Origin: Thermoplasmata archaeon
GTDB lineage: Archaea > Thermoplasmatota > Thermoplasmata > Lutacidiplasmatales > UBA184
Direction of reading: 5' to 3'
Assembly (NCBI GenBank): GCA_030038095.1
Contig: JASHPK010000017.1
Location: 8,689 to 72,688 of the forward strand
DNA length: 64,000 nucleotides
Shown: piece after piece, positions 1 to 64,000 of the stretch
Layout: each line of letters starts with the position of its first letter
Position numbering within the stretch: the stretch's first letter is position 1
Program-made: the position numbers and the translations under genes
The notes under the pieces: model-generated
Databases searched by the model: none
Seen by the model: the letters and a program-made list of their open reading frames with translations, nothing else
Told to the model about the DNA's origin: nothing

Positions 1-1
1 G

Positions 2-109
2 CCGATCGAGCGGGCCTATCGGGACGCACGGATCAGCGAGATCTTCGAGGGCACCAACGAGATCCAGCGTCTCGTGGTGGCCCGCGATCTGCTCAGTCGG
101 GGGCTCTAG
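2..109 (+). CDS. acyl-CoA dehydrogenase, C-terminal fragment (gene continues off the left edge)
   Basis: Frame 2 reads [35 protein letters not shown] then TAG at 107-109. [10 protein letters not shown] is the conserved C-terminal helix motif of the ACAD family. Confidence 0.7.
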
Positions 110-1799
110 CGCCGGCCGGGTGTTGGGCGGTCCACTCGTCGCGCAGGACGCGGCGGAGCACCTTCTGGACGCCGCTGCGCGGGAGCGCGTCGCGGAACTC
201 GATCGATCGCGGCGCCTTGAAGTGGGCGATCCGTTCGCGCACGAACTGGATCAGGACCTCTTCGCTCACGGCCGATCCCGGCTTCCGCACGACGAACGCC
301 ACGACGACCTCGCCGCGCTCCGCGTCGGGGACGCCGATCGCGGCGGCGTCCGCGACCGCCGGGTGCTGGAAAAGGACGTCTTCGACCTCGCGCGGGTAGA
401 CCTTCAATCCGCCCACGTTCACCATATCCTTCTTCCGGTCGACGATGTAGGCGTAGCCGTCGGCGTCGAGGCGGGCCATGTCGCCCGTCCGGAACCAGCC
501 GTCGTGGAGCACCGCCGCGGTCTCCTCCGGTTGCTGATAGTAGCCGAGCATCACCTGGGGACCCCGGACGGCGAGTTCGCCGACCTCGCCGATCGCGAGC
601 GATCGGGTCCCCGTCTCGAGGTCGACGACCCGTTCCTCCGTGTCGGGCAGGGGGAGGCCGATCGATCCGTCCCGCCGCTCTCCGTGCACCGGGTTCGCGT
701 GGGTGGCGGGAGAGGTCTCCGAGAGCCCGTACCCCTCCACGAGGTTCGCTCCGGTGAGCTCCTCGAACCGCTTCGCGACCGGGACGGGGAGCGGGGCGGA
801 CCCGCTGAGACAGTAGCGGATCGAGCGGATCTCGTAGCGCGAGAGATCCGGCTGTTGGTTGAAAGCTTGATAGAGCGCCGGCACCCCCGGGAACTGCGTC
901 GGATGGTGCTTGTCGATCAGTTTCAGGAGCTCCCGGATCTCGGGCCGCGTCTGCATCACGATCGTGGCGCCGGCGGCGAGCCCCATCAGGAGCGCGATCG
1001 TGAGCCCGTAGATGTGGAAGAACGGGATCGCGGCGACGATGATCTCTTCCCCCGGCACTTGCGTCGTGTTCCAGGCGTTCGCCTGCACCACGTTCGCGAC
1101 GAGGTTGCGGTGGCTGAGCATCGCCGCCTTCGGCTTGCCGGTCGTGCCTCCCGTGTACTGGAAGATCGCGACCGTGGTCGAGGGGTCCCCGTGGAACGAA
1201 GGGACCGGTCCGCCGGCCTGGAGCGCGTCGCGCCAGGGACGGATCGACGGGCCCCTGGGGAACGCGGTCGGCATCTGGCGGCGCCGGAGGACGAGGTTCA
1301 CGAAGAGTCGGTTCGGCCACGGGTAGAATTCGCGCAGCCGCCCCACGAAGACCGAAGGGACCGAGTACGCCCCGGCGACCTCGGCGACGCGCGGATAGAG
1401 GATCTCGAGCGTGACGAGCGCCTTGGGCTCGGAGTCCTTCAGGATCCGAAGGAGGTCCTGACCGAGGTAGAGGGGGCTCACCTGGACGACGATCGCGCCG
1501 AGCCGGAGCGCCCCGAACAGCGCGATCGGGTACTCCGGGCAGTTCGGGAGGTAGATGGCGACCCGGTCCCCGGCCTTCACGCCTTCCCGGGCGAGGGCGG
1601 CCGCGAACCGCCCGCTCTCCTCCCAGAAGCGCCGGTAGGTCCACCGCGCCCCGTAGTAGACGAACGCCGTTCGGCCGCCCCACCGCTCGACGCTCTCCGC
1701 GATCAGCTCGGGGAGGAGCTTCGCGGGCACCTCGACGTGCGGTGGCACGTCGTTCGGGTAGCGGCGGAGCCAGAACCGTTCGCTCTCGTGCAGGGCCAT
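93..1799 (-). CDS. AMP-dependent acyl-CoA synthetase/ligase (fatty-acid or aromatic-acid CoA ligase)
   Basis: ORF 93..1829. AMP-binding motifs are [25 protein letters not shown] and [21 protein letters not shown]. Start placed at Met11 (ATG 1799), 8 nt after the upstream gene, rather than at 1829. Confidence 0.85.
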
Positions 1800-1806
1800 C
1801 GGTGGC

Positions 1807-2220
1807 TCACCGGGGGGACTCGCCCTCACCCTCCTTGGCGAACTGCACGCCGGGCCGGTAGCTCGGCGTGAACCGGACCCGGTCGCCGATGCGAAGCTCC
1901 GTCTCGCTGCGGACCCGGGGCATCCACCCGGTCACCCGACCCCCGCCGTCGAGCTCGACCACGACGTAGGCGTACGGCGCCTCGTTGAGGAACTCGTCGC
2001 CGGGCACGGCGAGGATCGTGTAGGCGACGACCGACCCGCGGTCGGAGAGCTCCGCCTCCTCGAGATCTCGGGACCCGCACCGGGGGCACGCGAGCCCCCA
2101 GGTCGCGCTGCGAAGCCCGCAGCTCCGGCAGCGGAAGCCCCGAAGCTTCCCATCGTTCTCGTACCCCTTCACCCACTCCTCGATCGTGTGGGGCGCGCGC
2201 GGCAGCGTACTCGCGGTCAT
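1807..2220 (-). CDS. DUF35-type Zn-ribbon/OB-fold protein (thiolase-associated)
   Basis: Zinc ribbon CRSCG..x..CPRCG followed by an OB-like C-terminus (VVAYTILAV...YAYVVVELDGGGRVTGW). It lies immediately downstream of a thiolase gene, the usual archaeal pairing. Confidence 0.8.
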   Translation of the reverse strand: MTASTLPRAPHTIEEWVKGYENDGKLRGFRCRSCGLRSATWGLACPRCGSRDLEEAELSDRGSVVAYTILAVPGDEFLNEAPYAYVVVELDGGGRVTGWMPRVRSETELRIGDRVRFTPSYRPGVQFAKEGEGESPR

Positions 2221-2229
2221 CGGACGGTC

Positions 2230-3384
2230 CTAGCGCCGAGAAAAGATGTGGACCGAGCAGGAGCCGCCGGTCGCCCCCACGTTGTGGGCGAGCGCGGTCT
2301 CGGCGCGCGGCACCTCACGCCCCGCGGCCCGGCCGTTCATCTGCTCGAAGATCTCGACGACCTGGGCCGCGCCGGTCGCGCTGACCGGATGCCCTTTCGC
2401 CTTGAGCCCGCCCGACGGGTTGACGGGGAGGCGACCGTCCCTCGCCGTGATGCCCTCGAGCGCGGCGCCCGCGCCGGCTCCCTTCGGCAGGAAGCCGAGG
2501 TCCTCGAGCGCGAGGGCCTCGGCGATGGTGAAGCAGTCGTGGACCTCGAGGAAATCGATGTCGCGTCGCCCGAGGTGGGCCTGACGGAACGCGGCGTCGG
2601 CGGCCGTCCGCGTCGCCGGCAGCCCGAGGAGGTCGGGCCGGTCCTGCATATCCATGATCGAGCCGGAGCGGGCCGAGGCGCGGATCACGAGCGGCTCGGT
2701 GACCGGCTGCTTCACGAACTCCTTGGCGGCGACCACGACGGCCGCGGCGCCATCGGAGAACGGACAGCAGTCGTAGAGTCGGAGCGGGGAGGCGATCATC
2801 GGGGATCCGAGGTACGTCTCCATCGAGATCTCCTTCTGGAAGTGGGCGTTCGGGTTCCGGGCGCCGTTCGCGTGGTTCTTGATCGCGATCGCGCCGAACA
2901 TCTCGGGGGTCGTGCGATAGACGGATCGATAGGCCGTCGCGAGGGTCGCGTAGAGTCCCGGGAACGTGGCGCCGTTCTTCGTCTCGTACGCGCAGTCCGC
3001 TCCCAACGTGAAGTAGCTCGTCGCGGCGAGGGTGTCGAGGTGCGAGAGCTTCTCCATGCCGACCACGAGGGCGGCATCGGCGAATCCCCCGGCCACGTGG
3101 ACGAACGCCTCGTGCAGCGCCGCGCTCGACGAGGAGCAGGCCGACTCGACGGTGCACGAAGGGACGTCGGGGATGCCGAGGCCGCTATTGACGAGCGGGC
3201 CGACGTGCCCCTGACGCTCCGCGGCCCCGAAGCAGTTGGACACGAACGTGTAGCCGATGTCCTTCGGCTCGAGCCCGGACGCCTGGATCGCCTCCGCCGC
3301 CACTCGGGTGCCGGCCTCGCGACCGGTCTCCGACATCTTGCCGAACCGGTTCGAGGCCGCTCCCACCACCCAGGTCTCGCGCAC
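2230..3384 (-). CDS. thiolase-family acetyl-CoA C-acyltransferase (SCP-x/archaeal type)
   Basis: 384 aa. Active-site Cys context TVESACSSSSAAL. C-terminal NPSGGLKAKGHPVSATG and GGSCSVHIF motifs are typical of thiolases. GTG start with GGAGGA upstream. Confidence 0.85.
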   Translation of the reverse strand: MRETWVVGAASNRFGKMSETGREAGTRVAAEAIQASGLEPKDIGYTFVSNCFGAAERQGHVGPLVNSGLGIPDVPSCTVESACSSSSAALHEAFVHVAGGFADAALVVGMEKLSHLDTLAATSYFTLGADCAYETKNGATFPGLYATLATAYRSVYRTTPEMFGAIAIKNHANGARNPNAHFQKEISMETYLGSPMIASPLRLYDCCPFSDGAAAVVVAAKEFVKQPVTEPLVIRASARSGSIMDMQDRPDLLGLPATRTAADAAFRQAHLGRRDIDFLEVHDCFTIAEALALEDLGFLPKGAGAGAALEGITARDGRLPVNPSGGLKAKGHPVSATGAAQVVEIFEQMNGRAAGREVPRAETALAHNVGATGGSCSVHIFSRR

Positions 3385-3407
3385 GAGCTCCTCCGGACCC
3401 GCCTACC

Positions 3408-3749
3408 TCATCCCCCAGATTGATTTCCGCCCTTCGCCGTCCGGGACGGAGCGGGCGGCCGGGCGTTCGGGCTCTCGACCGGCGGGCCGTCGAGCTCGAG
3501 GAGCCCGCGCAGCTGATCCAGGACCCGCTCGGCCGCGGCCGGGTCCCGGGTCTTGAACAAGAGACGACCGTTCTGGCTGATCGTCACCTCGACCTCGAGG
3601 GCGGCGATCAGCATCACGCGGGCGTCGACGACGGCGATCCCCTGGCGCTCGAGGCGCCCTCGGGCGCGCGCGAGATCGATCGGACGCGGGGGCTCCGGGA
3701 GCGCCTCGTACGCGCCGCGATTCGAACAGATCCGCAGCGCGCGGTACAT
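3408..3749 (-). CDS. hypothetical 113-aa protein ending in Gly-Gly
   Basis: Sub-ORF of track ORF 3408..4223 starting at MYRALRICSN (ATG 3749). It fills the otherwise empty gap between the thiolase and ThiI-like genes. GC-rich third positions suggest real coding. The C-terminus is ...KGGNQSGG followed by the stop. Confidence 0.4.
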   Translation of the reverse strand: MYRALRICSNRGAYEALPEPPRPIDLARARGRLERQGIAVVDARVMLIAALEVEVTISQNGRLLFKTRDPAAAERVLDQLRGLLELDGPPVESPNARPPAPSRTAKGGNQSGG

Positions 3750-3850
3750 TCGGAACCCCCTCCTCCGAGGCCGTTCCCGCTCTTGGCGGTTCGCATTTCC
3801 CCGGGTCCCTCCCGGCCGCGGAAGGTGCTGGACCGCTCCGAAGGGGTGAT

Positions 3851-4477
3851 CTACAGGATCGTCGCCTGGCGCACGCAGTCGTCGATGATCCGCTCGACGT
3901 CGACCCGCTCCTCCTCCTGGAGGATCTGGACGAGATGGGTCCGAGTCGCCGGACGGTCCGGCACGGCCTGGCAGCACAGTCCGGGCCGCGTCGAGATCTC
4001 GTAGGTGCCGATGGACTTCGCGACCGCCTCGATCTCTTGCTTGTCGAACCCGATCAACGGGCGGACGATGGGGAGGCGGACGCTCGCGGTCGCATTCCGC
4101 ATGTTGCTCAGGGTCTGGGACGCGACCTGCCCGAGGGCCTCGCCGGTCGCGAGGAAGCTCGCCCCTTCCCGCTCCGCGATCCGCTCCGCCGAACGCCACA
4201 TGAAGCGTCGGCAGAGAACGCATCCGACGTGGCGGTCGGTGTTCCGCATCAGCGCGATCTGGGTCGGACCGTGGGGGAGCACATAGAGCGGAATCGGCTG
4301 CGCGTAGCGCTCTCGGAGCATCGCGAGGTGATCGACCACCTTGGCGAGGGGGGAATCGTCCGTGAACGGCCGGTTGTCCATGTGGACGCCGACCACCTCG
4401 TGGCCCTGGCGCAGCAGGTAGTGGAGCGCGACGGGCGAGTCGATCCCGCCGCTCATGAGCATCACTCCCCGTGCCAT
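3851..4477 (-). CDS. ThiI-like PP-loop ATP pyrophosphatase (tRNA sulfurtransferase catalytic domain only; no THUMP or rhodanese domain)
   Basis: 208 aa. PP-loop MSGGIDSPVA. ThiI-type motifs ATGEALGQVASQTL and RPLIGFDKQEI. Cys motifs CVLC and GLCC. Confidence 0.75.
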   Translation of the reverse strand: MARGVMLMSGGIDSPVALHYLLRQGHEVVGVHMDNRPFTDDSPLAKVVDHLAMLRERYAQPIPLYVLPHGPTQIALMRNTDRHVGCVLCRRFMWRSAERIAEREGASFLATGEALGQVASQTLSNMRNATASVRLPIVRPLIGFDKQEIEAVAKSIGTYEISTRPGLCCQAVPDRPATRTHLVQILQEEERVDVERIIDDCVRQATIL

Positions 4478-4556
4478 CGGCGTGGATAGCCGGGGCCGTC
4501 TATTTAGGGGTGCGCCCGGCGGCCACGGTTAAGAGCATGCGCGTCAGGCTCGGTCG

Positions 4557-5363
4557 ATGGCCGGAAGTAGCTCGGGACCCGTCCCGCTCGCGACGCGCGA
4601 GGCGGGCGACGGCCCAGCGATCCTGCTGCTGCACGGGATCGGGGGCAATCGCACCGTGTGGAACACGGTGATCCCGCTCCTCGAGACCGACTTCCGGGTG
4701 ATCGCCCCGGATCTTCGCGGCCACGGCCGCTCGGCCGCTCCGCCCGGCTCGACCTTCTCTTTCGAAGAGATGCTCGGCGACGTCGTGCACCTGCTCGACG
4801 CGCGGGGTCTCGACTCGGCGCACTGGGTCGGCCTGAGCGGCGGCGCGCTGCTCGCGCTCCGCGCGGCGCTCGACGCCCGGGCCCGCTGCCGGAGCCTGAC
4901 GATGGTGAGCGGGGCCGCGTACACCGACTCCCATACGCGGGCGATCGCAGAGCGATGGGCGGAGACGTACGCGAAGGAGGGCCCGGATTCGTTCGCGCTC
5001 CGCCTTCTCAAGGATCTGTATTATCCGGACTGGATCGAGGACCATCTCGACCTCGCGGACGAACTTCGCCAGGACGTGAAGGACCACGACTACCGGCCGG
5101 CGGTGCGGTGGGCCGAGGCGATGGGCCGGTTCGATGAGCGCAACCGGATCGCGTCGATCGAAGTGCCGACCCTCATCGTCCAGGCGATGGACGACGCGAT
5201 CGTGGACGCTTCGCACGGGCGCATCCTCCGCCAGACGATACCCGGCGCCCAGATCCGGATCCTGCCGCAGACGGGCCACATGATCCCCCTGGAGCGGCCC
5301 CAAGAGACCGCCGAAGCGATCGCGGCCCACGTCCGGGCCGCGGAGGCCAAGCGCTCCTCGTGA
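4557..5363 (+). CDS. alpha/beta-fold hydrolase
   Basis: 268 aa. HG oxyanion motif LLLHGIGGN, nucleophile elbow GLSGG, C-terminal GHMIPLERP. Confidence 0.8.
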   Translation: MAGSSSGPVPLATREAGDGPAILLLHGIGGNRTVWNTVIPLLETDFRVIAPDLRGHGRSAAPPGSTFSFEEMLGDVVHLLDARGLDSAHWVGLSGGALLALRAALDARARCRSLTMVSGAAYTDSHTRAIAERWAETYAKEGPDSFALRLLKDLYYPDWIEDHLDLADELRQDVKDHDYRPAVRWAEAMGRFDERNRIASIEVPTLIVQAMDDAIVDASHGRILRQTIPGAQIRILPQTGHMIPLERPQETAEAIAAHVRAAEAKRSS

Positions 5364-5416
5364 GAGTTCCCCCGCCTCGGGGGAGGTTTAAGAAGTCTCG
5401 ACCCCTCCTAGGGGCG

Positions 5417-5590
5417 ATGGCCGACGAGCTGCCCCCCGACCTGATCGCCCGCGTGGAGCGCCTAGAGAAGGAGCTCCGAGAGGTCCGGCTCCGCCTCGCG
5501 TCGCTCGAACTCAAGATGGACCCCCGGCTCGAGCACCCCGTCGACAAGTCCACGATCCGCGAGAAGGTCGCCTACGATTGGCAGGCGTGA
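5417..5590 (+). CDS. small coiled-coil hypothetical protein (57 aa)
   Basis: ATG 5417 inside ORF 5360..5590. Heptad-like LIARVERLEKELREVRLRLASLELK. Its stop overlaps the next gene's GTG (GTGA). Confidence 0.35.
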   Translation: MADELPPDLIARVERLEKELREVRLRLASLELKMDPRLEHPVDKSTIREKVAYDWQA

Positions 5591-6234
5591 GCGCGGACCG
5601 GCCTGACGGCCGCCTCCTCGGTAGCGCGCCCGGCACCATCGCGGAGCTCCTGGACCGCTTCCCGGTCGAGACCCCTCCGCCTTCGGCCGCCGGCGCCGCC
5701 GTCCTGATCCTCCTCCGGGACGGGGCCCACGAGACCGAGACGCTCCTCATCGAGCGGACCGAGCGTCCGGAGGACCCCGCCTCGGGACAGGTCGCCTTCC
5801 CGGGGGGCCGCCATGACCCCCAGGACGCGTCCCTGCTCGCGACCGTCCTGCGGGAGACCGAGGAGGAGGTCGGCCTCGGCGCCGACGACCTCACGGGACC
5901 CCCACGGTTCGTCCGAGTGTACCATGCCTCCCGTTTCGGACTGGACGTGGCCGCGTTCGCGGCCGCCCTCGGGGACGGGGCCCGACGGCCCCGCCCCCGG
6001 AGCCGGACCGAGGTCGCCCACGTGTTCTGGCTCCCGCGATCGGCGCTCGGCGCGGAAGCGAGGATCGTTCGCGACACCTCGCTCGGGGCCATCGAGGTCG
6101 ACGCGACGCTCTACCAAGGCCACGTCCTGTGGGGGTTCACGCGCCGGCTCCTCCGGGAGTTCTTCGGCCACCCGCCGGAAGGAACGTTCGCGGCCTCGAG
6201 GGAACCAGCGGCCGGGCGACACAACACCCTTTAA
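5587..6234 (+). CDS. NUDIX hydrolase, CoA-pyrophosphatase-like
   Basis: Nudix box GGRHDPQDASLLATVLRETEEEVGL preceded by LLIERTERPEDPASGQVAFPGG (NUDT7/CoA-pyrophosphatase-like upstream motif). Start taken as GTG 5587 (GTGA overlap); the track uses TTG 5578. Confidence 0.75.
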   Translation: MSADRPDGRLLGSAPGTIAELLDRFPVETPPPSAAGAAVLILLRDGAHETETLLIERTERPEDPASGQVAFPGGRHDPQDASLLATVLRETEEEVGLGADDLTGPPRFVRVYHASRFGLDVAAFAAALGDGARRPRPRSRTEVAHVFWLPRSALGAEARIVRDTSLGAIEVDATLYQGHVLWGFTRRLLREFFGHPPEGTFAASREPAAGRHNTL

Positions 6235-6250
6235 ATACCACCTTAAATAC
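6230..6250 (+). promoter_or_regulatory. tandem TATA-like boxes upstream of tbp
   Basis: TTTAAATA (6230-6237) and CTTAAATAC (6242-6250) are the only AT-rich elements here. They lie 20-40 nt upstream of TTG 6270, consistent with a leaderless or short-leader archaeal promoter. Confidence 0.4.
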
Positions 6251-6269
6251 TCCCCCGCCGGGGATATCT

Positions 6270-6818
6270 TTGGTCAAGATACGGATAGAGAACGTCGTAG
6301 CCTCCACCTCCCTCGGCGACGAGCTCGACCTTCAGTCGATCGCCCTCGGGCTCGACGGGGCCGAGTACGAGCCCGAGCAGTTCCCGGGCCTCATCTACCG
6401 GCTGAAGCAGCCGAAGACCGCGATCCTGCTCTTCCGCTCGGGGAAGGTCGTCTGCACCGGCGCGAAGAGCATGCATGAGGTCGAGGAGTCGATCCACTCG
6501 GTCGCCCAGCAGATCAAGAAGGGCGGCCAGAAGATCAACATGCACCCGAAGATCGAGGTGCAGAACATCGTCGCGAGCTCCGACCTCGAGAGCGAGATCA
6601 ACCTCAACGCCATCGCGGTCACCCTCGGACTCGACCGGGTGGAGTACGAGCCCGAGCAGTTTCCGGGCCTCGTCTGCCGGATCGATGAGCCGCGCGTCGT
6701 GGTGCTCCTGTTCGGCAGCGGCAAGCTCGTGTGCACGGGCGCGCGGAAGCCGGGAGACGTCGAGGTCGCGGTCAAGAAGATCACGAAGGAGCTCCAGGGC
6801 GCAGGACTCCTCCGCTGA
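6270..6818 (+). CDS. tbp: TATA-box-binding protein
   Basis: Two internal repeats: ENVVASTSLGDELDL...EYEPEQFPGLIYRL...LLFRSGKVVCTGAKS and QNIVASSDLESEINL...EYEPEQFPGLVCRI...LLFGSGKLVCTGARK. Start set at TTG 6270; the upstream part of ORF 6129..6818 overlaps the NUDIX gene. Confidence 0.9.
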   Translation: MVKIRIENVVASTSLGDELDLQSIALGLDGAEYEPEQFPGLIYRLKQPKTAILLFRSGKVVCTGAKSMHEVEESIHSVAQQIKKGGQKINMHPKIEVQNIVASSDLESEINLNAIAVTLGLDRVEYEPEQFPGLVCRIDEPRVVVLLFGSGKLVCTGARKPGDVEVAVKKITKELQGAGLLR

Positions 6819-6840
6819 TCCGAACCCTTGCGGGGCCGGT

Positions 6841-7713
6841 GTGCCGATCCCGTCGGGACTGCCGGTCGTCGACCACCACTGCCATCTCTCCCCCGCGGGC
6901 GAGGGCGTGGAGGCGGCCCGCCGATTCCGGGCGGCCGGAGGGACCCACCTGTTCCTCACGACCCAGAACTACGACCGGGTACCGCCCCGCTCGCTCGAGG
7001 ATTACGAGCGGCAGTTCGCGACGACCGAGTCGCTCGCCCGACGGATCCGGGAGGAGACGGGGACGGTCGTCTATCCGGTGATCGCCCCGTACCCCGTCGA
7101 CCTCGTGGACGCCGTGGGGACGCTCGGCCCGGGCGGGGCGAGGGACCTCCAACGGACCGCCCTCGACCTCGCGGGCCGCTGGGTACGCGAGCGACGGGCG
7201 TTCGCGCTGGGCGAGGTCGGGCGTCCCCACTTCGCCGTGCCGGAAGTGGTCGCGCAGGTCGCGGAGGAGGTTCTCGCGCACGCCTTCGAGGTCGCTCGAG
7301 AGTCCGGCTGCCCGATCGTCGTCCACGCGGCGGAGCTCTCCGGCGAAGAGCTCGCCGCTCTCGCAGCCCGGGCCCGTTCCGCGGGCCTCGCCGCCGGTCG
7401 AGTCATCAAGCACTATTCGCGGCGGAGGCTCTCCGTGGCGGAGCGCCACGAGACCGTGCCCTCCTATCTGGCCGAGCGGGAGCTGGTGCTTAGCGTCCGG
7501 AACGACCCCGGACCCTGGTTCCTCGAGACCGACTTCCTCGATGATCCGGCCCGCCCCGGCGCGGTCCTGGACATCGCCACGGTACCCCGTCGGGCCCGGG
7601 CCATCGCCGAGTCCGGCCCGAGTGGAGCGGAGTCGCTGTGGGTGCCGTTCGTGGAGTCCGTCGAGCGGGTGTATGGCTGGCGGCCGGAACCGCTGCGGGA
7701 GGCCCCCCGATGA
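6841..7713 (+). CDS. TatD-related metal-dependent hydrolase (amidohydrolase superfamily)
   Basis: GTG 6841 inside ORF 6475..7713. N-terminal VVDHHCHL HxH metal motif; GEVGRPHF and VVHAAE motifs. Confidence 0.65.
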   Translation: MPIPSGLPVVDHHCHLSPAGEGVEAARRFRAAGGTHLFLTTQNYDRVPPRSLEDYERQFATTESLARRIREETGTVVYPVIAPYPVDLVDAVGTLGPGGARDLQRTALDLAGRWVRERRAFALGEVGRPHFAVPEVVAQVAEEVLAHAFEVARESGCPIVVHAAELSGEELAALAARARSAGLAAGRVIKHYSRRRLSVAERHETVPSYLAERELVLSVRNDPGPWFLETDFLDDPARPGAVLDIATVPRRARAIAESGPSGAESLWVPFVESVERVYGWRPEPLREAPR

Positions 7714-8345
7714 CCGGCCCGCGCCGCCGCCGGGGGAGGCTCATCGCCCTCGAAGGGATCGACGGGGTCGGCAAGTCGACGCTCGTCCGGGCGCTCGCTC
7801 GCGCCCTGCGTCGCCGAGGACTTTCCGTCGCGGTCCGGCGCGAACCGGCGGACCCGAGTCTCGGCCGGCTCGCCCAGGCCGCCAGCGTCGACGATCCCTG
7901 GACCGGAGCGACCTACTTCACGCTCGACCGCTACCTCGCGCGAGCCTCGCTGGAGCGGGACCTCGCTCGGCACGACCTCGTGCTCACCGACCGCTCGTTC
8001 TACTCGACGCTCGCCTACCAGGGGAGCGCGCTCGGACCGGCCGCGCTTCGCCGGCTCGCCCGACTGCAGACCGCGGCGACCCGACCGCCGGATCAGGTGA
8101 TCTGGATCGACCTGGCTCCTGCCGAAGCGCTCGCCCGACTGGGCCGGCGGGGGAGCCACCGGTCTCCGCTCGAACGAGCGGCGACCCTCGAGCGCGTGGC
8201 GGATGCCTACCGTCGCCTGGCGCGGCGCCATCGTTGGGATGTGATCGACGGTCGGGCGGCCCCCCGAGAGCTGGTCGCCGGCGCTCTCCGAGCGATCGCG
8301 CCGGCGGGGTCGAAGCCCCGGCCCCGTCGTCCGGGGCGAAGGTGA
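7710..8345 (+). CDS. tmk: thymidylate kinase
   Basis: P-loop LIALEGIDGVGKST; DRY/DRS motifs (TLDRYLA, LTDRSFYSTLAYQG). ATG 7710 overlaps the upstream stop (ATGA). Confidence 0.85.
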   Translation: MTGPRRRRGRLIALEGIDGVGKSTLVRALARALRRRGLSVAVRREPADPSLGRLAQAASVDDPWTGATYFTLDRYLARASLERDLARHDLVLTDRSFYSTLAYQGSALGPAALRRLARLQTAATRPPDQVIWIDLAPAEALARLGRRGSHRSPLERAATLERVADAYRRLARRHRWDVIDGRAAPRELVAGALRAIAPAGSKPRPRRPGRR

Positions 8346-8375
8346 TATGGGCCGCCCCGGTCCCCGGGTTCGACC

Positions 8376-9533
8376 GTGACCGCCCCGCCCCGGATCCTGC
8401 AGCGAGAGGAGACGCTCGATCCGGCGTTCCTTCCTCCCCGGCTCGTCCGCCGCGACAAGGAGCTCGAGCTGCTCACCCGGCGGTACCGGGAGGCCCTGAC
8501 GAAGGGCATCCCGTTCCACCTCCTGCTCACCGGGGGCGTCGGCAGCGGGAAGACGGCGATCGCCCGCCGGCTCGCCTCCGACCTCGAGCGGTCGGGTCGC
8601 CTCGGGGACTTCCCGGTCCGCTCGGCCTACGTCAACTGCTGGCGCCGAGCGAGCGACCGGACCGTGATGCTCGATCTGCTGCGGAGCGTGCACGTTTCGC
8701 TCCCGGACCGGGGGTACAGCCTCTCCGAGATGCTCGACGTCTTCGAGCAGGGGCTCCGGCGCAATCCGCAGCACCTGCTCGTCCTCTTGGATGAGGCCGC
8801 GGCCCTCGTGCGCCAGGAGACGAAGCTCGTCTACCTCCTCTCCCGTTCGCGGGAGGTGGAGCTCGGCTCCATCTCCCTCGTCCTGGTCGCGGTCGAGGAC
8901 CTCTTCCCCTACCTCGATCCCGCGAGCCGGTCGAGCTTCGGCGTGACGCATCGCCTGGCGCTCGCCCCCTACGACCGGGCCGCGCTCCGGGAGATCCTCG
9001 AAGCCCGCGCTCAGCTCGCGCTGCGGCCGGGGAGCTACGACACCGAGGTGCTCGACCAGGTGGCGGGGATCGCGGCGCCCAATGGCGACGCGCGGTTCGC
9101 CCTCGAGATCCTGTCGGGCGCCGCCCACGTGGCCGAGGAGGCCGGCTCCGCCGCGGTCTCACCGGAGCACGTGCGACGGACGAAGGGTTCCCTGCTCCCC
9201 ACCGTCGCCGAAGACCACCTCGAGGCGCTGTCGACGAACCAGCTCGGGGTCCTGCTCGCGCTCTCGCGGTCGCTCAAGGGCCGCGGGGCGACCGTGCCGA
9301 GCCAGCGCCTCCGTTCGACCCACTCGGTCCTCCTGGAGGAGCTGGGGGGAGCGGCGATGAGCCGCACGACCTTCTGGAGGACCCTCAAGGAGCTCGAGCG
9401 GGACGGCCTGATCACGCTCGAGCCGGGGGCGACCGGCGAGTCGAGCCGCATCGGCATGGACGAGATGCCGGCGAGCTTCCTCGCGACCCTCCTCGAAGAA
9501 CGCCTCGAGCGGGTACGCTCTCGCAAACCCTAA
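8376..9533 (+). CDS. cdc6: Orc1/Cdc6 replication initiator
   Basis: 385 aa. N-terminal LPPRLVRRDKELELL, Walker A LTGGVGSGKT, Walker B LLVLLDEAAAL, C-terminal winged-helix-like region. Confidence 0.9.
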   Translation: MTAPPRILQREETLDPAFLPPRLVRRDKELELLTRRYREALTKGIPFHLLLTGGVGSGKTAIARRLASDLERSGRLGDFPVRSAYVNCWRRASDRTVMLDLLRSVHVSLPDRGYSLSEMLDVFEQGLRRNPQHLLVLLDEAAALVRQETKLVYLLSRSREVELGSISLVLVAVEDLFPYLDPASRSSFGVTHRLALAPYDRAALREILEARAQLALRPGSYDTEVLDQVAGIAAPNGDARFALEILSGAAHVAEEAGSAAVSPEHVRRTKGSLLPTVAEDHLEALSTNQLGVLLALSRSLKGRGATVPSQRLRSTHSVLLEELGGAAMSRTTFWRTLKELERDGLITLEPGATGESSRIGMDEMPASFLATLLEERLERVRSRKP

Positions 9534-9557
9534 AGCGGCCCCTCCGGTCCCGACGCC

Positions 9558-10475
9558 GTGTCGGCCGTTGAACCTCGAGCGGTTCCGCTTCGCTCCGAGC
9601 GGAACCTCCCCGATTGGATCCGGACGCGGCCCCCCGGCGGCTCGCGGTATCCCGAGGTCCGGGACCTCCTTTCGGGCCTTCGGCTCGGCACCGTCTGTCG
9701 GGAGGCCCGGTGTCCGAACCTCTCCGAGTGCTGGTCGGCCGGGACCGCGACCCTGATGCTCCTCGGCACCGACTGCACCCGCCGCTGCACGTTCTGCGCC
9801 GTGACGACCCACTGGCCCCGCGGCGTCGTCGACGCGACCGAGCCCGAGCGGGTCGCGGCGGCGGTCCGGGCCTGGGGGCTCCGGTACGTCGTCCTGACCC
9901 AGGTCTGCCGCGACGACCTCGCGGACGGCGGGGGCTCGGTGATGTCCGAGACCGTCGCGCGCATCCGGGCCGCCTCGCCCGGGACCCGAATCGAGCTCCT
10001 CATCGGCGATCTGGCGGGGAACGACGAGTCGCTCGCCACGGTCCTCGCCCGGCCGCCCGACGTCCTCGCGCACAATCTCGAGACCGTACGGACGCTCTCG
10101 CGGGAGGTGCGCGACCCCCGAGCCGGCTACGACCGCTCGCTCCGCGTCCTCCGCCGGGCCCGCGAGATGGGCCGTCCGGACCTCGTCACGAAGAGCTCCC
10201 TCATGCTCGGCCTCGGGGAGAGCCTCGGGGAGCTCGAGGTCGCGTTCCGCGACCTCCGAGCCGCGGGGGTGGATCTCCTGACCCTCGGCCAGTACCTTCG
10301 CCCCGGGGTGGAGCACCGGCCGGTATCTCGCTACGTCCCCCCGGAGGAGTTCTCGGCGCTCGGAGACGCCGCTCGGGGGGCGGGATTCCTCGGCGTCGAG
10401 TCCGGCCCGCTGGTGCGGAGCTCCTACCATGCCGAGCAACTCTACCAGCGCGCCGTCGAGCACCGGCGGAGGTGA
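9558..10475 (+). CDS. lipA: lipoyl synthase
   Basis: N-terminal cluster motif CREARCPNLSEC and radical-SAM motif CTRRCTFCAV; the C-terminal SSYHA-like motif is present. Confidence 0.9.
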   Translation: MSAVEPRAVPLRSERNLPDWIRTRPPGGSRYPEVRDLLSGLRLGTVCREARCPNLSECWSAGTATLMLLGTDCTRRCTFCAVTTHWPRGVVDATEPERVAAAVRAWGLRYVVLTQVCRDDLADGGGSVMSETVARIRAASPGTRIELLIGDLAGNDESLATVLARPPDVLAHNLETVRTLSREVRDPRAGYDRSLRVLRRAREMGRPDLVTKSSLMLGLGESLGELEVAFRDLRAAGVDLLTLGQYLRPGVEHRPVSRYVPPEEFSALGDAARGAGFLGVESGPLVRSSYHAEQLYQRAVEHRRR

Positions 10476-10478
10476 GCC

Positions 10479-10844
10479 GTGGCGAAGAAGGTGCGCCGGA
10501 AGCTGGAAGAGGAGGAGGCGGCGGCCTTCGAATTCCCCGTATTCGACGAGGTCGCGTTCATGCGCAAGGAGTTCGATCTCGGCATGGGGCTCGCGCTTGC
10601 CGGCATGCTGGCGCTCGTGGCCGGGTTTGCCTCCTGGGCGCTGACCGTGAGCGGCGTACCCTGGTGGGGGCCGTTCCTCCTCGGGCTGCTCATCGTCGCG
10701 CTCACCCCGGTCGTGATCGGTCGGATCCGGCCGTCCACCCACATCTACACGAAGGGCGACTGGGCGGGGCTCATCGCGCTGGTCTTCTTCGCCTGGCTCG
10801 CGGTGTGGTTCGTGCTCGTGAACGTCGCCGCGGCCCCGATCTAG
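10479..10844 (+). CDS. hypothetical membrane protein (3 predicted TM helices)
   Basis: 121 aa. Charged N-terminus then hydrophobic stretches LALAGMLALVAGFASWAL, GPFLLGLLIVALTPVVIG and LIALVFFAWLAVWFVLV. Confidence 0.5.
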   Translation: MAKKVRRKLEEEEAAAFEFPVFDEVAFMRKEFDLGMGLALAGMLALVAGFASWALTVSGVPWWGPFLLGLLIVALTPVVIGRIRPSTHIYTKGDWAGLIALVFFAWLAVWFVLVNVAAAPI

Positions 10845-12247
10845 GCCCGACGGAGCCACGGCAGGCGCTTCTCCAATAGCTCCTCGAGCGCCGCGGCGAG
10901 GGCCGGGGTCTCCGCTGCGTCCGAGAGCGGCCGCACGACGATCGCGCCCGGATCGGGGGGCGTCAGATCCTTGCCCAAGGAGAGGCGCGGGAGCATCGAG
11001 CGCACCGCGGACTCCAGATCGACCTCCCCCCGGCGTGTCTCGACCGCGAGCTTCCCGTCGGGGCGCACGTAGGGCCCCTGCAGCACGGGCGCTCCCGGCT
11101 CGGTCCACTTCTCGAGGAAGTGACCGACCCGGTCGAGGCCCGCGGGCGGACCGTCCTGGGCCCGAACGAGCGGGCGGCGCGCGTGCGCGACCTCGACCGC
11201 CACGAGGACGGAGCCGGTGTCGGTCGCGCTCGCCGATCCGACGACGGAGAAGTCCGAGCGGCCGATCTCCTCGACGAGCACGCGCTCCGCCTTGCGCACC
11301 TGGGGATAGAGCGTGTCGTCGACGAGATCCGGGCGCGGCAGCGTGACCACCGTGACATGCGTGCCCCGCTCGTGGACTCGGGCGGCGGCCGCCGCGCGGG
11401 AGATTGGGGCCCGCGAGCGGACCTCGAAGAACGACTCCGCGGGCCCCTCGAGGTAGGCCCCGGCCGCGAGCACGAAGAGCGCGAGGTTCCTGCGGGAGAG
11501 GGCGCTCGCGACGTTCCGATTCGGGTCGACCGGGTCCGCGAGGACGAGGGCGACGTCGGCCGGCAGCCGCGGCGGTTCGTGCCCCGGTTCGGCGAGCTTC
11601 ACCGGCAGCCGCCAGGTGCGGGCTACCGAGAGGAGCCCGCGGAACGACCCGGCGCGCAGGACGAGGAGCTCGGTGAGATAGCCCGAGAAGCCTTCCGTGC
11701 GCGCCTCGGAGCCGTACACCCCGAGGGCCCGCAGGAACTGCTTGGCGAGCCGCACCTGGGCGACGAGCTCGGGGGTCTCCCGGGCCTCGAGATACGCCTG
11801 GTGGTAGGGGGTCCGGTCGACGGGGGAGAGCGGACGAGACGGATCGGGCACGGCGTAGCCCGGCACCGCGTCGACGTGGAACCCTTCGTACCGTCCCCTC
11901 AGGTACGGGTGTTCCGCGTAGCGGGTCTCGGGCTCGCTGAGGACCGCGCGGCCGAGGGCGAGGCCCTCCTCCCGGAGCCGATCGCGACCGAGATCCGCCG
12001 GGAAGAGGAGGAACAGGTCGATGTCGAGACGGTCCGGAAGGAACGTGCCTCGGGCGGCGCTGCCGGCGATGACCGCACGGATGAGGGGGCTGGCCCGGGT
12101 CCGTGCCGCGTCCGCGACCCGGTCGAGGAGCTCCTGGCGCACCCGCGCCACCCGCTCGAGGAACTCGGGATCGGGCGTGATCCGGGCGAGGACCGCCGCT
12201 TCGACCCGGTCGGCCATCGCCCCCGCGGCGGTGGAAGGGCCGGTCAT
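10841..12247 (-). CDS. cca: archaeal (class I) CCA-adding tRNA nucleotidyltransferase
   Basis: GSAARGTFLPDRLDIDLFLLF nucleotidyltransferase motif; RTPYHQAYL, AKQFLRALGVYGSE and GFSGYLTELLV are typical of archaeal CCA enzymes. Start at ATG 12247 (Met76 of ORF 10841..12472). Confidence 0.85.
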   Translation of the reverse strand: MTGPSTAAGAMADRVEAAVLARITPDPEFLERVARVRQELLDRVADAARTRASPLIRAVIAGSAARGTFLPDRLDIDLFLLFPADLGRDRLREEGLALGRAVLSEPETRYAEHPYLRGRYEGFHVDAVPGYAVPDPSRPLSPVDRTPYHQAYLEARETPELVAQVRLAKQFLRALGVYGSEARTEGFSGYLTELLVLRAGSFRGLLSVARTWRLPVKLAEPGHEPPRLPADVALVLADPVDPNRNVASALSRRNLALFVLAAGAYLEGPAESFFEVRSRAPISRAAAAARVHERGTHVTVVTLPRPDLVDDTLYPQVRKAERVLVEEIGRSDFSVVGSASATDTGSVLVAVEVAHARRPLVRAQDGPPAGLDRVGHFLEKWTEPGAPVLQGPYVRPDGKLAVETRRGEVDLESAVRSMLPRLSLGKDLTPPDPGAIVVRPLSDAAETPALAAALEELLEKRLPWLRRA

Positions 12248-12344
12248 CGCCGACCCGGGACCCTCCCGCGCACATGAACCTTCGGTCGCCTCGGCCGGAA
12301 CCATCCTTATTCGGTTCGTCGCGCTAATCTTCCCCGAGGAAGAG

Positions 12345-13412
12345 ATGGCGCTCGCGATGGGGCAGCGGGCCACGCTGTTCGAGCCCCTCGAGGGAGGGAA
12401 GGTGCGCTGCACCGCCTGCGCCCGGTACTGCACCATCCCGGAGGGTTCGCACGGCTTCTGTTTCGTCCGCAAGAACGTCGAGGGTTCGCTCGTGCTCTTG
12501 AGCTACGGCAAAGCGTCCGCCGTCCAGGTCGACCCCGTCGAGAAGAAGCCGCTGTCCCACTTCCACCCGGGTACGCGCGTCTACTCGATCGGCACCGTCG
12601 GCTGCAACTGGCGGTGCCTCTACTGCCAGAACGCGGAGATCTCCCAGGAGCGGGAGGTCGTGGGCCGGGAGCTCTCCCCCCGGGCGGCGGTCGCGGGCGC
12701 CCGTCGCTACGGCTGTGCGGGCGTGACGTTCACCTACAACGAACCGACGATCTTCGCCGAGTACGCCCTCGACGTCATCCGGGAGGCCCATGCCACCGGG
12801 CTCTTCGCCAACTTCGTGACGAACGGGTACATGACGCCCGAGGCCGTGGCGCTCATCGGCCCGCACCTCGACGCGGTGAGCGTCGACTTCAAGGGGAGCG
12901 GCGAGCCCGGGTTCTTGCGAAAGTACATCAGCGCGAAGGGTCCGGAACCGATCTTCGCGAGCGCCGTCGACCTCCAGCGGCGTGGGGTCCACGTCGAGAT
13001 CACCGATCTCATCGTGCCGGAAGTGGGGGAGTCGGTTGAGGCGACCCGGAAGCTCGCCCGCTTCGTGGTCGACGAGCTCGGCCCGAAGACCCCGTTCCAC
13101 CTATTGCGGTTCCACCCGGACTACAAGATGATGGACCTGCCCGAGACCCCGGTGCGGACGCTCGAGAGGCTCCACGCCGTCGCGAAGGCGGAGGGCCTCG
13201 AGTACGCGTACCTCGGGAACGTCTGGGGGCACCGGCTCGAGCACACCTACTGCCCCGGCTGCGGCGCGATCGCCGTCCGCCGTTTCGGTTTCACGATCCA
13301 GGCGTGGAACCTCGACGCGCAGAACCGGTGCCGCGCTTGCGGCGAGGCGATCCCGATCGTGGGACGGCTCCCCGATGACTACGCCCCGGCGTTCGCGACG
13401 CCGGTGCGTTGA
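12345..13412 (+). CDS. radical SAM enzyme, AmmeMemoRadiSam / PflA-like activase family
   Basis: ATG 12345 inside ORF 12021..13412. N-terminal Cys motif CTACARYC...GFC, radical-SAM GCNWRCLYCQN, C-terminal CPGCG...CRACG zinc ribbon. Confidence 0.8.
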   Translation: MALAMGQRATLFEPLEGGKVRCTACARYCTIPEGSHGFCFVRKNVEGSLVLLSYGKASAVQVDPVEKKPLSHFHPGTRVYSIGTVGCNWRCLYCQNAEISQEREVVGRELSPRAAVAGARRYGCAGVTFTYNEPTIFAEYALDVIREAHATGLFANFVTNGYMTPEAVALIGPHLDAVSVDFKGSGEPGFLRKYISAKGPEPIFASAVDLQRRGVHVEITDLIVPEVGESVEATRKLARFVVDELGPKTPFHLLRFHPDYKMMDLPETPVRTLERLHAVAKAEGLEYAYLGNVWGHRLEHTYCPGCGAIAVRRFGFTIQAWNLDAQNRCRACGEAIPIVGRLPDDYAPAFATPVR

Positions 13413-14208
13413 GCCCGCCGGAGCGCGCCGCCGCCGCGGCGGGCGGCCGCGCGAAGGGCCGCGCTTCCACCACCAGATGGAGCGGGATCTCCGCGATCAT
13501 CCGGCCCTGGGAGCTCTTCTCGAGGATCTCGGGAAGCGGGGCCGGCTCCTCCAGGCGAACGATCGCGAGCCCCGCCTCGCGGAGGTACCGGGCGTAGGTG
13601 GCAAGGGTACGGTGGTACGACTTCGTCCACCGCTTCTTGGTCTCGGAGATCTTCCACGGGACGTCGATCTCCCGTTCCTCGCGGTAGCGTCGTACCTTCC
13701 TCCAGATCTTTTCCTCGTAGAGGGCGAGTTCGGTGACCCACGTCGACTCGGTGTCGACGTCGAAGCACGGGTGACTGATCGAGAAGACGAAACGGCCCTC
13801 GGGGCGGAGGACGCGCGCGACCTCCCTGACCGCCGCCGCGGCGTGCCGGATGTCCATGAGGGTCATGTTCGCCACGACGAGGTCGAACGACTGACCGGAT
13901 GTTCCGGTGAGCCGCGCGGCATCGCGCACCTGGAAGCGGACCCCGAGAGGCGCCGCGCGCTCGCGGCGACGCGCGAACGCGAGGGTCGGCGCGGATCGAT
14001 CGATCCCCACCACCCGAGCGCCGGCGCGCGCGAACCGGCGGGAGAGGTATCCGTTGCCGCATCCGAGGTCGAGCAGGTCGAGCCCCCGCACGTCGCCGAC
14101 GACGTCGAGCAGGGTAGGATCAATCAGCGCTCGATGCCAGAGGTCGCCGGTTTCCCCGAGCCTGAAGTCCCTCCAGGCCGCGATCTCGTCCCAACCTCCT
14201 TCGCTCAT
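13291..14208 (-). CDS. class I SAM-dependent methyltransferase
   Basis: ATG 14208 (MSEGGWDEI). Motif I LLDLGCGNGYL and motif post-I VVGIDRS. The low-complexity C-terminal tail overlaps the convergent gene by 122 nt. Confidence 0.75.
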   Translation of the reverse strand: MSEGGWDEIAAWRDFRLGETGDLWHRALIDPTLLDVVGDVRGLDLLDLGCGNGYLSRRFARAGARVVGIDRSAPTLAFARRRERAAPLGVRFQVRDAARLTGTSGQSFDLVVANMTLMDIRHAAAAVREVARVLRPEGRFVFSISHPCFDVDTESTWVTELALYEEKIWRKVRRYREEREIDVPWKISETKKRWTKSYHRTLATYARYLREAGLAIVRLEEPAPLPEILEKSSQGRMIAEIPLHLVVEARPFARPPAAAAARSGGLNAPASRTPGRSHRGAVPRSGSPRRKRGTGSARRGSTPGS

Positions 14209-14394
14209 GCTCGTCCTGAAGGGGAGAGATGGTCCTTCATCTCCCTTCTTCGCCTGCTCCGGGCCTCGGACGAGGGGGCGCGCTCCGTCCGTGGGCGGAT
14301 CCCCGAGAGACGGGAGAGATCTGGGACGGATTCCGGGTCCTTCTCGGAAAACGAACAAAACCCGCCTCCTCCCTCATTCGGTCGAGGGAGTCGG

Positions 14395-14925
14395 ATGTCG
14401 AATCGACGCGGAATCGTGACGGTGATCGGGGCGCTGGCGGTGGCGGGGATCCTCGGGATCGGCGGAGGCGCGACCCTCGTCCTCGCCGCGATCGCGGACG
14501 GGGCGAACGGGTCCGCCGGGTCCTCGGCGGTCCCGGGCCAAGCCTGCCCCGCGCCGAGCAACTCCACCAACTCGAGTTCGGCCAATGTCTCCCGCGACAA
14601 CGCGAGCCTACCCGCGCCCTGCGGCTGCCCGCCGCCCCCCCGGAACGGCACGGCACCGCCGAGTCCGTCAGGTCCGGCGCGGCCCCCTCCACTCCCGTGC
14701 GGGTGCCCTCCCCCAAGCCGAGGCAACGATACCGTTCCGGCGAACTCGACGAACTTCTCTGGCCCACCGCCGAGCGGCTGCGGGTGCCTCCCTCCGCCAA
14801 TCGGTCCGGGGGGTACGACCGGGAACACCTCCGCCCTGCCCCCGGTGGCTCCTCCGGTTCCCGGATGCCGTCCGCCGGTCTACCCGGGCGGTTCGCCCAC
14901 GGGTCTTGGAGCGGCTCGTACGTAG
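14395..14925 (+). CDS. membrane-anchored Cys/Pro-rich protein with many N-glycosylation sequons
   Basis: ATG 14395 inside ORF 13375..14925. N-terminal TM IVTVIGALAVAGILGIGGGATLVLAAI. Repeated PCGCPPPP / PCGCPPPS / GCGCLPPP / PGCRPP units. About 10 N-x-S/T sequons. Confidence 0.5.
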   Translation: MSNRRGIVTVIGALAVAGILGIGGGATLVLAAIADGANGSAGSSAVPGQACPAPSNSTNSSSANVSRDNASLPAPCGCPPPPRNGTAPPSPSGPARPPPLPCGCPPPSRGNDTVPANSTNFSGPPPSGCGCLPPPIGPGGTTGNTSALPPVAPPVPGCRPPVYPGGSPTGLGAART

Positions 14926-15050
14926 GCGGAGGGGGATCAGTCGTCGGAGGTGTCGGCCGAGGCGCTTCGCCCGGGCCACAACCCGCCCGGGGAGCCCGCC
15001 GCTAGACCCGCGGGTCCTTCGTCAGTTCCTGAACGCGATCCACGAGCGGC

Positions 15051-16763
15051 TCAGGCCTCGGGGGCCCGGCGCGCGAGCGGAGAGAATCCGCTCGGCGCCG
15101 GGGGGACGGCCGAAATCGCCGCCGTGCCGGGGGCGGAGGCACCCGTGAACGGTAGGTTGTCCATCGAGCCAATCGTCGCGCGGTGGTCGGCGGACGTCGT
15201 GGGATAGGGGCCGCGGTGGACTCCCTTCGAGCCGACCGAGATCAGGAGAATCGAGTGGGTGGGGACTCGGATCGTGTTCCCGATCGTGATCGAGCTCGAG
15301 GTGGGCAGCCCACTCCCGCTCTTCCACAGGTACTCGGTCGCGCTGGCCCCGAATTCGAGCCGCGACTCCGAGAGGTTCACCTGGGCGGCGTGGGTGGTGT
15401 TCACGTTGACCAGGAGCAACGAGAGTCCGGACCCTCGGGTGAACGTCGCGGAAGCCATCAGCCACGACGGGCCCGCGACCGTGGTCGTCAAGGTCCCGTT
15501 CTCGAGATGGTTCAGCATATCCTCGAACAGGTAGTACTGCATCTGCCAGGTCTTGCCCCCTTGCGACCACGCTCCCTGGTACGTGCAGACGTAGCAGAAC
15601 CAGTCGAGGTTGCTCACCTGAAGGTTGAGACCCTGGGTCACTTCGGCCGCGATGTAGAGCGGACCTGCGAACGTGGTGAGGAGGTCCGTGTAACTGTTCA
15701 GCTGGGCCGCGTTGATCTCCGAGACGAACACCTGAAGGTTCGTGCACGTGGGACACGCCGCCTGGATGTAGGAGCGGTCGGCCTCGACCTGGGCCGGGAG
15801 CGAGTAGATGCCGTGCAAGTTCGCGAAGAGCTCCGCCCAGCTCGGATTCGTGGGCCCGCCACCGTTGATGTAGGAGTGAATGGTGATGCCCGAGAGCACC
15901 GTACCGTCGACCGCCGCGAGCTCGGAGACCCACGACTTGTCGTAGTAGATCCCGTTGCTTTGGACCCAGTCGGTCGTCCCGAGGGCGAGGAAGTGCGCCC
16001 CGGGGTCGACGAGCGTCACCGCGGTGATGATCGTTCCGACCTCCAAGGCGAAGCCGACCGGGGTCGTGTTGCCCCCGCCCTTCGTCGCCCACTGGCTCCA
16101 CGGGGTCTTGTAATGGGTCCAACCGCTCGGGTCGTTACCGATCTCCCAGTACGCGGGCTGGAACTTCAGCGTGTGCACGACGTAGTTCGCATAGTACGCG
16201 TCGGTCGCCGGAGAGTCGATCTCGGCCGGAAGCTGGAGAATCGCGTGGCAGTTGAACGTCTCGCAGGTCGATACGAATTGGGCCACGGTCGTCCCGGCGT
16301 TGGACTGGGCGCCGTTCGTGGCGGTGATCACACCGGAGGTGTAGTTGTACTCCTCGCCCAGAAGGCCCCCGGGGAACCGGATGTAGTCGACCGGCGTGGC
16401 GTTGATCGCGGCCGCCGCCTTGGAACCGAATCCATGGGTTGCCACGACGTTGAGGCCCCAGAACGCGGAAGGAATCGGTTGGACGAGGCGGGGTGCGCCG
16501 ACCTCGACGGCGGCGCTCACGGCGGGTACGCTGTGACTCCTGTGGCTTCCGGTGGTGACGGAGGGGAACGCGGCCGGAGCGGCGGCCGAGGAAGTCGGAG
16601 AGCGGCTCGCGGCGGACGTGGTTCCGAGCACGGAGGGACCGTTCCACAGGGACGCCGGCCCGAGCGCGAGCAACGCCCCGATGGCGACCGCAGCGAGGCC
16701 GACCTTCAGCACTCGGATCCGGCCCCGGGAGGGAAACCGGCGTGCTACGTCGTATTGATTCAT
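15051..16763 (-). CDS. secreted clan GH-A-like (TIM-barrel) glycoside hydrolase homolog
   Basis: 570 aa. N-terminal anchor/signal RIRVLKVGLAAVAIGALLALG. IRFPGGLLGEEYNY and YWEIGNDPSGW resemble the GH51/39/79-type PGG and (W)E(I)GNE motifs. FVSEINAA is a candidate nucleophile region. Confidence 0.65.
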   Translation of the reverse strand: MNQYDVARRFPSRGRIRVLKVGLAAVAIGALLALGPASLWNGPSVLGTTSAASRSPTSSAAAPAAFPSVTTGSHRSHSVPAVSAAVEVGAPRLVQPIPSAFWGLNVVATHGFGSKAAAAINATPVDYIRFPGGLLGEEYNYTSGVITATNGAQSNAGTTVAQFVSTCETFNCHAILQLPAEIDSPATDAYYANYVVHTLKFQPAYWEIGNDPSGWTHYKTPWSQWATKGGGNTTPVGFALEVGTIITAVTLVDPGAHFLALGTTDWVQSNGIYYDKSWVSELAAVDGTVLSGITIHSYINGGGPTNPSWAELFANLHGIYSLPAQVEADRSYIQAACPTCTNLQVFVSEINAAQLNSYTDLLTTFAGPLYIAAEVTQGLNLQVSNLDWFCYVCTYQGAWSQGGKTWQMQYYLFEDMLNHLENGTLTTTVAGPSWLMASATFTRGSGLSLLLVNVNTTHAAQVNLSESRLEFGASATEYLWKSGSGLPTSSSITIGNTIRVPTHSILLISVGSKGVHRGPYPTTSADHRATIGSMDNLPFTGASAPGTAAISAVPPAPSGFSPLARRAPEA

Positions 16764-16884
16764 TGCTGAAGTTGTCTTGGCAGGTGGTTCTTAACCCTTT
16801 GTCTAAGCCCCGGTCCGGACAGTTCGTATCCGTTCCGACCGGAAGCATCCGGCGCGCCGCGTTCGGCAGCGGGCCTCACCGGCC

Positions 16885-17156
16885 CGTCCACTGACCCTAC
16901 AACCCTCTCGCCAGCTGGGACTGCCTCACGGCGCTCGGCTACACGGATGATTGACGGCTCGGTTTTGCCCTTGACCTCCTCCGCAAGAAGCGACGGGCGG
17001 GCGGACGGACGGTGGAACCTGGACGCCGACCAGCCGGATTGCAACGAAGAGTCGGGGCGGTGGACCGCACGGCACCCGGAGCGCCGGCCGACCCCCTTGT
17101 CCTTCGAGCCCGCGGGCCGGCCCAGCAAGATGATCACGCTCCGGCGCTCGTCGTGA
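16885..17156 (+). pseudogene. decayed 3' remnant of a paralog of the toroid-repeat gene at 18569..19606
   Basis: The remnant aligns to about the last 100 codons of that gene. YNPLASWDCLTALGY matches YYDLLVGLDCLTALGY. An in-frame TGA at 16952-16954 replaces CAA. RLGFALDLLRKKRR matches RLGYALELLRSKRR. After a frameshift near 17000, DGRWNLDADQ...HPERRPTPLSFEPAGRPSKMITL matches DGKWNLDAHQ...HPEKRPTPLVFEEAGQPSKMITL. Confidence 0.65.
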
Positions 17157-17466
17157 TTTCCCGCGTCGAGCAGCTCGGAGTCGCCCTCCGGGCTCCCCTA
17201 TCGTGACCCCGGGGAGCGACCGGTGACCTCTTTGACGCCGGTGCCCGAGGCAGCCTCGGCCGCTCGACGTTCGAAGCTCGTACGCACCCGGACGGGCAGG
17301 ATCCGCGCGTGGCCCACGGGCTGGGCCCGGATGGAGGATACCGGCGCCGGAGTTCAGAGCGAGGATGAAGACCTGCCAGAGCACGGCGTCGAGCGTCGCA
17401 GGCTACCCTGAGAGCCGCCGGAAGGAACCCTATTACCACGCCTCGCCCTCAGAGCCGTCCAGCTGC

Positions 17467-18282
17467 ATGTCGAGTGCGGGAGATCTCGGCTCCGCGTCGA
17501 CCCTCCAGTCGTGTCACCAGAACTGGACCGAGGCCATCGCATCGATCGCCAAGGATGTTCCAGGCGGAGTCGTTCTCCGTCGTGGCGGCGTGACGATCGT
17601 CCATAGCGGCCTATCGATCACGGCATTCAACTGCGCGTTCGTCCTCGACCCTACTCGAACGTTGACGGGCGTCGAGAAGGAAATCGCAGGTGCGCTGGCC
17701 CGCCACCCTCAACCCTGGTGCCTGATCTCCACCGAGGAGAACCGGCGCGCGATCGGGCCGATCGTTGAAGCCCTCCGCCTTCAACCTAGGGATGTCCTGC
17801 CGGGAATGATCTGGGAGCCTCTCCCCCGCCCGTCCCATTCGGCGCCCCAGGAACTCGAGATTCGTCGGGTCCGGGACGCGGAGGACCTCCGGATTTTCGG
17901 AAGGACCATGATGGAGGGGTTCGACGCCCCGCTCGCTCTCATGGCCCCCTGGGTGGCGGGAATCCTGTCCAAGGGATCGCTTCGGCCGACCCGCCGCAGT
18001 CTCTACCTCGGTTTAGTCAAGGATCGACCGGTCTGCACGGCCATACGGTTCACCACGAACCGCGTCGCCGGCATCTACGGAGTGAGCACCATCCCGGAAT
18101 TCCGTCGTCGGGGATTCGGGGCGGCCATCACCCGCCGGGCCGTCCTCGACGGCGGCGAGGAAGGCTGTGAACGCAGCTATCTCCAATCCTCCAAGATGGG
18201 TCGGTCGGTGTACGAAAGTCTCGGGTACCGGACGACCGAAGAGTACGTGCTCTGGCTACCGGAAGGTCCCACGAAGCGGTAG
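17467..18282 (+). CDS. GNAT-family N-acetyltransferase
   Basis: ATG 17467 inside ORF 17365..18282. C-terminal acetyl-CoA motif VSTIPEFRRRGFGAAITRRAV followed by YESLGY. Confidence 0.7.
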   Translation: MSSAGDLGSASTLQSCHQNWTEAIASIAKDVPGGVVLRRGGVTIVHSGLSITAFNCAFVLDPTRTLTGVEKEIAGALARHPQPWCLISTEENRRAIGPIVEALRLQPRDVLPGMIWEPLPRPSHSAPQELEIRRVRDAEDLRIFGRTMMEGFDAPLALMAPWVAGILSKGSLRPTRRSLYLGLVKDRPVCTAIRFTTNRVAGIYGVSTIPEFRRRGFGAAITRRAVLDGGEEGCERSYLQSSKMGRSVYESLGYRTTEEYVLWLPEGPTKR

Positions 18283-18616
18283 CGCTTCGGGGACCAAGCC
18301 GGCATCTCAAGGAGACTCCGCCCGACCCGGCCGACGGTCGGCTCGGGCAGGAACCCTCGGTTCTGTAACGTTGTCGCGGCCTCAGCTGCCGAGCCGCGTC
18401 AGATCGATCGTTCCAAAAGCTCCGGACTGTTACAGCACCGTTGAGTGCCGGGGCCCGGATACGGCGCAAATAGCTCGAATCCGATGCGAGCCGGACCCAG
18501 GTGGCCCGGGTATCGTCTGGCGCCGGGGCCCAGCGTTGTTCCCTATCAGTTGGATGGGGGCGTAACACGTGAAAAGGCGGGACTCCTATGGTCCTCTACC
18601 GTCCTCGGGAGGGTTC

Positions 18617-19606
18617 ATGGTAATCGGCAAGGGGTCCGAGAAACCCGTCCTCGAGTGGCTGCTCGAACCAGATCAACCCTCGGTCCGATACCTGACCCTG
18701 ACTCAGCTGATGGGCAAGCGCGATTCCATCCCCGAGGTCCGAGAGGCCAAGGCGATGATCCGGTCCATCGGCTGGGCCAAGGATACCCTCGCACGTCGAG
18801 ACCCGGGAGGCTGGTGGGTTCGCGACGGGGGCCGGATGGAGCCTCGCTTTCTGGGGACCCACTGGGCCATGCTCGCCCTCGCCGACCTCGGGGCGTCGCG
18901 CGACATCCCTCAAGTACGAGAGTCTTGCGAATACTGGATGGCAAAATCTCCCCTGGTCGGGGGTGGAGTGGGAGGGCTCGGGCAGGGGAAGGGGCACCAC
19001 TGCTTCACGGCCAATATGGCGCGAACCCTCCTTATGATGGGATACGAGGACGACCCACGAGTACGAAAGACCCTCGAGTTCCTGGTTCGGACCGCTCACC
19101 CCAAGGGAGGATGGAGCTGCCGCTGGAATCGAGACAGTCCGGCGCCTAGCAGGACTCTCGACGCCTGGGAGGGCCTGGCCGCGTTCGCCGCATATCCTCG
19201 CTCGAAGTGGTCCCCTTCCATGAGCGCATGCGTCGAGCGTGGGGCGGAATACTTCCTCGAGCGCGAGTTACACGTACAGGGTGATCGCTACGAGCCCTGG
19301 TATCGTTTCCACTGGCCGACACACTACTACTACGATCTTCTGGTCGGGCTAGACTGTCTGACCGCGCTCGGCTACGGAAAGGACCAACGGCTCGGCTACG
19401 CTCTCGAGCTGCTCCGCTCCAAGCGACGTAAGGACGGCAAGTGGAATCTGGATGCGCATCAGACGGATCCGGACCCCGAGGGTGCTCGCTGGTTCGCCGC
19501 ACACCCCGAAAAGCGCCCCACTCCGCTTGTGTTCGAGGAGGCAGGTCAACCGAGCAAGATGATCACGCTGAAGGCCCTGAGGATTTTGGATCGGGTCGGC
19601 TCCTGA
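18617..19606 (+). CDS. alpha/alpha-toroid repeat protein (prenyltransferase/squalene-oxidase-repeat-like)
   Basis: ORF 18569..19606, with ATG 18617 preferred. W/G-rich repeat motifs DPGGWW, HPKGGWSCRW and RKDGKWNLD. C-terminal PSKMITLKALRIL. The family call is from memory of the repeat pattern only. Confidence 0.55.
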   Translation: MVIGKGSEKPVLEWLLEPDQPSVRYLTLTQLMGKRDSIPEVREAKAMIRSIGWAKDTLARRDPGGWWVRDGGRMEPRFLGTHWAMLALADLGASRDIPQVRESCEYWMAKSPLVGGGVGGLGQGKGHHCFTANMARTLLMMGYEDDPRVRKTLEFLVRTAHPKGGWSCRWNRDSPAPSRTLDAWEGLAAFAAYPRSKWSPSMSACVERGAEYFLERELHVQGDRYEPWYRFHWPTHYYYDLLVGLDCLTALGYGKDQRLGYALELLRSKRRKDGKWNLDAHQTDPDPEGARWFAAHPEKRPTPLVFEEAGQPSKMITLKALRILDRVGS

Positions 19607-20007
19607 GCTCGGGCATTTCGTAGCGAGATTCGGACCGGTCACGGCGAAGAGTCGTCGGGCCAGGAACGGGGGTTGGCGACGAAGCCCCAGCAGTTTCGGC
19701 ACCCGGAGAGTCCGGTCATCGCTACGCACGCAGAAAGCTGCCGGGGCCAGGGATTCGCAAGAATGGTCGAAGCCTAGACGGACGGACTAGGCCTTAGGGC
19801 AGGGTCGTTACGTCTTGGAAGTTGGGCTACGCTGAGTGCCCGCCGGATGCAGCACGGAACGGACCTGCCAGACCCATTCGAGAATTGCAATCACAATCGC
19901 CCTAGGGGCTTCGTTGGGTGGGCGAACCCGGTTGCGGCCGCTCGCTTGGCGGCGCAGCCGAGGTAGCCGTTATTTTGGTATGTCGGCTTCACCCGGCAAG
20001 GTCACAC

Positions 20008-20769
20008 GTGAAAGGAGGCGGTTCGCCACACTCTCGGATCGCGAAGGGCGCGACGCGGCATCCGGTTGTAGGCCCTGCTCGCGACGAGTCTTCGCGAAAG
20101 ACCTCGGAGCTTTCCCTGGTCAGGGTGGATATCGCCGCCGGTTCGGCTCGCCACTGGATTCGCGACGTAACCGACCGATGGAAGCTCCGAGTCCGCTTTG
20201 ACGTCTGTCGATCGACCGGGCCCGATCTCTCTCGACTCCTGCAGGTGGTCGAACTGACCGGCGACCCAGGGGATCTCGGAGCGGCAGAACGGTACCTTCG
20301 GCAGCACCCGGGAATCGAGGCGCTTACTGTCATCGCCCTTTCCCCGTCGCGGCGGTTCGTCCGCGCCGTCACACGTATGCCGGAATCCTGTCGTCAGGTC
20401 ATCGAAGGCGGCGCGGTGTGCGCTCGGTGCCAGTTCGTTCCGGCTAAGGAGGCGGGGAGTGAGGACCGCTGGACACTTGTCGTGCCGAGGACCCCGGGGT
20501 CGCTCCGGGCGCTCGCCAAACTCCGCACCGCTCCGGAGCAGTCACGACCTCAGATCCTTCGCATGCGCCCGTTTGTTCCCGAGCAAACGCTCACTCCACG
20601 GCAGGCGACCGCTCTCGAAACAGCCTACCGCCTGGGGTTCTACGCTTTCCCCCGTCGGACGAATCTGATGGAGATCTCTCGCATTCTGGGAGTCAGTCGA
20701 GCCACCACAGCGGAACTCCTGCGACGAGCGGAGAGCAAGATCTTGGCGTCCCGGCTCGGCGAGCGTTGA
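20008..20769 (+). CDS. HTH_10 (bacterio-opsin-activator-type) transcriptional regulator
   Basis: C-terminal LTPRQATALETAYRLGFYAFPRRTNLMEISRILGVSRATTAELLRRAESKIL is the canonical Bat-type HTH. Start uncertain: GTG 20008 or GTG 20125; the track uses 19918. Confidence 0.65.
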   Translation: MKGGGSPHSRIAKGATRHPVVGPARDESSRKTSELSLVRVDIAAGSARHWIRDVTDRWKLRVRFDVCRSTGPDLSRLLQVVELTGDPGDLGAAERYLRQHPGIEALTVIALSPSRRFVRAVTRMPESCRQVIEGGAVCARCQFVPAKEAGSEDRWTLVVPRTPGSLRALAKLRTAPEQSRPQILRMRPFVPEQTLTPRQATALETAYRLGFYAFPRRTNLMEISRILGVSRATTAELLRRAESKILASRLGER

Positions 20770-20818
20770 ACTCGATCCCCCCGGCCTCCCGGCTCGAACT
20801 GGTAATGGTGCGCAGAAG

Positions 20819-21604
20819 TTAACGGCGCCTTGGGTTCTTCTTCTCACCGAACTTCGCCCGGGCCGCTCGGCTCTCCGCACTTCCTCGTAAGGGGTCCGCG
20901 AGGTCCTGCTCCAGCTGCAATGCGTCGGTGAGAGGAAGGTCCAGACCTCGACGCACCGCTTCGCGAGCTTGGCGGACCGCCCGGACCGGTAAGGCGGCGA
21001 TCCGCCTGGCGAGCAGTTGCGCTTCCGGTAGGAGACGGCGCTGAGCGACGACCCGATTGATGAGGCCGATCTCGTAGGCCCTCCGGGCGGAGATCGCCGC
21101 TCCGCTCAGGATCATCTCGAGCGCGAGATTCGGGGCGACGACCCGAGGTAGTCGTTGCGTTCCTCCTTGGCCCGGGATGATCCCCCACCGTACCTCCGGA
21201 AGACCGAAGGTCGCATTCGGGCTTGCGAGTCGGATATCGCTGGCAAGTGCCATTTCGAGTCCGAGTCCTAGACAGTAGCCGTTGATGGCCGCGATGATGG
21301 GCTTCCCGGGGTCGAAGTTGCGCGTCAGCCCTCCGATCCCGGGCTCTCGGGCCCAACGCTCGTGCCGCTCGCCGGGGTGGGACTCCGCATAGAAATCATC
21401 GAGACGGCCGAGGTCAATTCCCGCGCAGAATGCCTTTGTCCCGGCTCCGGTCAGAATCCCCACACGAAGCGCCGGGTCCCTCCGAAGACGGCTCCAGGCG
21501 TGAACGAGCTGGTCGTGCGATTCGGGGTCGATGGAGTTGAGGACTTTGGGTCGGTCGAGCGTCACGAGGAGCACGGGTCCCTGACGCTGGACGTGCAGAG
21601 GCAT
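20819..21604 (-). CDS. enoyl-CoA hydratase/isomerase (crotonase)
   Basis: 261 aa. LTGAGTKAFCAGIDL, AAINGYCLGLGLEMALASDIRLAS and GLPEVRWGIIPGQGGTQRL. Confidence 0.85.
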   Translation of the reverse strand: MPLHVQRQGPVLLVTLDRPKVLNSIDPESHDQLVHAWSRLRRDPALRVGILTGAGTKAFCAGIDLGRLDDFYAESHPGERHERWAREPGIGGLTRNFDPGKPIIAAINGYCLGLGLEMALASDIRLASPNATFGLPEVRWGIIPGQGGTQRLPRVVAPNLALEMILSGAAISARRAYEIGLINRVVAQRRLLPEAQLLARRIAALPVRAVRQAREAVRRGLDLPLTDALQLEQDLADPLRGSAESRAARAKFGEKKNPRRR

Positions 21605-21626
21605 GGCCCCCTCGACCTCGGCGATG

Positions 21627-21639
21627 TTAAGTGATTATC
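21627..21639 (-). promoter_or_regulatory. TATA-like box for the crotonase gene
   Basis: The minus strand reads GATAATCACTTAA, 23-35 nt upstream of ATG 21604, in an otherwise GC-rich divergent intergenic region. Confidence 0.3.
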
Positions 21640-21875
21640 CCCGAGAGAGGCGGCCGCCCGTGAGGAATGTTGGGGGAGTTCAGCATCGTCTCATCGAGAC
21701 CAAACCGGTAAGGGCGGGAAGTCCGTCGAGTACTCCCACGTCAGGGACTGGGGTCTTCGTATCACGCCGGAAGAGCCGCGAAGATCGGTCCCTGCGAGCT
21801 CGGGCGAACTTCGCGGTCGGGACGGATCGCCCCTCCCTTCCCTCGAGCCGGGACCGTCGTCCCCTTACCGGTTAG

Positions 21876-21883
21876 GTATAATC
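21876..21883 (+). promoter_or_regulatory. TATA-like box for the benzoyl-CoA operon
   Basis: GGTATAATC is about 15-20 nt upstream of GTG 21898 and about 30 nt upstream of the in-frame ATG 21913. Confidence 0.3.
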
Positions 21884-21897
21884 AGCATCCTCTCCGA

Positions 21898-23049
21898 GTG
21901 TCATGGCGTGGCATGCCCCCCCGAGCCGATCGGAGCCGTGCAGCAGTTGCCACAGATTCGAAGGAGACCCGTGCGGACCCGATCACTCCAGTTGACCCGG
22001 CTCGCGACGCGCTCCAAGGGGTCCTCTATGCGCGAACCGAGGGAGTTGCCCGCATTACGCTCAACCGACCCGAGTCGTACAATGCCTACGACACAGTCAC
22101 TCTGCGGGACCTTGCTCGCGCAGTCTGGAATGCCGCGGTCGATGACCGGGTTGGTGTGATCGTTCTCACCGGGAGTGGATCTCGAGCGTTCTGCACCGGC
22201 GGGGATGTGAAGGAATACGCCTCCCGCTTCGTGCGTCGCCCACAAGATTACTGGAAGTACATGGCGGTCTTCCGAGCGGCAGTCGAGTCGCTGCTTCGGT
22301 GTGGTAAACCGACGATCGCCCGACTGAACGGGATCGTGGTCGGGGGAGGGAACGAGCTGCACCTCGCCTGCGACCTTTCGGTCGCGGCCTCGCACATCTA
22401 TCTCGGACAGGTCGGCGTGGGAGTCGGCTCGGTGGCCAGCGGAGGGGCCACGCAGTGGCTACCGCTCGTCGTTGGGGATCGCCGGGCGCGCGCGATGCTC
22501 CTGATGAATGAGCGAGTCCCCGCGTCCCGGGCCGTCGAGTGGGGGCTCGTCACCACGATGGCCCCCTCGATCGCCCGGAATGGAGACTGGGTGACATCTC
22601 CGTCTCCGGAAGAAGTGAGCTGGGCGCAGAAAGGGGAGCGGGGGTACCGAATCGACCTCGAGAAACTGGACGACGCGGTCGATGCCCTGGCCGCGCGGCT
22701 TCTTGGGATGTTCCCCGAGTGTCTCCGGTACACCAAGGCTCAGACGAACTTCTGGAAAGAGCTCGCCTGGAACCAGACGGTGGGCCATGCTCAGGAGTGG
22801 CTCGCGCTGCACTTCGCTGCCGTGGAGCCGTTCGAAGGGATGCAAGCGTTCGTGGACAAGCGGCCTGCACGAGTGGCCGAGCTTCGGAAGAGAATCGCTC
22901 ATGGCGGCAGCGGCGACTACCTCCACGGTCCCCCGAGCCGGTCGTGCGGGCACTGTGGACAGACCGGACTTCCTGAGGAGTTCCGCTTCTGTGGTCGATG
23001 CGGTGCTCCCTTCGCCGGAGCGAGGGAACGGGATTCGGGCGTCGCCTAG
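21898..23049 (+). CDS. MenB/BadI/Oah-family crotonase, 6-oxocyclohex-1-ene-1-carbonyl-CoA hydrolase (Oah/BamA)-like, with C-terminal zinc ribbon
   Basis: 383 aa. ARITLNRPESYNAY, LTGSGSRAFCTGGDV, GGGNELHLACDLSVAA and GQVGVGVGSVASGGATQWL (MenB/BadI-type). There is a long insertion before FPECLRYTK, as I recall for Oah/BamA. C-terminal CGHCG-x12-CGRCG. The start may be ATG 21913. Confidence 0.7.
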   Translation: MSWRGMPPRADRSRAAVATDSKETRADPITPVDPARDALQGVLYARTEGVARITLNRPESYNAYDTVTLRDLARAVWNAAVDDRVGVIVLTGSGSRAFCTGGDVKEYASRFVRRPQDYWKYMAVFRAAVESLLRCGKPTIARLNGIVVGGGNELHLACDLSVAASHIYLGQVGVGVGSVASGGATQWLPLVVGDRRARAMLLMNERVPASRAVEWGLVTTMAPSIARNGDWVTSPSPEEVSWAQKGERGYRIDLEKLDDAVDALAARLLGMFPECLRYTKAQTNFWKELAWNQTVGHAQEWLALHFAAVEPFEGMQAFVDKRPARVAELRKRIAHGGSGDYLHGPPSRSCGHCGQTGLPEEFRFCGRCGAPFAGARERDSGVA

Positions 23050-23061
23050 GCAGAACGAACC

Positions 23062-24342
23062 ATGGAACCGACCGAGGGGACTGAGCCGAAATTCCTCGCG
23101 ACGGCCCGCGACGAGCAGCGCCGGATGGTCGACGAGTACTACACGAACCTCGCCACCGCGGGAGGACCGAAGAAGCCGGTCGCCTACATGTTCGTTGGTG
23201 GGAACCTGACCGAGATCGTCCGATCGTTCGGGTACGAGGTCGTGTTCCCCGAGATCGTCGGGCTCAATTGCGCCATCAAGCACGTGTCGCTCCCGAACAT
23301 CCTCCACGCAGAGTCACAGGGCTACGGTCTCGATGTCTGCGGCTACGTCAAGAACGACCTCGGGCTCCAAGAGCTCGGCGGCCAGACTCCATTCGGCCGA
23401 GTCCCTCCGCCGGATCTTCTCGTCTGTAGTTTCTCCGGCTGCTACATCTACGTGAAGTGGTGGGAGGCGCTGGCCGAGAAGTTCGGCTGTCCCCTCGTCG
23501 TGCTAGATGTCCCGTACATGCGAGCCAAAGAGCCCCAGGCAGAGGATCTCCAGTACCTGGTGGCCCAGCTGAACGAGTTCATCGCCCTGCTGGAGAAGAG
23601 GACGGGGCGATCGTTCGACCGGGCGGAGCTTCGGCGGGTACTCGAAAACTCCCGGCGCGCCGAACAAGGATGGGTGGACTATCTCGACTCCGGTCGCTTG
23701 CGACCGTCGCCCATCGAGGCGTACTTCGAGGCGGTCTTCTACATGTTTCCAATTAACGTGCTCCGCGGGACCGAGGAAGCCGCCGACTTCTATGCGACGG
23801 TCAATGCCGAGGTCGCCGAGAGGGTCCGGACTGGACGCTGTCCGGTGCCCGAAGAAAAGTTCCGTCTCGTCGTGGAAGGGGTCCCCCCTTACACCAATTA
23901 CCGGACCTTCTGGGATTTCTTCCGCCGGTGGGGCGCGGTCTCGGTCGCCGCGACGTATCCCAAGGTCGGTGGACTGTTCGACCGCGGGTTCCTCCACGAC
24001 CCGGCCCGGCCGCTCGAGAGTATCGCGGAGTACTCGCTCGGCGCTTACGTCAACCAGTCGTGGCCCCTGCGACGGAAGCTGATCGAGGAGTACGTTCGGG
24101 ATTTCGGCGCCGATGCCGTGCTCATCCACGGGATCAAGTCCTGTCGGTCGTTCACGGCGGGTCAGGGAGACCTCCGGGACTGGCTCATCCACGACCTCGG
24201 GATTCCGACGCTCTACATCGAGTCGGACCACGAGGACCCTCGGTACTTCGCTCCAGCGCAAATCAAGAACCGCATGGACGCCTTCTTCGAGTCGCTCGAC
24301 CAGCGTCGCGGGTCGACCCCGCTTCCGATGGTGAGGTCATGA
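23062..24342 (+). CDS. benzoyl-CoA reductase / 2-hydroxyacyl-CoA dehydratase family, large subunit (BcrB/BadE/BzdO-like)
   Basis: 426 aa. HgdB/BcrB-family features: VAYMFVGGNLTEIV, DVCGYVKND, LVCSFSGCYIYVKWWE, HGIKSCRSF. Confidence 0.8.
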   Translation: MEPTEGTEPKFLATARDEQRRMVDEYYTNLATAGGPKKPVAYMFVGGNLTEIVRSFGYEVVFPEIVGLNCAIKHVSLPNILHAESQGYGLDVCGYVKNDLGLQELGGQTPFGRVPPPDLLVCSFSGCYIYVKWWEALAEKFGCPLVVLDVPYMRAKEPQAEDLQYLVAQLNEFIALLEKRTGRSFDRAELRRVLENSRRAEQGWVDYLDSGRLRPSPIEAYFEAVFYMFPINVLRGTEEAADFYATVNAEVAERVRTGRCPVPEEKFRLVVEGVPPYTNYRTFWDFFRRWGAVSVAATYPKVGGLFDRGFLHDPARPLESIAEYSLGAYVNQSWPLRRKLIEEYVRDFGADAVLIHGIKSCRSFTAGQGDLRDWLIHDLGIPTLYIESDHEDPRYFAPAQIKNRMDAFFESLDQRRGSTPLPMVRS

Positions 24343-25127
24343 CGCTGGTCGCCGGAGTGGACATCGGCTCCACGACCGCGAAATGCGTGCTGATCGAGAA
24401 TGGGAAGATCCTCGGAAAGTCCCTCGCTCCCGTCGGGGTGGAGCTCGTCAAGGACGCCGAACGGTCGCTCGAACAGGCCCTCGCCGAAACCGGACGGGGG
24501 CGGGGCGAAGTGGCGGTGGTGACCGGCACCGGTTATGGTCGGTTCAAGGTCACGTTCGGTCAGTACACCGTGACCGAGATCGGTTGCCACGCGAAAGGGG
24601 CGCACTTCCTGTTTCCTGCTACGCGGGTCGTTCTCGACATCGGCGGGCAAGACACGAAGGCCATCAAGATCAACGAGAAGGGGGAGGTCGTCGACTTCGC
24701 GATGAACGACAAGTGCGCGGCGGGGACCGGACGGTTCCTAGACGTTTGCGCGGGAGCGCTCGGGCTCGATGTCAGCGAGATCGGATCCCTCTCGCTCGGG
24801 GCCCGACATCCGGTCAAGGTCACAAACACCTGCACCGTGTTTGCCGAGTCCGAGGTCTCCTCCTACGTCTCGCGGGGCAAAGAGGCGAAGGACATCCTCG
24901 CGGGCCTCAACGCGAGTGTCGTGAGCCGATCGCTCTCGCTGATGCAGCGTGTGGGGATCGAACCGGAAGTGACGTTCACGGGAGGAGTCTCTCGCAACGA
25001 GGGTGTCGTCCGGACCCTTGGCTACCGCCTGAAGCTTCCCGTGAATGTCAGTCCGCTCTCGCAGTACGTCGGGGCGATCGGAGCGGCGCTTCACGGCCTC
25101 GAGCGCAAGGAGGCCACCGCGACATGA
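24339..25127 (+). CDS. BcrAD/BadFG-type ATPase subunit (electron-activating module), copy 1
   Basis: ATG 24339 overlaps the upstream stop (ATGA). GVDIGSTTAKCV, LDIGGQDTKAI, MNDKCAAGTGRFLD, CTVFAESEV, FTGGVSRN. Confidence 0.8.
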   Translation: MTLVAGVDIGSTTAKCVLIENGKILGKSLAPVGVELVKDAERSLEQALAETGRGRGEVAVVTGTGYGRFKVTFGQYTVTEIGCHAKGAHFLFPATRVVLDIGGQDTKAIKINEKGEVVDFAMNDKCAAGTGRFLDVCAGALGLDVSEIGSLSLGARHPVKVTNTCTVFAESEVSSYVSRGKEAKDILAGLNASVVSRSLSLMQRVGIEPEVTFTGGVSRNEGVVRTLGYRLKLPVNVSPLSQYVGAIGAALHGLERKEATAT

Positions 25128-25936
25128 TTACCTGCGGACTCGACCTCGGATCCGGGACGACCAAGGGTGTCCTTCTCGAAGATGGCCAACGGATCCTCGC
25201 GAGCGCCTTCGCGCCGACCCGGGGGGCCCCGGTCGAGAGGGGTCGCCAGATCCTGGAACTCATGGCCGAGGAGGCGAACATCCTCCCCGGCGACGTCGAG
25301 TACCTCTGTACGACGGGGGCGGCGCGGTACGCTTTCCTCGACCGCAACCTGCAGGTGAGTGACATCACCGCCTCGGGCCGTGGGGCGGTCTTCCTGGCCC
25401 CGGGGACGCGGCACGTGGTGGACATCGGAAGCCAATCCTCGCGTGCGATGTCGGTGTCGGAGACTGGTCGGGTGATCCGGTTCAAGATGAACGAGAAGTG
25501 CGCCGCGGGTGCGGGGAGGTTCGTCGATCGCTGCGCGAAGTACCTCCAAGTACCGCTCGAGGAGATGGCCCCGAAGGCGCTCGCCTCGGCCCAGCCGAAG
25601 ATCATTTCGAGCGTTTGCGCGGTCCTCGCGGAGACTGAAATCATCAACAACGTCGCGGAGGAGGTGCCCCTCCCCGACATCCTGATGGGCGTTTTCCTCT
25701 CGCTTGCGCAACGGGCCTACATTCTGATGCGATACGTCGGGATCCAGCCCGAGGTCGCACTCGTCGGGGGTCTCGTGAAGAGCGAGGCCATGGTTCGAGC
25801 GCTCGAACGCACCGGGAAGATCTCGATTTCCGCCCACCCGATGGGGCAGCACGCGGCGGCGATCGGAGCGGCCATGCTCGGCTACAGTCGAGTCCAGAAG
25901 CTCTCCTCCAGGCCGGGCCGTTTGCCGGCGGCGTAG
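25124..25936 (+). CDS. BcrAD/BadFG-type ATPase subunit, copy 2
   Basis: ATG 25124 overlaps the upstream stop (ATGA). GLDLGSGTTKGV, VDIGSQSSRAM, MNEKCAAGAGRFVD, CAVLAETEI, LVGGLVKSE. Confidence 0.8.
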   Translation: MITCGLDLGSGTTKGVLLEDGQRILASAFAPTRGAPVERGRQILELMAEEANILPGDVEYLCTTGAARYAFLDRNLQVSDITASGRGAVFLAPGTRHVVDIGSQSSRAMSVSETGRVIRFKMNEKCAAGAGRFVDRCAKYLQVPLEEMAPKALASAQPKIISSVCAVLAETEIINNVAEEVPLPDILMGVFLSLAQRAYILMRYVGIQPEVALVGGLVKSEAMVRALERTGKISISAHPMGQHAAAIGAAMLGYSRVQKLSSRPGRLPAA

Positions 25937-27184
25937 GTGAGAAACGTGGGCTTCCAAACCCCGGCCGGAGCCGAGTTCGAGGCGCTCGATGCAGCTCCCC
26001 CGTTGGAGCTGACCGACTCGCTCGAGGAGTTTGCTAAAGCATCGTCGATAGCGGAAATCACCCAGCTCGCACGGGAGGTCGTTCTGGACCCGACCTATCC
26101 CACGGTTCGGGCCTGGACACGGTCCGGCCGTAGGGCCGTGGGATGTTTCCCCGTATACACCCCTCAAGAGCTCGTACATTCCATGGGACTTTTCCCCGTG
26201 TCGCTCCACGGGGGTGGGGAGAGCGTCGAGATCAGCCATGCAGACGCGGCGCTCGGCTCGTTCCTCTGCTCTATCAGCAAATCGACGCTCGAGCTCGCGC
26301 TCACGTCCCGGCTCGCCCCGTTTCGAGCGTTCGTCTTTCCGTACGTTTGCGACGTCAGCCGGAATGTGGAGGGAATCTTTTCCCGGGTCCTCCCAGGGGC
26401 AGAGACCTACATGCTCCACCTGCCCCAGAACTTCCACTCCGCGGCGACCGTCCCCTTCCTGACCGCCGAGTATCGTCGGCTCATCGCGCGACTCGAGAAG
26501 GCAGGGGGAGAGCCGTACGACCCCGAGCGATTGGCCGCCTCGATCGAGCTGTTCAATCAACAGCGGGCGGCGATCGCCGACCTCACGGCGACGAAGCGGA
26601 ACGAACCGGGGAAGCTTACGTTGACCGAATCGTACTTGGTGCGACGGCTTGGAGGACTGCTCCCCCGCGAGATTCATATCCCGCTCCTCCACCGAGTTCG
26701 CTCGGAACTGGCTCAGCGGCCCAACCGCACTAAGGATGCCATCCGGACCCTTCTGGTCGGGCCGTTCTGCGAGCAGCCCACACTCGACCTCATCGACCTC
26801 ATGGAGCAGGTCGGTTGCTACATCGTGGATGACGAGCTATTGCAGATTCACCGATGGTACGACCGCGTCGACCCTGGGGGGGACCCGCTCACGAACCTGG
26901 CCAGCGCGTACGTCCAGAGCCCCGTGGATATCGGGGTCCGCGCCGCTCCGACGACGAAGGGCGAGGCCATCCTCCGACGTGTCGGCGCCGCGGAGGCTCA
27001 AGGAGTGATCTTCCTGACCGCCAAATTCTGCGAACCCGCGCTCGAGGACGTCGTCCTCTACCGAAAGGCCCTCGAACGCGAGAAGATCCCGTACCTGCAT
27101 TTGGAGTTCGAGGAACGCTCCACCTCCTACGAGTCGGCCCGGCTTCAACTCGAGACGTTCGTGGAATCTATCCTCTTTGATTGA
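25937..27184 (+). CDS. benzoyl-CoA reductase / 2-hydroxyacyl-CoA dehydratase family, second large subunit (BcrC/BadD/BzdN-like)
   Basis: 415 aa. GTG 25937 directly abuts the upstream stop. VGCFPVYTPQELVHSMGLFP, FVFPYVCDVSRN, GVIFLTAKFCEP. Confidence 0.8.
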   Translation: MRNVGFQTPAGAEFEALDAAPPLELTDSLEEFAKASSIAEITQLAREVVLDPTYPTVRAWTRSGRRAVGCFPVYTPQELVHSMGLFPVSLHGGGESVEISHADAALGSFLCSISKSTLELALTSRLAPFRAFVFPYVCDVSRNVEGIFSRVLPGAETYMLHLPQNFHSAATVPFLTAEYRRLIARLEKAGGEPYDPERLAASIELFNQQRAAIADLTATKRNEPGKLTLTESYLVRRLGGLLPREIHIPLLHRVRSELAQRPNRTKDAIRTLLVGPFCEQPTLDLIDLMEQVGCYIVDDELLQIHRWYDRVDPGGDPLTNLASAYVQSPVDIGVRAAPTTKGEAILRRVGAAEAQGVIFLTAKFCEPALEDVVLYRKALEREKIPYLHLEFEERSTSYESARLQLETFVESILFD

Positions 27185-27192
27185 AGTGAGCG

Positions 27193-27966
27193 ATGTCGCG
27201 CGGGACTGGGTCGGTGCGAGTGGGCCGCACGGGGACACGGGCTACCATCGTCTGGGACCGACCTCCCCTGAACGTCTTTGACCTCGCGCTAATCGAGGAC
27301 CTCTCCGAAGTCCTCCGGTCCGAGCCGGTCCAGACCGCGCACGTGGTGGTGGCGAAGGGCGCCCGTCACCGCTGGAGCGCGGGCTTGGCCGTGGAGGACC
27401 ATCTCTCGAGCCGGGTTCGTCCCATGCTTCGCGCGTTTGGGGAACTCCTTCGCGCTCTTTGGGAAGTACCGGGTCCGGTCCTCGCGGAGGTGGAAGGGCC
27501 GTGTCTCGGCGGCGGCCTCGAACTATTGGGCGCTTGCGATCTGGCCATTGCGGGGGCCTCGGCCACGTTCGCACAACCCGAGGTGCGGCTCGGAGTCTTC
27601 CCCCCGTTCGCGGCCGTGGTGAACGGCCGGAGCTTGGGGCCGAAGCGGACGGCCGAGCTGCTCTTTCTCGGCGATACGATCGGCGCGGCGCAGGCGGAAG
27701 CGTTCGGCCTGGTCACGCGAACGGTGGCGGACGACACGATCGAGGACCTGGTGAACCGCACGACCGACCAGCTCGGTGGGTTCCGGCGGGAAACGCTCGT
27801 ATACCTCAAGAAGGTCCTTCACGAGAGCGAAGGTCCGCCGTGGGTCCTCCTCGAGCGCGCCGAGAGGACCTACCTCGAAGAGCTGATGACGCTGCCGGAC
27901 GCCGAAGAGGGGCTCCGGGCCTTCCTCGAGAAGAGGGCTCCGGTCTGGCCGGTACGAGGTCGGTAG
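27193..27966 (+). CDS. crotonase, cyclohexa-1,5-diene-1-carbonyl-CoA hydratase (Dch)-like
   Basis: 257 aa. DRPPLNVFDL, KGARHRWSAGLAVEDH, EGPCLGGGLELLGACDLAIA and FAQPEVRLGVFPP. The Dch assignment rests on operon context plus my memory of the Dch-type SAGVDVxxH motif. Confidence 0.65.
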   Translation: MSRGTGSVRVGRTGTRATIVWDRPPLNVFDLALIEDLSEVLRSEPVQTAHVVVAKGARHRWSAGLAVEDHLSSRVRPMLRAFGELLRALWEVPGPVLAEVEGPCLGGGLELLGACDLAIAGASATFAQPEVRLGVFPPFAAVVNGRSLGPKRTAELLFLGDTIGAAQAEAFGLVTRTVADDTIEDLVNRTTDQLGGFRRETLVYLKKVLHESEGPPWVLLERAERTYLEELMTLPDAEEGLRAFLEKRAPVWPVRGR

Positions 27967-27974
27967 GCGTCCCT

Positions 27975-28997
27975 ATGCGCGCGGCGGTCCTTCGCGTCCC
28001 TGGACAACCTCTCCGCGTCGAGGAGGTCCCGACGCCGATCCCGGGGCCCGGGGAGGCTCGAGTCGCCGTCATCGCCTGCGGATTCTGCCATACCGACCTC
28101 CACTACCTGGACCATGGAGTGGCGACCGCCAAGCCCCCGCCGATCATCTTGGGCCACGAGATCTCCGGAACGGTCGAGAGTTTGGGCCCGGGAGCGGAGG
28201 GGGTCGCGGTCGGTGACCGGGTCCTCGTACCCGCGGTCCTCCCGTGCGGTCACTGCGAGTACTGCCGAACCGGTCGAGAGAACATTTGCCCGAAGATGCG
28301 GATGCTTGGGAACCATCTCGACGGGGGATTCGCGGAGAACGTAGTCGTGCCCGCGAAGGACCTCGTCCCGCTGCCCAGCGAGATCGACCCGATCGCCGGA
28401 TGCATCATCTCCGATGCGCTCACCACTCCCTATCACGCGGTCGTGCACCGGGCCCGGGTTCAGGCGGGAGAACGGGTCGCCGTGGTCGGATGCGGGGGCG
28501 TCGGAATCAACGTGGTCCAGTTCGCGGCCGGGGCCGGTGCTCGCGTCGTCGCGATCGACCTCAACGATGCGAAGCTTGAGGTGGCTCGCCGACTCGGAGC
28601 CGAGCAGGCGATCAACCCGGGCCGGTCGGAGGATGTGGGCAAGGAGGTCCGCCGTCTCCTCGGGGACGCGGTGGACGTGGCGATCGAGGCGGTCGGAAGT
28701 CCGACCACGATCGCGCTCTCCTTCGGCACGCTGCGCCGGGGCGGGCGGCTCTGCCTCGTCGGCTACAGCAGCGCTCCGGCGACGCTTCCCGCTCCGAAGG
28801 TGATGTTCCTCGAGTACTCCATCGTGGGGTCGCTCGGGTGCCGGCCCGGGGACTATCCCCGCGTCGTCGAGATGGTGCGCCGAGCTCGAATCCAACTCGA
28901 CCCGGTGGTCACGGCGAGGGTCCACCTCGAGGAGATCGGGACCGCCGCCGATCTCCTTCGAAAGGGCGAAGGATTTCGCTCCGTCGTCCTGCCGTAA
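27975..28997 (+). CDS. Zn-dependent alcohol-dehydrogenase-family enzyme, 6-hydroxycyclohex-1-ene-1-carbonyl-CoA dehydrogenase (Had)-like
   Basis: ATG 27975 inside ORF 27459..28997. CGFCHTDLH, GHEISGTV, structural-zinc CGHCEYCRTGRENIC, Rossmann VVGCGGVG. Had of the benzoyl-CoA pathway belongs to this family. Confidence 0.7.
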   Translation: MRAAVLRVPGQPLRVEEVPTPIPGPGEARVAVIACGFCHTDLHYLDHGVATAKPPPIILGHEISGTVESLGPGAEGVAVGDRVLVPAVLPCGHCEYCRTGRENICPKMRMLGNHLDGGFAENVVVPAKDLVPLPSEIDPIAGCIISDALTTPYHAVVHRARVQAGERVAVVGCGGVGINVVQFAAGAGARVVAIDLNDAKLEVARRLGAEQAINPGRSEDVGKEVRRLLGDAVDVAIEAVGSPTTIALSFGTLRRGGRLCLVGYSSAPATLPAPKVMFLEYSIVGSLGCRPGDYPRVVEMVRRARIQLDPVVTARVHLEEIGTAADLLRKGEGFRSVVLP

Positions 28998-29106
28998 GTC
29001 GTCCAAGCCCGGGCCACCGGAGCCGTGGCTCGACCCGTCGGTCGAGATTCGGTACGTGCTCGGACGAACCGTGTACGACCCGGACACCGATGGACCCCTC
29101 ACCGGT

Positions 29107-30525
29107 ATGGAAGAACGCTTATCCCGTGAGCCCGTGCTACGCTGTCTCATGCCCGACCCGTCCCCGAGGGCCGAGGAACCACTCGTAGAGAATTATCAGA
29201 ACGAGACTGTCGCCCTCCGGAGATTCGCCGACCCGATCGTGTTCTGGGACGAGACTCTGCGCGATGGCGAACAGATGCCGGGGGTCCACTACACCCCCGC
29301 CGAGAAGCTGCAGATCGCGGAGATGCTTTCGGACCTTGGGGTGTCGGTGATCGATGCCGGGATCCCGGTCGTTTCCGCGGAGGAAGCCGAGTCGGTCCGA
29401 CGCGTAGCCGAAGCGGGTCTGAAGGCCGAGATTCTCGCCTCCGCACGGACCGTCCCCAGCGACATCGATGCGGTCATTAAGTCCGGCGCCCGACAGATCG
29501 CGGTCTTCGTCGCTGCGAGTAATGTCCATCTGCGCCACAAGCTGCGGATGACGCAGGCGGAGGTGATGGATGCCTCCGTCCGGAGCGTGAGGCAGGCGAA
29601 GTCCGCAGGACTGTTCGTCGCCTTCGTGACCGAGGACACGACGCGGGCGCCGTTGGATTTCGTGACCGAACTCTACCGAAGAGTCCGGGAGGAAGGGGCG
29701 GACCGCCTCGTGATCGCGGACACGGTCGGTGCCACGACACCGATGACGTTCCGGTGGTTCCTTGAGGAGTTTCGGCGACGCGTGGAGCCGGCGGACTGGT
29801 CCGTGCATTGTCACAACGATTTCGGGCTCGCCGTCGCCAACACCCTTACCGCCCTCGAGACGGGGGTAAACTGCCCCCACGTTTGCGTCAACGGACTGGG
29901 GGAGCGGGCCGGTAACGCCTCACTCGAGGAGACGGCCATGGCCCTCGAACTTCTGTATGGTGTCAAGACCGGACTGCGCACCGAGTCTCTCTACGGACTC
30001 TCGAAGCTCGTCGAGGGGCTTTCGGGCGTACCGATTCAGGCCAACAAAGCCATCGTGGGATACAATTCGTTCTCCCATGAGGCGGGCATTCACACGCACG
30101 GCGTCCTCGCCCACACCCTTACCTACGAGCCGCTGCAACCTGAGCTCGTCGGACGACGCCGACAGATGATCCTCGGAAAGCACTCCGGGAAAGCTGCCCT
30201 GGTGGAGAAGCTCAAGGAGCGCCGGGTCGAGGTCCCGGAGCACATCCTGAACGTCCTCCTCCAACTGGTAAAGAAGGGGGGAGAGGGCCAGAGCAAGGAA
30301 GATGCCCGTCTCTTCGTCGAGGAGTACCGACGCCGGTTCGACCATCCTGGTGTCCAGGACGCCGAGTTCTGGCAGATGGTACGGGACGCGGGGGTGGTGG
30401 GGGATGAGGAGGAAGTGGAGGCCACGGCCCACGACGTCCAGCCGAGAGGGTCCTCGCCCGGCTGGCCGGAGCCGAATAGTTCTCTCCCGACGGAGTCGTG
30501 GAAGGGGTCGTCGCCCCCGGGGTGA
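29107..30525 (+). CDS. HMGL-like 2-isopropylmalate/homocitrate/citramalate synthase family enzyme
   Basis: FWDETLRDGEQMPGV, HCHNDFGLAVANTL, GLGERAGNASLEE, SHEAGIHTHG. Start is ATG 29107 or 29149. The acidic/Pro-rich C-terminal tail is atypical. Confidence 0.75.
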   Translation: MEERLSREPVLRCLMPDPSPRAEEPLVENYQNETVALRRFADPIVFWDETLRDGEQMPGVHYTPAEKLQIAEMLSDLGVSVIDAGIPVVSAEEAESVRRVAEAGLKAEILASARTVPSDIDAVIKSGARQIAVFVAASNVHLRHKLRMTQAEVMDASVRSVRQAKSAGLFVAFVTEDTTRAPLDFVTELYRRVREEGADRLVIADTVGATTPMTFRWFLEEFRRRVEPADWSVHCHNDFGLAVANTLTALETGVNCPHVCVNGLGERAGNASLEETAMALELLYGVKTGLRTESLYGLSKLVEGLSGVPIQANKAIVGYNSFSHEAGIHTHGVLAHTLTYEPLQPELVGRRRQMILGKHSGKAALVEKLKERRVEVPEHILNVLLQLVKKGGEGQSKEDARLFVEEYRRRFDHPGVQDAEFWQMVRDAGVVGDEEEVEATAHDVQPRGSSPGWPEPNSSLPTESWKGSSPPG

Positions 30526-30701
30526 CGAGATAGCGGGCGCCCCCCGCTGCCGCACCGTTCGCGAACACTCATCGTCCGACTACCCTCGGTGTAACCGGAG
30601 GGCGGAGAAGACCTCCCACCGGTGAACAGGGGCGAACGGTCAGCCCGGGTACAAGCTCCCTCCTAGACGCCCAACTACCGCGCGGGCGTCGAGTAGCTCG
30701 A

Positions 30702-31158
30702 CTATCCCTCCACGCCCACTGTAACAGTGAAATTCGCCGTGCAGAAGGCAGAGGGGCAATCGGCGCACGATACCGAAACGGTGAACGAATGGCCTTCCCC
30801 CGCCCGAGCACGGGATCCGAAGGACGCCGGAGCCCCCTCGCACCTGGAGAAGGTGCTGACCGGGATAGTTGGACCCACGAAGGCAAGAATGGTCACGACT
30901 CCCCCGAGACCCGAATCCCAACTGGAGCCCAGCAGCGCTCCTCGGGGGATTCCCGACTCCGTGAAATCTTGCCGTCCGACGATCGTCGTGTGATTCTCCA
31001 CCTTCACATTGACTGCGCCGTAGAACGTTGCGGTAGGATCGATAGGTGCGGTGTCGATCCCGGGGAACGCGAGCCCAGTCAGTGCGAGGGCAACTCCGAG
31101 AACCGTGACAGTGGCGAGAAAGATCCGTAAGTCGACGAGGATTCGGCGCCCGTTTCAT
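30702..31158 (-). pseudogene. frameshifted gene for a small secreted/anchored protein (about 151 aa if repaired)
   Basis: ATG at 31158-31156 is followed by AAACGGG. The long hydrophobic reading frame (RRILVDLRIFLATVTVLGVALALTGLAFPG...CADCPSAFCTANFTVTVGVEG) opens 1 nt out of frame at that ATG and has no ATG/GTG/TTG until 31007. Deleting one A of the AAA run gives MNGRRILVDLRIF... Confidence 0.45.
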
Positions 31159-31394
31159 CACCCCACGCGAGTCACAATCTAGGCGAGCACCCAAGGCAGT
31201 TCTGATGTCAACGCGAGTGAACAAGGCAGAGGCGCCATCCGGAGCCCGCAAGGTGGGTGTGAATCACCCGGCCTTATACTCAGTTGCCCGGAGCAATCCC
31301 CCTTGAGGGACGGGCGAAACTCACCGATTTGCCGCCCGAGTTCCGGTCCATCGTCCAATCGCCCTTACCGAGGTAGATCGTAACGGCGAACGGA

Positions 31395-31477
31395 TGCCGG
31401 GGCCAGGATTCGAACCTGGGAACTCCTGCGAGAGCAGATCTTGAGTCTGCCGCCTTTGGCCGCTCGGCCACCCCGGC
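31395..31477 (-). tRNA. tRNA-Leu(CAA), intron-less, no encoded CCA
   Basis: The minus strand folds as GCCGGGG TG GCC GAGCGGCCAAA GGC G GCAGA CTCAAGA TCTGC TCTCGCAGGAGTTC CCAGG TTCGAAT CCTGG CCCCGGC A. Confidence 0.9.
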
Positions 31478-31502
31478 TCGCGGTCCGGCAGGAGTCCGCT
31501 CC

Positions 31503-31510
31503 GTTTATGG
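31503..31510 (-). promoter_or_regulatory. TATA-like box for tRNA-Leu(CAA)
   Basis: The minus strand reads CCATAAACGG, 27-33 nt upstream of the tRNA 5' end. It overlaps the TAA stop of the Rpp21 gene. Confidence 0.35.
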
Positions 31511-31957
31511 GTCTTCCGGCCCCACTTCTTCGACCCTTTCGTCCGTCTCTTCGTCCAAGGGACCCGACTCGACTTCCACGGGCAGGGCGCGGGTCGACTT
31601 GGGCGCCTCCGCCAGCTCGCGCGACCGGGGTACGGGTCGACGCAGGCGCGAGCGGCGCTCCCGGCCGCAGCGCAGGCAGGTGCGCACCCGGCGGCCGGAC
31701 CGCAGCCGCGTTCGGACCGTCCGTCCTTCCAACCAGTACGCCGAACACCCCCGGCAGTAGACCTCCCGGTACTCCGCCAACAGACGGACGTTGTAGCGCA
31801 TGCCGATCCGCCGGGCGAGCCCGACGTACCGGTCCGCGAGCTCTGAGCGACCCATCGTGGCCTCCTCCTCGGCGAGCGCGAACAGGGTCGCGATCCGGTC
31901 CCGGGCGATGCGAACCATCGTCCCGGTGCGCCGGCCCTTGCGCCCCCCGCGCCTCAC
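31505..31957 (-). CDS. rnp4: RNase P protein component 4 (Rpp21/Rpr2 family)
   Basis: IARDRIATLFALAEEE...LADRYVGLARRIGMRYNVRL...YCRGCSAYW...RTCLRCG zinc ribbon. Start is GTG 31957 (GTGA overlap with the upstream stop) or ATG 31918. Confidence 0.8.
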   Translation of the reverse strand: MRRGGRKGRRTGTMVRIARDRIATLFALAEEEATMGRSELADRYVGLARRIGMRYNVRLLAEYREVYCRGCSAYWLEGRTVRTRLRSGRRVRTCLRCGRERRSRLRRPVPRSRELAEAPKSTRALPVEVESGPLDEETDERVEEVGPEDP

Positions 31958-32310
31958 GGTTGCTGGGGCTGCTGGCATACAGGGCAATAGACGGCGGCCC
32001 GCGAAATGACCGTACGGCACCGAACGCAGAACTTACCGCTCGGCGGGGGAGCCATCGGCCCGGTCGCCCCCGGCACCGAGCCGATGGGAGCCGCGTACGA
32101 GGTCGGGGGAGTGACGGGCACGTAGAGGGGGGGCGGCGGTCCCGAGGGAGACGCAGGCATCGGCCCGGTCGTCGGAGGGACCCCGGAGGGGGAATTCGGA
32201 GTCGTCGAGACGGTCGGGACCGCCCCCCCTTGGGGGAGCGTGTATCCGCACTTGCTGCAGAAGAGCGCCCCGTCGGCGCCAACCTCGCCGCAGTGAAGGC
32301 ACACCGTCAC
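31954..32310 (-). CDS. double zinc-ribbon protein with Pro-rich linker
   Basis: CLHCG-x10-CSKCG at the N-terminus and CVRC-x12-CPVC at the C-terminus, separated by about 70 aa of P/S/T-rich sequence. Start preferred at GTG 32310, 23-29 nt downstream of a TATA-like box. Confidence 0.55.
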   Translation of the reverse strand: MTVCLHCGEVGADGALFCSKCGYTLPQGGAVPTVSTTPNSPSGVPPTTGPMPASPSGPPPPLYVPVTPPTSYAAPIGSVPGATGPMAPPPSGKFCVRCRTVISRAAVYCPVCQQPQQP

Positions 32311-32332
32311 GCCCGGACCAATGTCGGTTCGA

Positions 32333-32339
32333 GATTTAT
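32333..32339 (-). promoter_or_regulatory. TATA-like box (GATAAAT) for the zinc-ribbon/rnp4 pair
   Basis: This is the only AT-rich heptamer in the region, 23-29 nt upstream of GTG 32310. Confidence 0.3.
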
Positions 32340-32382
32340 CGCAACCGCCCGTGCCCCCGCTCGGGAGCAAGGTTAAAGGCGA

Positions 32383-33210
32383 GTGGGACCGTCAGTAATC
32401 TCGGTGAGAACCCGGTCGGTAGCGCTCGTCACACGGGACCCCGCTCTTTACGGAGAGTTGGCCGGTTTCCTGAGGGAGCGTCGTCTGCCGACCGTCAGCC
32501 TGCTGCCGGGGCAGCGGATCCCCGACCGGGTCGCGGTCGTCCTGACCTCGCTCGATGAAATGGAGCTCATCGCGCACCCGAACGTCCTCGCGGTGTCCGT
32601 GGACGGAGATCGTCGGGCACTCGGAGCCGCGGTCGAGCACGCGCTCAGTGTGGGGGACCCCCTCGAGAACATCGTCGTCGGTCTCGACCCCGGACCTCGC
32701 CCCGGTTATGCCATCCTCGCCGGTACGGCCTGTATCGGAGAAGGCGTCCTCGATGCCCCGGAATCGGCCGGCAGCTTTGCGGCTCACCTGCACCACCGCT
32801 TCCCGTCGCGCCACGTGGTCTTCCGCGTCGGTCTCGGGGACCCCCACGCCCGGAACCGCATCGTGAACTCTCTCCTGGGCCATCACCGGGACGTGGAGCT
32901 GGTGGACGAGCAGGGAACGACGCCCCGCGGGCACCGGCGCCCGCGGGATGCGCTCGCGGCCCGATCGATCGCGCGAACGCCGGGCCAGCCGGTCCGCGAG
33001 CGACTCGCCACCTCCATTACGCCCGGCGAGATCGCGAACCTCCAACGACTGAGCCGAGAGGGCAGCGGGGGCCGGGTCACGATCTCCCGTACGACCGCTC
33101 ACCGGGTGCTCCGGGGCGAGGTGACCCTCGCCGAGGCCGTGGACGAAGCGCTTCCGAGGGACCCGACGACGGGAACCCGCCGATCCGCTCCCCGGGTCGA
33201 ACGGTTTTAA
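32383..33210 (+). CDS. conserved hypothetical protein with RNase H-fold (RuvC/YqgF-like) signature
   Basis: 275 aa. IVVGLDPGPRPGYAILAG resembles the first strand and catalytic Asp of RuvC/YqgF-like nucleases. Basic C-terminal region. The family is not firmly recognised. Confidence 0.45.
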   Translation: MGPSVISVRTRSVALVTRDPALYGELAGFLRERRLPTVSLLPGQRIPDRVAVVLTSLDEMELIAHPNVLAVSVDGDRRALGAAVEHALSVGDPLENIVVGLDPGPRPGYAILAGTACIGEGVLDAPESAGSFAAHLHHRFPSRHVVFRVGLGDPHARNRIVNSLLGHHRDVELVDEQGTTPRGHRRPRDALAARSIARTPGQPVRERLATSITPGEIANLQRLSREGSGGRVTISRTTAHRVLRGEVTLAEAVDEALPRDPTTGTRRSAPRVERF

Positions 33211-33232
33211 CCCGCCGACGGTCGGAGTCGCC

Positions 33233-34963
33233 GTGACGCTCCCGATCGAGGTCGAGACCCGGGCCCGACGGCTCACCCTCGAGAACGCCGTCGCCCACGA
33301 GGGGGGCGCCCGCGTGGGCCCGATTCTCTCCCGTCTGCTCGCCATCGACCCGTCGCTCCGGTCCCAGGTCGAGGAGGTCCGCACGCTCGTCTCCGCGCTC
33401 GTGGCGGAAGCGGCGGGCCTGCCCCGTTCGGAGCTCGAAGACCGGCTCGCCGCGCTCGGCGGACCGGAGCCCGAACCGACCCCGGCGGGCCGGTCCACGA
33501 CGGGGGAGTTTCCCGACCTCCCCGGAGCGGTTCCCGGAAAGGTCGTGCTCCGGATGGCGCCGTTCCCGAGCGGGGTCCTGCACATCGGCAACGGCCGCAT
33601 GCTGTTCGTGAACCAGCACTATCGCGAGCGCTACCACGGGAAGCTCCTCCTCGTCTTCGACGATACGGTCGGCTCGGACGTGAAGCGGGTCGAGACCGAG
33701 TTCTTCGACCTGATCCTGGGCGACTGCGAGCTCGCCGGCGTCCGGCCCGACGCCGTCTACTACAAGTCGGACCGCATCCCGCGGTTCTACCCCTGGGCGC
33801 GTCGAGTGATCGAGCGCGGGGGTGCCTACGTCTGTCGTTGTCCGCAGGAGGTCCTGCGGGAGAGGCGGGCGGAGGGCGTGGCGTGCGAGCACCGGTCCCA
33901 GTCGGTCGGTGAGACCCTCGACGAATGGGACCGGATGCTGGGGAACGCCTACGGTCCGGGGGAGGCGGTCCTTCGGCTGCGCACGGACCTCCACGACCCC
34001 GATCCGGCGTTCCGGGACCGGGTGCTCTTCCGGATCAGCGACATCGACCACCCCCGGGTCGGGCGCAAGTGGCGGGTCTGGCCTCTCCTCGAGTTCTCCT
34101 GGGCGGTGGACGACATCGAGCTCGGCGTGACGCACGTCCTCCGGGGAAAGGACCTCGTGATGGAGGACCGGATGCAGCGGTACCTCTGGGACCTCCTCGG
34201 CGTCCAGGGACCCCCGTTCCTCCACTGGGGCATCCTGCGCGTGCGCGAGGCGAAGGTCGCGAAGAGCAAATCCTACGCCGAAGTGAAGAGCGGCCTCTAT
34301 GACGGGTGGGCAGACCCGCGCAGCTGGTCGCTCCGCTCGCTGGACCGCCGGGGAATCGGCATGGCCGCGGTCCGGGAGTTCATTCTGTCGTTCGGGATGT
34401 CGCTCGCCGACATCGAGGTGCCGGCGGAAACGCTGTACGCGGAGAACCGCAAGCGGATCGACGCGACCACGGTCCGTCGGATGTACGTTCCGACCCCGGC
34501 CCGCGTGATCGTCGACGAATATCCGAGCGACCTCGCGACGACCGAGCTCGCGAACCACCCGGACCGGCCGGAGCTGGGAAGGCGCACGGTCGCGGCCGGG
34601 CCGGCCTTCTTTGTTCCCCGGCCCGATCTCGAACGCTGCGCCGGCGGCGAGGTCCGGCTCAAGGACCTCCTCAACGTCCGTCTCCCCCCGGGCCCCTGGC
34701 CCTCCGATGGACCGATCCGGGCCACCTTCACCGGCCGGGAGAACCGCAAGCTCCCGCGCCTCCAGTGGGTCGGCACCGAGGGAGCCGTACCGGTCGAGAT
34801 CCTCGGGTTGGACGGGACACGCTCTTCGGGCATCGGCGAGCGCGCCCTCGCGGAGGTGAGGGCCCGGGAGATCCTCCAGTTCGAGCGCGTCGGGTTCGTC
34901 CGGGTCGAGGCCGACTGGACCCCGGGCGCGAGCCCGCTGCGGGTCGCCTACGGCCACGCGTGA
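33233..34963 (+). CDS. gltX: glutamyl-tRNA synthetase, archaeal type
   Basis: 576 aa. HIGH-type motif PSGVLHIGNGRM, RLRTDLHDPDPAFRD, WPLLEFSWAVDD, KMSKS-equivalent AKVAKSKS. The N-terminal helical extension is typical of archaeal GluRS. Confidence 0.9.
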   Translation: MTLPIEVETRARRLTLENAVAHEGGARVGPILSRLLAIDPSLRSQVEEVRTLVSALVAEAAGLPRSELEDRLAALGGPEPEPTPAGRSTTGEFPDLPGAVPGKVVLRMAPFPSGVLHIGNGRMLFVNQHYRERYHGKLLLVFDDTVGSDVKRVETEFFDLILGDCELAGVRPDAVYYKSDRIPRFYPWARRVIERGGAYVCRCPQEVLRERRAEGVACEHRSQSVGETLDEWDRMLGNAYGPGEAVLRLRTDLHDPDPAFRDRVLFRISDIDHPRVGRKWRVWPLLEFSWAVDDIELGVTHVLRGKDLVMEDRMQRYLWDLLGVQGPPFLHWGILRVREAKVAKSKSYAEVKSGLYDGWADPRSWSLRSLDRRGIGMAAVREFILSFGMSLADIEVPAETLYAENRKRIDATTVRRMYVPTPARVIVDEYPSDLATTELANHPDRPELGRRTVAAGPAFFVPRPDLERCAGGEVRLKDLLNVRLPPGPWPSDGPIRATFTGRENRKLPRLQWVGTEGAVPVEILGLDGTRSSGIGERALAEVRAREILQFERVGFVRVEADWTPGASPLRVAYGHA

Positions 34964-35020
34964 GTGGTCCCGCGGGTTTATTGTGGCGGACGGGCGTTAC
35001 GCCAGCGAGGGTCCGCTTCG

Positions 35021-35410
35021 ATGAGGTTCCTGCACACGTCGATCACCGTCAAGCACATGGACGAGAGCCTCTCGTTCTACACGGAGATCCTGGGCCTCGA
35101 GTTCGAGCGCCGCCGAACGATCCCCGAGAACCACGCCGAGATCGCCTTCGTCCGCGATCCGGCTTCGGGGGCGAGGATCGAACTCACGCACTGGGACGGG
35201 AAGGATGCCTTCGACCCCGGGGAGCAGCTCGACCACCTCGCGTTCGAGATCCCCGACCTCGACCGGTTCCTGCTCAAGGCGCGGACGAAGGAAGTGCGCG
35301 TGGCCAAGGAGCCGTACCGGCTGAGCGGGGGCACCTCCCGCATCGCGTTCATCCTCGACCCGAACGACGTTTGGATCGAGCTCATCGAGCGCGCGCCGGG
35401 CTCAGGCTGA
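35021..35410 (+). CDS. VOC-family glyoxalase I / lactoylglutathione lyase-like protein
   Basis: ATG 35021. FLHTSITVKHMDESLSFYTEILGL, LDHLAFEIPD and AFILDPNDVWIELIE. Confidence 0.8.
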   Translation: MRFLHTSITVKHMDESLSFYTEILGLEFERRRTIPENHAEIAFVRDPASGARIELTHWDGKDAFDPGEQLDHLAFEIPDLDRFLLKARTKEVRVAKEPYRLSGGTSRIAFILDPNDVWIELIERAPGSG

Positions 35411-35420
35411 GCGGTTCCCC

Positions 35421-36671
35421 GTGGACGCCCCCGACGGCCGCAGGGCGGGTCCGGCCGCGTCCCCTTCGCTGCACGCCGTCTTCTTCGCGACGTTCTTCGC
35501 CCGGTTCGCGTTCGGGATCACGCTCGCGGTGTTCGCGAGCTACATCACGGGCAAGTCGATCGGACTCGGCGGGAACGACTACGGGACCGTCGGCCTCGTC
35601 AGCGCCATGGCCCCGGTCGGGGAGTTCTCGACCGTGCTCTTGGCGGGCGCGGCCGCGGACCGCTGGGGCCGGTTCCCGGTCCTCTTCTCGGGGATGGCGG
35701 GTTCGGCGGTCCTCTTCGGGCTCGTCACGCTCTCGCGCGACGCGATCTTCCTCGCCGGCGTGAACCTCGCCTTCGGCATCGCGAGCGGGGCGATCCTCGC
35801 GGCCAGCCTTGCGGTGGTCGGGGACCTCGCCGGGGAGGACGAGCGCGGCTACGAGATGGGGCGGTTCGACGCGGTGAACCTCTTCGGCTGGGTCGCGGGG
35901 TTCGCGGCCGGACTCATCGCCTTCGGCGCGCTGCCGAACGCCCGACTCGGATTCATCTTCCTCTTCGGGGCGGTCGTTCTGGCGGGCGGGCTCGCCCTCG
36001 CGGCCTACCTGATCCGGGGCGAGCCGGTGGCTCGCGGGAGTCGGAGCTACCGGCTGGGCCCGGTCCTCCGCTCCGTGTTCCGCCGCAGCGTCCTCCTCGT
36101 GACCCTGCCCTGGCTCGCGATCTACATGCTGATCGGGACCGCGCTCGTCTTCCTCGGGATCAGCGCGAACGGGATCGGGATCTCTCCGATCTACCTGGGG
36201 GCGCTGATCGGCGTCGGAGGGTCGCTCCTCGTACTCACGCAGCCGTACTTCGGCCGCCTCGCCGACCGCGAGGGCCGGATGCGGATGATGGCGGTCGGAG
36301 CGACCGGCTTCGTCGCCCTGATGCTGTTCGCCTCGCTCCTGGTCGCCTACGGTCCCCTCGTGCCGCTGCTCGTGGCTGTGGGGGTCAGCACCCTCACCGC
36401 CCTCACGTACGGCCCGGCGGCGCTCGCGGCTCTCGCGGACCTCACCGCCGAGGTCTCGCGGGCGACCACCATGGCGATCTATTCGCTCACGATCTCTCTC
36501 GGGATGCTCCTCGGCCTAATCCTCTCGACCCAGCTCTACGATCGGCTCGGGCACGAGGGATTGTATCTGTTCTTCGGAGCGATGGCGATCATGCTCGCTG
36601 CCCTCACGCTCGCGCGCTATCGCGAGCGCGGGGCCGTCGCCCGGGTCCCGGTCACGACTCCGGTTCGATGA
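35421..36671 (+). CDS. MFS transporter
   Basis: 416 aa, about 12 hydrophobic segments. The loop motif GAAADRWGRFPV is MFS signature-like. Confidence 0.75.
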   Translation: MDAPDGRRAGPAASPSLHAVFFATFFARFAFGITLAVFASYITGKSIGLGGNDYGTVGLVSAMAPVGEFSTVLLAGAAADRWGRFPVLFSGMAGSAVLFGLVTLSRDAIFLAGVNLAFGIASGAILAASLAVVGDLAGEDERGYEMGRFDAVNLFGWVAGFAAGLIAFGALPNARLGFIFLFGAVVLAGGLALAAYLIRGEPVARGSRSYRLGPVLRSVFRRSVLLVTLPWLAIYMLIGTALVFLGISANGIGISPIYLGALIGVGGSLLVLTQPYFGRLADREGRMRMMAVGATGFVALMLFASLLVAYGPLVPLLVAVGVSTLTALTYGPAALAALADLTAEVSRATTMAIYSLTISLGMLLGLILSTQLYDRLGHEGLYLFFGAMAIMLAALTLARYRERGAVARVPVTTPVR

Positions 36672-37536
36672 CGATATGGCGGAGCAAGGGGTAGCTCGAC
36701 CGCAGGGCGGCGGTGACCTGGTCGATCGCGGACTCGATCTGGTCGGTCGTGAGCCCGTCCTGGAAGTTGATCCGGAGCGCGAGGAGCGCGTCCTCCGGAC
36801 CCAGGAGCATCGACTGGAGTGCGCGCACCCGGCGCACGCGCGGATCGCGCTCGACGAGGGCGAGGATCGCGCGTGCCTCGGTCGGGGCGAGCGCGCGCCC
36901 CACGAGGTACTCGCGGCTTTCGGCGGTGAGGACGAAGCCGGTCGCGACGAGCAGGAACCCCTCGAGCGCGGCGGTCGCCCCGTCGATCGCGTACTCGTGG
37001 GTGCGGTAGACCAGGAGGAGCCCCGCAAAGGCGACGATCGCCGCGGCGATCGTGACGAGGTCTTGGTAGAAGATCGACTTGAGCCCCTGCTGAGCCGACG
37101 AGAGGAAGGCGGAGAGCGACTGTCGGGAGAGGCGCAGCTCCCGTAGGGAGACGAGGATGCTTGCGATGCTCACGAGCACGGTCGCGCCCACGACGGCGAG
37201 CGCGTCCCCGATGTGGCCGATCGGGACCGGGGCGACGAGCTGATCGAACCCGGTGACGAGCGCGATCACGCCGGCGACGCTGAAGGTGACCACGATCGAC
37301 ACGAAGGCCCAGAAGAATCGTTCCTTCCCGCGGCCGAACGGGTACTGGTAGTCGGCCGGCTTCCGAGAGACGTACAGGCCCCAGAGGAGGAGCCCGCCGC
37401 CCACGAGGTCGGTGAGCGCGTAGATCGCCTGCGCCAGCACGGCGCGGCTGCCCGAGAGCTCGGCGATGAACAGGTTGACCGCGAAGAGCGCCGCGTTGAG
37501 CGCCAGCGTCGCGACGATGACGACCTGCGGACGCAT
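36652..37536 (-). CDS. cation diffusion facilitator (CDF) family transporter, divergent metal site
   Basis: 294 aa. KPADYQYPFGRGKER aligns with the CDF signature PAD..H.FGHGKAE. Six TM segments plus a C-terminal cytoplasmic domain. Confidence 0.75.
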   Translation of the reverse strand: MRPQVVIVATLALNAALFAVNLFIAELSGSRAVLAQAIYALTDLVGGGLLLWGLYVSRKPADYQYPFGRGKERFFWAFVSIVVTFSVAGVIALVTGFDQLVAPVPIGHIGDALAVVGATVLVSIASILVSLRELRLSRQSLSAFLSSAQQGLKSIFYQDLVTIAAAIVAFAGLLLVYRTHEYAIDGATAALEGFLLVATGFVLTAESREYLVGRALAPTEARAILALVERDPRVRRVRALQSMLLGPEDALLALRINFQDGLTTDQIESAIDQVTAALRSSYPLLRHIVIEPES

Positions 37537-37663
37537 CGGTCTGCGGCGGTCACCTCGGGGGAGGAGCGGTTACGGGGCCGGGGGGGTTAAGCGTTCCCTT
37601 CGCAGGGGGCGGTGGACCAAGCATTAAATTGCGCCGACCGGTGCACGGCCGAAGGCTAGGGAC

Positions 37664-38635
37664 ATGAGCGAACCGGTGGCCCGTACGACGATCTCCCACA
37701 CCCCCGGACTTGAGAGCGCGCCCCCGCGCCGGTTCTCTCGTCCGTCGCTGAACCGTCTGGGCCTCTCCCCGGGGAAGCGGACGCGCCTCAAGCGGCTTCT
37801 CTATGATCACGGCCCGGGGGGCGGCACGCTCCTCGTGCTCCCGATCGACCAGGGTCTCGAGCACGGGCCGGTCGACTTCTTCGCGAACCCGGAGTCGCTC
37901 GATCCCCAATACCAGTACGAGCTGGCGCACGAAGGGAAGTTCAGTGCGATCGCCCTCCACATCGGCCTCGCCGAGAAGTACTACCACGAGTACGCCGGGG
38001 ACGTCCCGCTCATCCTCAAGCTGAACGGGAAGACGGGGATCCCCTCGGACGCCCAGGCGTTCAGCGCGCTCACCGGGACGGTCGAGGACGCGGTGCGCCT
38101 CGGGGCGGAGGCGGTCGGCTACACGATCTACGTGGGCTCTCCCGCCCAGGACCGGGACTTCCTGCAGTTCCTCGGGATCCGCCGGGACGCGGAGCGCCTC
38201 GGCATGCCGGTGGTCGTCTGGGCCTATCCGCGCGGGGAGGCGGTCGCGAAGAAGGGCGGCAAGGAGAGTCTCTACGCGGTCGACTACGCCGCGCGCGTGG
38301 CGCTCGAACTCGGCGCGGACGTCGTGAAGGTGAACTATCCGGTCGCGTCGGAGAAGGACAAGGAGAGCCCGTCGCCGTACAACTCGCTCAATCTCGCCCC
38401 GACCGATGCGTTCCGCAAGGTCGTGGAGAGCGCCGGCCGAGCGCTCGTGCTCGTCTCGGGGGGCGAGAAGGTGGAGGACGCGGACCTCCTCCACAAGGTC
38501 CGCTCGAGCATGGACGCCGGCGCGACGGGGATCATCTTCGGACGCAACCTCTGGCAGCGGCCGAAGACCGAAGCGCTCCGGCTCACCCGGGAGCTGCATG
38601 CGATCTTCCGGGAGTACGCGCAGCCTCCGGGATAG
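37664..38635 (+). CDS. class I fructose-bisphosphate aldolase, DhnA/FbaB family
   Basis: 323 aa. LLVLPIDQGLEHGP, PLILKLNG, AVGYTIYVGS, VVVWAYPRG, GADVVKVNYP (Schiff-base Lys region), GIIFGRNLWQ. Co-linear with E. coli FbaB as I remember it. Confidence 0.8.
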   Translation: MSEPVARTTISHTPGLESAPPRRFSRPSLNRLGLSPGKRTRLKRLLYDHGPGGGTLLVLPIDQGLEHGPVDFFANPESLDPQYQYELAHEGKFSAIALHIGLAEKYYHEYAGDVPLILKLNGKTGIPSDAQAFSALTGTVEDAVRLGAEAVGYTIYVGSPAQDRDFLQFLGIRRDAERLGMPVVVWAYPRGEAVAKKGGKESLYAVDYAARVALELGADVVKVNYPVASEKDKESPSPYNSLNLAPTDAFRKVVESAGRALVLVSGGEKVEDADLLHKVRSSMDAGATGIIFGRNLWQRPKTEALRLTRELHAIFREYAQPPG

Positions 38636-39176
38636 GCCCGGCCCGCGCCTCCTCCTCGTCGTGGCGGGCGAGGACCATCCGAAGGCGTGCACGGGGCGGC
38701 GGCTCCTCCGGCTCGGACGGGCGCTCGCGGTCGGGAACTCGACCGGGCTCCACCCGGCCCCGATCGTTCTCGACCCTCGGGCCTCCGAGCCACTCTCCTC
38801 CGCCGACCGGGACGCGGCCGTCCGCGGCGGATTGCTCGCGGTGGACTGCTCCTGGAATGCGCTCGGGCGCCGGGGGGCGTTGCCCCCGGCGCGCGGCGGC
38901 CCGGTGGATTCCTCGCGGCACCGACGGCTTCCGATCCTGGTGGCCGCCAACCCGCAGCACTACGGGCGCGTCGCCGAGCTCAACACGGTCGAGGCGTTGA
39001 GCGCCGGCCTCTATGTCCTCGGTTTTCCGGCCGAAGCTCGCGATCTTCTCGAGGGGTTCCGGGGTGGCCCCGGGTTCCTCGCCCTCAATCGAGAGCGGCT
39101 CGAACGATACGCTGCCGCGAGGACGCGGGACGAAATCCTCGCGGCGGAGCTCGTCCTCTTCGGACCTGCCGCTTGA
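38598..39176 (+). CDS. tsr3: Tsr3-family 16S/18S rRNA aminocarboxypropyltransferase
   Basis: LLLVVAGEDHPKACTGRRLLRLG, LLAVDCSWN, LVAANPQHYGRVAELNTVEALSAGLYVLG. Start uncertain: ATG 38598 overlaps the aldolase by 38 nt; GTG 38661 is the alternative. Confidence 0.7.
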   Translation: MRSSGSTRSLRDRPGPRLLLVVAGEDHPKACTGRRLLRLGRALAVGNSTGLHPAPIVLDPRASEPLSSADRDAAVRGGLLAVDCSWNALGRRGALPPARGGPVDSSRHRRLPILVAANPQHYGRVAELNTVEALSAGLYVLGFPAEARDLLEGFRGGPGFLALNRERLERYAAARTRDEILAAELVLFGPAA

Positions 39177-39223
39177 CCCGCGGTGGGCGCACGGCGGTCG
39201 CGGCGGCGCGCGCCGCGCGGGAC

Positions 39224-40123
39224 TCAATCGACCGCGGGGTAAACCTGGCCCTCGGTGGGCAGGTGCTCGATCGGGATCCCTGCGAGGGTGTCCAGCCGCC
39301 CGTCGAGAGGCAGCCGGGCGATCACGACCCCGCCATACCGCTGGTAGACGCGGGTGGTGTGGAGGGTGAGGCACCGACCGGCGTAGAGCACGACGCCCAC
39401 GACATCGGGATCGTGCCCGCGCAAGATGACGCGAAGGCCGGTGGCCTTCAGGAACCGGTCCAAGTCCCGGGGCGTCCAGGCGAGGGCGGCCCCGCGCCGG
39501 ATCCTCGACGCCGAACACTCCGACCAAACGATCTCGCACAAACGGTCGTCATCGACCTGATCGAACGCCCGGGTCCACGGCTGCGGGAGCTCCCCCCTCG
39601 GGAATCCCGCGTGCGCGAGGTAGGCCCCGCTCGGGGTCACGGCCGCGAGCGGGCCCCGCTCCAGGAGGCCGAGGATTCGGTCGTAGCGCGACGACTCCGG
39701 ACCCCACAGCTCGTCGACCTCCTCCGAGAGCATGTGGGGGATGGCCGGCACCCGGCGGACCGTCTCGTGGTTGCCTTGCAAGAGGAAGACCCGATCCGGA
39801 CGCTCGGCCGCGAGCTCGAGGAGGTAGAGGGCGTTCGCGACCGAGCCCGCGCCGCAGTCGTCCGGGCTGCGGTCCACGTAGTCTCCCAGCCCGATGAGCG
39901 CCCGATCGCCCTCTCGGTATCGACGCACGGCCTCGGCGACGGACCGCCAATCCCCGTGGGAATCGCCGAAGACGACCGCCTCCGCTCCGCTGCCGGCCGG
40001 GATCTGCAGGAGAGGAGGTCGAACGGGCACGCGCTCCTCCAGCCGGTCGAGCAGCGCGTCCACCTCGTCGGAGGTGAGATGCAGGATCCCCTCCGGAGCG
40101 ATGAGAGGAGGTCGTTCCGCCAT
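39224..40123 (-). CDS. PPP-family Ser/Thr protein phosphatase (metallophosphoesterase)
   Basis: ATG 40123 (MAERPP). GDSHGD, GDYVDRSP and GNHE motifs in canonical order. Confidence 0.8.
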   Translation of the reverse strand: MAERPPLIAPEGILHLTSDEVDALLDRLEERVPVRPPLLQIPAGSGAEAVVFGDSHGDWRSVAEAVRRYREGDRALIGLGDYVDRSPDDCGAGSVANALYLLELAAERPDRVFLLQGNHETVRRVPAIPHMLSEEVDELWGPESSRYDRILGLLERGPLAAVTPSGAYLAHAGFPRGELPQPWTRAFDQVDDDRLCEIVWSECSASRIRRGAALAWTPRDLDRFLKATGLRVILRGHDPDVVGVVLYAGRCLTLHTTRVYQRYGGVVIARLPLDGRLDTLAGIPIEHLPTEGQVYPAVD

Positions 40124-40177
40124 GCCTCGAGCCTGCGCGGTCGAACTATTCCGAGCCGTAAAGTGCGGGGGGCCGGA

Positions 40178-40212
40178 GTTCCCGGAGGGTGGCCCCGCGG
40201 GCCGACCCACCC
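40178..40212 (-). other. putative tRNA-Leu(TAG) intron 2 (35 nt, T-loop 59/60)
   Basis: GGGTGGGTCGGCCCGCGGGGCCACCCTCCGGGAAC contains an internal GGGTGG/CCACCC hairpin. Removal restores T-loop TTCAAAT. Confidence 0.65.
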
Positions 40213-40259
40213 TTTGAACCGGCGCATGCCCTAGGCAACAGGGTCCTAAGCCCTGCCTC

Positions 40260-40286
40260 GCAGGCCCCGACGGCCGTGGCCGACGG
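40260..40286 (-). other. putative tRNA-Leu(TAG) intron 1 (27 nt, between D-loop and 3' D-stem)
   Basis: CCGTCGGCCACGGCCGTCGGGGCCTGC. Its 3' CCTGC can pair with the downstream exon GCAGG. Boundaries are ambiguous by 1-2 nt. Confidence 0.55.
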
Positions 40287-40338
40287 TTTGGCCGAGCTGG
40301 AGCACCCCCGCACGAGCACCACGATCAAACCCGCGAAG

Positions 40339-40445
40339 TAGCCCCGGCAGGAATTCCGGCCGTCGGGGTCGCGGACCCCCGGGGCGTTCGAACCTGCGTC
40401 GCGAGATCCAGAGTCTCGCATGATTGGCCACTACACTACGGGGCT
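40339..40445 (-). tRNA. tRNA-Gln(CTG) interrupted by a non-canonical T-loop intron
   Basis: The minus strand reads AGCCCCG TA GTGTAGTGGCCAATCATG CGAGA CTCTGGA TCTCG CGAC GCAGG TTCGAA [34 nt] T CCTGC CGGGGCT A. The exons give a 73-nt cloverleaf, and the 5' part is co-linear with archaeal tRNA-Gln as I remember it. Confidence 0.8.
40353..40386 (-). other. putative tRNA-Gln intron (34 nt, T-loop 59/60)
   Basis: CGCCCCGGGGGTCCGCGACCCCGACGGCCGGAAT with an internal GGGGTC/GACCCC hairpin. Removal restores TTCGAAT. Confidence 0.65.
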
Positions 40446-40470
40446 ACGGGGCAAGCCAGCGAGGGTCGGT

Positions 40471-40477
40471 TGATAAA
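40471..40477 (-). promoter_or_regulatory. TATA-like box for the tRNA-Gln/tRNA-Leu pair
   Basis: The minus strand reads AACGTTTATCAACC with TTTATCA 26-32 nt upstream of the tRNA-Gln 5' end. The two tRNAs are separated by only 27 nt, so co-transcription is likely. Confidence 0.35.
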
Positions 40478-40622
40478 CGTTGCCGCGCCGGCCCCGTGCC
40501 GGGCGGCTCCGACGAGGTGGTGGGGGACCGGTCTCTCCTTCGTCCGGTTCCGCGCGCGCGTGCGAGCGCTTCGCACAAATAGGGCGTCAGGGTGCGGCCT
40601 TGGTCCCTGCCGGGGAGGTCGC

Positions 40623-42422
40623 ATGGCCGAGGGCGGAGGAACCGACCCGATCGAACCGGCGGGGGCGAACCGGGGACCTGCGTCCCCGACTAGTCCGGAG
40701 AACGCTTCCGCCCCCCGGAAGCGGACCTGGGGTCGTTCCGAGTTGCGGGCTCTCGCGATCTACGCGGCGATCCCGGTCTTGGCCGGAGGCCTCGCCCTCG
40801 GCTCGGTGGGCGGAGCGTTCGGCGGAATTCCGCAGTACTTCCCCGCGGCGTCCGTCGACGTGTTCTACTCGTTCCTCCGCATGGCGGCGGCGTACTTCGC
40901 CTCGCTCGGATTCGCGCTCGCCTACGGGTACTACGCCGCGGTCCACCGCGGCGGAGAGCGCGTGATGATCCCGGTCCTCGACATCCTGCAGTCGGTGCCG
41001 ATCCTCGGGTTCTTCCCGATCGCGATCGTCTTCTTTGTCCAGCTCACCCCCCACAGCCAGCTCGGCGAGAACATCGCGTCCGTCTTTCTCATCTTCACGT
41101 CGATGGCGTGGAACATGGTCTTCGGCGTCTACGAGTCGGTGAAGACGCTCCCCGGCGATCTGAAGGAGACCGCGGACACGTTCGGGGTCCACGGATCGCT
41201 GCGCTTCCGAAAGGTCCTGTTCCCCGCCACGGTCAACCGGCTAGTCTACAACTCGATCCTCTCGTGGACCGCCGGCTGGTTCTTCCTCGTCGAGGCGGAG
41301 ATCTTCACGACCAACTCCACGCCGCTCGCCGGGATCGGCAGCTACCTCTCCTTCGCCGCGAGCGACCACAACGGGGACAAGTTCATCGCGGGGATCATCG
41401 TCCTCGTCATCGTCATCGCCCTCCTCGATCTCCTGCTCTGGCGGCCGCTCAGCCGGTGGGCGGAGCGGTTCCGCTACGACACCTCGCCGTCGGGAGAGGG
41501 CGTGATCGAGGCGCCGCGCGATCCGCACAGCCGGTTCCGGCGGGCGGCGGCGTACGTCACGCGGGGGGTACGCACGGGCGTCTCCCGGCTCAGCACGCCG
41601 CTCGTCCAGCTCGCCTCGATCGCGACCCGACGCCCGAGCGAGATCCGCAAGTCGGCCGTCTATTACCTCGGCATCGGCTCCATCCTGGTCGTGTGTTGGT
41701 TGATGGTCATCGCGATCTCGGTCGCCACGTACCAAGTGTTCTCCCATCCGATCGAGAGCTCCATCCGCCATCAGATCGAACTCTTGCCGCTCGCGATGGG
41801 CGCTTCCGCGCTCCGGGTGACCGCGGCGTACGGGATCTGCCTCGCGATCGCGCTCCCGCTCGCGATCTACATCTGGCGCCACCCGAAATCGTCGCGCGTC
41901 GGACTCCCCACCGTCGAGGTGATCGCCTCCTTCCCCGCGACCGCCCTCTTCCCCGTGATCATCTTCGAGTTGATCCCGTACCTCACGGCCGAGGGGGCCG
42001 CCGTCCTGATGCTGATGACCGGGATGATGTGGTATCTGTTCTTCAACATCCTGTCGGGCATACGATCGCTTCCGCCGGACCTCGAGGAGGCGGCCCGATC
42101 GTACGGCCTCACCGGGCGCCGATTCCTGTCGCGGGTCCTCCTGCCCGGGATCTTCCCCGCGCTCGTCACCGGCTCCATCACCGCGTTCGGGGGGGGATGG
42201 AACACCCTCATCGTTGCCGAGTACCTCCAGGTCGGGACCTCCAAGTCCCTGAGCCTTCTCGGCATCGGGCAGGCGATCGACATCGGCTATGCGACGGGGT
42301 CCGCGGGGCTCCCGCTCATGGCCGCCGCGATCTTCACGCTCGTGATCACGGTCGTCGCCATCAACGAGCTCTTATGGAAGCCCCTCTACCGCCGGGCGGT
42401 CGAGAAGTACCGCTACGATTGA
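40623..42422 (+). CDS. ABC transporter permease, duplicated (fused) NitT/TauT-type membrane domains
   Basis: ATG 40623 inside ORF 40470..42422. Two BPD-type permease halves, each with an EAA-like loop (LKETADTFGVHGSLRFRKVLFP and LEEAARSYGLTGRRFLSRVLLP). Confidence 0.8.
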   Translation: MAEGGGTDPIEPAGANRGPASPTSPENASAPRKRTWGRSELRALAIYAAIPVLAGGLALGSVGGAFGGIPQYFPAASVDVFYSFLRMAAAYFASLGFALAYGYYAAVHRGGERVMIPVLDILQSVPILGFFPIAIVFFVQLTPHSQLGENIASVFLIFTSMAWNMVFGVYESVKTLPGDLKETADTFGVHGSLRFRKVLFPATVNRLVYNSILSWTAGWFFLVEAEIFTTNSTPLAGIGSYLSFAASDHNGDKFIAGIIVLVIVIALLDLLLWRPLSRWAERFRYDTSPSGEGVIEAPRDPHSRFRRAAAYVTRGVRTGVSRLSTPLVQLASIATRRPSEIRKSAVYYLGIGSILVVCWLMVIAISVATYQVFSHPIESSIRHQIELLPLAMGASALRVTAAYGICLAIALPLAIYIWRHPKSSRVGLPTVEVIASFPATALFPVIIFELIPYLTAEGAAVLMLMTGMMWYLFFNILSGIRSLPPDLEEAARSYGLTGRRFLSRVLLPGIFPALVTGSITAFGGGWNTLIVAEYLQVGTSKSLSLLGIGQAIDIGYATGSAGLPLMAAAIFTLVITVVAINELLWKPLYRRAVEKYRYD

Positions 42423-42460
42423 AGGCCGGGTACTGACTCCGAGTCGTGGGGCGAGGGACG

Positions 42461-43270
42461 ATGGCGCTGATCCGGGTGGAGCACGTCGACAAGAGCTTCG
42501 CCTCCCGCCACGGGACGATCAGCATCATGCAGGACATCTCGTTCGACGTGAAGGATTCCGACTTCCTCGCGCTCGTCGGCCCGTCCGGATGCGGGAAGTC
42601 GACGATGCTCCGGCTGATCCAGGGTCTCGATCGCCCCACCAAGGGTCAGATCTACTTCCGGGACCAGCCGGTGAATAGTGTCTGCGCCCAGATGGCGATG
42701 GTCTTCCAGAGCTTCGCGCTGTATCCCTGGCTCACGGTCTCCGAGAACGTCGCCTTCGGCCTCGAGGCGCTCCACTGGCCGCGCGACCGGATGGGTCCCC
42801 AGGTCGAACGGTACATCTCGGTGACCGGCCTCGACGGGTTCCAGGAGGCGTACCCTCGCGAGCTTTCCGGTGGCATGCGCCAGCGGGTGGGCCTCGCCCG
42901 CGCCCTGGCCGTGGAGCCGGCGGTCCTCCTCATGGACGAGCCGTTCAGCTCGCTCGATCCGTTGACCGCGGAGAGCCTGCGAGAGGAGGTGCTCCAGCTG
43001 TGGCGGGACCCGCAGCTCCCCCCCGAAGCGGTGGTCCTCGTCACCCACAATATCGAGGAAGCGATCCAGCTCGCCGACCGGATCATCGTGCTCTCCCGAC
43101 GGCCGTCCCACGTGCTCGCCGAGGTGACGGTCGACCTGCCCCGGCCCCGCGACCGCAAGTCGGAGTCGTTCTACGCCCTCACGGACCGCGTCTATTCCCT
43201 CATCACTGAGGGAGGCGCGCCAGCGCCGAACGCGCCTCCGACGCCGGCTCCGTCCAACCCGAGCTCTTGA
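42461..43270 (+). CDS. ABC transporter ATP-binding protein (NitT/TauT family)
   Basis: Walker A GPSGCGKST, signature LSGGMRQRV, Walker B LLMDEPFSSLD, H-loop VTHN. Confidence 0.85.
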   Translation: MALIRVEHVDKSFASRHGTISIMQDISFDVKDSDFLALVGPSGCGKSTMLRLIQGLDRPTKGQIYFRDQPVNSVCAQMAMVFQSFALYPWLTVSENVAFGLEALHWPRDRMGPQVERYISVTGLDGFQEAYPRELSGGMRQRVGLARALAVEPAVLLMDEPFSSLDPLTAESLREEVLQLWRDPQLPPEAVVLVTHNIEEAIQLADRIIVLSRRPSHVLAEVTVDLPRPRDRKSESFYALTDRVYSLITEGGAPAPNAPPTPAPSNPSS

Positions 43271-43322
43271 AACTTGGAATAAGGCTTATAGGAGTCTCCC
43301 GAGGTAAGCCCGCCGAAGTTCT

Positions 43323-43946
43323 GTGCCGACCACCTACCCGAAATCGAGCCCTACGGAGATGATGGGACTGCTCGTCCTGCTGAACCAGCACAAGGGCTCG
43401 GAGGACGTCGCGCTCCTCGCGGACGATCTCGACCTCGAGATCGACGAGATCCTCCCCTCCCTCGACTACGCCGAGGTGCTCGGTCTCGTCAAGGTGACCG
43501 ACGGGCGGGCCGCGTTCACCGACCTGGGCCGGCGCTTGGTCGGGTCGACAATCCGGGAGCGCAAGGCGATCCTGCGGGAACAGCTCCGACGCACGACCCT
43601 GTTCAGGACCCTCCTCCGCGCGCTCGAGAACGCGCCCGAGCGGTGCCTCACGGACGAGCAGCTCGCCCAGATCGTCTCGTTCACCACCGCCCCGGCCGAC
43701 GACGCCGTGCAGAACATCGTCAACTGGGGCCGGTACGCGGAGCTGTTCCGGTACGACGCGGCGGAGCATCGGCTCGTCGCGGTCGCGCGGGCTTCGAGCG
43801 CGCGGGAGCCCCCGCCCTCCGGCCGCGTTCCTCCTCCCGCGACCGGCGTTCCCGCCCCCGGGGCCGGCGCCCGGTCGAAGGCGGCTGCGACGGGATCCGA
43901 TCGCGGGGAGACCCGAACGTCCCCGGCGGTCGCCGAGACGGCGTAG
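43323..43946 (+). CDS. stand-alone AAA-associated (ABC ATPase C-terminal accessory) domain protein
   Basis: LLVLLNQHKGSEDVALLADDLDLEIDEILPSLDYAEVLGLVKVTDGRAAFTDLGRRLV matches my memory of the domain usually fused to NitT/TauT ATPases. Pro/Ala-rich tail. Confidence 0.55.
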   Translation: MPTTYPKSSPTEMMGLLVLLNQHKGSEDVALLADDLDLEIDEILPSLDYAEVLGLVKVTDGRAAFTDLGRRLVGSTIRERKAILREQLRRTTLFRTLLRALENAPERCLTDEQLAQIVSFTTAPADDAVQNIVNWGRYAELFRYDAAEHRLVAVARASSAREPPPSGRVPPPATGVPAPGAGARSKAAATGSDRGETRTSPAVAETA

Positions 43947-44025
43947 CCGTCGTTGCGAGCCCGGTGAAGCCGCGGTACGTTCCATCTTAAGAAGCCCGAT
44001 CCGTTCCCGCGGGCGCGGTGGACCG

Positions 44026-44586
44026 ATGAGCGACCTATCGATCCTCGGGGTCCCGGGGAGCCTTCGGAAGAACGCCTACTCCATGGGTCTGCTTCGGGCG
44101 GCGGTCGAGCTCGCCCCGAAGGACGCCCGGATCGAGATCGCCGACATCCACGGCTTCCCGGTCTTCAATCAGGACGACGAGGGGAACCCGCCGGCGCCGG
44201 TGCGGGCCTTCCGTGAAAGGGTGCGAGCGGCCGACGCGATCCTGTTCTCGATCAACGAGCACAATTACGGGCTGTCGGCCGCGGAGAAGAATGCGATCGA
44301 TTGGGCCTCACGACCGTACGCCGACAACGTCTGGAACGGCAAGCCCGCCGGAATCATGAGCGCCTCCACCGGACGGATCGGAGGTGCCCGCGCCCAGTAC
44401 GAGCTCCGGCAGTCGATGGTCTTCCTCAACATGTTCCCCATCAACCGTCCCGAGGTGATCGTCACCTTTGCGCCGGAGAAGTTCGATGCCGAGGGCCGTC
44501 TGATGGACGGGGAGACCCGGAAGATCATCGCGGCCCACCTGGCCGAGCTGATACGGTTCACCCGGGTGCTCCGGGCGTCGGCGTAG
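44026..44586 (+). CDS. NAD(P)H-dependent FMN reductase (ChrR/YieF-like)
   Basis: 186 aa. LGVPGSLRKNAYS flavodoxin-like phosphate loop; INEHNYGLSAAEKNAIDW. Confidence 0.8.
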   Translation: MSDLSILGVPGSLRKNAYSMGLLRAAVELAPKDARIEIADIHGFPVFNQDDEGNPPAPVRAFRERVRAADAILFSINEHNYGLSAAEKNAIDWASRPYADNVWNGKPAGIMSASTGRIGGARAQYELRQSMVFLNMFPINRPEVIVTFAPEKFDAEGRLMDGETRKIIAAHLAELIRFTRVLRASA

Positions 44587-44665
44587 TCGCGCGCCCCCGT
44601 CGCGGGTCCTACGCATTGTGCCCGCCGAAGTTGTTAAGCGGCGGTCCCCCTCCCCCCGCCCCGGT

Positions 44666-44737
44666 GGGCACGTAGATCAGCGGAAGATCGCTGCTTTCGC
44701 AAAGCAGAGGTCGGGGGTTCAAATCCCCCCGTGTCCA
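44666..44737 (+). tRNA. tRNA-Ala(CGC), intron-less, no encoded CCA
   Basis: GGGCACG TA GATC AGCGGAA GATC G CTGCT TTCGCAA AGCAG AGGTC GGGGG TTCAAAT CCCCC CGTGTCC A. The G3:U70 identity pair is present. Confidence 0.9.
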
Positions 44738-44832
44738 TTTCCCGAGGTTCACGGGTCTCGGAACGAGAGATCCGTGGGGGGGCGACCGAGTGCACGCCCC
44801 TGCCGATCCACCCATCGTTGGGTCGAGTCGAC

Positions 44833-45459
44833 CTAGTCGGGCTTCTGAGCGATGACCACGTCCATCGCGTGTCGGTGGGGGACGCCGCTCGAGTTACATT
44901 CGAACTCCAACTCTCCCGAGTCGAGGATCTTCCAGTCCCCGTAGTAGCCGAGCAACTCCCCCGAACGAAAGGGAGACTCGGACGGATCCATCTCGGGAGA
45001 GGGTGCCAGGTACGGCTTGCGCACGAACGAGTTCATCGCGTGGATTCCCCCGGGCACGGTGTGCGCCTTGAAATGCGCGAATCGGGCGGTTCGGATTCGT
45101 CGTGGGAGATTGTTCAGCGCCCCGGAGCAAAACACCACATCGACCGGGCGCTTGAGCCGGTAGGTCCGGACATCTCCGACGTGAAACCGTATGCTGAGTC
45201 CGAGCCGGGCCGCTCGCCGGGCCGCCTTGACGATTCCGACTCGGGACAGGTCCACCCCCTCGACGCGGAACCCGTTCCGCGCAAAGTAGATCGAATCCCT
45301 CCCCTCGCCAGAACCCAGATCGATCAGCTCTCGAGACCGCGGCGGAAGTGAGCGGACGATTCGCAGGACGTCGCGAGCCAGTCCGGTCGGCTTCGTTCCC
45401 CAATACCAACCGGATTTGGAGTATCGTTCGTCGTAACTGGGCTCGCCCGCGGACGCCAT
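44833..45459 (-). CDS. class I SAM-dependent methyltransferase (TehB-like)
   Basis: 208 aa. Motif I LIDLGSGEGRDSIYFA followed by GFRVEGVDLS. Confidence 0.75.
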   Translation of the reverse strand: MASAGEPSYDERYSKSGWYWGTKPTGLARDVLRIVRSLPPRSRELIDLGSGEGRDSIYFARNGFRVEGVDLSRVGIVKAARRAARLGLSIRFHVGDVRTYRLKRPVDVVFCSGALNNLPRRIRTARFAHFKAHTVPGGIHAMNSFVRKPYLAPSPEMDPSESPFRSGELLGYYGDWKILDSGELEFECNSSGVPHRHAMDVVIAQKPD

Positions 45460-45659
45460 CCGTCACCCCCCGTCCGCATGGTCCGAGAGCGCTTATCAGC
45501 ACTCTCGGCGCATGGACTCCGCCCAAACGATATCCGCGCGATCGAGGCCCGGAGGGGACTCGGACCCCCGCGGCCGAGCGGCCTCCAGCGATCCCGAGGG
45601 CGTTCGACGGACTCGGGTCGCGGCCGATCTCCGTCTCGAGGACCACGGGGCGGCGTCCC

Positions 45660-46436
45660 TCAGATGCGCCGGGCGGCTTTTCGCCGGCGGAACGGCGCGC
45701 TGCCGAGCGCTCCGGTTCGGGTCCTGGCGGGAGGCTTCTGCCCCAGAAGGAGGCCCCGACCCGGGTTGAGCCCCTTCGTGAGGAATCGCGGTCGTAGCCC
45801 GGCATCGGCCATCCACTCGAGAAGCCGCGGCCTCGGTACCATCAGCCCTACATCGTCCTCCGCGAAGTGCTGGATCCCCCGGCGCGGATCCCCCACCAGG
45901 TACTCGTAGTGAACGATCGAGCGATTCCCTCGGCGGGTACTGTGGGCCATCCGGGCGACCGCGCCGGTCGGTTGGGAGTGACTCACGAGATGGACGTGTC
46001 CCGATCGAAAGTCCTCGGGATCGATCCAGGGCTCGACGATGCAAAGCCCGCCGGGCTTCAGGTGCCTCGCGAAGTTACGGAAGGTCGCCCCCAGTTCCGC
46101 CTCGGAGCGGAGGTGCCCGATGGCGCTGAACAGACAGCTGACCACGTCGAACGACTCGCTCAGGTGGAAGGAGCGCATGTCCCCCCTCCGTAGCCGCGTC
46201 GAAGGGAGTCTTCGGCGGGCGATCCGCAGCATCGCGCCGCTCAGGTCGACTCCCACCACCTCGTGATGCCGACGTAGATACTCGAGGTGTCGACCGGTAC
46301 CGCAGGCGACGTCGAGCCACGACCTTCCTTCGGATCGACCATACCGTCGCACCAAGGCCTCGAGGTAGTCCACCTCCCGCTTCGAGTCCTTGAACGAGTA
46401 CAGGGCGTCGTACTGGGCCGCCAGCCGGTGGAACAT
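45660..46436 (-). CDS. class I SAM-dependent methyltransferase
   Basis: ATG 46436 (MFHRLAAQYD). Motif I WLDVACGTGRHL, VVGVDLSGAML, DVVSCLFSAIGHL. Confidence 0.75.
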   Translation of the reverse strand: MFHRLAAQYDALYSFKDSKREVDYLEALVRRYGRSEGRSWLDVACGTGRHLEYLRRHHEVVGVDLSGAMLRIARRRLPSTRLRRGDMRSFHLSESFDVVSCLFSAIGHLRSEAELGATFRNFARHLKPGGLCIVEPWIDPEDFRSGHVHLVSHSQPTGAVARMAHSTRRGNRSIVHYEYLVGDPRRGIQHFAEDDVGLMVPRPRLLEWMADAGLRPRFLTKGLNPGRGLLLGQKPPARTRTGALGSAPFRRRKAARRI

Positions 46437-46634
46437 GAGGGAACCGGGGGCCTTCGAATGGGCCGCTCGAGAGGTCACTGGGCGCATGGTCCTACGTCCA
46501 CGAAACGAGTCCAGGGATTTGAACGGGACCCGAGGGTCCGCTCAAGGTCACCCGAGGCTCGCCTTCGGGGCGGCATCGACCCCGGAGGTCGTCGACGAAC
46601 GGTCCCCCGCTTCGCGACCGGGAGTCGCTCGGCC

Positions 46635-49592
46635 CTACTCCGACGTCCGAATCGCTTCCGCCGGGGGGAGGCGGGCGGCGCGCAGGGAGGGCGCCGCGAT
46701 CGCGGCCAGGACCAGGAGATAGGCCAGTACCGCGACCTCGATCACCGTAACCCACGGGGCCACGAACACCTGGACCCCCTCGCTCGCCGCCGAAGGGCCG
46801 GTCGAGAGGTTGTAGATCACCAGCAGCCCGAGCCCGACGCCGATCGCGATGCCGGCGAGCGTGACGAACGAGTACTCGAGCACGAGCGAGCGCAACACCA
46901 TCCCCCGGGTGAAGCCGGTCGCCCGGAGCATGCCGATCTCGCGACGCCGCTCCGCGACCGCGCGCAGCGCGAAGATCCCCATCGCCGCGATGCCGACCGC
47001 GAGACCGAGACCCACGAACACCTCGAGGATGCCGATGAACCCCTCCGTCGTGCTGATCGACTGCGCGAGCAGGCCCCTCAGGTCGAACAGCACGAGACCC
47101 GCGGGGAAGAACGCCTTCTTCGCTTCCTGCGCCGCGAAGCTCGTGGAGATGCCGGGGGCGACGGTGAGGAAGTAGGCGGACGTGTTGTCATAGCCCATCG
47201 CCGAGGCCGTCGCGGGGTTCACCCAGACGCCGCCGACGATCGACTCGGTCAGAATCCCGATCACGGTCACGTTGGTCGCCCGGGTGCCGGCGGGGGTCGT
47301 GAGCCGGATCTGGGTGCCGACCGTGAGGGTCGGGTGGGAGGACGTGGTCGTGGAGAACGCGTTCGAGACCTGGGAGTAGCTTCCGTCCACGATGGCGACC
47401 GAGCGGTCGGCGGCGAGCTCCTCGAACGCCGCCGAGCCGCTCATGCCGTTGAGGGTCGAGAGGAACGGGAACTGGTTCGTCGCGAGGAAGCTCGACGGCC
47501 CGGTCGCGTTCGCGGGCGGCGCATAGATCGAGTCCGAATACGGTTGAGTCGAGGAGTAACCGGGGACGGCCACCCGTACCGCTCCGGCCACGAGCGGCGC
47601 CGCGTTCTCGAAGAGCGGAGCGAGCGTCTGGTTAGAGCTGATCTCCGACCAGAGGTGCGGGAGGGGAACCTGCGAGACCCCGAAGAACGAATAGCCCCCG
47701 GCCTGCGCGTTGACCGCATCGTTGAGACTCCCTTCGACGGTCGAGCCCGCCGCCGCGGTCGCGATCATCGTGAAGACGACGAGCGCGAAGATGGTCAGGC
47801 CGACCGCCGTGCGTCCCGGTTGCCGGGTGGGGTAATCGAGGCCGATCCGAACCACCGGGTTCGAGTCCGCGCGGGAGCCCAGAAGGCGACGCAGCGCCTG
47901 GACCAGCGCGTCCGCATTGAACAGGACGACCATCAGGACCCCCCCGACGAGAAGGATCCCGACCACGAACAGGATGAACAGCGTGGTCGAGTGAGAGGTT
48001 CCGAACAGGTAGGTATGGAGCGGCTCGTAGCCCGCCCACACCGACAGCGCGAGACCGGTGGCCGTGAACGCGTAGCGGTTCTTCACGAACCGAGCGGCGA
48101 TGAGGCCGCATCCCAGGATGGCGAGCGCTCCCCCGAGGAGCGGGAACGACTCGTTGCCGGTTCCCCTCAGGGTGGTGGCCAGAAGCAGGAGACCCAAGAG
48201 TACCCCCGCCGCTCCGAGGTAGGCGAGGAAGGTGTACGTGCGTACGGGCGGTCGCGGTTCCGGGACGTCCCGGATCGCCCGGACGATATTGAGCCGGCTC
48301 GCACGCCGGCAGGCCACCACGACCGTGACGAGGGTCAACAGGAACCCCACCACGTAGGCGATCACGAGGCTCTGGTCGGTGACGGTGAACGATTGGAGGA
48401 GCGCCGATTGGGGGATCCCCTCGCCCCGGAGCAGGAATCCCACGAGGTAGATCAGCACGTAGCCGACGCCGGCGCCCACGAACGTCCCCGCGAGCGCGCT
48501 TCCGGTGGAGTAGACGACCCCTTCGAAGTAGTAGGAGTACACGAGCTCCCGACGGCGCATCCCGATCGCCCGGAGCATCCCCATCTCCCCCTTGCGCTCC
48601 TCCGCGAGCATCACGAAGATCCCGATGATCAGCATCGCCCCGGCGACGATCGAGAAGAGGCCGAGGACGAGGAACAGGGTCTCGATGCTTTGGCTCGCGG
48701 TTGTCTCCTGTTCGAGCGCTGTCTGGAGCGGGGTCTTCACCGAGAGACCATAGGTGGAGAGCACGCCGGCGAGGGTGGTGTTCAGGTAGGCGCTGACCGA
48801 CGAGGACGAAGCGGCGCCCGCGACCTGCGAGCCGGTGTTCGTGACGGCGATGTAGTTGATCTTCCCGCTCTGGTTCTCGAGCCCCTGAGCGGTCGAGAGG
48901 GTCACGAAGACGTTCCCCGGCGTGAGCCCGGCGGTGATGAACGCGCCGCGGACGTTCTCCTGCACGACGGCCTGCACGACGAGCGGGACCGCCGCGACCC
49001 CGTAGACGATCACGGAATCCCCCGCGGTCGCGTTGAGCGCGCTCGCCGCCTGGTCGTCGAGGAACACGTGGCCGGGCGACGGACCGGCGATGGAGCTGCC
49101 GTTGTCGGCGATGAAGGAGCCGAGGTGGCTGCTCTGGTTGCCGTTCACCCCGATGAGGTTGAGGTCGGTCTCGGGGATCCCGGTAGTCCGATCATAGACC
49201 GAAGCCGCGTCCACGACCATGGGAGTGATCCCGGCGATCTGCGGCGAGCCGGCCGTGAGATTGACGACCTCGCCATAGACCGAGTAGGGATAGTAGGCGG
49301 CGCCGCCGCTCTCCGAAGTCGCCGAGATCGACTCGTCGACGTAGCCGGCCCCGAGGTACACGTAGTGGTAGGTGAGCGTCTGGACCGTGTCCCCGACCAC
49401 GAGGCTGCCCGAGACGATCGTCGTGCCGACGAGGAGTCCGGCGATCAGGAGCGCGGTCCGGGCACGACCACGGCGGACGTTGCGGATCGCGATGCGGAAG
49501 GCGAGCCGGTGGCGTGCGGCGAGCACCACCGTGACGACCGCTACGAAGACCAGGATCAGGACCAGGAGTCCGACAATCGGGTTGAGCGCCAT
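46635..49592 (-). CDS. ABC transporter permease with two FtsX-type domains and large extracytoplasmic regions (MacB-like)
   Basis: 985 aa. N-terminal IAIRNVRRGRARTALLIAGLLVG and an internal repeat of the FtsX four-helix unit (MLRAIGMRRRELV..., MLRATGFTRGMVL...). 13 nt downstream of its ATPase gene. Confidence 0.8.
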   Translation of the reverse strand: MALNPIVGLLVLILVFVAVVTVVLAARHRLAFRIAIRNVRRGRARTALLIAGLLVGTTIVSGSLVVGDTVQTLTYHYVYLGAGYVDESISATSESGGAAYYPYSVYGEVVNLTAGSPQIAGITPMVVDAASVYDRTTGIPETDLNLIGVNGNQSSHLGSFIADNGSSIAGPSPGHVFLDDQAASALNATAGDSVIVYGVAAVPLVVQAVVQENVRGAFITAGLTPGNVFVTLSTAQGLENQSGKINYIAVTNTGSQVAGAASSSSVSAYLNTTLAGVLSTYGLSVKTPLQTALEQETTASQSIETLFLVLGLFSIVAGAMLIIGIFVMLAEERKGEMGMLRAIGMRRRELVYSYYFEGVVYSTGSALAGTFVGAGVGYVLIYLVGFLLRGEGIPQSALLQSFTVTDQSLVIAYVVGFLLTLVTVVVACRRASRLNIVRAIRDVPEPRPPVRTYTFLAYLGAAGVLLGLLLLATTLRGTGNESFPLLGGALAILGCGLIAARFVKNRYAFTATGLALSVWAGYEPLHTYLFGTSHSTTLFILFVVGILLVGGVLMVVLFNADALVQALRRLLGSRADSNPVVRIGLDYPTRQPGRTAVGLTIFALVVFTMIATAAAGSTVEGSLNDAVNAQAGGYSFFGVSQVPLPHLWSEISSNQTLAPLFENAAPLVAGAVRVAVPGYSSTQPYSDSIYAPPANATGPSSFLATNQFPFLSTLNGMSGSAAFEELAADRSVAIVDGSYSQVSNAFSTTTSSHPTLTVGTQIRLTTPAGTRATNVTVIGILTESIVGGVWVNPATASAMGYDNTSAYFLTVAPGISTSFAAQEAKKAFFPAGLVLFDLRGLLAQSISTTEGFIGILEVFVGLGLAVGIAAMGIFALRAVAERRREIGMLRATGFTRGMVLRSLVLEYSFVTLAGIAIGVGLGLLVIYNLSTGPSAASEGVQVFVAPWVTVIEVAVLAYLLVLAAIAAPSLRAARLPPAEAIRTSE

Positions 49593-49605
49593 CGCGAGCC
49601 CGGAA

Positions 49606-50283
49606 TCAACTGACGAACAGCCCGTCCCTCATCCGCAAGGTCCGGTCGCACGCGGCCGCGACCTCGGCATCGTGAGTCACCACGACCATCGTCTGATGGT
49701 ACTGCCGATTCAGTTCCCGGAGCAGCTCGGTCACCTGGTGAGAGCCTTCCGCGTCCAGGTTGCCGGTCGGCTCGTCGGCCCAGACGATGGCCGGGTGGCC
49801 GACGAGCGCGCGGGCCAACGAGACCCGCTGCTGCTGGCCGCCCGACAGCTCCGAAGGTCGGTGCGTCAACCGGTCCCCGAGACCCATCTGGGTCAGGATG
49901 CTCCGGGACTCGGCCCGGGCCTCCTTGGCGGATCGCCCGGCGATGAGCAGGGGCATCTCGACGTTCTCCACGGCCGAGAGAATCGGGAGGAGGTTGTACG
50001 ACTGAAACACGAATCCGGTGCGACGGGCGCGATACTCGCTCTTCTTCGCGTCGGGCATGCCATGGATGTCGGTCCCCTCGACCGTCACCTGGCCCCGCGT
50101 GATGTCGTCGAGACCGCTGAAACAGTTGAGGAACGTCGTCTTTCCGCACCCTGAAGGACCCATGACGGCGAGGATTTCCCCTTGGAAAATTTCGACGTTG
50201 ATTCCCCGAAGCGCCGGGACCGCCGTGTCGCCCGAGCCGTAGACCTTCCAGACTTCCCGTCCCACCACCACCGCTTCCGGCAT
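49606..50283 (-). CDS. ABC transporter ATP-binding protein (MacB/LolD-type)
   Basis: Walker A GPSGCGKTT, LSGGQQQRV, Walker B VWADEPTGNLD, H-loop VTHD. Confidence 0.9.
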   Translation of the reverse strand: MPEAVVVGREVWKVYGSGDTAVPALRGINVEIFQGEILAVMGPSGCGKTTFLNCFSGLDDITRGQVTVEGTDIHGMPDAKKSEYRARRTGFVFQSYNLLPILSAVENVEMPLLIAGRSAKEARAESRSILTQMGLGDRLTHRPSELSGGQQQRVSLARALVGHPAIVWADEPTGNLDAEGSHQVTELLRELNRQYHQTMVVVTHDAEVAAACDRTLRMRDGLFVS

Positions 50284-50609
50284 GGTCCCCCGAGCTGTAC
50301 CTCCGACTCGAATGGAGGAGGTGACGAGCCGTCTACTCGGAGGTCGGGATTAACCCTTCGACTCACGAACCCCAGGAACGGCGGCATTCGAAACTGCGGG
50401 GTACTGGTGAGCGTTGGTCTTGCCGGCTCATCGGAGCGATTCTCGGTCCGGGCCGGTTCTTCTATCGTTCGCGCGAAGAGGACCGAGTCCGTCGTGCCCC
50501 GGCGTCGGGTCAGGCGAACCGGGAGGGTTTCATAGGCCCGGAGGGGAAGGTCATGGGGGCCCGACGGTTCGTAGGGCGGGCCTCGACGGCCCATTCGAGG
50601 GAGCTGCGG

Positions 50610-51350
50610 ATGAGCGGGCCGAGCTACGGGACCGGGGTTCGGGCCACGAATCCGAGGGGGAGCGGCTCGCCCAGCGCCGGTTCCTCCGCCCCCGTCACGG
50701 CGTGCACGTTCGATTGTTACGGAACGCTAATCGACTGGAAGGCGGGGATCGAGCGCCATTTGGGCGACTTGTTTCGGTCGGAAGGCTACTCCGGCAACGA
50801 CCCGATCTACTCGCTCTACGTCGATCTCGAGCGGCGGGAGGAACGGGAGTACGCTCCATATCGCGCGATTCTCGCCCGGACGGCGACCCAGGTGGGGGAG
50901 CGCCTCGGGATCCGAATCTCGGCCGAGCAGGCCCGCGAGTTCGCCGCGAGCCTTCCCGAATGGCCCCCATTCGCCGACACGATCGGCGTCCTACGCGAGC
51001 TGGGCCGCAGAGGCATCCGCCGGGTCATCCTGTCGAACATCGACCGGGATCTGCTCCAGGAGACGATCCGCCGGAACGGCCTCGAGGTCGATGGTTCCGT
51101 GACCGCCGAGGATGTGCATTCGTACAAACCCGCGCCCGGCCATTGGCTCCGGTTCCTTCGCGATTTCTCCGCCGATCGCGCGTCCACCTTGCACGTGGCG
51201 CATAGCCTCGTGCACGACATCGTCACCGCGCAGCGAGTCGGCTTCCGTACGGTCTGGGTGGACCGATATGCGGAGGACCTCTCGCCCGAAATACGGCCGA
51301 CCTACGTGACGAAGGACCTCCGCGGCCTTCTGGACCTCGTGGGGCCCTAG
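50610..51350 (+). CDS. HAD-superfamily hydrolase (haloacid dehalogenase type II-like)
   Basis: ATG 50610 inside ORF 50553..51350. Motif I FDCYGTLID, motif II ILSNID, later YKPAPGHW and VAHSLVHDI. Confidence 0.75.
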   Translation: MSGPSYGTGVRATNPRGSGSPSAGSSAPVTACTFDCYGTLIDWKAGIERHLGDLFRSEGYSGNDPIYSLYVDLERREEREYAPYRAILARTATQVGERLGIRISAEQAREFAASLPEWPPFADTIGVLRELGRRGIRRVILSNIDRDLLQETIRRNGLEVDGSVTAEDVHSYKPAPGHWLRFLRDFSADRASTLHVAHSLVHDIVTAQRVGFRTVWVDRYAEDLSPEIRPTYVTKDLRGLLDLVGP

Positions 51351-51517
51351 AGCGGGCGGCCCCCGGGGCCCGAAGCCTCGGGAGCCGGGAGTCCCTTCGG
51401 ACGTGAGGACGCTCCGGACCGATCGGCTTCCGGAGGCCCCTCGCGAGCCGAGACATAGGTCAACTCAGTTCCACGGAGGCCCCTTTTCTACCGAAGTTCG
51501 TCCGACTCTCAGCGACC

Positions 51518-52051
51518 ATGAAGCTGATTGAGAAGTCGCCGGTCCTCGAATACCTCCGGCGCGAGCAGGCGAACGCGGTGCGTCTCCACCTCCAGTACAA
51601 AGGGTACCACTGGAACGTCGCCGGCCCCCTTTTCCACGACCTCCACCTCCTGTTCGACGAGCACGCGAAGACGGTGTTCGACACGATCGACCCGCTGGCC
51701 GAGCGTCAGCGAATGCTCGGAGCGAACGCCGAGTACACCCTCGAGGCGATGCTCCGGGAATCCACCATCCGTGAGGCGGTGGACCGGCCGAAGAACGCGC
51801 GAGAGATGGTCGAGCGGCTCCTAGACGCGCACCGAACGATCATCCAGGGGATGAAGCTCGGATTCCGCAGTGCGGAGCAGCACAACGACCCGGGGAGCTC
51901 GGACCTGTTCACTCGCTTCGTCCAGGAGCACGAGAAGATGCTCTGGTTCCTCGAACAGCTCCTCCGGGGGGAGGCCCCGCTCGCGGAGCGGTTCGCGCTC
52001 GGCCCCACCCCGGCGAAGCCCAGGACCGAGTCGATCCCATCGGAACCGTAG
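51518..52051 (+). CDS. dps: Dps-family ferritin-like DNA-protection protein
   Basis: HWNVAGPLFHDLHLLFDEH ferroxidase-centre motif and the downstream DxxAER motif (DPLAERQR). Confidence 0.9.
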   Translation: MKLIEKSPVLEYLRREQANAVRLHLQYKGYHWNVAGPLFHDLHLLFDEHAKTVFDTIDPLAERQRMLGANAEYTLEAMLRESTIREAVDRPKNAREMVERLLDAHRTIIQGMKLGFRSAEQHNDPGSSDLFTRFVQEHEKMLWFLEQLLRGEAPLAERFALGPTPAKPRTESIPSEP

Positions 52052-52156
52052 GTCCCCGCCGGGACCGGGCTCCCGGGGGCTAAGATCCCCTCGGGCCGGC
52101 CCGCCGACCCCGGACCCCGCTCACCCTCAAGTGCCGCCGAGGCGTTCCGCGTCCGC

Positions 52157-52888
52157 ATGGTCTCGCGCTCTACGCGGGACGCCAAGGCTCGTCGCCGGCG
52201 CCAACTCGAGTTCTGGCGGACCCGGTACCTCCAGGATCCCGAATTCTTCGGACCCCGGGAGAGCGCCTTCGCAAGATGGTGCCTCCCGAGGATGATGCTC
52301 GGGGGTCGAACGCGAGACCTCCTCGAGCTGGGTTCCGGGTACGGGCGAGACGCCGTATTCTTCGCGCGGCATGGCTTTCGAGTCCAGGGCGTCGAGCTCG
52401 CGTTGGAGACGGGCCAAGTGGGCGCCCCTCGCTCGACGGGGGGCGAAGGCTCGTTCGCCCTTGTCCCGGGCGACGCCCAGGGCTTCCTCGAACGTCAGCC
52501 GGCTCACTCGGCTGATGCCGTCTATTCCAACCTGTTCTACAACATGGACTTCACCGCGCCAGAGCACCGGGTGCTGTTCCGATCGGTCTGGCGCGTGCTG
52601 CGTCCCGGAGGTCTCCACCTGTACTCCGTGCGATCGACCCGGGATCCGTGGTTCGGCCGGGGTCGTTCCAAGGGGAAGGACCGTTACGAGATCGAACCCG
52701 GGGGGATCACGCTGCACTTCTTTTCGCGCGCGTATGCGGATTGGGTGGGTTCCGCGCGGTTCTCGCCGGTCGCCCGGGCGGAGGCGAGGGAAGGAAAATC
52801 GGACTTCCCGGTCCGACTCCTCTATGTCGTCGACCGCGCGCGCGGAGCCCGAGCATCGGTCCGGAACCGTCGTGCGCGAGCGCTTTAG
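52157..52888 (+). CDS. class I SAM-dependent methyltransferase
   Basis: 243 aa. Motif [34 protein letters not shown]. Confidence 0.65.
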
Positions 52889-52911
52889 GAGCGACCCGCT
52901 TGGGTCCGTCG

Positions 52912-53307
52912 GTGTCGACTTCGCCGTCCGACTATCGAAAGCTGACCCGCGCCGAGGAGGCGGTCATCGTGCACCATGCGACGGAGCGACCGTTCTCGGG
53001 GGAATACGAGCACCATTTCGAGCCCGGGACCTACTCGTGCAAGCGATGCGGCGCCCCCCTCTACCGATCCACCGACAAGTTCGACGCCGGATGCGGATGG
53101 CCGAGCTTCGATCTGGAGATCGAGGGGGCGGTCCGACGAGTCCCGGATCCGGACGGCGAGCGGACCGAGATCCGCTGCGCCCGGTGCGACGCTCACCTGG
53201 GGCACGTGTTCGTCGGCGAGGCGTTCACCCCTCGGAACACCCGCCACTGCGTGAACTCGATCTCCCTGCTCTTCACCCCACGCGGCCCCCCGCCGGAAAT
53301 GAAGTAG
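52912..53307 (+). CDS. msrB: peptide-methionine (R)-S-oxide reductase
   Basis: CKRCGAPLY...GCGWPSF...[12 protein letters not shown]...RHCVNS (two CxxC zinc motifs plus the catalytic Cys). Start is GTG 52912 or TTG 52900. Confidence 0.85.
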
Positions 53308-53355
53308 GGTCATCCGCCCCGCGGAGCGGGGGGTCCCGGGGGAGCCGAGGCTCGC

Positions 53356-53817
53356 CTACGGCGACGGTCCCGGCCGGCGGGGCGCGTCCGACCGCAGCCG
53401 CTCCGAGAGCTCCCGTTGCCGCGCCTCCGGAACCGAGCGAACCTTCGAGTCGATCCAGGCATTGAACCCGACCATGTCGCCCGGGCGTCGCGGAATGACG
53501 TGCACGTGGAGATGAAACACGCCCTGCTCGGCGGCCCGACCGCTCGCCACCAACAGGTTCACTCCCTCGGCGAGGCCGACGTGCCGCATGCGCTCGGAGA
53601 TGCGATGGACGAGGGACCACATCTCGGAGCGCTCGTCCGGCCGCACATCCTCGAGCGTCGGAGCGTGACCTCGGGGTATGACGAGGGTGTGGCCCTCCGC
53701 GAGGGGCTGGATGGTGAGGAACGCAACGGCGCCCGTCCCCTCCTCCACCCACCAGGCCGGGAGCCGGTGGGCGATGATCTCACAGAACACACATCCTGCC
53801 GTCTTTCTCCCCCCCAT
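53356..53817 (-). CDS. HIT-family (histidine triad) nucleotide hydrolase/transferase
   Basis: CVFCEI N-terminal motif and the HLHVHVIP histidine triad. Confidence 0.85.
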   Translation of the reverse strand: MGGRKTAGCVFCEIIAHRLPAWWVEEGTGAVAFLTIQPLAEGHTLVIPRGHAPTLEDVRPDERSEMWSLVHRISERMRHVGLAEGVNLLVASGRAAEQGVFHLHVHVIPRRPGDMVGFNAWIDSKVRSVPEARQRELSERLRSDAPRRPGPSP

Positions 53818-53917
53818 GGGCCCTGGGCCCCGGGGAGTACCCGCGGCGCTCTTGGGTGTTGTCCCGCCCCGGCAGAAAGCCCGGGTTCCACGGGGGCCCT
53901 TCCCCCGGAGCGCCCGG

Positions 53918-54871
53918 TCAGGGATCGGGACGGATGCGGAGGACCGTCTTCCCGACCGCCCGCCTCGCGCGGCTTTCGGCGAGCGCCCGGGGAGCGTCCG
54001 AAAGGGGGATCTCCGACTCGATGGGGACCTGAAGGCGCCCCTTCCCGATCTCCTCGAGTAGGCGGCTCAGAAGGACCGCCCGGGGTTGGAGATCGATGTT
54101 CCGGGCACGCACCCCGCGCCGAGCCAATGCCTCGACATCGGCGACATAGACCGAGGTCGCCACAGCCCCCCCGCCACGCACGAGCGCCGCGAGACGCCCG
54201 AAGGTCGCTCGATCGCTGCCAAGATCGAGCAGACCATCGAGGCCGTTCGGCTCGAGGCGCCGGATCTGCGCGGACAGCTCCTCCTTCTCGGGATCCAGAA
54301 CGGTCTCCGCCCCAAGGCCCCGGACCCGGTCGGCGCTCGGACCGCGCGCCGTCGCGAGGACCCGTACCCCGCTCGCCGCGGCCAGTTGGACCGCGAACGA
54401 CCCTATCCCGCCCGAGGCGCCGACGATGAGGAGGGACGATCCTCGGGGCATCTGGAGGAAATCGAGGCCGTCAAGCGCCGTCATTCCGGCCGTGGGTAGC
54501 GCGGCCGCCCGGGCGAAGTCGATCCCCGGAGGCACGACGGCCACCCCGATCGATTCGGGTACGGTGGCGAACTCGGCGTACGTGCCAATCCCCACCGGGT
54601 CGTGCAGGAACTGCCCGCAGATCCGGTCGCCCGGTCGAAACCGGTGCGCCTGCGGCCCGGCGCGGGTCACGACCCCGGACCCGTCCACCCCCAGCACGAG
54701 CGGGAAGACGTGGGGTCGAGGGCGGAGGATGCCATCGGCAATCTTCCAGTCGAACGGGTTGACGCCGGCCTCGCGCATCTCGACGAGGAGCTCGGCCGGG
54801 CCGGGCTCCGGAAGCGGCATCTCCAGGAGCTCGGGGGGAGCGCCGAACGCCCGAACCGCCACGGCGCGCAT
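53918..54871 (-). CDS. MDR-superfamily NADPH:quinone oxidoreductase-like enzyme
   Basis: ATG 54871 (MRAVAVRAFGAPPELLEMPLPEPGP). Rossmann IVGASGGIGSFAVQLA. No catalytic-zinc Cys/His pattern. Confidence 0.8.
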   Translation of the reverse strand: MRAVAVRAFGAPPELLEMPLPEPGPAELLVEMREAGVNPFDWKIADGILRPRPHVFPLVLGVDGSGVVTRAGPQAHRFRPGDRICGQFLHDPVGIGTYAEFATVPESIGVAVVPPGIDFARAAALPTAGMTALDGLDFLQMPRGSSLLIVGASGGIGSFAVQLAAASGVRVLATARGPSADRVRGLGAETVLDPEKEELSAQIRRLEPNGLDGLLDLGSDRATFGRLAALVRGGGAVATSVYVADVEALARRGVRARNIDLQPRAVLLSRLLEEIGKGRLQVPIESEIPLSDAPRALAESRARRAVGKTVLRIRPDP

Positions 54872-55427
54872 GCCGCGGGGAGCCTCCCGAAGTACATATC
54901 GGCGGGCGAGTCGTCCGGCCGGCTCCGGAGGGGAGAGCACGGAAGGCCCCCGAAGTTATCGAGCGTCCCGCCCCCCCGGGCGAATCCCGCTTGAGCTCAA
55001 GATCGGGGCGGTCGGCTTCGTCGTCATCGCGGCGTTCGGCGTCGCGCTGTTCGGTGGGTTCATCCCGGGCCTGCGTCCGAACTACGCCGAACCCCGGACC
55101 GTCGAGATCCACGGAATTCCCTACTACTGGGAAGACTACGACATGCCCTGGCCCTATCCGCCCGCGAATTCGACCTCGCCGACCGCGCTGACCTTCCACA
55201 ACGTCACCTTCGCCATCTGGGTCACGAACTGGTACGGCGAGCAGGAGGGCGTGGTCCACGGGAACGGCACGGAACCGAACGGTACGGTGTTCTCGTTCGC
55301 GCTGGGTGGCGGGTCGCTCGGAGCGAACGTGAGCTCCGAGTACATCTCGCCCGACGGGGAGTTCGGGGCCGCCTGGTCCGGCCAGTTGTTCGTCGAGCTG
55401 CTCGTCCGGGCCCCCCTCGCGTCGTGA
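54870..55427 (+). CDS. hypothetical single-pass membrane protein
   Basis: TM segment IGAVGFVVIAAFGVALFGGFI followed by an extracytoplasmic W/Y/N-rich domain with sequons NST, NVT, NGT, NGT, NVS. The only in-frame canonical start after the antisense region is ATG 54870, giving a 38-aa Arg-rich N-tail. The start is uncertain. Confidence 0.4.
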   Translation: MPRGASRSTYRRASRPAGSGGESTEGPRSYRASRPPGRIPLELKIGAVGFVVIAAFGVALFGGFIPGLRPNYAEPRTVEIHGIPYYWEDYDMPWPYPPANSTSPTALTFHNVTFAIWVTNWYGEQEGVVHGNGTEPNGTVFSFALGGGSLGANVSSEYISPDGEFGAAWSGQLFVELLVRAPLAS

Positions 55428-55469
55428 GCCGAATGTTCCGGGGATCGAGCGCCCGACGCGTCGAACAGG

Positions 55470-56750
55470 GTGGATGCTAAGGGCAACGGATACGTTCGGG
55501 CCCCGGCGTTGCGGCGCCCGGTGGTGTCGACGTCGTCCAACGATCCCTTCCGATCGGTACTTCGCCACCGACAATTCCTGATCTTCCTGGCCTCGTCGAC
55601 CGCGGGGAACGTGGGGTACGCGGTCTACGCGATCTCGATCCCCTGGCTCACCTACTCGGTCTCGCACAGCTATGCGGTGGTCGGAGCCGCGCTCTTCATC
55701 GAGCTCGCCTCCTACGCGTGCGTCTTCCTCGTCGGCCCGATCGTCGACCGGACCTCGAACCAGCGCTCGATCTTCCTCGCGTGCTACCCTCCCATGGCGG
55801 TCGCCGTGTCGGCGATCGGCCTCGGCGCCGCGCGGGGCTTCCTGACCGTCCCGCTCCTCCTCGCCCTCGTCGCCGTGGTATCGATCCTCTGGGACTTCGT
55901 CTGGGCGGCGGACAACGCGGCCCCGGGAATCCTGTTGACGACCGACCAGCAGTTCGCCGCCCAAGGCATCACGGGCGCGGTCGGGAGCACGAACGCGATC
56001 GCCGGGTACGCGGCCGGCGGGGCGCTGATCTTCGTGGTGGGACCCTCGGGAGGACTGTACCTCTACGCGATCCTTCTCGTGGCGGGTGCGCTGCTCGCGC
56101 TCCCCTTGCGGATCATTCCGCCCCCGCACGAACCCGAGTCGTTCGCCGAGAGCTTCCGGGAAGGGTGGCGGTTCGTCGCGAGCGGCCCGGGCCGGCCGTT
56201 CCTGCAGCTCGGCAGCATCGACGGGGTCCAGGGGTTCTTCCTCGCCGCGCCGGCCCTCTACATCACGCTCTTCGCCGAGACGACGTTCCACGCGTCCGCC
56301 TTCGCCTACAGTCTCCTGTTCGTCTGTGAGGTCGTGGGCGGGGCGGCGGCGGGTTGGGCCTTCGGCCGGTGGAATCCCCGGTCGCGGGTCGGACCGCTGC
56401 TCGGCCTCACCCTCGTGTGCGCCTCCGCCGCGGTGGCCCTCAGCGCGGGAGCCCCTGCGTGGCTCGCCCTCGAGGCGGGCGCCTTCTTCGCGATCGGCTT
56501 CGCCTGGAGCTCGTACACCGACGTGAAGTACGCCTTCCTGCGCGGGGCCATCCCTCCCGGCCAGCTCGCGCGGGGGACGTCGAACCTCTGGCTGTTTCCC
56601 GGTGTGACGAGTTCCGCCGGGGCCCTCGTGCTCGGATCCCTCGCGACGAGCGGCGACCCTCGTCTGTTTGGCGGGGTCCTCGGGGCCGGCCTACTCGCCG
56701 CGGGGCTCCTGGCCTTCGCGATGCCGGCGGTTCGCTCGATGAAGTACTGA
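55470..56750 (+). CDS. MFS transporter
   Basis: 426 aa, about 12 hydrophobic segments. The loop GPIVDRTSNQRS is MFS signature-like. GTG start. Confidence 0.75.
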   Translation: MDAKGNGYVRAPALRRPVVSTSSNDPFRSVLRHRQFLIFLASSTAGNVGYAVYAISIPWLTYSVSHSYAVVGAALFIELASYACVFLVGPIVDRTSNQRSIFLACYPPMAVAVSAIGLGAARGFLTVPLLLALVAVVSILWDFVWAADNAAPGILLTTDQQFAAQGITGAVGSTNAIAGYAAGGALIFVVGPSGGLYLYAILLVAGALLALPLRIIPPPHEPESFAESFREGWRFVASGPGRPFLQLGSIDGVQGFFLAAPALYITLFAETTFHASAFAYSLLFVCEVVGGAAAGWAFGRWNPRSRVGPLLGLTLVCASAAVALSAGAPAWLALEAGAFFAIGFAWSSYTDVKYAFLRGAIPPGQLARGTSNLWLFPGVTSSAGALVLGSLATSGDPRLFGGVLGAGLLAAGLLAFAMPAVRSMKY

Positions 56751-56846
56751 TCCGCTCGCGGTCGGCGCCGCTCCCGACTCGCCCCGCCATTCCAGACGAG
56801 TACCTCTTCCTCTACTCCGGCTCGCTCCCCGGGGGTTGCGACGCCG

Positions 56847-57455
56847 ATGCACTTCTTCGACGCGGCGTACCAAGGGTCGCCTCCATGGGACATCGGGCGA
56901 CCCCAGCCGGCGTTCGTCCGCCTCGAGGAGAGCGGCGAGGTCGTCGGCCGGGTCCTCGACGTCGGATGCGGAACGGGGGAGAACGCCCTCTACTTCGCCC
57001 GCCGGGGGCATGCGACCTGGGGGGTCGACTTTGCCCCGACTCCGATCCAGCGGGCCCGGGAGAAGTCGTCCGAGCGAGGAGTGCCGGCCCGATTCGAGGT
57101 GGCGGATGCGCTCGCGCTCGAGGCGCTCGGGGCCCGGTTCGACACGATCACGGACTGCGGCCTCTTCCACACTTTCGACGACGACGAGCGGCCGCGCTAT
57201 GCGAAGAGCCTGCTCGGGGTTCTCGAGCCGCCCGGCCGGGTCCACATCCTGTGCTTCAGCGAGCGCGAGCCGGCCGACTGGGGGGGCCCGCGGCGCGTGA
57301 CCCGGCCCGAGATCCGTGCGACCTTTCGGGCGCCGTGGCAGGTGAGGTCGATCCGGGCCGAGCGGTTCGCCACCCGGTTTGAGGACGGCCGCGGCGAGGC
57401 CTGGCTCGCCACCCTGACGCTTCGGACCCGGCGCAGGTCGGGTGTGCGCGACTAG
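56847..57455 (+). CDS. class I SAM-dependent methyltransferase
   Basis: 202 aa. Motif I VLDVGCGTGENALYFA, WGVDFA, ITDCGLFHTF. Confidence 0.75.
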   Translation: MHFFDAAYQGSPPWDIGRPQPAFVRLEESGEVVGRVLDVGCGTGENALYFARRGHATWGVDFAPTPIQRAREKSSERGVPARFEVADALALEALGARFDTITDCGLFHTFDDDERPRYAKSLLGVLEPPGRVHILCFSEREPADWGGPRRVTRPEIRATFRAPWQVRSIRAERFATRFEDGRGEAWLATLTLRTRRRSGVRD

Positions 57456-57491
57456 ATGCTTCGGACGAAACGGGATCGGCTTCGGCCCGAG

Positions 57492-57650
57492 TCAGGGGTG
57501 CTTCGACATCGCCATGACCTCGAGCTCGCTCACCTTCTTGTGGTGCGCGTGCTCGACGTGCCACTGGGTCACGGCGACGAGCTCGCCCTTGTCCTTCGTG
57601 ATGACCTCGAATCCGTCGTCACAGGCGACCTTCATTCTTCCACAGCCCAT
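57492..57650 (-). CDS. DUF1059-like small protein
   Basis: MGCGRMKVACDDGFEVITKDKGELVAVTQWHVEHAHHKK... has the pattern C-x-D-x-G-F...H..E.H of DUF1059 as I remember it. Start is ATG 57650 or 57635. Confidence 0.5.
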   Translation of the reverse strand: MGCGRMKVACDDGFEVITKDKGELVAVTQWHVEHAHHKKVSELEVMAMSKHP

Positions 57651-57839
57651 GGCTCTCAACCTGCCTTTCGGCCCGGGAAGGATGGACGGGCGAGTGATAT
57701 ACCTTCTCATGGAGGAACGACCCGCGTACCGTCCCCCGAGCGCGAGCGCGGCGACCCGAGACCGTCGGGATAGAAAATCGTCTCGGCGTTCTCCCGATGC
57801 GGCGAATAGTGTGCACCCTCAAGAAAACCTAACGAAGGG

Positions 57840-57851
57840 TTTATTATTCAA
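57840..57851. promoter_or_regulatory. AT-rich patch (GGTTTATTATTCAAG)
   Basis: This is the most AT-rich dodecamer I noticed in the window. It lies about 85 nt upstream of the RHH sORF and in the divergent region with the DUF1059 gene. A promoter role is a guess. Confidence 0.25.
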
Positions 57852-57935
57852 GAACCCCGCCGTACCTTCGGCCACGCTGGCGGAACGACGTCCGCCGGCG
57901 GACGACTTTCCGGGTAAGTCGGAGGACCAGAGCAG

Positions 57936-58100
57936 ATGCCGAGGCCGAGGAAGAGCAAAGCCGATCGCCGAGTGCCGGTCGCCGTGTACTTGGAGCCCGC
58001 GCTCCTGCGACGACTGAAGGTGGCTGCCGACAGGGATCGCCGATCCGCGTCGACGCTGGCGGCCCTGTACATCGAAGCGGGACTGAAGAGCGGCACGTAG
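57936..58100 (+). CDS. ribbon-helix-helix (CopG/Arc/MetJ-like) DNA-binding sORF, 54 aa
   Basis: Absent from the ORF track, presumably because it is under 60 aa. ATG 57936 is preceded by GGAGGA 10 nt upstream. It translates to MPRPRKSKADRRVPVAVYLEPALLRRLKVAADRDRRSASTLAALYIEAGLKSGT, with TAG at 58098-58100. It has a basic N-tail, a beta-strand (VAVYL) and two helices, as in RHH proteins. Confidence 0.55.
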   Translation: MPRPRKSKADRRVPVAVYLEPALLRRLKVAADRDRRSASTLAALYIEAGLKSGT

Positions 58101-58179
58101 GCGGGAACCCTCTCCGCCCCCCGGCGCCCGCTCCCGTCGCCGGGGGGCTTTTTCGGCCCGTAAGAAACGGGTCCCACGT

Positions 58180-58722
58180 TCAGACCGACTCGAGCTGCGC
58201 CTCGCGATGGAGGACCGCTTCGACCTCGTCGGAGGTCGCTTCCGGCGCGGAGAGACCCAGCCGACGCATGTGCCGAAGGTCTTGGGCTCGGATGCGCCCG
58301 TAGAGCCACTCGAACTCGTGGAAGACGAGGGGGTCATCGAGCGTCTTTCTCAGCTGCCCGATCAGGTCGACCGGTCGGCGGACCGCCAGATAGTAGGCCG
58401 TGACCCAGGTTCCGAACGCCTCCCAGACCAGGTCCTCGTCGAGCACCTTGCGGTGGGTCAGGGTTCCCACGAGCTCGAAGAAGTTGATGACCTCCATGTT
58501 CGCGATGTCCTCGTGCGCCTGGCGGAGCAGCCGGTCCGAGAGGTGGCGTCGGACCGCGCGCATGCGCGCGGCGTCGTACCGTTCGCGCAGGCTCATCACG
58601 GCGTTCGCCGAGTTGAGGTGCTGGGAGGAGCGCGTCTGCCAATACATCAGCAAGAGCGTGCCGACGACCAGGATCCAGGTCCCGGCGAGCGACCACAGGG
58701 CGAAGCTGTACCAGTCGACCAT
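58180..58722 (-). CDS. hypothetical membrane-anchored helical protein (DUF4760-like)
   Basis: 180 aa. N-terminal TM FALWSLAGTWILVVGTLLLMYW followed by a helical cytoplasmic domain. The DUF4760 resemblance is from memory only. Confidence 0.5.
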   Translation of the reverse strand: MVDWYSFALWSLAGTWILVVGTLLLMYWQTRSSQHLNSANAVMSLRERYDAARMRAVRRHLSDRLLRQAHEDIANMEVINFFELVGTLTHRKVLDEDLVWEAFGTWVTAYYLAVRRPVDLIGQLRKTLDDPLVFHEFEWLYGRIRAQDLRHMRRLGLSAPEATSDEVEAVLHREAQLESV

Positions 58723-58793
58723 CGGGGGCGGCCTGGCTCGAAGACGCGGTCCCTCCTCGCGGGCCGGACGCCGGGAGGGCTAATAGGGGTGGC

Positions 58794-59021
58794 CTAGCGC
58801 GAGGCGTGGGCCCGGGCGACGTGCCGGGCCCGCCCGGCCTCGGAGGGGAACGTCTTCGGGCATTGGCCGCACGGGTATTCGGCAGCCTTCGGTTTCGCGG
58901 TCGGGGTCTCCGCCCCGGAATGGGACTCGGTCCGATGGGCCGCGAGGGCGTCTTCCGAACGGAAGATCATCCCGCAGTCCGAGCAGATCGCCTCGACCTC
59001 ATCGTACTCCACGTAAGGCAT
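58794..59021 (-). CDS. tandem classical C2H2 zinc-finger protein (75 aa)
   Basis: ATG 59021 inside ORF 58794..59192. Finger 1 is CSDC-GMI-F-RSEDA-L-AA-H-RTES-H and finger 2 is CGQC-PKT-F-PSEAG-R-AR-H-VARA-H. Both are C-x2-C-x12-H-x4-H. Confidence 0.55.
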   Translation of the reverse strand: MPYVEYDEVEAICSDCGMIFRSEDALAAHRTESHSGAETPTAKPKAAEYPCGQCPKTFPSEAGRARHVARAHASR

Positions 59022-59271
59022 AGCCGCCGGGGGCGAGTCCCGCGGAGCACATCGACCTTGCGGCCCCCCCGGGGAGCCCCGGTGGGTGCCTTCCCGAGGG
59101 GTCCCAGGCGTTGGCCCCCCTCCCCGGACGCCGAACCGAACGCCCGCGTTCCGATCGAAGAAGGAGCCGATCTCGGCCCCGCGTTCGGCCAACGGCGGAC
59201 CGATTCGGTGCTCGGTCGTCCAATCCGGGGACCCGGCCGTTCAAAAGGTGGTCCACGTTTCCCCCTCGGAT

Positions 59272-59901
59272 ATGGCCTGGACGGCGCTGAGGGGACGAGC
59301 GTGGAGGGTGCGTTCCGCTTCGTCGAGGGACGCCCGCGCCATCGCCGAGATCTACAACGAGGCGGTCCTCCACACCGCGGCCACGTTCGACACCGCACCT
59401 CGTTCCGTGGCGGAGCAACGCCGGTGGCTCGCCCACCATGCCCCCCGGTACCCCGTGGTCGTGGTGGAGGCGAACGGCGCGGTGGTGGGATGGGCCTCCC
59501 TGAGCGCCTGGTCGGATCGGTGCGCGTACGAGGACACGGCCGAGGTATCCTTCTACGTGCGGGAAGACTGGCGCGGCCGTGGAGTGGGCCGGGGACTCCT
59601 CACGAAGCTCGTCGTGGAGGCGGAGCGGAGCGGCCTGCACACGCTCCTCGCTCGGATTGCGATCCCGAATCCGGTGAGCGCCCACCTCCATCGGACCTTG
59701 GGATTCCGGTCGATCGGGGTGATGCACGAGGTGGGGCTCAAGTTCGGACGCCGGATCGATGTGGAGCTCTTCGAGCGGCTGCCGGACCCCCGACCGGCAC
59801 CGAAACTCCGAGGGCGTCTCGAGAAAGATGCTCCGGCCTGCTCCGGGGCGAATACGGGCAGGTCGTCTCCTCCGCAAGGACGGGCGAGTACGGCGGGGTA
59901 A
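59272..59901 (+). CDS. GNAT acetyltransferase, phosphinothricin/methionine-sulfoximine N-acetyltransferase-like
   Basis: ATG 59272. IAEIYNEAVLHTAATFD, VVGWASLSAWSDRCAYEDTAEVSFYV and RGRGVGRGLL are typical of the PAT/MddA subgroup. Confidence 0.75.
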   Translation: MAWTALRGRAWRVRSASSRDARAIAEIYNEAVLHTAATFDTAPRSVAEQRRWLAHHAPRYPVVVVEANGAVVGWASLSAWSDRCAYEDTAEVSFYVREDWRGRGVGRGLLTKLVVEAERSGLHTLLARIAIPNPVSAHLHRTLGFRSIGVMHEVGLKFGRRIDVELFERLPDPRPAPKLRGRLEKDAPACSGANTGRSSPPQGRASTAG

Positions 59902-59938
59902 CCGAGGCTTTTAATCGAACGCCGAACTCAGCCGAGGG

Positions 59939-60646
59939 ATGGGACTGCCGGAGTCCGTGGTGGAGCAGCTCCTTCGGGAGAACGAGAACCACGAGTGCCC
60001 CGATGCCCCCGAGATCTGCGTCCGGATCCGCGCGATCGCGAACCTGCCGACCCGTTTCGGCGACTACCAGGTGGTCGCCTTCTGGAACCCCTTGGATCAC
60101 AAGGAGCATGCCGCGTTCGTTCACGGCAACGTCTACGGCGCGGAAGAGGTTCCGGTCCGACTTCACTCCGAATGCCTGACCGGAGACGCCATCGGCTCCC
60201 TGCGGTGCGACTGCCGGGACCAGCTCACCGAGTCCCTCGAACGGATCGGCAAGATGGAGACGGGGGTCGTCCTCTACCTCCGGCAGGAGGGGCGGGGGAT
60301 CGGATTCACGAACAAGATCCGGGCCTACCAACTCCAGGACGCCGGCTACGATACCGTCCAGGCGAACGAGGCCCTGGGATTCCGCCCTGACGAGCGGGAC
60401 TACGGGATCGCGGCCCACATGCTGGGATCGCTTCACGTAGAGTCGATCCGCATCATGACCAACAACCCCGCCAAGGTCCGGGATCTGGAGCGCCACGGGG
60501 TGCGGATCGTCGACCGGATCCCCGTCGTGGTGCCCCCGAACGCCCGGAACTACGCCTATCTCGAGACGAAGGCGAAGAAGATGGGCCACCTGCTCGACCT
60601 CGAACAGACCGACGATCTCGACACCGCGGAGGAGAACGCGCGCTGA
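59939..60646 (+). CDS. ribA: GTP cyclohydrolase II
   Basis: VRLHSECLTGDAIGSLRCDCRDQL (zinc Cys triad), LYLRQEGRGIGFTNKIRAYQLQD, RDYGIAAHMLGSL, IRIMTNNPAK. Confidence 0.85.
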   Translation: MGLPESVVEQLLRENENHECPDAPEICVRIRAIANLPTRFGDYQVVAFWNPLDHKEHAAFVHGNVYGAEEVPVRLHSECLTGDAIGSLRCDCRDQLTESLERIGKMETGVVLYLRQEGRGIGFTNKIRAYQLQDAGYDTVQANEALGFRPDERDYGIAAHMLGSLHVESIRIMTNNPAKVRDLERHGVRIVDRIPVVVPPNARNYAYLETKAKKMGHLLDLEQTDDLDTAEENAR

Positions 60647-60665
60647 ACGCGTCCGAGCCGGGCGC

Positions 60666-61358
60666 TCACGCGGATCGGAAACCGTACAGCCCGAGGTCCT
60701 GGCACTGAAGGGCCTCCGAGCCGCGCTCCCCGGCCCAGCGTCGCAGGGCCGTGCAGAGCTCCCCGCCCGGACCATGATCCGCGATCGCGACCGAGCCGCT
60801 CCGGAACGTCCGGTCCACCCAACGGAACTCCGCCTGGCTCTCCCGATCCCGGTGCGGGACATCGTACAGAAAGAGATCGATTCGATCGAGCTCGCTCGTC
60901 ACCGCGGGAATCAGGTCTCGCTTGTCGCCGATGCGCAGGTCCCACCGGTGACGGAGGCGCTTCGGAATCGCCCACCCGGGAGACTTGCCTTCGGGAAGCG
61001 ACCAGGAGGCGGTGGGGCGACCGGAACGGGGTCGGTTCCGTTTCGGGAGGTCGATGGAGTGGAGGCGGCCTCGGCCGTTCCGCTCGAGAGCCTCGAGGAG
61101 GTAGGCCGAGGAGACCCCCGAGGAGACTCCGACCTCGACCACCTCCCGCGGCCGAATCAGGCGGGCCAGTGCGAACAGCTCGAGGGGAGCGTCAATCTCG
61201 ACATACCCCGGTCGGCCTCCTTCGCGATGCTTTCGAGCGAGATGGCGGAAGAGGGGGAGCTGCGCAGCCGCTTCCGCGATCGCCTCGGTCCCCGCCTCCA
61301 ACGATCGGCCCGCCAGCTCGGCGACCCAGCGGGGGTCCGGATGGTCCTCGACCTTCAC
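60666..61358 (-). CDS. class I SAM-dependent methyltransferase (O-methyltransferase family 3 / CmcI-like)
   Basis: VVEVGVSSGVSSAYLLEAL motif I, LHSIDLP, DLFLYDVPH. GTG 61358 overlaps the upstream stop (GTGA). Confidence 0.7.
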   Translation of the reverse strand: MKVEDHPDPRWVAELAGRSLEAGTEAIAEAAAQLPLFRHLARKHREGGRPGYVEIDAPLELFALARLIRPREVVEVGVSSGVSSAYLLEALERNGRGRLHSIDLPKRNRPRSGRPTASWSLPEGKSPGWAIPKRLRHRWDLRIGDKRDLIPAVTSELDRIDLFLYDVPHRDRESQAEFRWVDRTFRSGSVAIADHGPGGELCTALRRWAGERGSEALQCQDLGLYGFRSA

Positions 61359-61819
61359 CGAGCCCTCCCCCCCGCCGCGGCCTCGAGAGGGGCCGAGTCT
61401 CCGACCCACTCCCGGGCATGCTCGACCTGGGGGCGGACGGCACGGATGCGCTCGTACGCCGCGTCAAGCGAGAGGTTCTCGTACCGAAGGAGGTACCATG
61501 CCCCGGCCATCGGTGATCGGCGGACCCCGTGGCCACAGAACACGATCACCGGGCGGTGGCGCGCTCGGGCCGCGTGCATCTCCCGCGCGACGCGCTCGAG
61601 GTTCTCGACGATCGGTCGATCGTTCTTGTCGTCGTAGATCGGGATGTGGGTGGCCGGCGGCATGTCCTCGGGGGCTTCGTCCAGTACGCAGAACCGCTCC
61701 CCGTCAAAGCTCAACGCTTCCTTCCACCCTCCGACGAACACGCCGGGCGCGATCTCGGAAGGGGCAGAGCGGCGGCGTTGGCCGGTCCTCGCGGGGTTCG
61801 GGTTGGTTGCGACGGGCAC
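61355..61819 (-). CDS. dual-specificity / Cys-based protein phosphatase
   Basis: P-loop VFCGHGVRRSP (C-x5-R-S). N-terminal IAPGVFVGG. Start uncertain: GTG 61819 is preferred, and the track's ATG 62023 would add about 70 aa of low-complexity sequence. Confidence 0.65.
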   Translation of the reverse strand: MPVATNPNPARTGQRRRSAPSEIAPGVFVGGWKEALSFDGERFCVLDEAPEDMPPATHIPIYDDKNDRPIVENLERVAREMHAARARHRPVIVFCGHGVRRSPMAGAWYLLRYENLSLDAAYERIRAVRPQVEHAREWVGDSAPLEAAAGGRAR

Positions 61820-62253
61820 GCCGGGAGCAGGTCGACGGGGGATTATCAAGCACAGGTCGGCTGTACCGTCACTCGTCCGACTAGGGTTTTGTAGGCGATT
61901 TCCAACAGGAGACGCGGCATTTCTCCGGTCGCGCCGTCGTCTCCCTCGTTGCGGATCCTCGGGGGTAGGCGAAGTCCGGCATGGTCCGGGCGGCTGGGGG
62001 CTCGCTCGGAAGTAGCGGTTCACGGACCTCGAAGGACGCCGCCCGACTTGGGGAAGGTCTTCCGCGAGGAGCTCCTGGAGAGCTCGTAACGAAGGGCCGC
62101 CACCTTCTCCGCGCGTGGGACCGACGGGCCGGAGCCCGAGCTAGCACGGAGCTCGGCGTTTCGCCGGCGGGCGGACCGCGGGAACCCGGCGTGTCGATAA
62201 CGATTGACGCGCCCTTTATCCCCGAGCGTCGCCCCCTTTCCCTCAGGTAGGCC

Positions 62254-63393
62254 ATGCAGACGATCCAGGACAAGCGTACGGACCTCGCGGGACCGGGCAT
62301 CGGCGACTATCGCGAGCTCGAGAAGATCCTGCCGGACGATTACCACTCGCTGCTCTCGCCGAAGGAGACGCAGCGTGCGATCTATGCCGCGAAGGCGTAC
62401 ATCGAGGAGCACCTCTGTAAGGAGCTCAACCTGCTGCTCGTGCAGGTCCCGCTGATCGTGGAGGCGGAGAGCGGGGTCAACGACATGCTCGACCGCGATG
62501 GCTCGCGCACGCCGATCCAGTTCCACATCTCGAACGACCGGAACCTCCACCCCCTGGAGGCCCAGGTCGTCCAGGCCGCCACGAAGTGGAAACGCATGGC
62601 GCTGAACGAATTCGGCCTCGGCCCGGGCGAGGGCCTCATCACCGACATGCGGGCCGTGCGGAAGGACTACTTCCTCGACCACGACCACAGCGCCTACGTC
62701 GATCAGTGGGACTGGGAGCGCGCGATCACCGCCGAGGACCGGAACCTGGACTACCTCAAGGAGACCGTGAAGAAGATCTGGAAGGTGATCACCGGGGCGG
62801 AACGCCATCTCCACAAGCTGTTCCCGGCGCTCAAGGACCCGCGGTATCCCCCGCTCCCGGAGCAGATCCGGTTCATCCACGCGGAGGATATCCTCGAGAT
62901 GTACCCCGAGCTCCCGCGCAAGCAGCGCGAGACCCTGCTCGTCCAGAAGTATCCGGCGGTCTTCATCATCGGAATCGGCTGGCCGCTCAAGGACGGCTAC
63001 CCGCACGAGATGCGGGCGGCCGACTACGACGACTGGATCACGGAGGTCCATGGTCCGGACGGCCAGGTGACCCACGGGCTCAACGGGGACATCCTCGTCT
63101 GGAATCCGGTGACTCGACGCCGTCACGAGCTCATGTCGGGCGGGATCCGGGTCAACGCGGAGACGCTCCGTCAGCAGCTCGCGATGTCGAAGCAGCTCGA
63201 CTTCCTCAAGTTCCCGTACCATCAGGGGATCCTGAACGGCGAAATCCCGCTCAGCATCGGCGGGGGGATCGGGCAGTCCCGCACGCAGATGCTGCTCCTG
63301 CACAAGGCGCACCTCGGCGAGGTGAGCGTGACCGTCTGGCCACGGATCCTGAAGGAGATCTGCGCGCAGCGGGACATCCACGTGCTCGAGTGA
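62254..63393 (+). CDS. asnA: aspartate-ammonia ligase (asparagine synthetase A)
   Basis: 379 aa, co-linear with E. coli AsnA as I remember it. Shared motifs are AYVDQWDWER, RAADYDDW, GLNGDILVWNPV, SGGIRV and IGGGIGQSRTQMLLL. Confidence 0.85.
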   Translation: MQTIQDKRTDLAGPGIGDYRELEKILPDDYHSLLSPKETQRAIYAAKAYIEEHLCKELNLLLVQVPLIVEAESGVNDMLDRDGSRTPIQFHISNDRNLHPLEAQVVQAATKWKRMALNEFGLGPGEGLITDMRAVRKDYFLDHDHSAYVDQWDWERAITAEDRNLDYLKETVKKIWKVITGAERHLHKLFPALKDPRYPPLPEQIRFIHAEDILEMYPELPRKQRETLLVQKYPAVFIIGIGWPLKDGYPHEMRAADYDDWITEVHGPDGQVTHGLNGDILVWNPVTRRRHELMSGGIRVNAETLRQQLAMSKQLDFLKFPYHQGILNGEIPLSIGGGIGQSRTQMLLLHKAHLGEVSVTVWPRILKEICAQRDIHVLE

Positions 63394-63534
63394 GCCTCGG
63401 GGCTCTCGGGGGGCGCCGGTCTTCGGGACTCGACCGCCGGGGCGCGACGCTCGGCCGCCTCGCGCCGTTCCTCCCCGAGCGCTCGCGACGCCGAGACCCG
63501 AGCGGTCTTAGCCGTCGGGCGGATCCACGAGCGG

Positions 63535-64000
63535 ATGCAGGGGAAGCCGCGCTCCGCGGTGCGCCCCGCCCGGGGGCCCGGGGACCTAAGACTCGCCTCC
63601 GAGCTCATCCGGGAGTATGCCGAGAGCCTCGCGTTCCGCCTCGACTTCCAGGACTTCACCGCCGAGCTCGAGGAGTTCCCAGGACACTACGCCCCTCCTT
63701 CAGGCGAGATCCTGATCGCGAGGGTCGAAGGCGCAGCGGCCGGGGTGGTCGGACTCCGGGCGTTCGACGAGCAGACCTCCGAGATGAAGCGCCTCTACGT
63801 GCGGCCCGGATTCCGGGGACATGGGATCGGCCGCGAGCTCGCCGAGGCGATCGTCCTCGTGGCGCGGGACCGGGGCTACCGGACGATGCTCCTCGACACG
63901 GTTCCCTCGATGACGGACGCGATCTCGCTCTATCGCTCGCTCGGGTTCGTCGAGGTGCCGCCGTACCGGTTCAACCCGATCCCGGGGGCGGTCTTCCTTC
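63535..64000 (+). CDS. GNAT-family N-acetyltransferase (3' end beyond the window)
   Basis: ATG 63535 opens a frame with no stop through the window end at 64000 (last complete codon ends 63999). It reads MQGKPRSAVRPARGPGDLRLASELIREYAESL...EMKRLYVRPGFRGHGIGRELAEAIV...YRSLGFVEV, which carries the acetyl-CoA motif R-x-x-G-x-G. Confidence 0.65.
   Translation, partial: MQGKPRSAVRPARGPGDLRLASELIREYAESLAFRLDFQDFTAELEEFPGHYAPPSGEILIARVEGAAAGVVGLRAFDEQTSEMKRLYVRPGFRGHGIGRELAEAIVLVARDRGYRTMLLDTVPSMTDAISLYRSLGFVEVPPYRFNPIPGAVFL

What the first reader, a model, noticed from the sequence alone, without database searches (positions are those of the whole stretch)
20008..28997. Seven-gene operon for ATP-dependent benzoyl-CoA dearomatisation and ring opening on an archaeal contig
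Seen in sequence: seven co-directional genes run from 21898 to 28997 with gaps of 0-12 nt or ATGA overlaps. They encode an Oah/BamA-like hydrolase, two HgdB/BcrB/BcrC-family large subunits, two different BcrAD/BadFG-type ATPases (262 and 270 aa, each with the MN(D/E)KCAAG Cys motif), a Dch-like crotonase and a Zn-ADH-family Had-like dehydrogenase. A Bat-type HTH regulator and a further crotonase sit directly upstream. Established knowledge: two distinct ATPase subunits plus two large subunits define class I benzoyl-CoA reductases (Bcr/Bad/Bzd), and Dch, Had and Oah are the three following steps of the Thauera/Azoarcus-type pathway. Inference: together this is a full upper benzoyl-CoA pathway. 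The two short ATPases resemble the Bzd (Azoarcus) type rather than Thauera BcrA, as far as I remember subunit sizes. To my knowledge Ferroglobus placidus is the only archaeon in which this pathway has been studied experimentally, so a second, unrelated high-GC archaeal host would be notable. No ferredoxin, ferredoxin-regenerating enzyme or dedicated benzoate-CoA ligase lies inside the operon.
Basis: partly seen in the sequence, partly recalled or inferred. Interest (0 to 1): 0.7.

Follow-up and report, generated by a model that had tools for sequence, protein, structure and literature searches.

The report
Archaeal benzoyl-CoA ring-reduction gene cassette
A soil- or sediment-type Thermoplasmata archaeon carries a compact, self-regulated gene cassette that most likely lets it break the benzene ring of benzoyl-CoA without oxygen; the genes are real and well conserved, but similar clusters have already been predicted in uncultured archaea and none has been tested biochemically.

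Summary
Seven tightly packed + strand genes (21898-28997) encode a MenB/Oah-like hydrolase, the four subunits of a class I aryl-CoA reductase in the order beta-alpha-delta-gamma, a crotonase hydratase and a Zn-ADH. An HTH_10 regulator and a divergent crotonase lie upstream.

The contig is archaeal: TBP, Cdc6, the archaeal CCA enzyme and GluRS flank the operon.

Subunit beta is 41-46% identical to proteins that pass NCBI's BcrB equivalog cutoff and groups with them (NJ bootstrap 73%). The MBR-type reductases are the next group out (96%), and HadB dehydratase and BzdO lie outside.

All seven proteins score below the curated equivalog cutoffs.

The same nine-gene cassette occurs in at least 19 Thermoplasmata species genomes. 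Relatives with Dch-, Had- and Oah-like neighbours occur in Heimdallarchaeia and many uncultured bacterial phyla.

Published MAG studies already report bcr genes in Thermoplasmatota and Asgard archaea.

New details: the B-A-D-C gene order, a zinc ribbon on the Oah-like enzyme, a cassette-specific regulator with four invariant cysteines, and a conserved palindrome at the promoter.

Verdict: a new member of a known kind, of modest interest.

The parts
20119..20769 (+). HTH_10 (Bat-type C-terminal helix-turn-helix) regulator, 216 aa. The alternative annotated start 20008 gives 253 aa. [quoted passage not shown] Proposed cassette-specific regulator.
   Evidence: Pfam HTH_10, E 8e-18, at residues 159-210. 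Only 67 homologues (>=41% identity) among 5.8 billion proteins. Adjacent to the cassette in 16 of 21 related loci. C30, C91, C101 and C104 are invariant in 36 sequences. The AlphaFold model has pLDDT 81.6 and no significant PDB fold match.
20819..21604 (-). Divergently transcribed canonical crotonase (enoyl-CoA hydratase, EchA19-like, 261 aa). A conserved member of the cassette, with a possible extra hydration step or lower-pathway role.
   Evidence: ECH_1 E 1e-53. NCBIfam EchA19 220 bits, below its cutoff of 400. Present next to the operon in most Thermoplasmata loci.
21700..21713 (.). Distal copy of the near-palindrome CCTWACCGGTNAGG in the divergent intergenic region.
   Evidence: Conserved in L002, L004, L005 and L006 in alignment A2.
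21863..21876 (.). Promoter-proximal palindrome CCTTACCGGTTAGG, followed by TATAAT, 22 nt upstream of the first operon codon. Candidate operator overlapping the BRE/TATA position.
   Evidence: Exact match: 9 matches at <=2 mismatches against 1.98 expected, reached by 0 of 100 shuffles. The core WACCGGTNAGG lies just upstream of the Oah-like gene in 12 Thermoplasmata loci and almost nowhere else in the 83 loci fetched up to then. It forms the invariant columns of alignment A2.
21898..23049 (+). MenB/BadI/Oah-subfamily crotonase (383 aa) with a C-terminal CxxC-x11-CxxC zinc ribbon. Proposed ring-opening hydrolase (Oah analogue).
   Evidence: TIGR03200 (Oah) 197 bits (cutoff 464), against MenB 139 and BadI 134. 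The nearest PDB entries are MenB. It has the GQxGxxVGS motif that lacks the second catalytic Glu (alignment). The Oah profile match ends at position 348 of 360, before the ribbon. The tail hits Pfam DZR at E 2e-5. The ribbon is conserved in Gemmatimonadota, Acidobacteria and Heimdall homologues.
23062..24342 (+). Beta (BcrB-type) subunit, 426 aa. Carries the substrate site and the catalytic [4Fe-4S] cluster.
   Evidence: HGD-D E 4e-59. TIGR02260 342 bits, against HadB 161, BzdO 108 and DCCP 67. PDB: MbdO 228 bits, HadB 131, BzdO 104. C93, C127, C361 and E64 align with BzdO C95, C128, C380 and E65. Groups with canonical BcrB equivalogs.
24339..25127 (+). Alpha-type ATPase subunit (262 aa, short form).
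   Evidence: BcrAD_BadFG E 4e-64. Best PDB match MbdQ (alpha) at 273 bits, against HadI 228 and MbdP 164. MNDKCAAG motif, Cys126 and Cys165.
25124..25936 (+). Delta-type ATPase subunit (270 aa).
   Evidence: BcrAD_BadFG E 5e-48. NCBIfam BcrD 149 bits is the best reductase-subunit model. Best PDB match MbdP (delta) at 177 bits, against HadI 171 and MbdQ 161. MNEKCAAG motif, Cys126 and Cys165.
25937..27184 (+). Gamma (BcrC-type) subunit, 415 aa. Electron-relay FeS subunit.
   Evidence: HGD-D E 3e-65. TIGR02263 249 bits, against HadC 174 and BzdN 70. PDB: MbdN 262 bits, HadC 152, BzdN 71. Cys111, 138, 278, 294 and 365 are conserved in 73-76 of 76 relatives and in MbdN. Cys278 and Cys294 are absent from HadC and BzdN.
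27193..27966 (+). Canonical crotonase hydratase (257 aa). Proposed dienoyl-CoA hydratase (Dch analogue).
   Evidence: ECH_1 E 2e-34. TIGR03189 (Dch) is the best hit at 119 bits, below its cutoff of 292 and only just ahead of generic hydratases at 113. Syntenic between gamma and Had-like in 12 of 15 complete BADC loci.
27975..28997 (+). Zn-dependent medium-chain dehydrogenase (340 aa). [quoted passage not shown]
   Evidence: ADH_N and ADH_zinc_N. TIGR03201 (Had) is the best hit at 249 bits (cutoff 339), with the next family at 199. The solved Had 7qul scores 168 bits, against 183 for generic ADHs. Adjacent to the reductase genes in 15 of 15 complete BADC loci and 13 of 28 CBAD loci.

Best explanation
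The segment is a self-contained catabolic cassette of a Thermoplasmata archaeon. It most likely encodes an ATP-dependent class I aryl-carboxyl-CoA reductase of the BCR (Thauera/Rhodopseudomonas) lineage, acting on benzoyl-CoA or a very close analogue. It also encodes the three enzymes that take the reduced ring to an open-chain dicarboxyl-CoA.

Proposed mechanism (inferred from homology; nothing here has been assayed):
1. The alpha and delta ATPases form a heterodimer that holds a bridging [4Fe-4S] cluster through Cys126 and Cys165 of each subunit.
2. A ferredoxin encoded elsewhere reduces this cluster. ATP hydrolysis drives the electron to very low potential.
3. The electron passes through the cysteine-rich gamma subunit to the [4Fe-4S] cluster of beta (Cys93, Cys127, Cys361; fourth ligand water; Glu64 as proton relay).
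4. There the aromatic ring is reduced, Birch-like, to cyclohexa-1,5-diene-1-carbonyl-CoA.
5. The 257-aa crotonase hydrates the diene.
6. The Zn-ADH oxidises the 6-hydroxyl.
7. The MenB/Oah-like crotonase with the zinc ribbon adds water and cleaves the ring to 3-hydroxypimeloyl-CoA.
8. The divergent crotonase probably serves a neighbouring hydration step.

The HTH_10 protein probably controls both divergent promoters through the CCTWACCGGTNAGG palindromes, one of which overlaps the expected TATA/BRE position of the operon promoter.
For: Shown by the sequence and the searches:
- Gene set and tight coupling.
- Every protein's best NCBIfam model is the corresponding benzoyl-CoA-pathway equivalog.
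- The nearest solved structures for all four reductase subunits are the subunits of 3-methylbenzoyl-CoA reductase, with the correct alpha/delta reciprocity.
- Beta is 41-46% identical to P0245 and P0246, which score 630 and 815 bits on TIGR02260 (cutoff 486). P0246 lies in a C-B-A(446 aa)-D cluster.
- In the NJ tree, the window, its relatives and the canonical BcrB equivalogs group at 73%. That group plus the MBR type stands against HadB and BzdO at 96%.
- The catalytic Cys3+Glu constellation and both ATPase cysteines are conserved.
- The gamma cysteines 278 and 294 are shared with MbdN but absent from the HadC dehydratase.
- A MenB-type hydrolase, a hydratase and, unusually for beta-oxidation, an MDR Zn-dehydrogenase are linked to the reductase genes. 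This holds in Thermoplasmata, Heimdallarchaeia, Acidobacteriota, Planctomycetota, Gemmatimonadota, Bacteroidota and Chloroflexota. This is the enzyme-family composition of the Thauera Dch-Had-Oah route.
- Published MAG studies reach the same prediction for other Thermoplasmatota and for Asgard archaea (PMC9239135, PMC8163825).
Against: - All seven proteins are below NCBIfam's curated equivalog cutoffs: 342/486, 249/421, 149/313, 190/578, 197/464, 119/292 and 249/339.
- The Dch-like protein is barely distinguishable from generic hydratases.
- The Had-like protein is no closer to solved Had than to ordinary ADHs.
- An Acidobacteria homologue of the Oah-like protein scores equally on Oah, MenB and BadI.
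- No benzoate-CoA ligase, ferredoxin, ferredoxin-regenerating enzyme or lower-pathway genes (glutaryl-CoA dehydrogenase and others) lie in the 64-kb window.
- Branching inside the BCR-type clade is unresolved (24-53% support). The tree is NJ only and lacks named Thauera or Rhodopseudomonas sequences.
- Substrate specificity cannot be read from sequence.
- No member of this subclade has been assayed.
Confidence: 0.7

Rival explanations
1. The same kind of enzyme (an ATP-dependent class I aryl-CoA reductase with a ring-opening module), but with a physiological substrate other than plain benzoyl-CoA. Candidates are methyl-, hydroxy-, amino- or halo-benzoyl-CoA from lignin or humic breakdown. Alternatively the ring is reduced by four electrons to the monoene, as proposed for Rhodopseudomonas palustris, and the accessory enzymes act on the corresponding analogues.
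For: - The clade falls below the BcrB and BcrC equivalog cutoffs and forms its own subclade with Heimdallarchaeia (100% support).
- The related MBR enzymes show that this family accommodates substituted rings (the 9g87 naming).
- The Oah-like enzyme differs from canonical Oah in its zinc ribbon. An Acidobacteria homologue scores as well on BadI as on Oah.
- A third crotonase is part of the cassette.
Against: - The dehydrogenase is an MDR Zn-ADH as in the Thauera route, not an SDR like BadH.
- No tool here can read substrate specificity.
- Benzoyl-CoA is the common hub and the default substrate of all characterised relatives (established knowledge).
Confidence: 0.2
2. A 2-hydroxyacyl-CoA dehydratase with its ATP-dependent activator, used for amino-acid fermentation (the HgdAB/HgdC, HadBC/HadI, FldBC or LcdAB type).
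For: Pfam places the large subunits in HGD-D and the ATPases in BcrAD_BadFG, families shared with the dehydratases. NCBI names many homologues '2-hydroxyacyl-CoA dehydratase family protein'. The Cys3+Glu site is common to both enzyme types.
Against: - Two different ATPase genes map reciprocally to MbdQ and MbdP, rather than one homodimeric activator.
- Beta and gamma score about twice as high on the BcrB/BcrC models and on MbdO/N as on HadB/HadC.
- The tree puts HadB outside the BCR+MBR clade at 96%.
- The gamma Cys278 and Cys294 signature is absent from HadC.
- There is no CoA-transferase or 2-hydroxyacid dehydrogenase nearby. Instead there are two hydratases, a MenB-type hydrolase and a Zn-ADH.
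Confidence: 0.04
3. An assembly or binning artefact: a bacterial fragment joined to an archaeal contig, or a recently transferred and possibly non-functional island.
For: - The 15-32.5 kb stretch is compositionally distinct. GC is 0.62-0.68 against 0.69-0.73 elsewhere. Tetranucleotide correlation is 0.952-0.963 against 0.975-0.987. GC3 and codon scores are lower.
- The beta subunit does not group with that of other Thermoplasmatota (0% bootstrap), which points to lateral transfer at some stage.
Against: - Archaeal housekeeping genes lie on both sides within one contig.
- The regulator is of an archaeal type (HTH_10).
- The same cassette sits among archaeal genes (TFIIB, ribosomal protein S2) in independent MAGs. 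The upstream TBP-to-CCA-enzyme synteny is shared with the window in L010, L018 and L022.
- All ORFs are intact, with conserved catalytic residues.
- The compositional deviation is mild (r > 0.95), and no att-like repeat flanks the region.
Confidence: 0.03

Closest known systems
Canonical class I benzoyl-CoA reductase, BCR type (Thauera aromatica BcrCBAD, Rhodopseudomonas palustris BadDEFG; NCBIfam TIGR02259-02263)
   Same: - Four subunits: two HGD-D large subunits and two different BcrAD_BadFG ATPases.
- Beta is 41-46% identical to proteins that pass the BcrB equivalog cutoff and lies in the same NJ clade.
- The Cys3+Glu active-site constellation is conserved, with an aromatic residue (Tyr; Phe in the canonical proteins) at the position of BzdO His131.
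   Different: - Below every curated equivalog cutoff.
- Gene order B-A-D-C instead of C-B-A-D.
- The alpha subunit is short (262 aa), where the canonical cluster has about 446 aa.
- No linked ferredoxin.
- The host is an archaeon.
3-Methylbenzoyl-CoA reductase MbdONQP (MBR type), PDB 9g87/9gai
   Same: - Nearest solved structure for all four subunits: 228, 262, 273 and 177 bits.
- Short alpha subunit (MbdQ 269 aa).
- Gamma cysteines 111, 138, 278, 294 and 365 are shared.
   Different: - Beta is only 33% identical.
- MbdO scores lower (222 bits) on the BcrB model than the window protein does (342).
- MBR forms a separate, 100%-supported clade.
- MbdN has His where the window gamma has Cys70.
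BzdNOPQ (BZD/Azoarcus type), PDB 8s02 (PMC11971306); also the type used by Ferroglobus placidus, according to my recollection of the literature
   Same: The same superfamily and the same catalytic logic: a [4Fe-4S] cluster with three Cys ligands and water, plus Glu65, whose equivalents are conserved.
   Different: - Distant: beta is about 25% identical. BzdO and BzdN model scores are 108 and 70 bits.
- His131 is replaced by Tyr.
- The gamma cysteine pattern differs from the six-Cys [8Fe-9S] pattern of BzdN.
Predicted bcr clusters of uncultured archaea: Ca. Yaplasmales (Thermoplasmatota; PMC9239135), Hermodarchaeota, Lokiarchaeota and Heimdallarchaeota (PMC8163825), Heimdallarchaeota LC_3 (L003)
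   Same: The same inferred function. Heimdall beta subunits are the sister group of the window's clade (57-59% identical, 100% bootstrap). Dch-, Had- and Oah-like neighbours are present.
   Different: - These clusters have C-B-A-D order.
- The probable Ca. Yaplasmales locus (L025) is only about 54% identical and falls in another subclade, with bacteria.
- None has the HTH_10 regulator and palindrome arrangement.
2-Hydroxyacyl-CoA dehydratases with activator (HadBC/HadI 3o3m/4eht; HgdAB/HgdC 1hux)
   Same: The same Pfam families and the same ATP-driven electron-injection principle. The ATPase cysteines align with HgdC Cys127 and Cys166: there is a +1 offset, and the role of these residues is from memory.
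   Different: - About half the bit score.
- Outside the reductase clade.
- A single activator gene, against two here.
- A different gene neighbourhood.
Dch, Had and Oah of Thauera aromatica (BamR/Q/A of Geobacter); BadK/H/I of R. palustris
   Same: The same three enzyme families in the same neighbourhood: a two-Glu crotonase, an MDR Zn-dehydrogenase and a MenB-like C-C hydrolase. The top NCBIfam hits are Dch, Had and Oah.
   Different: - Scores are far below the cutoffs.
- The Oah-like enzyme carries an extra C-terminal zinc ribbon that the canonical Oah profile does not cover.
- The Had-like enzyme is no closer to solved Had (7qul) than to generic ADHs.

Membership tests
[quoted passage not shown] | Heterotetramer gene set: two distinct HGD-D large subunits (beta, gamma) and two distinct BcrAD_BadFG ATPases (alpha, delta) | tested here: met
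   Reciprocal best matches: alpha to MbdQ (273 against 164 bits), delta to MbdP (177 against 161 bits).
[quoted passage not shown] | Two cysteines per ATPase subunit for the bridging [4Fe-4S] cluster | tested here: met
   Cys126 and Cys165 in both ATPases, within MN[DE]KCAAG and downstream of it. They align with HgdC at a +1 offset. The ligand role is from memory of the 1HUX literature.
[quoted passage not shown] | Beta subunit with a three-Cys [4Fe-4S] site and the catalytic Glu | tested here: met
   C93, C127, C361 and E64 correspond to BzdO C95, C128, C380 and E65 (PMC11971306). They are invariant in all 50 aligned sequences. This feature is also present in the dehydratases, so it is necessary but not discriminating.
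[quoted passage not shown] | Phylogenetic placement with validated reductases rather than with dehydratases | tested here: met
   NJ tree, 52 sequences, 416 columns, 200 bootstraps. BCR+MBR against HadB and BzdO: 96%. The window groups with the canonical BcrB equivalogs at 73%. NJ only; no named Thauera sequence was available.
[quoted passage not shown] | Score at or above the NCBIfam equivalog cutoffs (TIGR02260, 02263, 02259, 02261) | tested here: not met
   342/486, 249/421, 190/578 and 149/313. The experimentally validated MbdO also fails (222/486), so these cutoffs define only the narrow Thauera/Rhodopseudomonas group.
[quoted passage not shown] | ATP- and ferredoxin-dependent two-electron reduction of benzoyl-CoA to the 1,5-dienoyl-CoA | not testable with these tools
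   Needs an enzyme assay.
[quoted passage not shown] | Linked low-potential ferredoxin and a regenerating system (fdx/KGOR or bzdM/bzdV) | tested here: not met
   No ferredoxin motif in any frame of the 64 kb. No OFOR among the Pfam hits. This is not strictly defining, because the genes may lie elsewhere in the genome.
BZD (Azoarcus)-type class I BCR | Closest similarity to BzdN/O/P/Q; His131 beside the catalytic cluster; the six-Cys [8Fe-9S] pattern in the gamma subunit | tested here: not met
   BzdO 108 and BzdN 70 bits, against BcrB 342 and BcrC 249. Tyr130 replaces His131. The BzdN cysteine pattern is not shared.
2-Hydroxyacyl-CoA dehydratase plus activator | A single homodimeric activator; large subunits cluster with HgdAB, HadBC, FldBC or LcdAB; a CoA-transferase and 2-hydroxyacid dehydrogenase context | tested here: not met
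   Two distinct ATPases. HadB lies outside the clade. No such neighbouring genes.
[quoted passage not shown] | A MenB-like crotonase core with the Oah-specific insertion; score at or above the equivalog cutoff | tested here: inconclusive
   Best hit is Oah at 197 bits, below the cutoff of 464. The matches cover profile positions 39-223 and 258-348. MenB-type motif present. Extra zinc ribbon. An Acidobacteria homologue scores equally on Oah, MenB and BadI.
[quoted passage not shown] | An MDR Zn-dehydrogenase that clusters with characterised Had | tested here: inconclusive
   Best NCBIfam hit is Had at 249 bits, below the cutoff of 339, with the next family at 199. Solved Had 7qul scores 168 bits, against 183 for generic ADH. 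Strong synteny with the reductase genes.
Cyclohexa-1,5-diene-1-carbonyl-CoA hydratase (Dch/BamR, TIGR03189) | A two-Glu crotonase that clusters with characterised Dch | tested here: inconclusive
   Best hit is Dch at 119 bits, below the cutoff of 292, with generic hydratases at 113. Both catalytic Glu motifs (GGGLEL, QPEVRLG) are visible in the sequence. The role of the motifs is from memory of rat ECH.

The most novel reading that the evidence does not exclude
The window represents an uncharacterised, archaeal sub-lineage of BCR-type aryl-CoA reductases, shared only by high-GC soil, peat and mine-drainage Thermoplasmata and by Heimdallarchaeia, and exchanged between these phyla. In Thermoplasmata it has been repackaged into a mobile nine-gene module with its own four-cysteine (possibly redox- or metal-sensing) HTH_10 regulator and a palindromic operator. 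Its ring-opening hydrolase carries a zinc ribbon. The module may act on a substrate other than plain benzoyl-CoA, such as lignin-derived substituted benzoates. If so, these abundant, possibly facultatively anaerobic soil archaea would have an unrecognised role in anoxic turnover of aromatic carbon.
Probability: 0.2. Interest if true: 0.55.

Novelty: new member of a known kind. Interest (0 to 1): 0.3.

Why it matters
Anaerobic dearomatisation has been shown experimentally in only one archaeon, Ferroglobus placidus, which uses a different (Bzd-type) enzyme. Everything else in archaea is MAG-based prediction.

This cassette is compact: nine genes in 9 kb, with no missing subunit. It is conserved in at least 19 Thermoplasmata species from soils, peat and sediments. 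It lies closer to the canonical Thauera enzyme than the already validated MBR type does. That makes it a practical candidate for heterologous expression, to test whether uncultured archaea really reduce benzoyl-CoA.

It also documents a very large, uncharacterised radiation of BCR-type enzymes: more than 550 species genomes matched two motifs. Current curated models leave this radiation annotated as '2-hydroxyacyl-CoA dehydratase'.

The finding itself does not change what specialists already expect.

Tried and rejected
- Named reference sequences. A tblastn of MbdO against PLSDB plasmids found only three matches of about 24% identity. A homologue search with MbdO returned only unnamed metagenomic proteins. 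Canonical BcrB representatives were therefore identified indirectly: a search of the 50%-identity representatives followed by NCBIfam scoring.\n- Window contig in the gene-position index. Only a 3.5-kb Logan contig carried the exact beta protein, and GluRS was not on record. tRNA-Leu lies 2.4 kb downstream, but no att-like direct repeat of the tRNA region was found; the best match was 13 nt. I make no genomic-island claim beyond the compositional deviation.\n- Regulator sensor domain. Pfam finds nothing. The AlphaFold model (pLDDT 81.6) has no significant Foldseek match in the PDB (best E 6e-3, TM below 0.25). The idea that it resembles a known aromatic-binding domain could not be supported.\n- BzdO His131 as a diagnostic residue. 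It is Tyr or Phe in all BCR- and MBR-type sequences, including the canonical ones, so it says nothing special about this clade.\n- The AMP-forming ligase at 93-1799 as a benzoate-CoA ligase. Rejected: it scores best on long-chain fatty-acid-CoA ligase models (526 bits), and its 251 bits on the benzoate-CoA-ligase family is below that family's cutoff of 375.\n- The IPMS/homocitrate-synthase-like gene at 29056-30525 as part of the cassette. Rejected: it is not adjacent in any related Thermoplasmata locus.\n- Order-level taxonomy. An assignment such as Lutacidiplasmatales, which has about 65-69% GC and lives in acidic soil and peat (PMC9287336), is only a guess from GC content and the sources of related MAGs. 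It was not tested.

Full report
**Observation.** The ORF scan and junction check confirm seven co-directional genes on the + strand between 21898 and 28997. The junctions are a 12-nt gap, two ATGA overlaps (at 24339 and 25124), a 0-nt gap and two 8-nt gaps. Pfam assigns ECH_1, HGD-D, BcrAD_BadFG, BcrAD_BadFG, HGD-D, ECH_1 and ADH_N/ADH_zinc_N. Both ATPases carry MN[DE]KCAAG at residue 122, plus Cys126 and Cys165. Upstream lie an HTH_10 regulator (ends 20769; start 20008 in the public annotation or GTG 20119) and a divergently oriented crotonase (20819-21604). The actual order is Oah-like, beta, alpha, delta, gamma, Dch-like, Had-like.

**Host and surroundings.** The window encodes TBP (6270-6818), Cdc6/Orc1 (8376-9533), an archaeal class I CCA-adding enzyme (10841-12247) and an archaeal/eukaryotic-type GluRS (33233-34963). 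The operon is therefore physically linked to archaeal housekeeping genes on both sides. Exact-sequence look-up shows that the window comes from a 138,047-bp NCBI MAG contig. Its TBP falls in a 90% cluster named Thermoplasmata archaeon.

No ferredoxin motif occurs in any reading frame. No 2-oxoacid:ferredoxin oxidoreductase, glutaryl-CoA dehydrogenase or benzoate-CoA ligase was found. The one AMP-forming ligase (93-1799) looks like a long-chain fatty-acid-CoA ligase.

The stretch from about 15 to 32.5 kb is mildly atypical in composition. GC is 0.62-0.68 against 0.69-0.73 elsewhere. Tetranucleotide correlation is 0.952-0.963 against 0.975-0.987. No att-like repeat was found next to the downstream tRNA-Leu.

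**What the reductase is.** NCBIfam gives these scores:
- beta: BcrB 342 bits, HadB 161, BzdO 108
- gamma: BcrC 249, HadC 174, BzdN 70
- the 262-aa ATPase: BcrA 190, BzdQ 166, BcrD 146
- the 270-aa ATPase: BcrD 149, BzdQ 112

All are below the curated equivalog cutoffs. Against solved structures, every subunit is closest to the matching subunit of 3-methylbenzoyl-CoA reductase (9g87/9gai):
- MbdO 228 bits, against HadB 131 and BzdO 104
- MbdN 262, against HadC 152 and BzdN 71
- MbdQ 273
- MbdP 177

No named Thauera or Rhodopseudomonas sequence could be retrieved. I therefore searched the 50%-identity representative library and scored candidates on TIGR02260. P0246 scores 815 bits and P0245 scores 630 bits, so both pass the BcrB cutoff. 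P0246 lies in a C-B-A(446 aa)-D cluster, the canonical architecture. The two are 41-46% identical to the window beta subunit. The validated MbdO is only 33% identical and itself scores just 222 bits on the BcrB model.

An NJ tree (52 sequences, 416 columns, 200 bootstraps) gives these groupings:
- The window, its relatives and the canonical BcrB equivalogs form one clade (73%).
- The MBR clade is sister to that clade (96% for BCR+MBR against the rest).
- HadB and BzdO lie outside.

**Residue-level checks.** These use the BzdNO structure paper (PMC11971306). Beta C93, C127, C361 and E64 correspond to the cluster ligands C95, C128 and C380 and to the catalytic Glu65. They are invariant in all aligned sequences. 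BzdO His131 is Tyr here, and Phe or Tyr in all BCR- and MBR-type proteins, so it is uninformative.

In gamma, Cys111, 138, 278, 294 and 365 are conserved in 73-76 of 76 relatives and in MbdN. Cys278 and Cys294 are missing from HadC and BzdN. This cysteine signature links the protein to the tetrameric reductases.

**The accessory enzymes.** The 383-aa first gene is a MenB/BadI/Oah-subfamily crotonase: Oah 197 bits, MenB 139, BadI 134. Its nearest PDB entries are MenB. It has the GQxGxxVGS motif without the second catalytic Glu. It carries a C-terminal CxxC-x11-CxxC zinc ribbon, which hits Pfam DZR at E 2e-5. The canonical Oah profile does not cover this ribbon. The ribbon is conserved in homologues from Gemmatimonadota, Acidobacteriota and Heimdallarchaeota.

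The 257-aa crotonase has both hydratase Glu motifs. It scores best on Dch, but only just (119 against 113 bits). The Zn-ADH scores best on Had (249 bits, with the next family at 199). In pairwise terms it is no closer to solved Had (7qul, 168 bits) than to generic ADHs (183 bits).

By sequence alone these three assignments are inconclusive. The argument for them is the neighbourhood.

**Distribution and synteny.** The beta subunit has about 88 90%-clusters at 70-92% identity, all in Thermoplasmata MAGs where a name is given. It has 55-60% relatives in Heimdallarchaeota, Hodarchaeales, Kariarchaeaceae and Thorarchaeota. A motif scan of one genome per species found more than 554 genomes with relatives.

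A local phmmer map of the 80 best loci plus two others shows the following:
- The Oah-B-A-D-C-Dch-Had order, with the divergent crotonase and an HTH_10 gene, occurs in 19 Thermoplasmata loci (70-87% identity) and in two bacterial loci.
- Every other locus has the canonical C-B-A-D order. These include a probable Ca. Yaplasmales MAG (L025), Methanomassiliicoccales-labelled MAGs, Heimdallarchaeota and many bacterial phyla.
- Oah- and Had-like genes lie within 10 kb in 15 of 15 complete BADC loci and in 13 of 28 complete CBAD loci, across at least seven phyla.

An MDR Zn-dehydrogenase and a MenB-type hydrolase next to the reductase genes is the hallmark composition of the Thauera Dch-Had-Oah route. 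R. palustris uses an SDR instead. This recurrent linkage is the strongest evidence for function.

The window's beta clade is sister to the Heimdall clade (100%). It does not group with the other Thermoplasmatota (0%), which implies inter-phylum transfer. Flanking genes differ between close relatives, although L010, L018 and L022 share the upstream TBP-to-CCA-enzyme synteny with the window.

**Regulation (new here, inferred).** The regulator family is tiny: 67 homologues, all at least 41% identical. It therefore travels with the cassette. Its N-terminal domain has four invariant cysteines. Its predicted fold (pLDDT 81.6) has no significant match in the PDB.

The 293-bp divergent intergenic region holds two copies of the near-palindrome CCTWACCGGTNAGG, at 21700-21713 and 21863-21876. 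The second is followed by TATAAT and lies 22 nt before the first codon, at the expected archaeal BRE/TATA position. The motif is enriched in the window: 9 matches against 1.98 expected, reached by 0 of 100 shuffles. Its core sits just upstream of the first operon gene in 12 related Thermoplasmata loci and almost nowhere else. I propose that it is the operator of the HTH_10 protein. This is inference only.

**Comparison with the literature.** bcrABCD genes have been reported in Ca. [quoted passage not shown] They have also been reported in Thermoplasmata and Bathyarchaeota from seep sediments, and in Hermod-, Loki- and Heimdallarchaeota (PMC8163825). F. placidus remains the only archaeon with experimental evidence, and it is the noted exception of a strict anaerobe that uses a class I enzyme (PMC5736913).

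The finding is therefore a further, well-preserved member of an already predicted kind. It has distinctive but modest variations: gene order, a short alpha subunit as in MBR, the zinc-ribbon hydrolase, and a dedicated regulator with its operator.

**Verdict.** The best explanation is an ATP-dependent BCR-type aryl-CoA reductase with a ring-opening module (confidence 0.7). The main rival is the same machinery with a different aromatic substrate or a different reduction depth (0.2). The dehydratase and artefact readings are unlikely. Novelty: a new member of a known kind. Interest: 0.3.

Noticed in passing
window 21700-21713, 21863-21876 (also 20981-20994; weak at 29097-29110); L002, L004, L006-L010, L012, L015, L020, L022, L064 just upstream of the Oah-like gene: A conserved near-palindrome, CCTWACCGGTNAGG, sits at the operon promoter and once more in the divergent intergenic region. 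It is enriched against shuffles and specific to the Thermoplasmata B-A-D-C cassette. It is a candidate operator for the adjacent HTH_10 regulator.
   Followed up: partly
window 20119-20769 (+): The HTH_10 regulator belongs to a very small family (67 homologues in 5.8 billion proteins). It has four invariant cysteines (C30, C91, C101, C104) in an N-terminal alpha/beta domain whose predicted fold matches nothing in the PDB. It may be a metal, FeS or redox sensor.
   Followed up: partly
window ~15000-32500: This segment is compositionally distinct: GC is 3-6 points lower, and tetranucleotide correlation is 0.95-0.96 against 0.975-0.987 elsewhere. It contains the cassette and ends near tRNA-Leu (31395-31477, minus strand). 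No att-like repeat was found.
   Followed up: partly
window 22942-23004 (C-terminus of the 21898-23049 product); homologues in L003, L028, L041: The Oah-like crotonase carries a C-terminal CxxC-x11-CxxC zinc ribbon. It is conserved from Thermoplasmata to Heimdallarchaeota, Acidobacteriota and Gemmatimonadota, and the canonical Oah profile does not cover it. Its role is unknown.
   Followed up: partly
L057, L058, L063, L066, L068, L070, L074 (Planctomycetota/Phycisphaerae) and L003:407-4920 (Heimdallarchaeota LC_3): An additional HGD-D family protein, a single BcrAD_BadFG activase and an AMP-forming CoA ligase lie immediately upstream of the C-B-A-D reductase genes. This looks like a second, paralogous ATP-dependent system coupled to substrate activation.
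   Followed up: no
Genome-contig scan; L024-L083: BCR-type beta subunits 45-57% identical to the window's occur in more than 550 species-level genomes of mostly uncultured phyla, including Methylomirabilota/Rokubacteria, Planctomycetota, Acidobacteriota, Chloroflexota, Bacteroidota, Gemmatimonadota, Nitrospinota and Tectomicrobia. NCBI mostly names them '2-hydroxyacyl-CoA dehydratase'. This is probably systematic under-annotation caused by narrow equivalog cutoffs.
   Followed up: partly
window 15051-16712 (-) and 18569-19606 (+): A 553-aa ORF with good coding statistics but no Pfam hit. Also a 345-aa ORF with only a weak repeat match to the squalene-hopene-cyclase C-terminal domain. Both lie in the atypical-composition segment upstream of the cassette.
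   Followed up: no
window 93-3384 (-): A fatty-acid-type AMP-forming CoA ligase, followed by a DUF35/OB-fold (ChsH2_C) protein and an SCP-x-type thiolase. This is the archaeal thiolase/DUF35 pairing, next to an acyl-CoA ligase.
   Followed up: no
window 40373-40445 (-): ARAGORN calls a tRNA-Gln (CTG) that the Rfam tRNA model did not report at its gathering threshold. The other two tRNAs (Leu-CAA at 31395-31477, Ala-CGC at 44665-44738) were found by both tools.
   Followed up: no
L001 (Logan SRR21679872, 3477 bp): An independent short assembly from a public sequencing run encodes a beta subunit identical to the window's, followed by alpha, delta and the start of gamma. The nature of that run (metagenome or metatranscriptome) could not be determined here.
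   Followed up: no

Follow-up and report, generated by a model that had tools for sequence, protein, structure and literature searches.

Tandem tRNA-Gln and tRNA-Leu genes of a Lutacidiplasmatales lineage with predicted bulge-helix-bulge introns in the T and D loops

The stretch of DNA analyzed here (64,000 nucleotides in total, hereafter referred to as the window) carries on its minus strand two adjacent tRNA genes that are not interrupted in the anticodon loop but in the T loop and, for one of them, in the D loop as well. This raises the question of whether these are working genes and, if so, what kind of introns interrupt them and what kind of endonuclease would remove them. An earlier note, made from the sequence alone, had described the tandem genes and suggested non-canonical introns, in keeping with gain by transposition, and a broad-specificity enzyme to process them. 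The analysis presented here leads to a different reading: very probably, the locus is a functional tRNA-Gln(CUG)-tRNA-Leu(UAG) operon with three introns that would be spliced by proteins, in a soil archaeon of a GC-rich Thermoplasmata lineage (order Lutacidiplasmatales) possessing an α'2 EndA endonuclease. The window has a GC content of 68.3%, and a value of about 69% has been given for Lutacidiplasmatales (PMC9287336).

The tRNA-Gln(CUG) precursor is encoded at 40445..40339 (minus strand, 107 nt) and the tRNA-Leu(UAG) precursor at 40311..40164 (minus strand, 148 nt). In agreement with the earlier note, both acceptor stems consist of a perfect 7 bp (AGCCCCG/CGGGGCT in Gln, GCGGGGG/CCCCCGC in Leu), and both anticodon arms are intact, with 7-nt loops (CUG and UAG) and nothing inserted at position 37/38. 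CCA is not encoded at the 3' end of either gene. Exon 1 of tRNA-Gln (positions 1-59; 40387..40445, minus strand) contains the acceptor 5' strand, the D arm, the anticodon arm, the T-stem 5' strand and T-loop residues U54-A59. It is followed by a 34-nt intron at 59/60 (40353..40386, minus strand; Gln-T) and by exon 2 (40339..40352, minus strand), which provides U60, the 3' strands of the T stem and acceptor stem, and the discriminator A. In tRNA-Leu, exon 1 (positions 1-21; 40288..40311, minus strand) holds the 5' strands of the acceptor and D stems and the D-loop up to A21. A 27-nt intron at 21/22 (40261..40287, minus strand; ACCG...CCTG; Leu-D) separates it from exon 2 (40213..40260, minus strand), which runs from C22 to T-loop residues U54-A59 and contains the D-stem 3' strand, the UAG anticodon arm, a long variable arm and the T-stem 5' strand. 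A 35-nt intron at 59/60 (40178..40212, minus strand; Leu-T) precedes exon 3 (40164..40177, minus strand), again composed of U60, the T-stem and acceptor 3' strands and the discriminator A. A BRE/TATA-like box of the archaeal promoter type, GGCAACGTTTATCAAC, lies at 40469..40484 (minus strand), 22-37 nt 5' of the mature tRNA-Gln start, and no promoter box is found inside the 27-nt spacer (40312..40338, minus strand) that separates both tRNAs in the putative dicistronic precursor.

In the raw window, ARAGORN reports a defective 73-nt tRNA-Gln with a broken T arm and misses tRNA-Leu altogether. Likewise, the Rfam tRNA model (threshold 29 bits) scores the unspliced Gln gene at 24 bits and does not match the Leu gene, bearing out the expectation that standard tRNA finders would miss or mis-call these genes. 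Following in silico removal of the 34 nt from Gln, ARAGORN calls a clean tRNA-Gln(ctg), and removal of 27 plus 35 nt from Leu gives a clean class-II tRNA-Leu(tag), supporting the position and lengths originally proposed for both T-loop inserts; there is no call when only one of the Leu inserts is taken out. The spliced T-loops read UUCGAAU (Gln) and UUCAAAU (Leu), and the predicted junctions join GGUUCGAA to UCCUGCC (Gln-T), GGCCAA to CGAGG (Leu-D) and GGUUCAAA to UCCGGCC (Leu-T) or, in longer form, GGUUCGAA to UCCUGCCGGGGCUA, CUCGGCCAA to CGAGGCAGGG and GGUUCAAA to UCCGGCCCCCC.

When both strands of the window were scanned blindly for bulge-helix-bulge (BHB) geometry and the candidates passed to ARAGORN, the three inserts were recovered exactly, and no further interrupted tRNA was credible. 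Two candidates, resembling Pro(ggg) (near 35.6 kb) and Arg(gcg) (near 2.15 kb), fall within open reading frames and were rejected, as was Leu(gag) near 57.8 kb, located in an AT-rich intergenic stretch. Matches around Ala-CGC and Leu-CAA were artefacts of intact genes: these two remaining tRNAs of the window (44665-44738 and 31395-31477, respectively) are uninterrupted, as noted before. Among the relatives, an ARAGORN 'tRNA-Pro(agg)' in L034 resembles coding sequence and was discarded. Group I and group II self-splicing introns have a ribozyme core of hundreds of nucleotides; with inserts of 24-35 nt and no match to any Rfam intron family, self-splicing was rejected.

Conservation was evaluated using 73 aldolase-anchored syntenic loci, 64 of which belong to Thermoplasmata metagenome-assembled genomes (MAGs), including Ca. 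Lutacidiplasma silvani. The same two-tRNA, split-gene locus is present in 56 related Thermoplasmata genomes (Lutacidiplasmatales), and it is this recurrence in 56 independent assemblies that places the architecture beyond chance.

The BHB motif is defined as a 4-bp helix between two 3-nt bulges on opposite strands (PMC6379350, PMC5829648). Clean motifs could not previously be confirmed by eye, but folding reveals a BHB at all three exon-intron junctions, strict at Gln-T and Leu-D and near-strict at Leu-T, and conserved in relatives. At Gln-T, a strict hBHBh' motif, the T stem (5 bp) serves as outer helix h, and UUCG/CGGA (4 bp) forms the central helix H between bulges AA↓C and AU↓U (arrows, predicted cuts); the inner helix h' (GCC/GGC) is followed by an inner hairpin. 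This structure is the minimum-free-energy (MFE) fold of the window's Gln precursor and is predicted independently by the RNAalifold consensus of 57 sequences. When the Gln precursors are folded singly, only 21/56 adopt the exact BHB as their MFE structure. In 53 distinct sequences, H is 100% paired, with alternation of A and G opposite U54 and U55, and h' is 95% paired with compensatory changes. Overall, 99.4% of cells in the Gln pairing are paired, versus at most 49% when the partners are slid.

At Leu-D, H is GGCC/GGCC, flanked by bulges AA↓A and UG↓C, with h formed by CUC(16-17a)/GAG(23-25) and h' by CCG/CGG. In relatives, H is paired in 215/216 cells, h in 158/162 and the first 3 bp of h' in 153/162, and GC/CG swaps occur within this pairing. 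At Leu-T, the T stem (5 bp) again provides h, and H has three base pairs (UUC/GGA) together with an A57 that faces G. The bulges read AA↓G and AC↓U, and h' (GG/CC) extends into a long, imperfectly paired hairpin. All 56 genomes keep the three pairs of H, and 54/56 have G across from A57; for the first two pairs of h', 108/112 cells are paired. From the Leu alignment, RNAalifold does not predict the 3-bp H of Leu-T; the inner helix of Leu-T covaries, and RNAalifold gives 11 covarying pairs in Leu. Relative to the MFE, the BHB conformers of Leu cost an extra 2.3 and 3.4 kcal/mol, the latter value being that of the Leu-T register. For the complete Leu pairing, 99.1% of cells are paired, versus at most 60% with partners slid. 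The T stem as h is 100% paired for both T-loop introns, and the first pairs of h' across the introns are 94-98% paired with compensatory changes.

Each insert folds into its own stable hairpin, as had been remarked for the T-loop inserts. Folding energies do not differ significantly from those of shuffled sequences (z about -1) and, ranging only from -0.5 to -1.5 in 68% GC DNA, these z-scores were set aside as evidence. When the junctions were compared with the relaxed motifs hBH, HBh' and BHL, Gln-T and Leu-D kept both bulges and both flanking helices, and Leu-T was borderline solely through the A·G opposition beside the 5' bulge. Alternative Leu T-loop registers at 56/57 and 58/59 were considered and rejected: the last two intron bases vary freely, and the four preceding bases keep GGRR.

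We next consider the endonuclease. Five EndA sequences used as tblastn queries gave no match, either in the window or in any of the 73 syntenic loci. A 350-aa EndA (P0311), composed of two tRNA_int_endo_N plus tRNA_int_endo repeats (Pfam), is encoded on contig JAKIWT010000022.1. This contig belongs to a sister MAG within the accession series of the Sheridan Lutacidiplasmatales MAGs, which links the EndA to the lineage, not to the window's own genome. The family comprises at least 120 close relatives from soil assemblies. Eight EndA contig accessions that were looked up led to assemblies elsewhere, several of them bulk-metagenome-like, or to MAGs outside the locus list, and P0282 led to unbinned soil contigs only. 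P0311 can be aligned from end to end with the A. fulgidus α'2 EndA and carries the catalytic Y/H/K in its second repeat. For P0238, the alignment with 1r0v/2gjw covers residues 44-335; the segments FRAY, HHAKY and GVKK line up with the catalytic residues. When aligned with MAFFT, neither P0311 nor P0238 has the 11 residues that are inserted in Sulfolobales α subunits and form the crenarchaeal specificity loop (CSL); the EndA enzymes of M. jannaschii, A. fulgidus and M. kandleri lack this loop too. The same sequence alignment shows no extra C-terminal insert in P0311 or P0238. Judged from these alignments, the EndA of the lineage is of the ordinary two-repeat α'2 type without the crenarchaeal specificity loop. 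Enzymes of the α'2 type are described as narrow in specificity (PMC6379350, PMC5829648), which, set beside the not fully strict Leu-T motif, weighs against the reading as a spliced operon.

Intron lengths in the relatives track phylogeny. The Gln-T intron measures 34 nt in 57/57 genomes, the Leu-D intron 0, 24, 27, 30 or 35 nt, and the Leu-T intron 32, 34 or 35 nt, and all three introns date back to the ancestor shared by the 56 genomes. These data bear on the explanation first put forward, namely that relaxed introns were gained recently by transposition at the same T-loop site and require a broad-specificity endonuclease of the (αβ)2, ε2 or loop-bearing type. Both genes indeed carry an intron at 59/60, the 3' ends of the two T-loop introns are similar (CCGGRAAY), the A·G opposition in the central helix of Leu-T is not strictly canonical, and, according to reviews, broad-specificity enzymes go together with introns that are multiple or at non-canonical sites (PMC4090602, PMC4033280, PMC5829648). 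The similarity of the 3' ends, however, is forced by pairing to T-loop UUCG/UUCA, and the intron cores show no sign of recent transposition: Gln-T and Leu-T cores from one genome align with a score of 1.07 and those from different genomes with 1.14 (SD about 2.9), shuffled cores scoring -1.05. Nor does a broad-specificity enzyme seem to be called for, as Gln-T and Leu-D are strict hBHBh' motifs maintained in 54-57 genomes, Leu-T departs by a conserved A·G only, and the lineage's P0311 is an α'2 enzyme without the 11-residue loop. Together with the ancestral status of all three introns and lengths that follow phylogeny, this makes recent gain of relaxed introns improbable.

That the locus might instead consist of decaying or insertion-disrupted pseudogenes, silent and filled with junk or the footprint of a mobile element while intact copies reside elsewhere, is suggested by the failure of ARAGORN and Rfam to accept the unspliced sequences. 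Yet the exons are essentially invariant in 57 species, whereas introns, spacer and flanks diverge freely. Only 5 columns of Gln exon 1 vary across 57 genomes, and the 3' exons are 100% identical (Gln exon 2 in 57/57 genomes, Leu exon 3 in 56/56), as opposed to 53-56 distinct intron sequences. Nearly all of the 57 loci keep the promoter box GGCAACGTTTATCAAC at -37..-22, while the sequence on either side diverges; the Gln-Leu spacer ranges from 24 to 33 nt, is not conserved in sequence and holds no comparable box in the 57 loci. Near-invariant exons, differing introns and BHB pairing at the insert ends that is preserved by wobble and compensatory changes together indicate that tRNA-Gln and tRNA-Leu are functional genes, not pseudogenes. 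Archaea usually have one gene per isoacceptor. A scan of the metagenome collection with the spliced Gln junction, run without a positive control, returned 66 matches and no uninterrupted tRNA-Gln with this body; the matches were other tRNAs (Gln-UUG, Met and others), mostly on lower-GC contigs. We consider the pseudogene explanation highly unlikely.

The presence and the 27-nt length of the D-loop insert in tRNA-Leu stand as initially described, but its boundary proved to lie 1 nt further 5', at 21/22. Two relatives, L020 and L022, carry no D intron, and their genomic sequence (...GGCCAACGAGG...) equals the predicted splice product, in which GGCCAA is directly followed by CGAGG; in the aldolase tree, both are nested among intron bearers. 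A junction at 22/23 (CCGT...CTGC) likewise yields an ARAGORN-valid tRNA. It was rejected since the base it places at position 22 varies among species (A/T/G/C), whereas the C is invariant, and it is further ruled out by the intron-less alleles, which read CAACGAGG. In a more distant relative, L058, the tRNA-Gln(CTG) gene at the syntenic position is uninterrupted and its T-loop reads TTCGAAT; L058 was not retained as a clean outgroup, as the single-gene tree does not fix its placement. Retention of the inserts, giving mature tRNAs with enlarged T- and D-loops and extra hairpins, has nothing direct in its favor beyond the stable hairpin of every insert and is almost certainly wrong, given that T-loop and D-loop residues form the tRNA elbow and would be broken apart by the inserts, that intron-less alleles with exactly the predicted junction are tolerated, and that insert sequence is unconstrained except for the BHB parts, the pattern of a splicing signal and not of a functional domain.

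On the reading as a spliced operon, expression of the locus might proceed as follows. The single BRE/TATA promoter would, by analogy with archaeal tRNA biology, drive one precursor holding both tRNAs. For the T-loop introns, the T stem stands in for the anticodon stem of introns at the canonical 37/38 site, with U54-C56 (and G57 in Gln) pairing with the last intron bases ahead of a 2-nt tail. For Leu-D, the D-loop contains a copy of the GCUC that makes up the 5' strand of the D stem, and the outer helix forms between this copy and the 3' strand of the stem. The α'2 homodimer would then cut both bulges without reference to the tRNA body, the splice sites being predicted between the second and third base of each 3-nt bulge, and an RtcB-type ligase would join the exons. 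Finally, RNase P and RNase Z would release both tRNAs, to which CCA would be added. Transcription as one unit, cleavage, ligation and end processing are inferred from what is established for archaeal tRNAs; the gene structure, the motifs with their conservation and covariation, the promoter, a natural intron-less allele and the endonuclease type of the lineage come from the present analysis.

More tentatively, we propose that strict BHB introns have resided in the T and D elbow loops since the ancestor of the order, served throughout by a plain α'2 EndA lacking the specificity loop, a possibility that we take seriously but would rate somewhat below an even chance. If true, a non-canonical position and several introns per gene would not demand a broad-specificity enzyme, and the usual co-evolution rule for Cluster II Euryarchaeota would be contradicted. 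Moreover, the introns themselves would then seem to be under selection, to judge from the 34-nt length in 57/57 Gln introns and from the G kept across from A57; they might delay elbow formation until splicing is complete or mask a T-arm integrase target. The locus further makes it possible to ask cleanly whether narrow-specificity enzymes are limited by the position of an intron or by the strictness of its motif; the roughly 56 natural variants and the single precise intron loss amount to a mutational series that already exists. On the practical side, annotation by ARAGORN, or Rfam-style covariance scans that take unspliced DNA, will leave tRNA-Gln(CUG) and tRNA-Leu(UAG) under-counted or mis-called in these MAGs, which affects completeness statistics.

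Non-canonical BHB introns are known from Crenarchaeota, especially Thermoproteales (Sugahara 2008; Fujishima 2010; reviewed in PMC4090602, PMC4033280). Like those, the Gln/Leu introns are short, presumably protein-spliced and located outside 37/38, at or near listed sites (59/60 and, in the D arm, 20/21 and 22/23); up to three occur per gene there, each is bounded by a BHB-type motif, and gene finders miss them. In contrast to the Thermoproteales introns, those described here occur in Thermoplasmata (Cluster II Euryarchaeota), have strict or near-strict motifs instead of hBH, HBh' or BHL, lack the mutual sequence similarity that would be a signature of transposition, and are found in a lineage with an α'2 EndA without CSL rather than an (αβ)2 enzyme with CSL. 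In Korarchaeum cryptofilum, a homodimeric two-repeat EndA also co-occurs with non-canonical introns, and this species has been called the sole α2 archaeon with such introns (PMC4033280). Its enzyme, however, has a specificity loop shared with (αβ)2 enzymes, an insert missing from the Lutacidiplasmatales enzyme, and Lutacidiplasmatales would be the second α2 case, without the specificity loop. The pre-tRNA-Glu(UUC) of Methanopyrus kandleri is likewise euryarchaeal, with two introns, one of them in the D-loop, and an endonuclease without specificity loop (PMC5829648). There, the enzyme is (αβ)2 and the D-loop motif is a relaxed HBh' that is poorly cleaved in vitro (PMC5829648), and tRNA-Glu has a canonical intron as well, whereas the D-loop BHB found here is strict and neither tRNA has a 37/38 intron. 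The ectopic introns of Cyanidioschyzon merolae are also BHB-dependent, located in D and T arms, with more than one to a gene (PMC3728597, PMC9602550), but they interrupt eukaryotic nuclear genes, are served by an enzyme of different composition and have no evolutionary link to the Gln/Leu locus.

The closest match in geometry is provided by the canonical 37/38 introns of Euryarchaeota with α4 or α'2 EndA, which have the identical 5-bp stem, 4-bp helix, two 3-nt bulges and inner helix (PMC6379350). The T arm being a structural copy of the anticodon arm, 59/60 corresponds to the canonical 37/38; the difference is that the motif here sits on the T arm and on an alternative D-loop/D-stem pairing, not on the anticodon arm. 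According to reviews, α4/α'2 Euryarchaeota carry only single introns at 37/38 (PMC4090602, PMC4033280, PMC5829648). The Gln/Leu introns are a known kind of intron in a lineage where it was unexpected, and an abundant soil and peat order of Thermoplasmata would break the single-37/38 pattern by having the canonical geometry copied onto the T arm and the D loop.

Both genes of the tandem pair were read from the sequence of the minus strand: a tRNA-Gln(CUG) precursor of 107 nt (AGCCCCG...CGGGGCUA; 40445..40339) and, after a spacer of 27 nt, a tRNA-Leu(UAG) precursor of 148 nt (GCGGGGG...CCCCCGCA; 40311..40164). Their acceptor stems are perfect over 7 bp, their 7-nt anticodon loops (CUG and UAG) are undisturbed, and neither gene encodes CCA. 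As the earlier note had anticipated, gene finders stumble on the unspliced forms. On the raw window, the sole Gln call of ARAGORN was a 73-nt tRNA with a broken T arm and tRNA-Leu was absent from its output; unspliced Gln scored 24 bits with the Rfam tRNA model, short of its 29-bit threshold, and unspliced Leu had no match. Following removal of 34 nt, ARAGORN reported a clean tRNA-Gln(ctg), and following removal of 27 and 35 nt a clean class-II tRNA-Leu(tag), which was detected only once both inserts were gone. In a blind scan, both window strands were searched for bulge-helix-bulge (BHB) geometry and candidates were spliced singly or in pairs before being passed to ARAGORN. This returned exactly the Gln T-loop (40353-40386), Leu D-loop (40261-40287) and Leu T-loop (40178-40212) inserts on the minus strand, the remaining matches being rejected as lying within ORFs or around intact tRNAs, and thereby confirms the interrupted tandem genes noted earlier. 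A further 'tRNA-Leu(gag)' from the scan, at 57750-57870, is not credible; GC falls there to about 53% (68% overall; minus strand, ttcttgaataataaacccttcgttaggttttcttgagg), and this is probably an intergenic promoter region.

No clean BHB motif had been discerned by eye, yet folding places one at all three inserts. The minimum free energy (MFE) fold of the Gln precursor is a textbook hBHBh', in which the 5-bp T stem leads to a 4-bp central helix of U54-G57 with CGGA near the intron 3' end; the two bulges, AA|C and AU|U, are of 3 nt each, and GCC/GGC forms the inner helix. In shape the T arm equals the anticodon arm, so that 59/60 corresponds exactly to the canonical 37/38 position. The BHB of the Leu D-loop insert is likewise strict: GGCC/GGCC makes up its central helix, AA|A and UG|C its bulges and CCG/CGG its inner helix, and the outer helix, C16-U17-C17a/G23-A24-G25, draws on a further copy of the D-stem strand (GCUC) within the D-loop. 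Cutting between the second and third bulge bases yields ...GGCCAA|CGAGG... (21/22), one base 5' of the junction originally placed at 22/23; across species, the base at position 22 under the latter junction is A, T, G or C, while the C of the 21/22 junction is invariant. In the Leu T-loop insert, GGA pairs with U54-C56 beyond the T stem, the bulges are AA|G and AC|U, and an inner helix is again present; since A57 faces G, the central helix consists of 3 bp plus a purine-purine opposition. Shuffle z-scores of the folding energy are about -1, and relative to the MFE of -84.3 the two BHB conformers of Leu cost 2.3 and 3.4 kcal/mol; such conformers are energetically accessible, not special. It is therefore geometry and the comparison with relatives, rather than stability, that speak for the motifs.

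With the aldolase gene (37664-38632) as anchor, 73 loci were retrieved from species-representative genomes, 64 of them Thermoplasmata MAGs, including Candidatus Lutacidiplasma silvani. The window GC content of 68.3% agrees with the approximately 69% reported for Lutacidiplasmatales (PMC9287336). The syntenic Gln-Leu pair is present in 56 of these loci; both 3' exons are identical in all genomes and the exons are otherwise almost invariant, while nearly every intron sequence is distinct. The Gln intron measures 34 nt in 57/57 genomes, yet occurs as 53 different sequences, a constancy of length for which the BHB motif by itself offers no explanation. Among relatives, the Leu D-loop intron measures 0, 24, 27, 30 or 35 nt and the Leu T-loop intron 32, 34 or 35 nt. 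RNAalifold predicted the hBHBh' unprompted from 57 Gln precursors, in which 99.4% of cells are paired versus at most 49% with partners slid; pairing is complete (100%) in the central helix, where A and G alternate opposite U54 and U55, and the inner helix shows compensatory changes. For Leu, 25 sequences of equal length gave 99.1% versus at most 60% when slid. The central helix of the D-loop intron is paired in 215/216 cells and the 3-bp helix of the T-loop intron in 56/56 genomes, and the two intron bases preceding each Leu 3' splice site vary freely, as expected of bulge bases. G stands opposite A57 in 54/56 genomes, where a strict 4-bp helix would call for U, and this conserved opposition lies beside the 5' splice bulge.

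Two relatives, L020 (3883-4003) and L022 (15472-15592), lack the Leu D-loop intron and retain the T-loop intron. Their genomic sequence, ...GGCCAACGAGG..., is exactly the splice product predicted from the BHB, and ARAGORN detects their tRNA-Leu once the T-loop intron alone is removed. As both are nested among intron bearers in a neighbor-joining tree of the aldolase, precise loss is tentatively the simplest reading of this single-gene tree. A more distant Thermoplasmata MAG, L058 (aldolase 73% identical), carries an uninterrupted tRNA-Gln(CTG) (14509-14581; T-loop TTCGAAT) in the syntenic place with no tRNA-Leu behind it; the aldolase tree gives it no firm place relative to the intron-bearing clade. 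The spliced junction of Gln, sought in a metagenome collection without a positive control, gave 66 matches, none with this tRNA-Gln body; the best reached 65/73 identities, and the matches are other isoacceptors on mostly lower-GC contigs. Several unrelated low-GC archaeal metagenome contigs (L112, L118 and others) share the tRNA-Gln 3' half with an apparent insert right after the anticodon (TTG), which looks like an ordinary canonical-position intron.

Regarding origin, the earlier note had seen a fit to models of intron gain by transposition. As a recent event this finds no support: the cores of the Gln and Leu T-loop introns resemble each other no more closely within a genome than across genomes, the need to pair with UUCG/UUCA accounts for the likeness of their 3' ends, and all three introns occur throughout the clade with lengths following the tree. 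An ancient duplication or transposition is a possible source.

A box, GGCAACGTTTATCAAC, precedes the Gln 5' end by 22-37 nt (40469-40484, minus strand) at nearly all loci, in GC-rich, otherwise unconserved surroundings. The Gln-Leu spacer (24-33 nt across loci) holds no comparable box, so that the transcript of Gln most likely extends through Leu. A metallophosphoesterase gene starts on the same strand with an ATG at 40123, only 41 nt past tRNA-Leu (40123-40164), and in relatives an ATG or GTG follows the tRNA after about 28-40 nt; given this proximity, it may share the tRNA transcript, or its own promoter may overlap the tRNA 3' end. In L007 (JASHTC010000151.1), synteny ends past tsr3, and the remaining 2.9 kb contain no tRNA pair, phosphoesterase or ABC-transporter genes. 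The aldolase itself, of the DeoC/LacD family, has relatives of 52-64% identity in Chloroflexota, Actinomycetes and Melainabacteria MAGs (L060, L062-L064, L067, L068), which may reflect inter-domain transfer.

Neither the window nor the syntenic loci contain a gene for the splicing endonuclease (EndA). A search from known EndA sequences through Methanomassiliicoccales enzymes led to a GC-rich family of 350-aa proteins, found in soil assemblies and with 72-94% mutual identity. Among its members is P0311, whose gene lies on JAKIWT010000022.1; this MAG, named 'Thermoplasmata archaeon', has an accession within the JAKIVT-JAKIWX series of Lutacidiplasmatales MAGs among the aldolase loci, and the assignment of P0311 rests on this series and the organism name. 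The family has two tRNA_int_endo_N + tRNA_int_endo repeats, the second of them bearing the catalytic Tyr/His/Lys, and aligns end-to-end with the A. fulgidus α'2 EndA, in agreement with the statement that α'2 is the only EndA type of Cluster II Euryarchaeota (PMC5829648). It lacks the 11-residue Crenarchaea-specific loop, visible in Sulfolobales α subunits in the same alignment. A loop-less α'2 enzyme and strict motifs thus argue against the broad-specificity endonuclease previously proposed, with the A·G of the Leu T-loop motif as a caveat. In GC-rich soil Thermoplasmata (L074-L095), the α'2 EndA gene has a conserved neighborhood, flanked on the opposite strand by a PDDEXK_19 + HTH_3 gene just upstream and by a HAD-family hydrolase just downstream; a DUF1028 gene comes next.

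Introns of this kind are already known: ample documentation exists for BHB introns in the D arm or at 59/60 and for tRNAs interrupted two or three times, mainly from Crenarchaeota, Nanoarchaeota, Thaumarchaeota, Korarchaeum, ARMAN and M. kandleri (PMC4090602, PMC4033280, PMC8450103). Full-text literature searches found none reported for Thermoplasmata, and in the paper describing Lutacidiplasmatales tRNAs appear as a count only (PMC9287336). The finding is of moderate interest to specialists in tRNA processing and of practical use in annotating these MAGs. What is new compared with the documented systems is the host lineage, a Thermoplasmata order, the depth of conservation, and the predicted combination of strict motifs at non-canonical positions with an α'2 enzyme devoid of the specificity loop.
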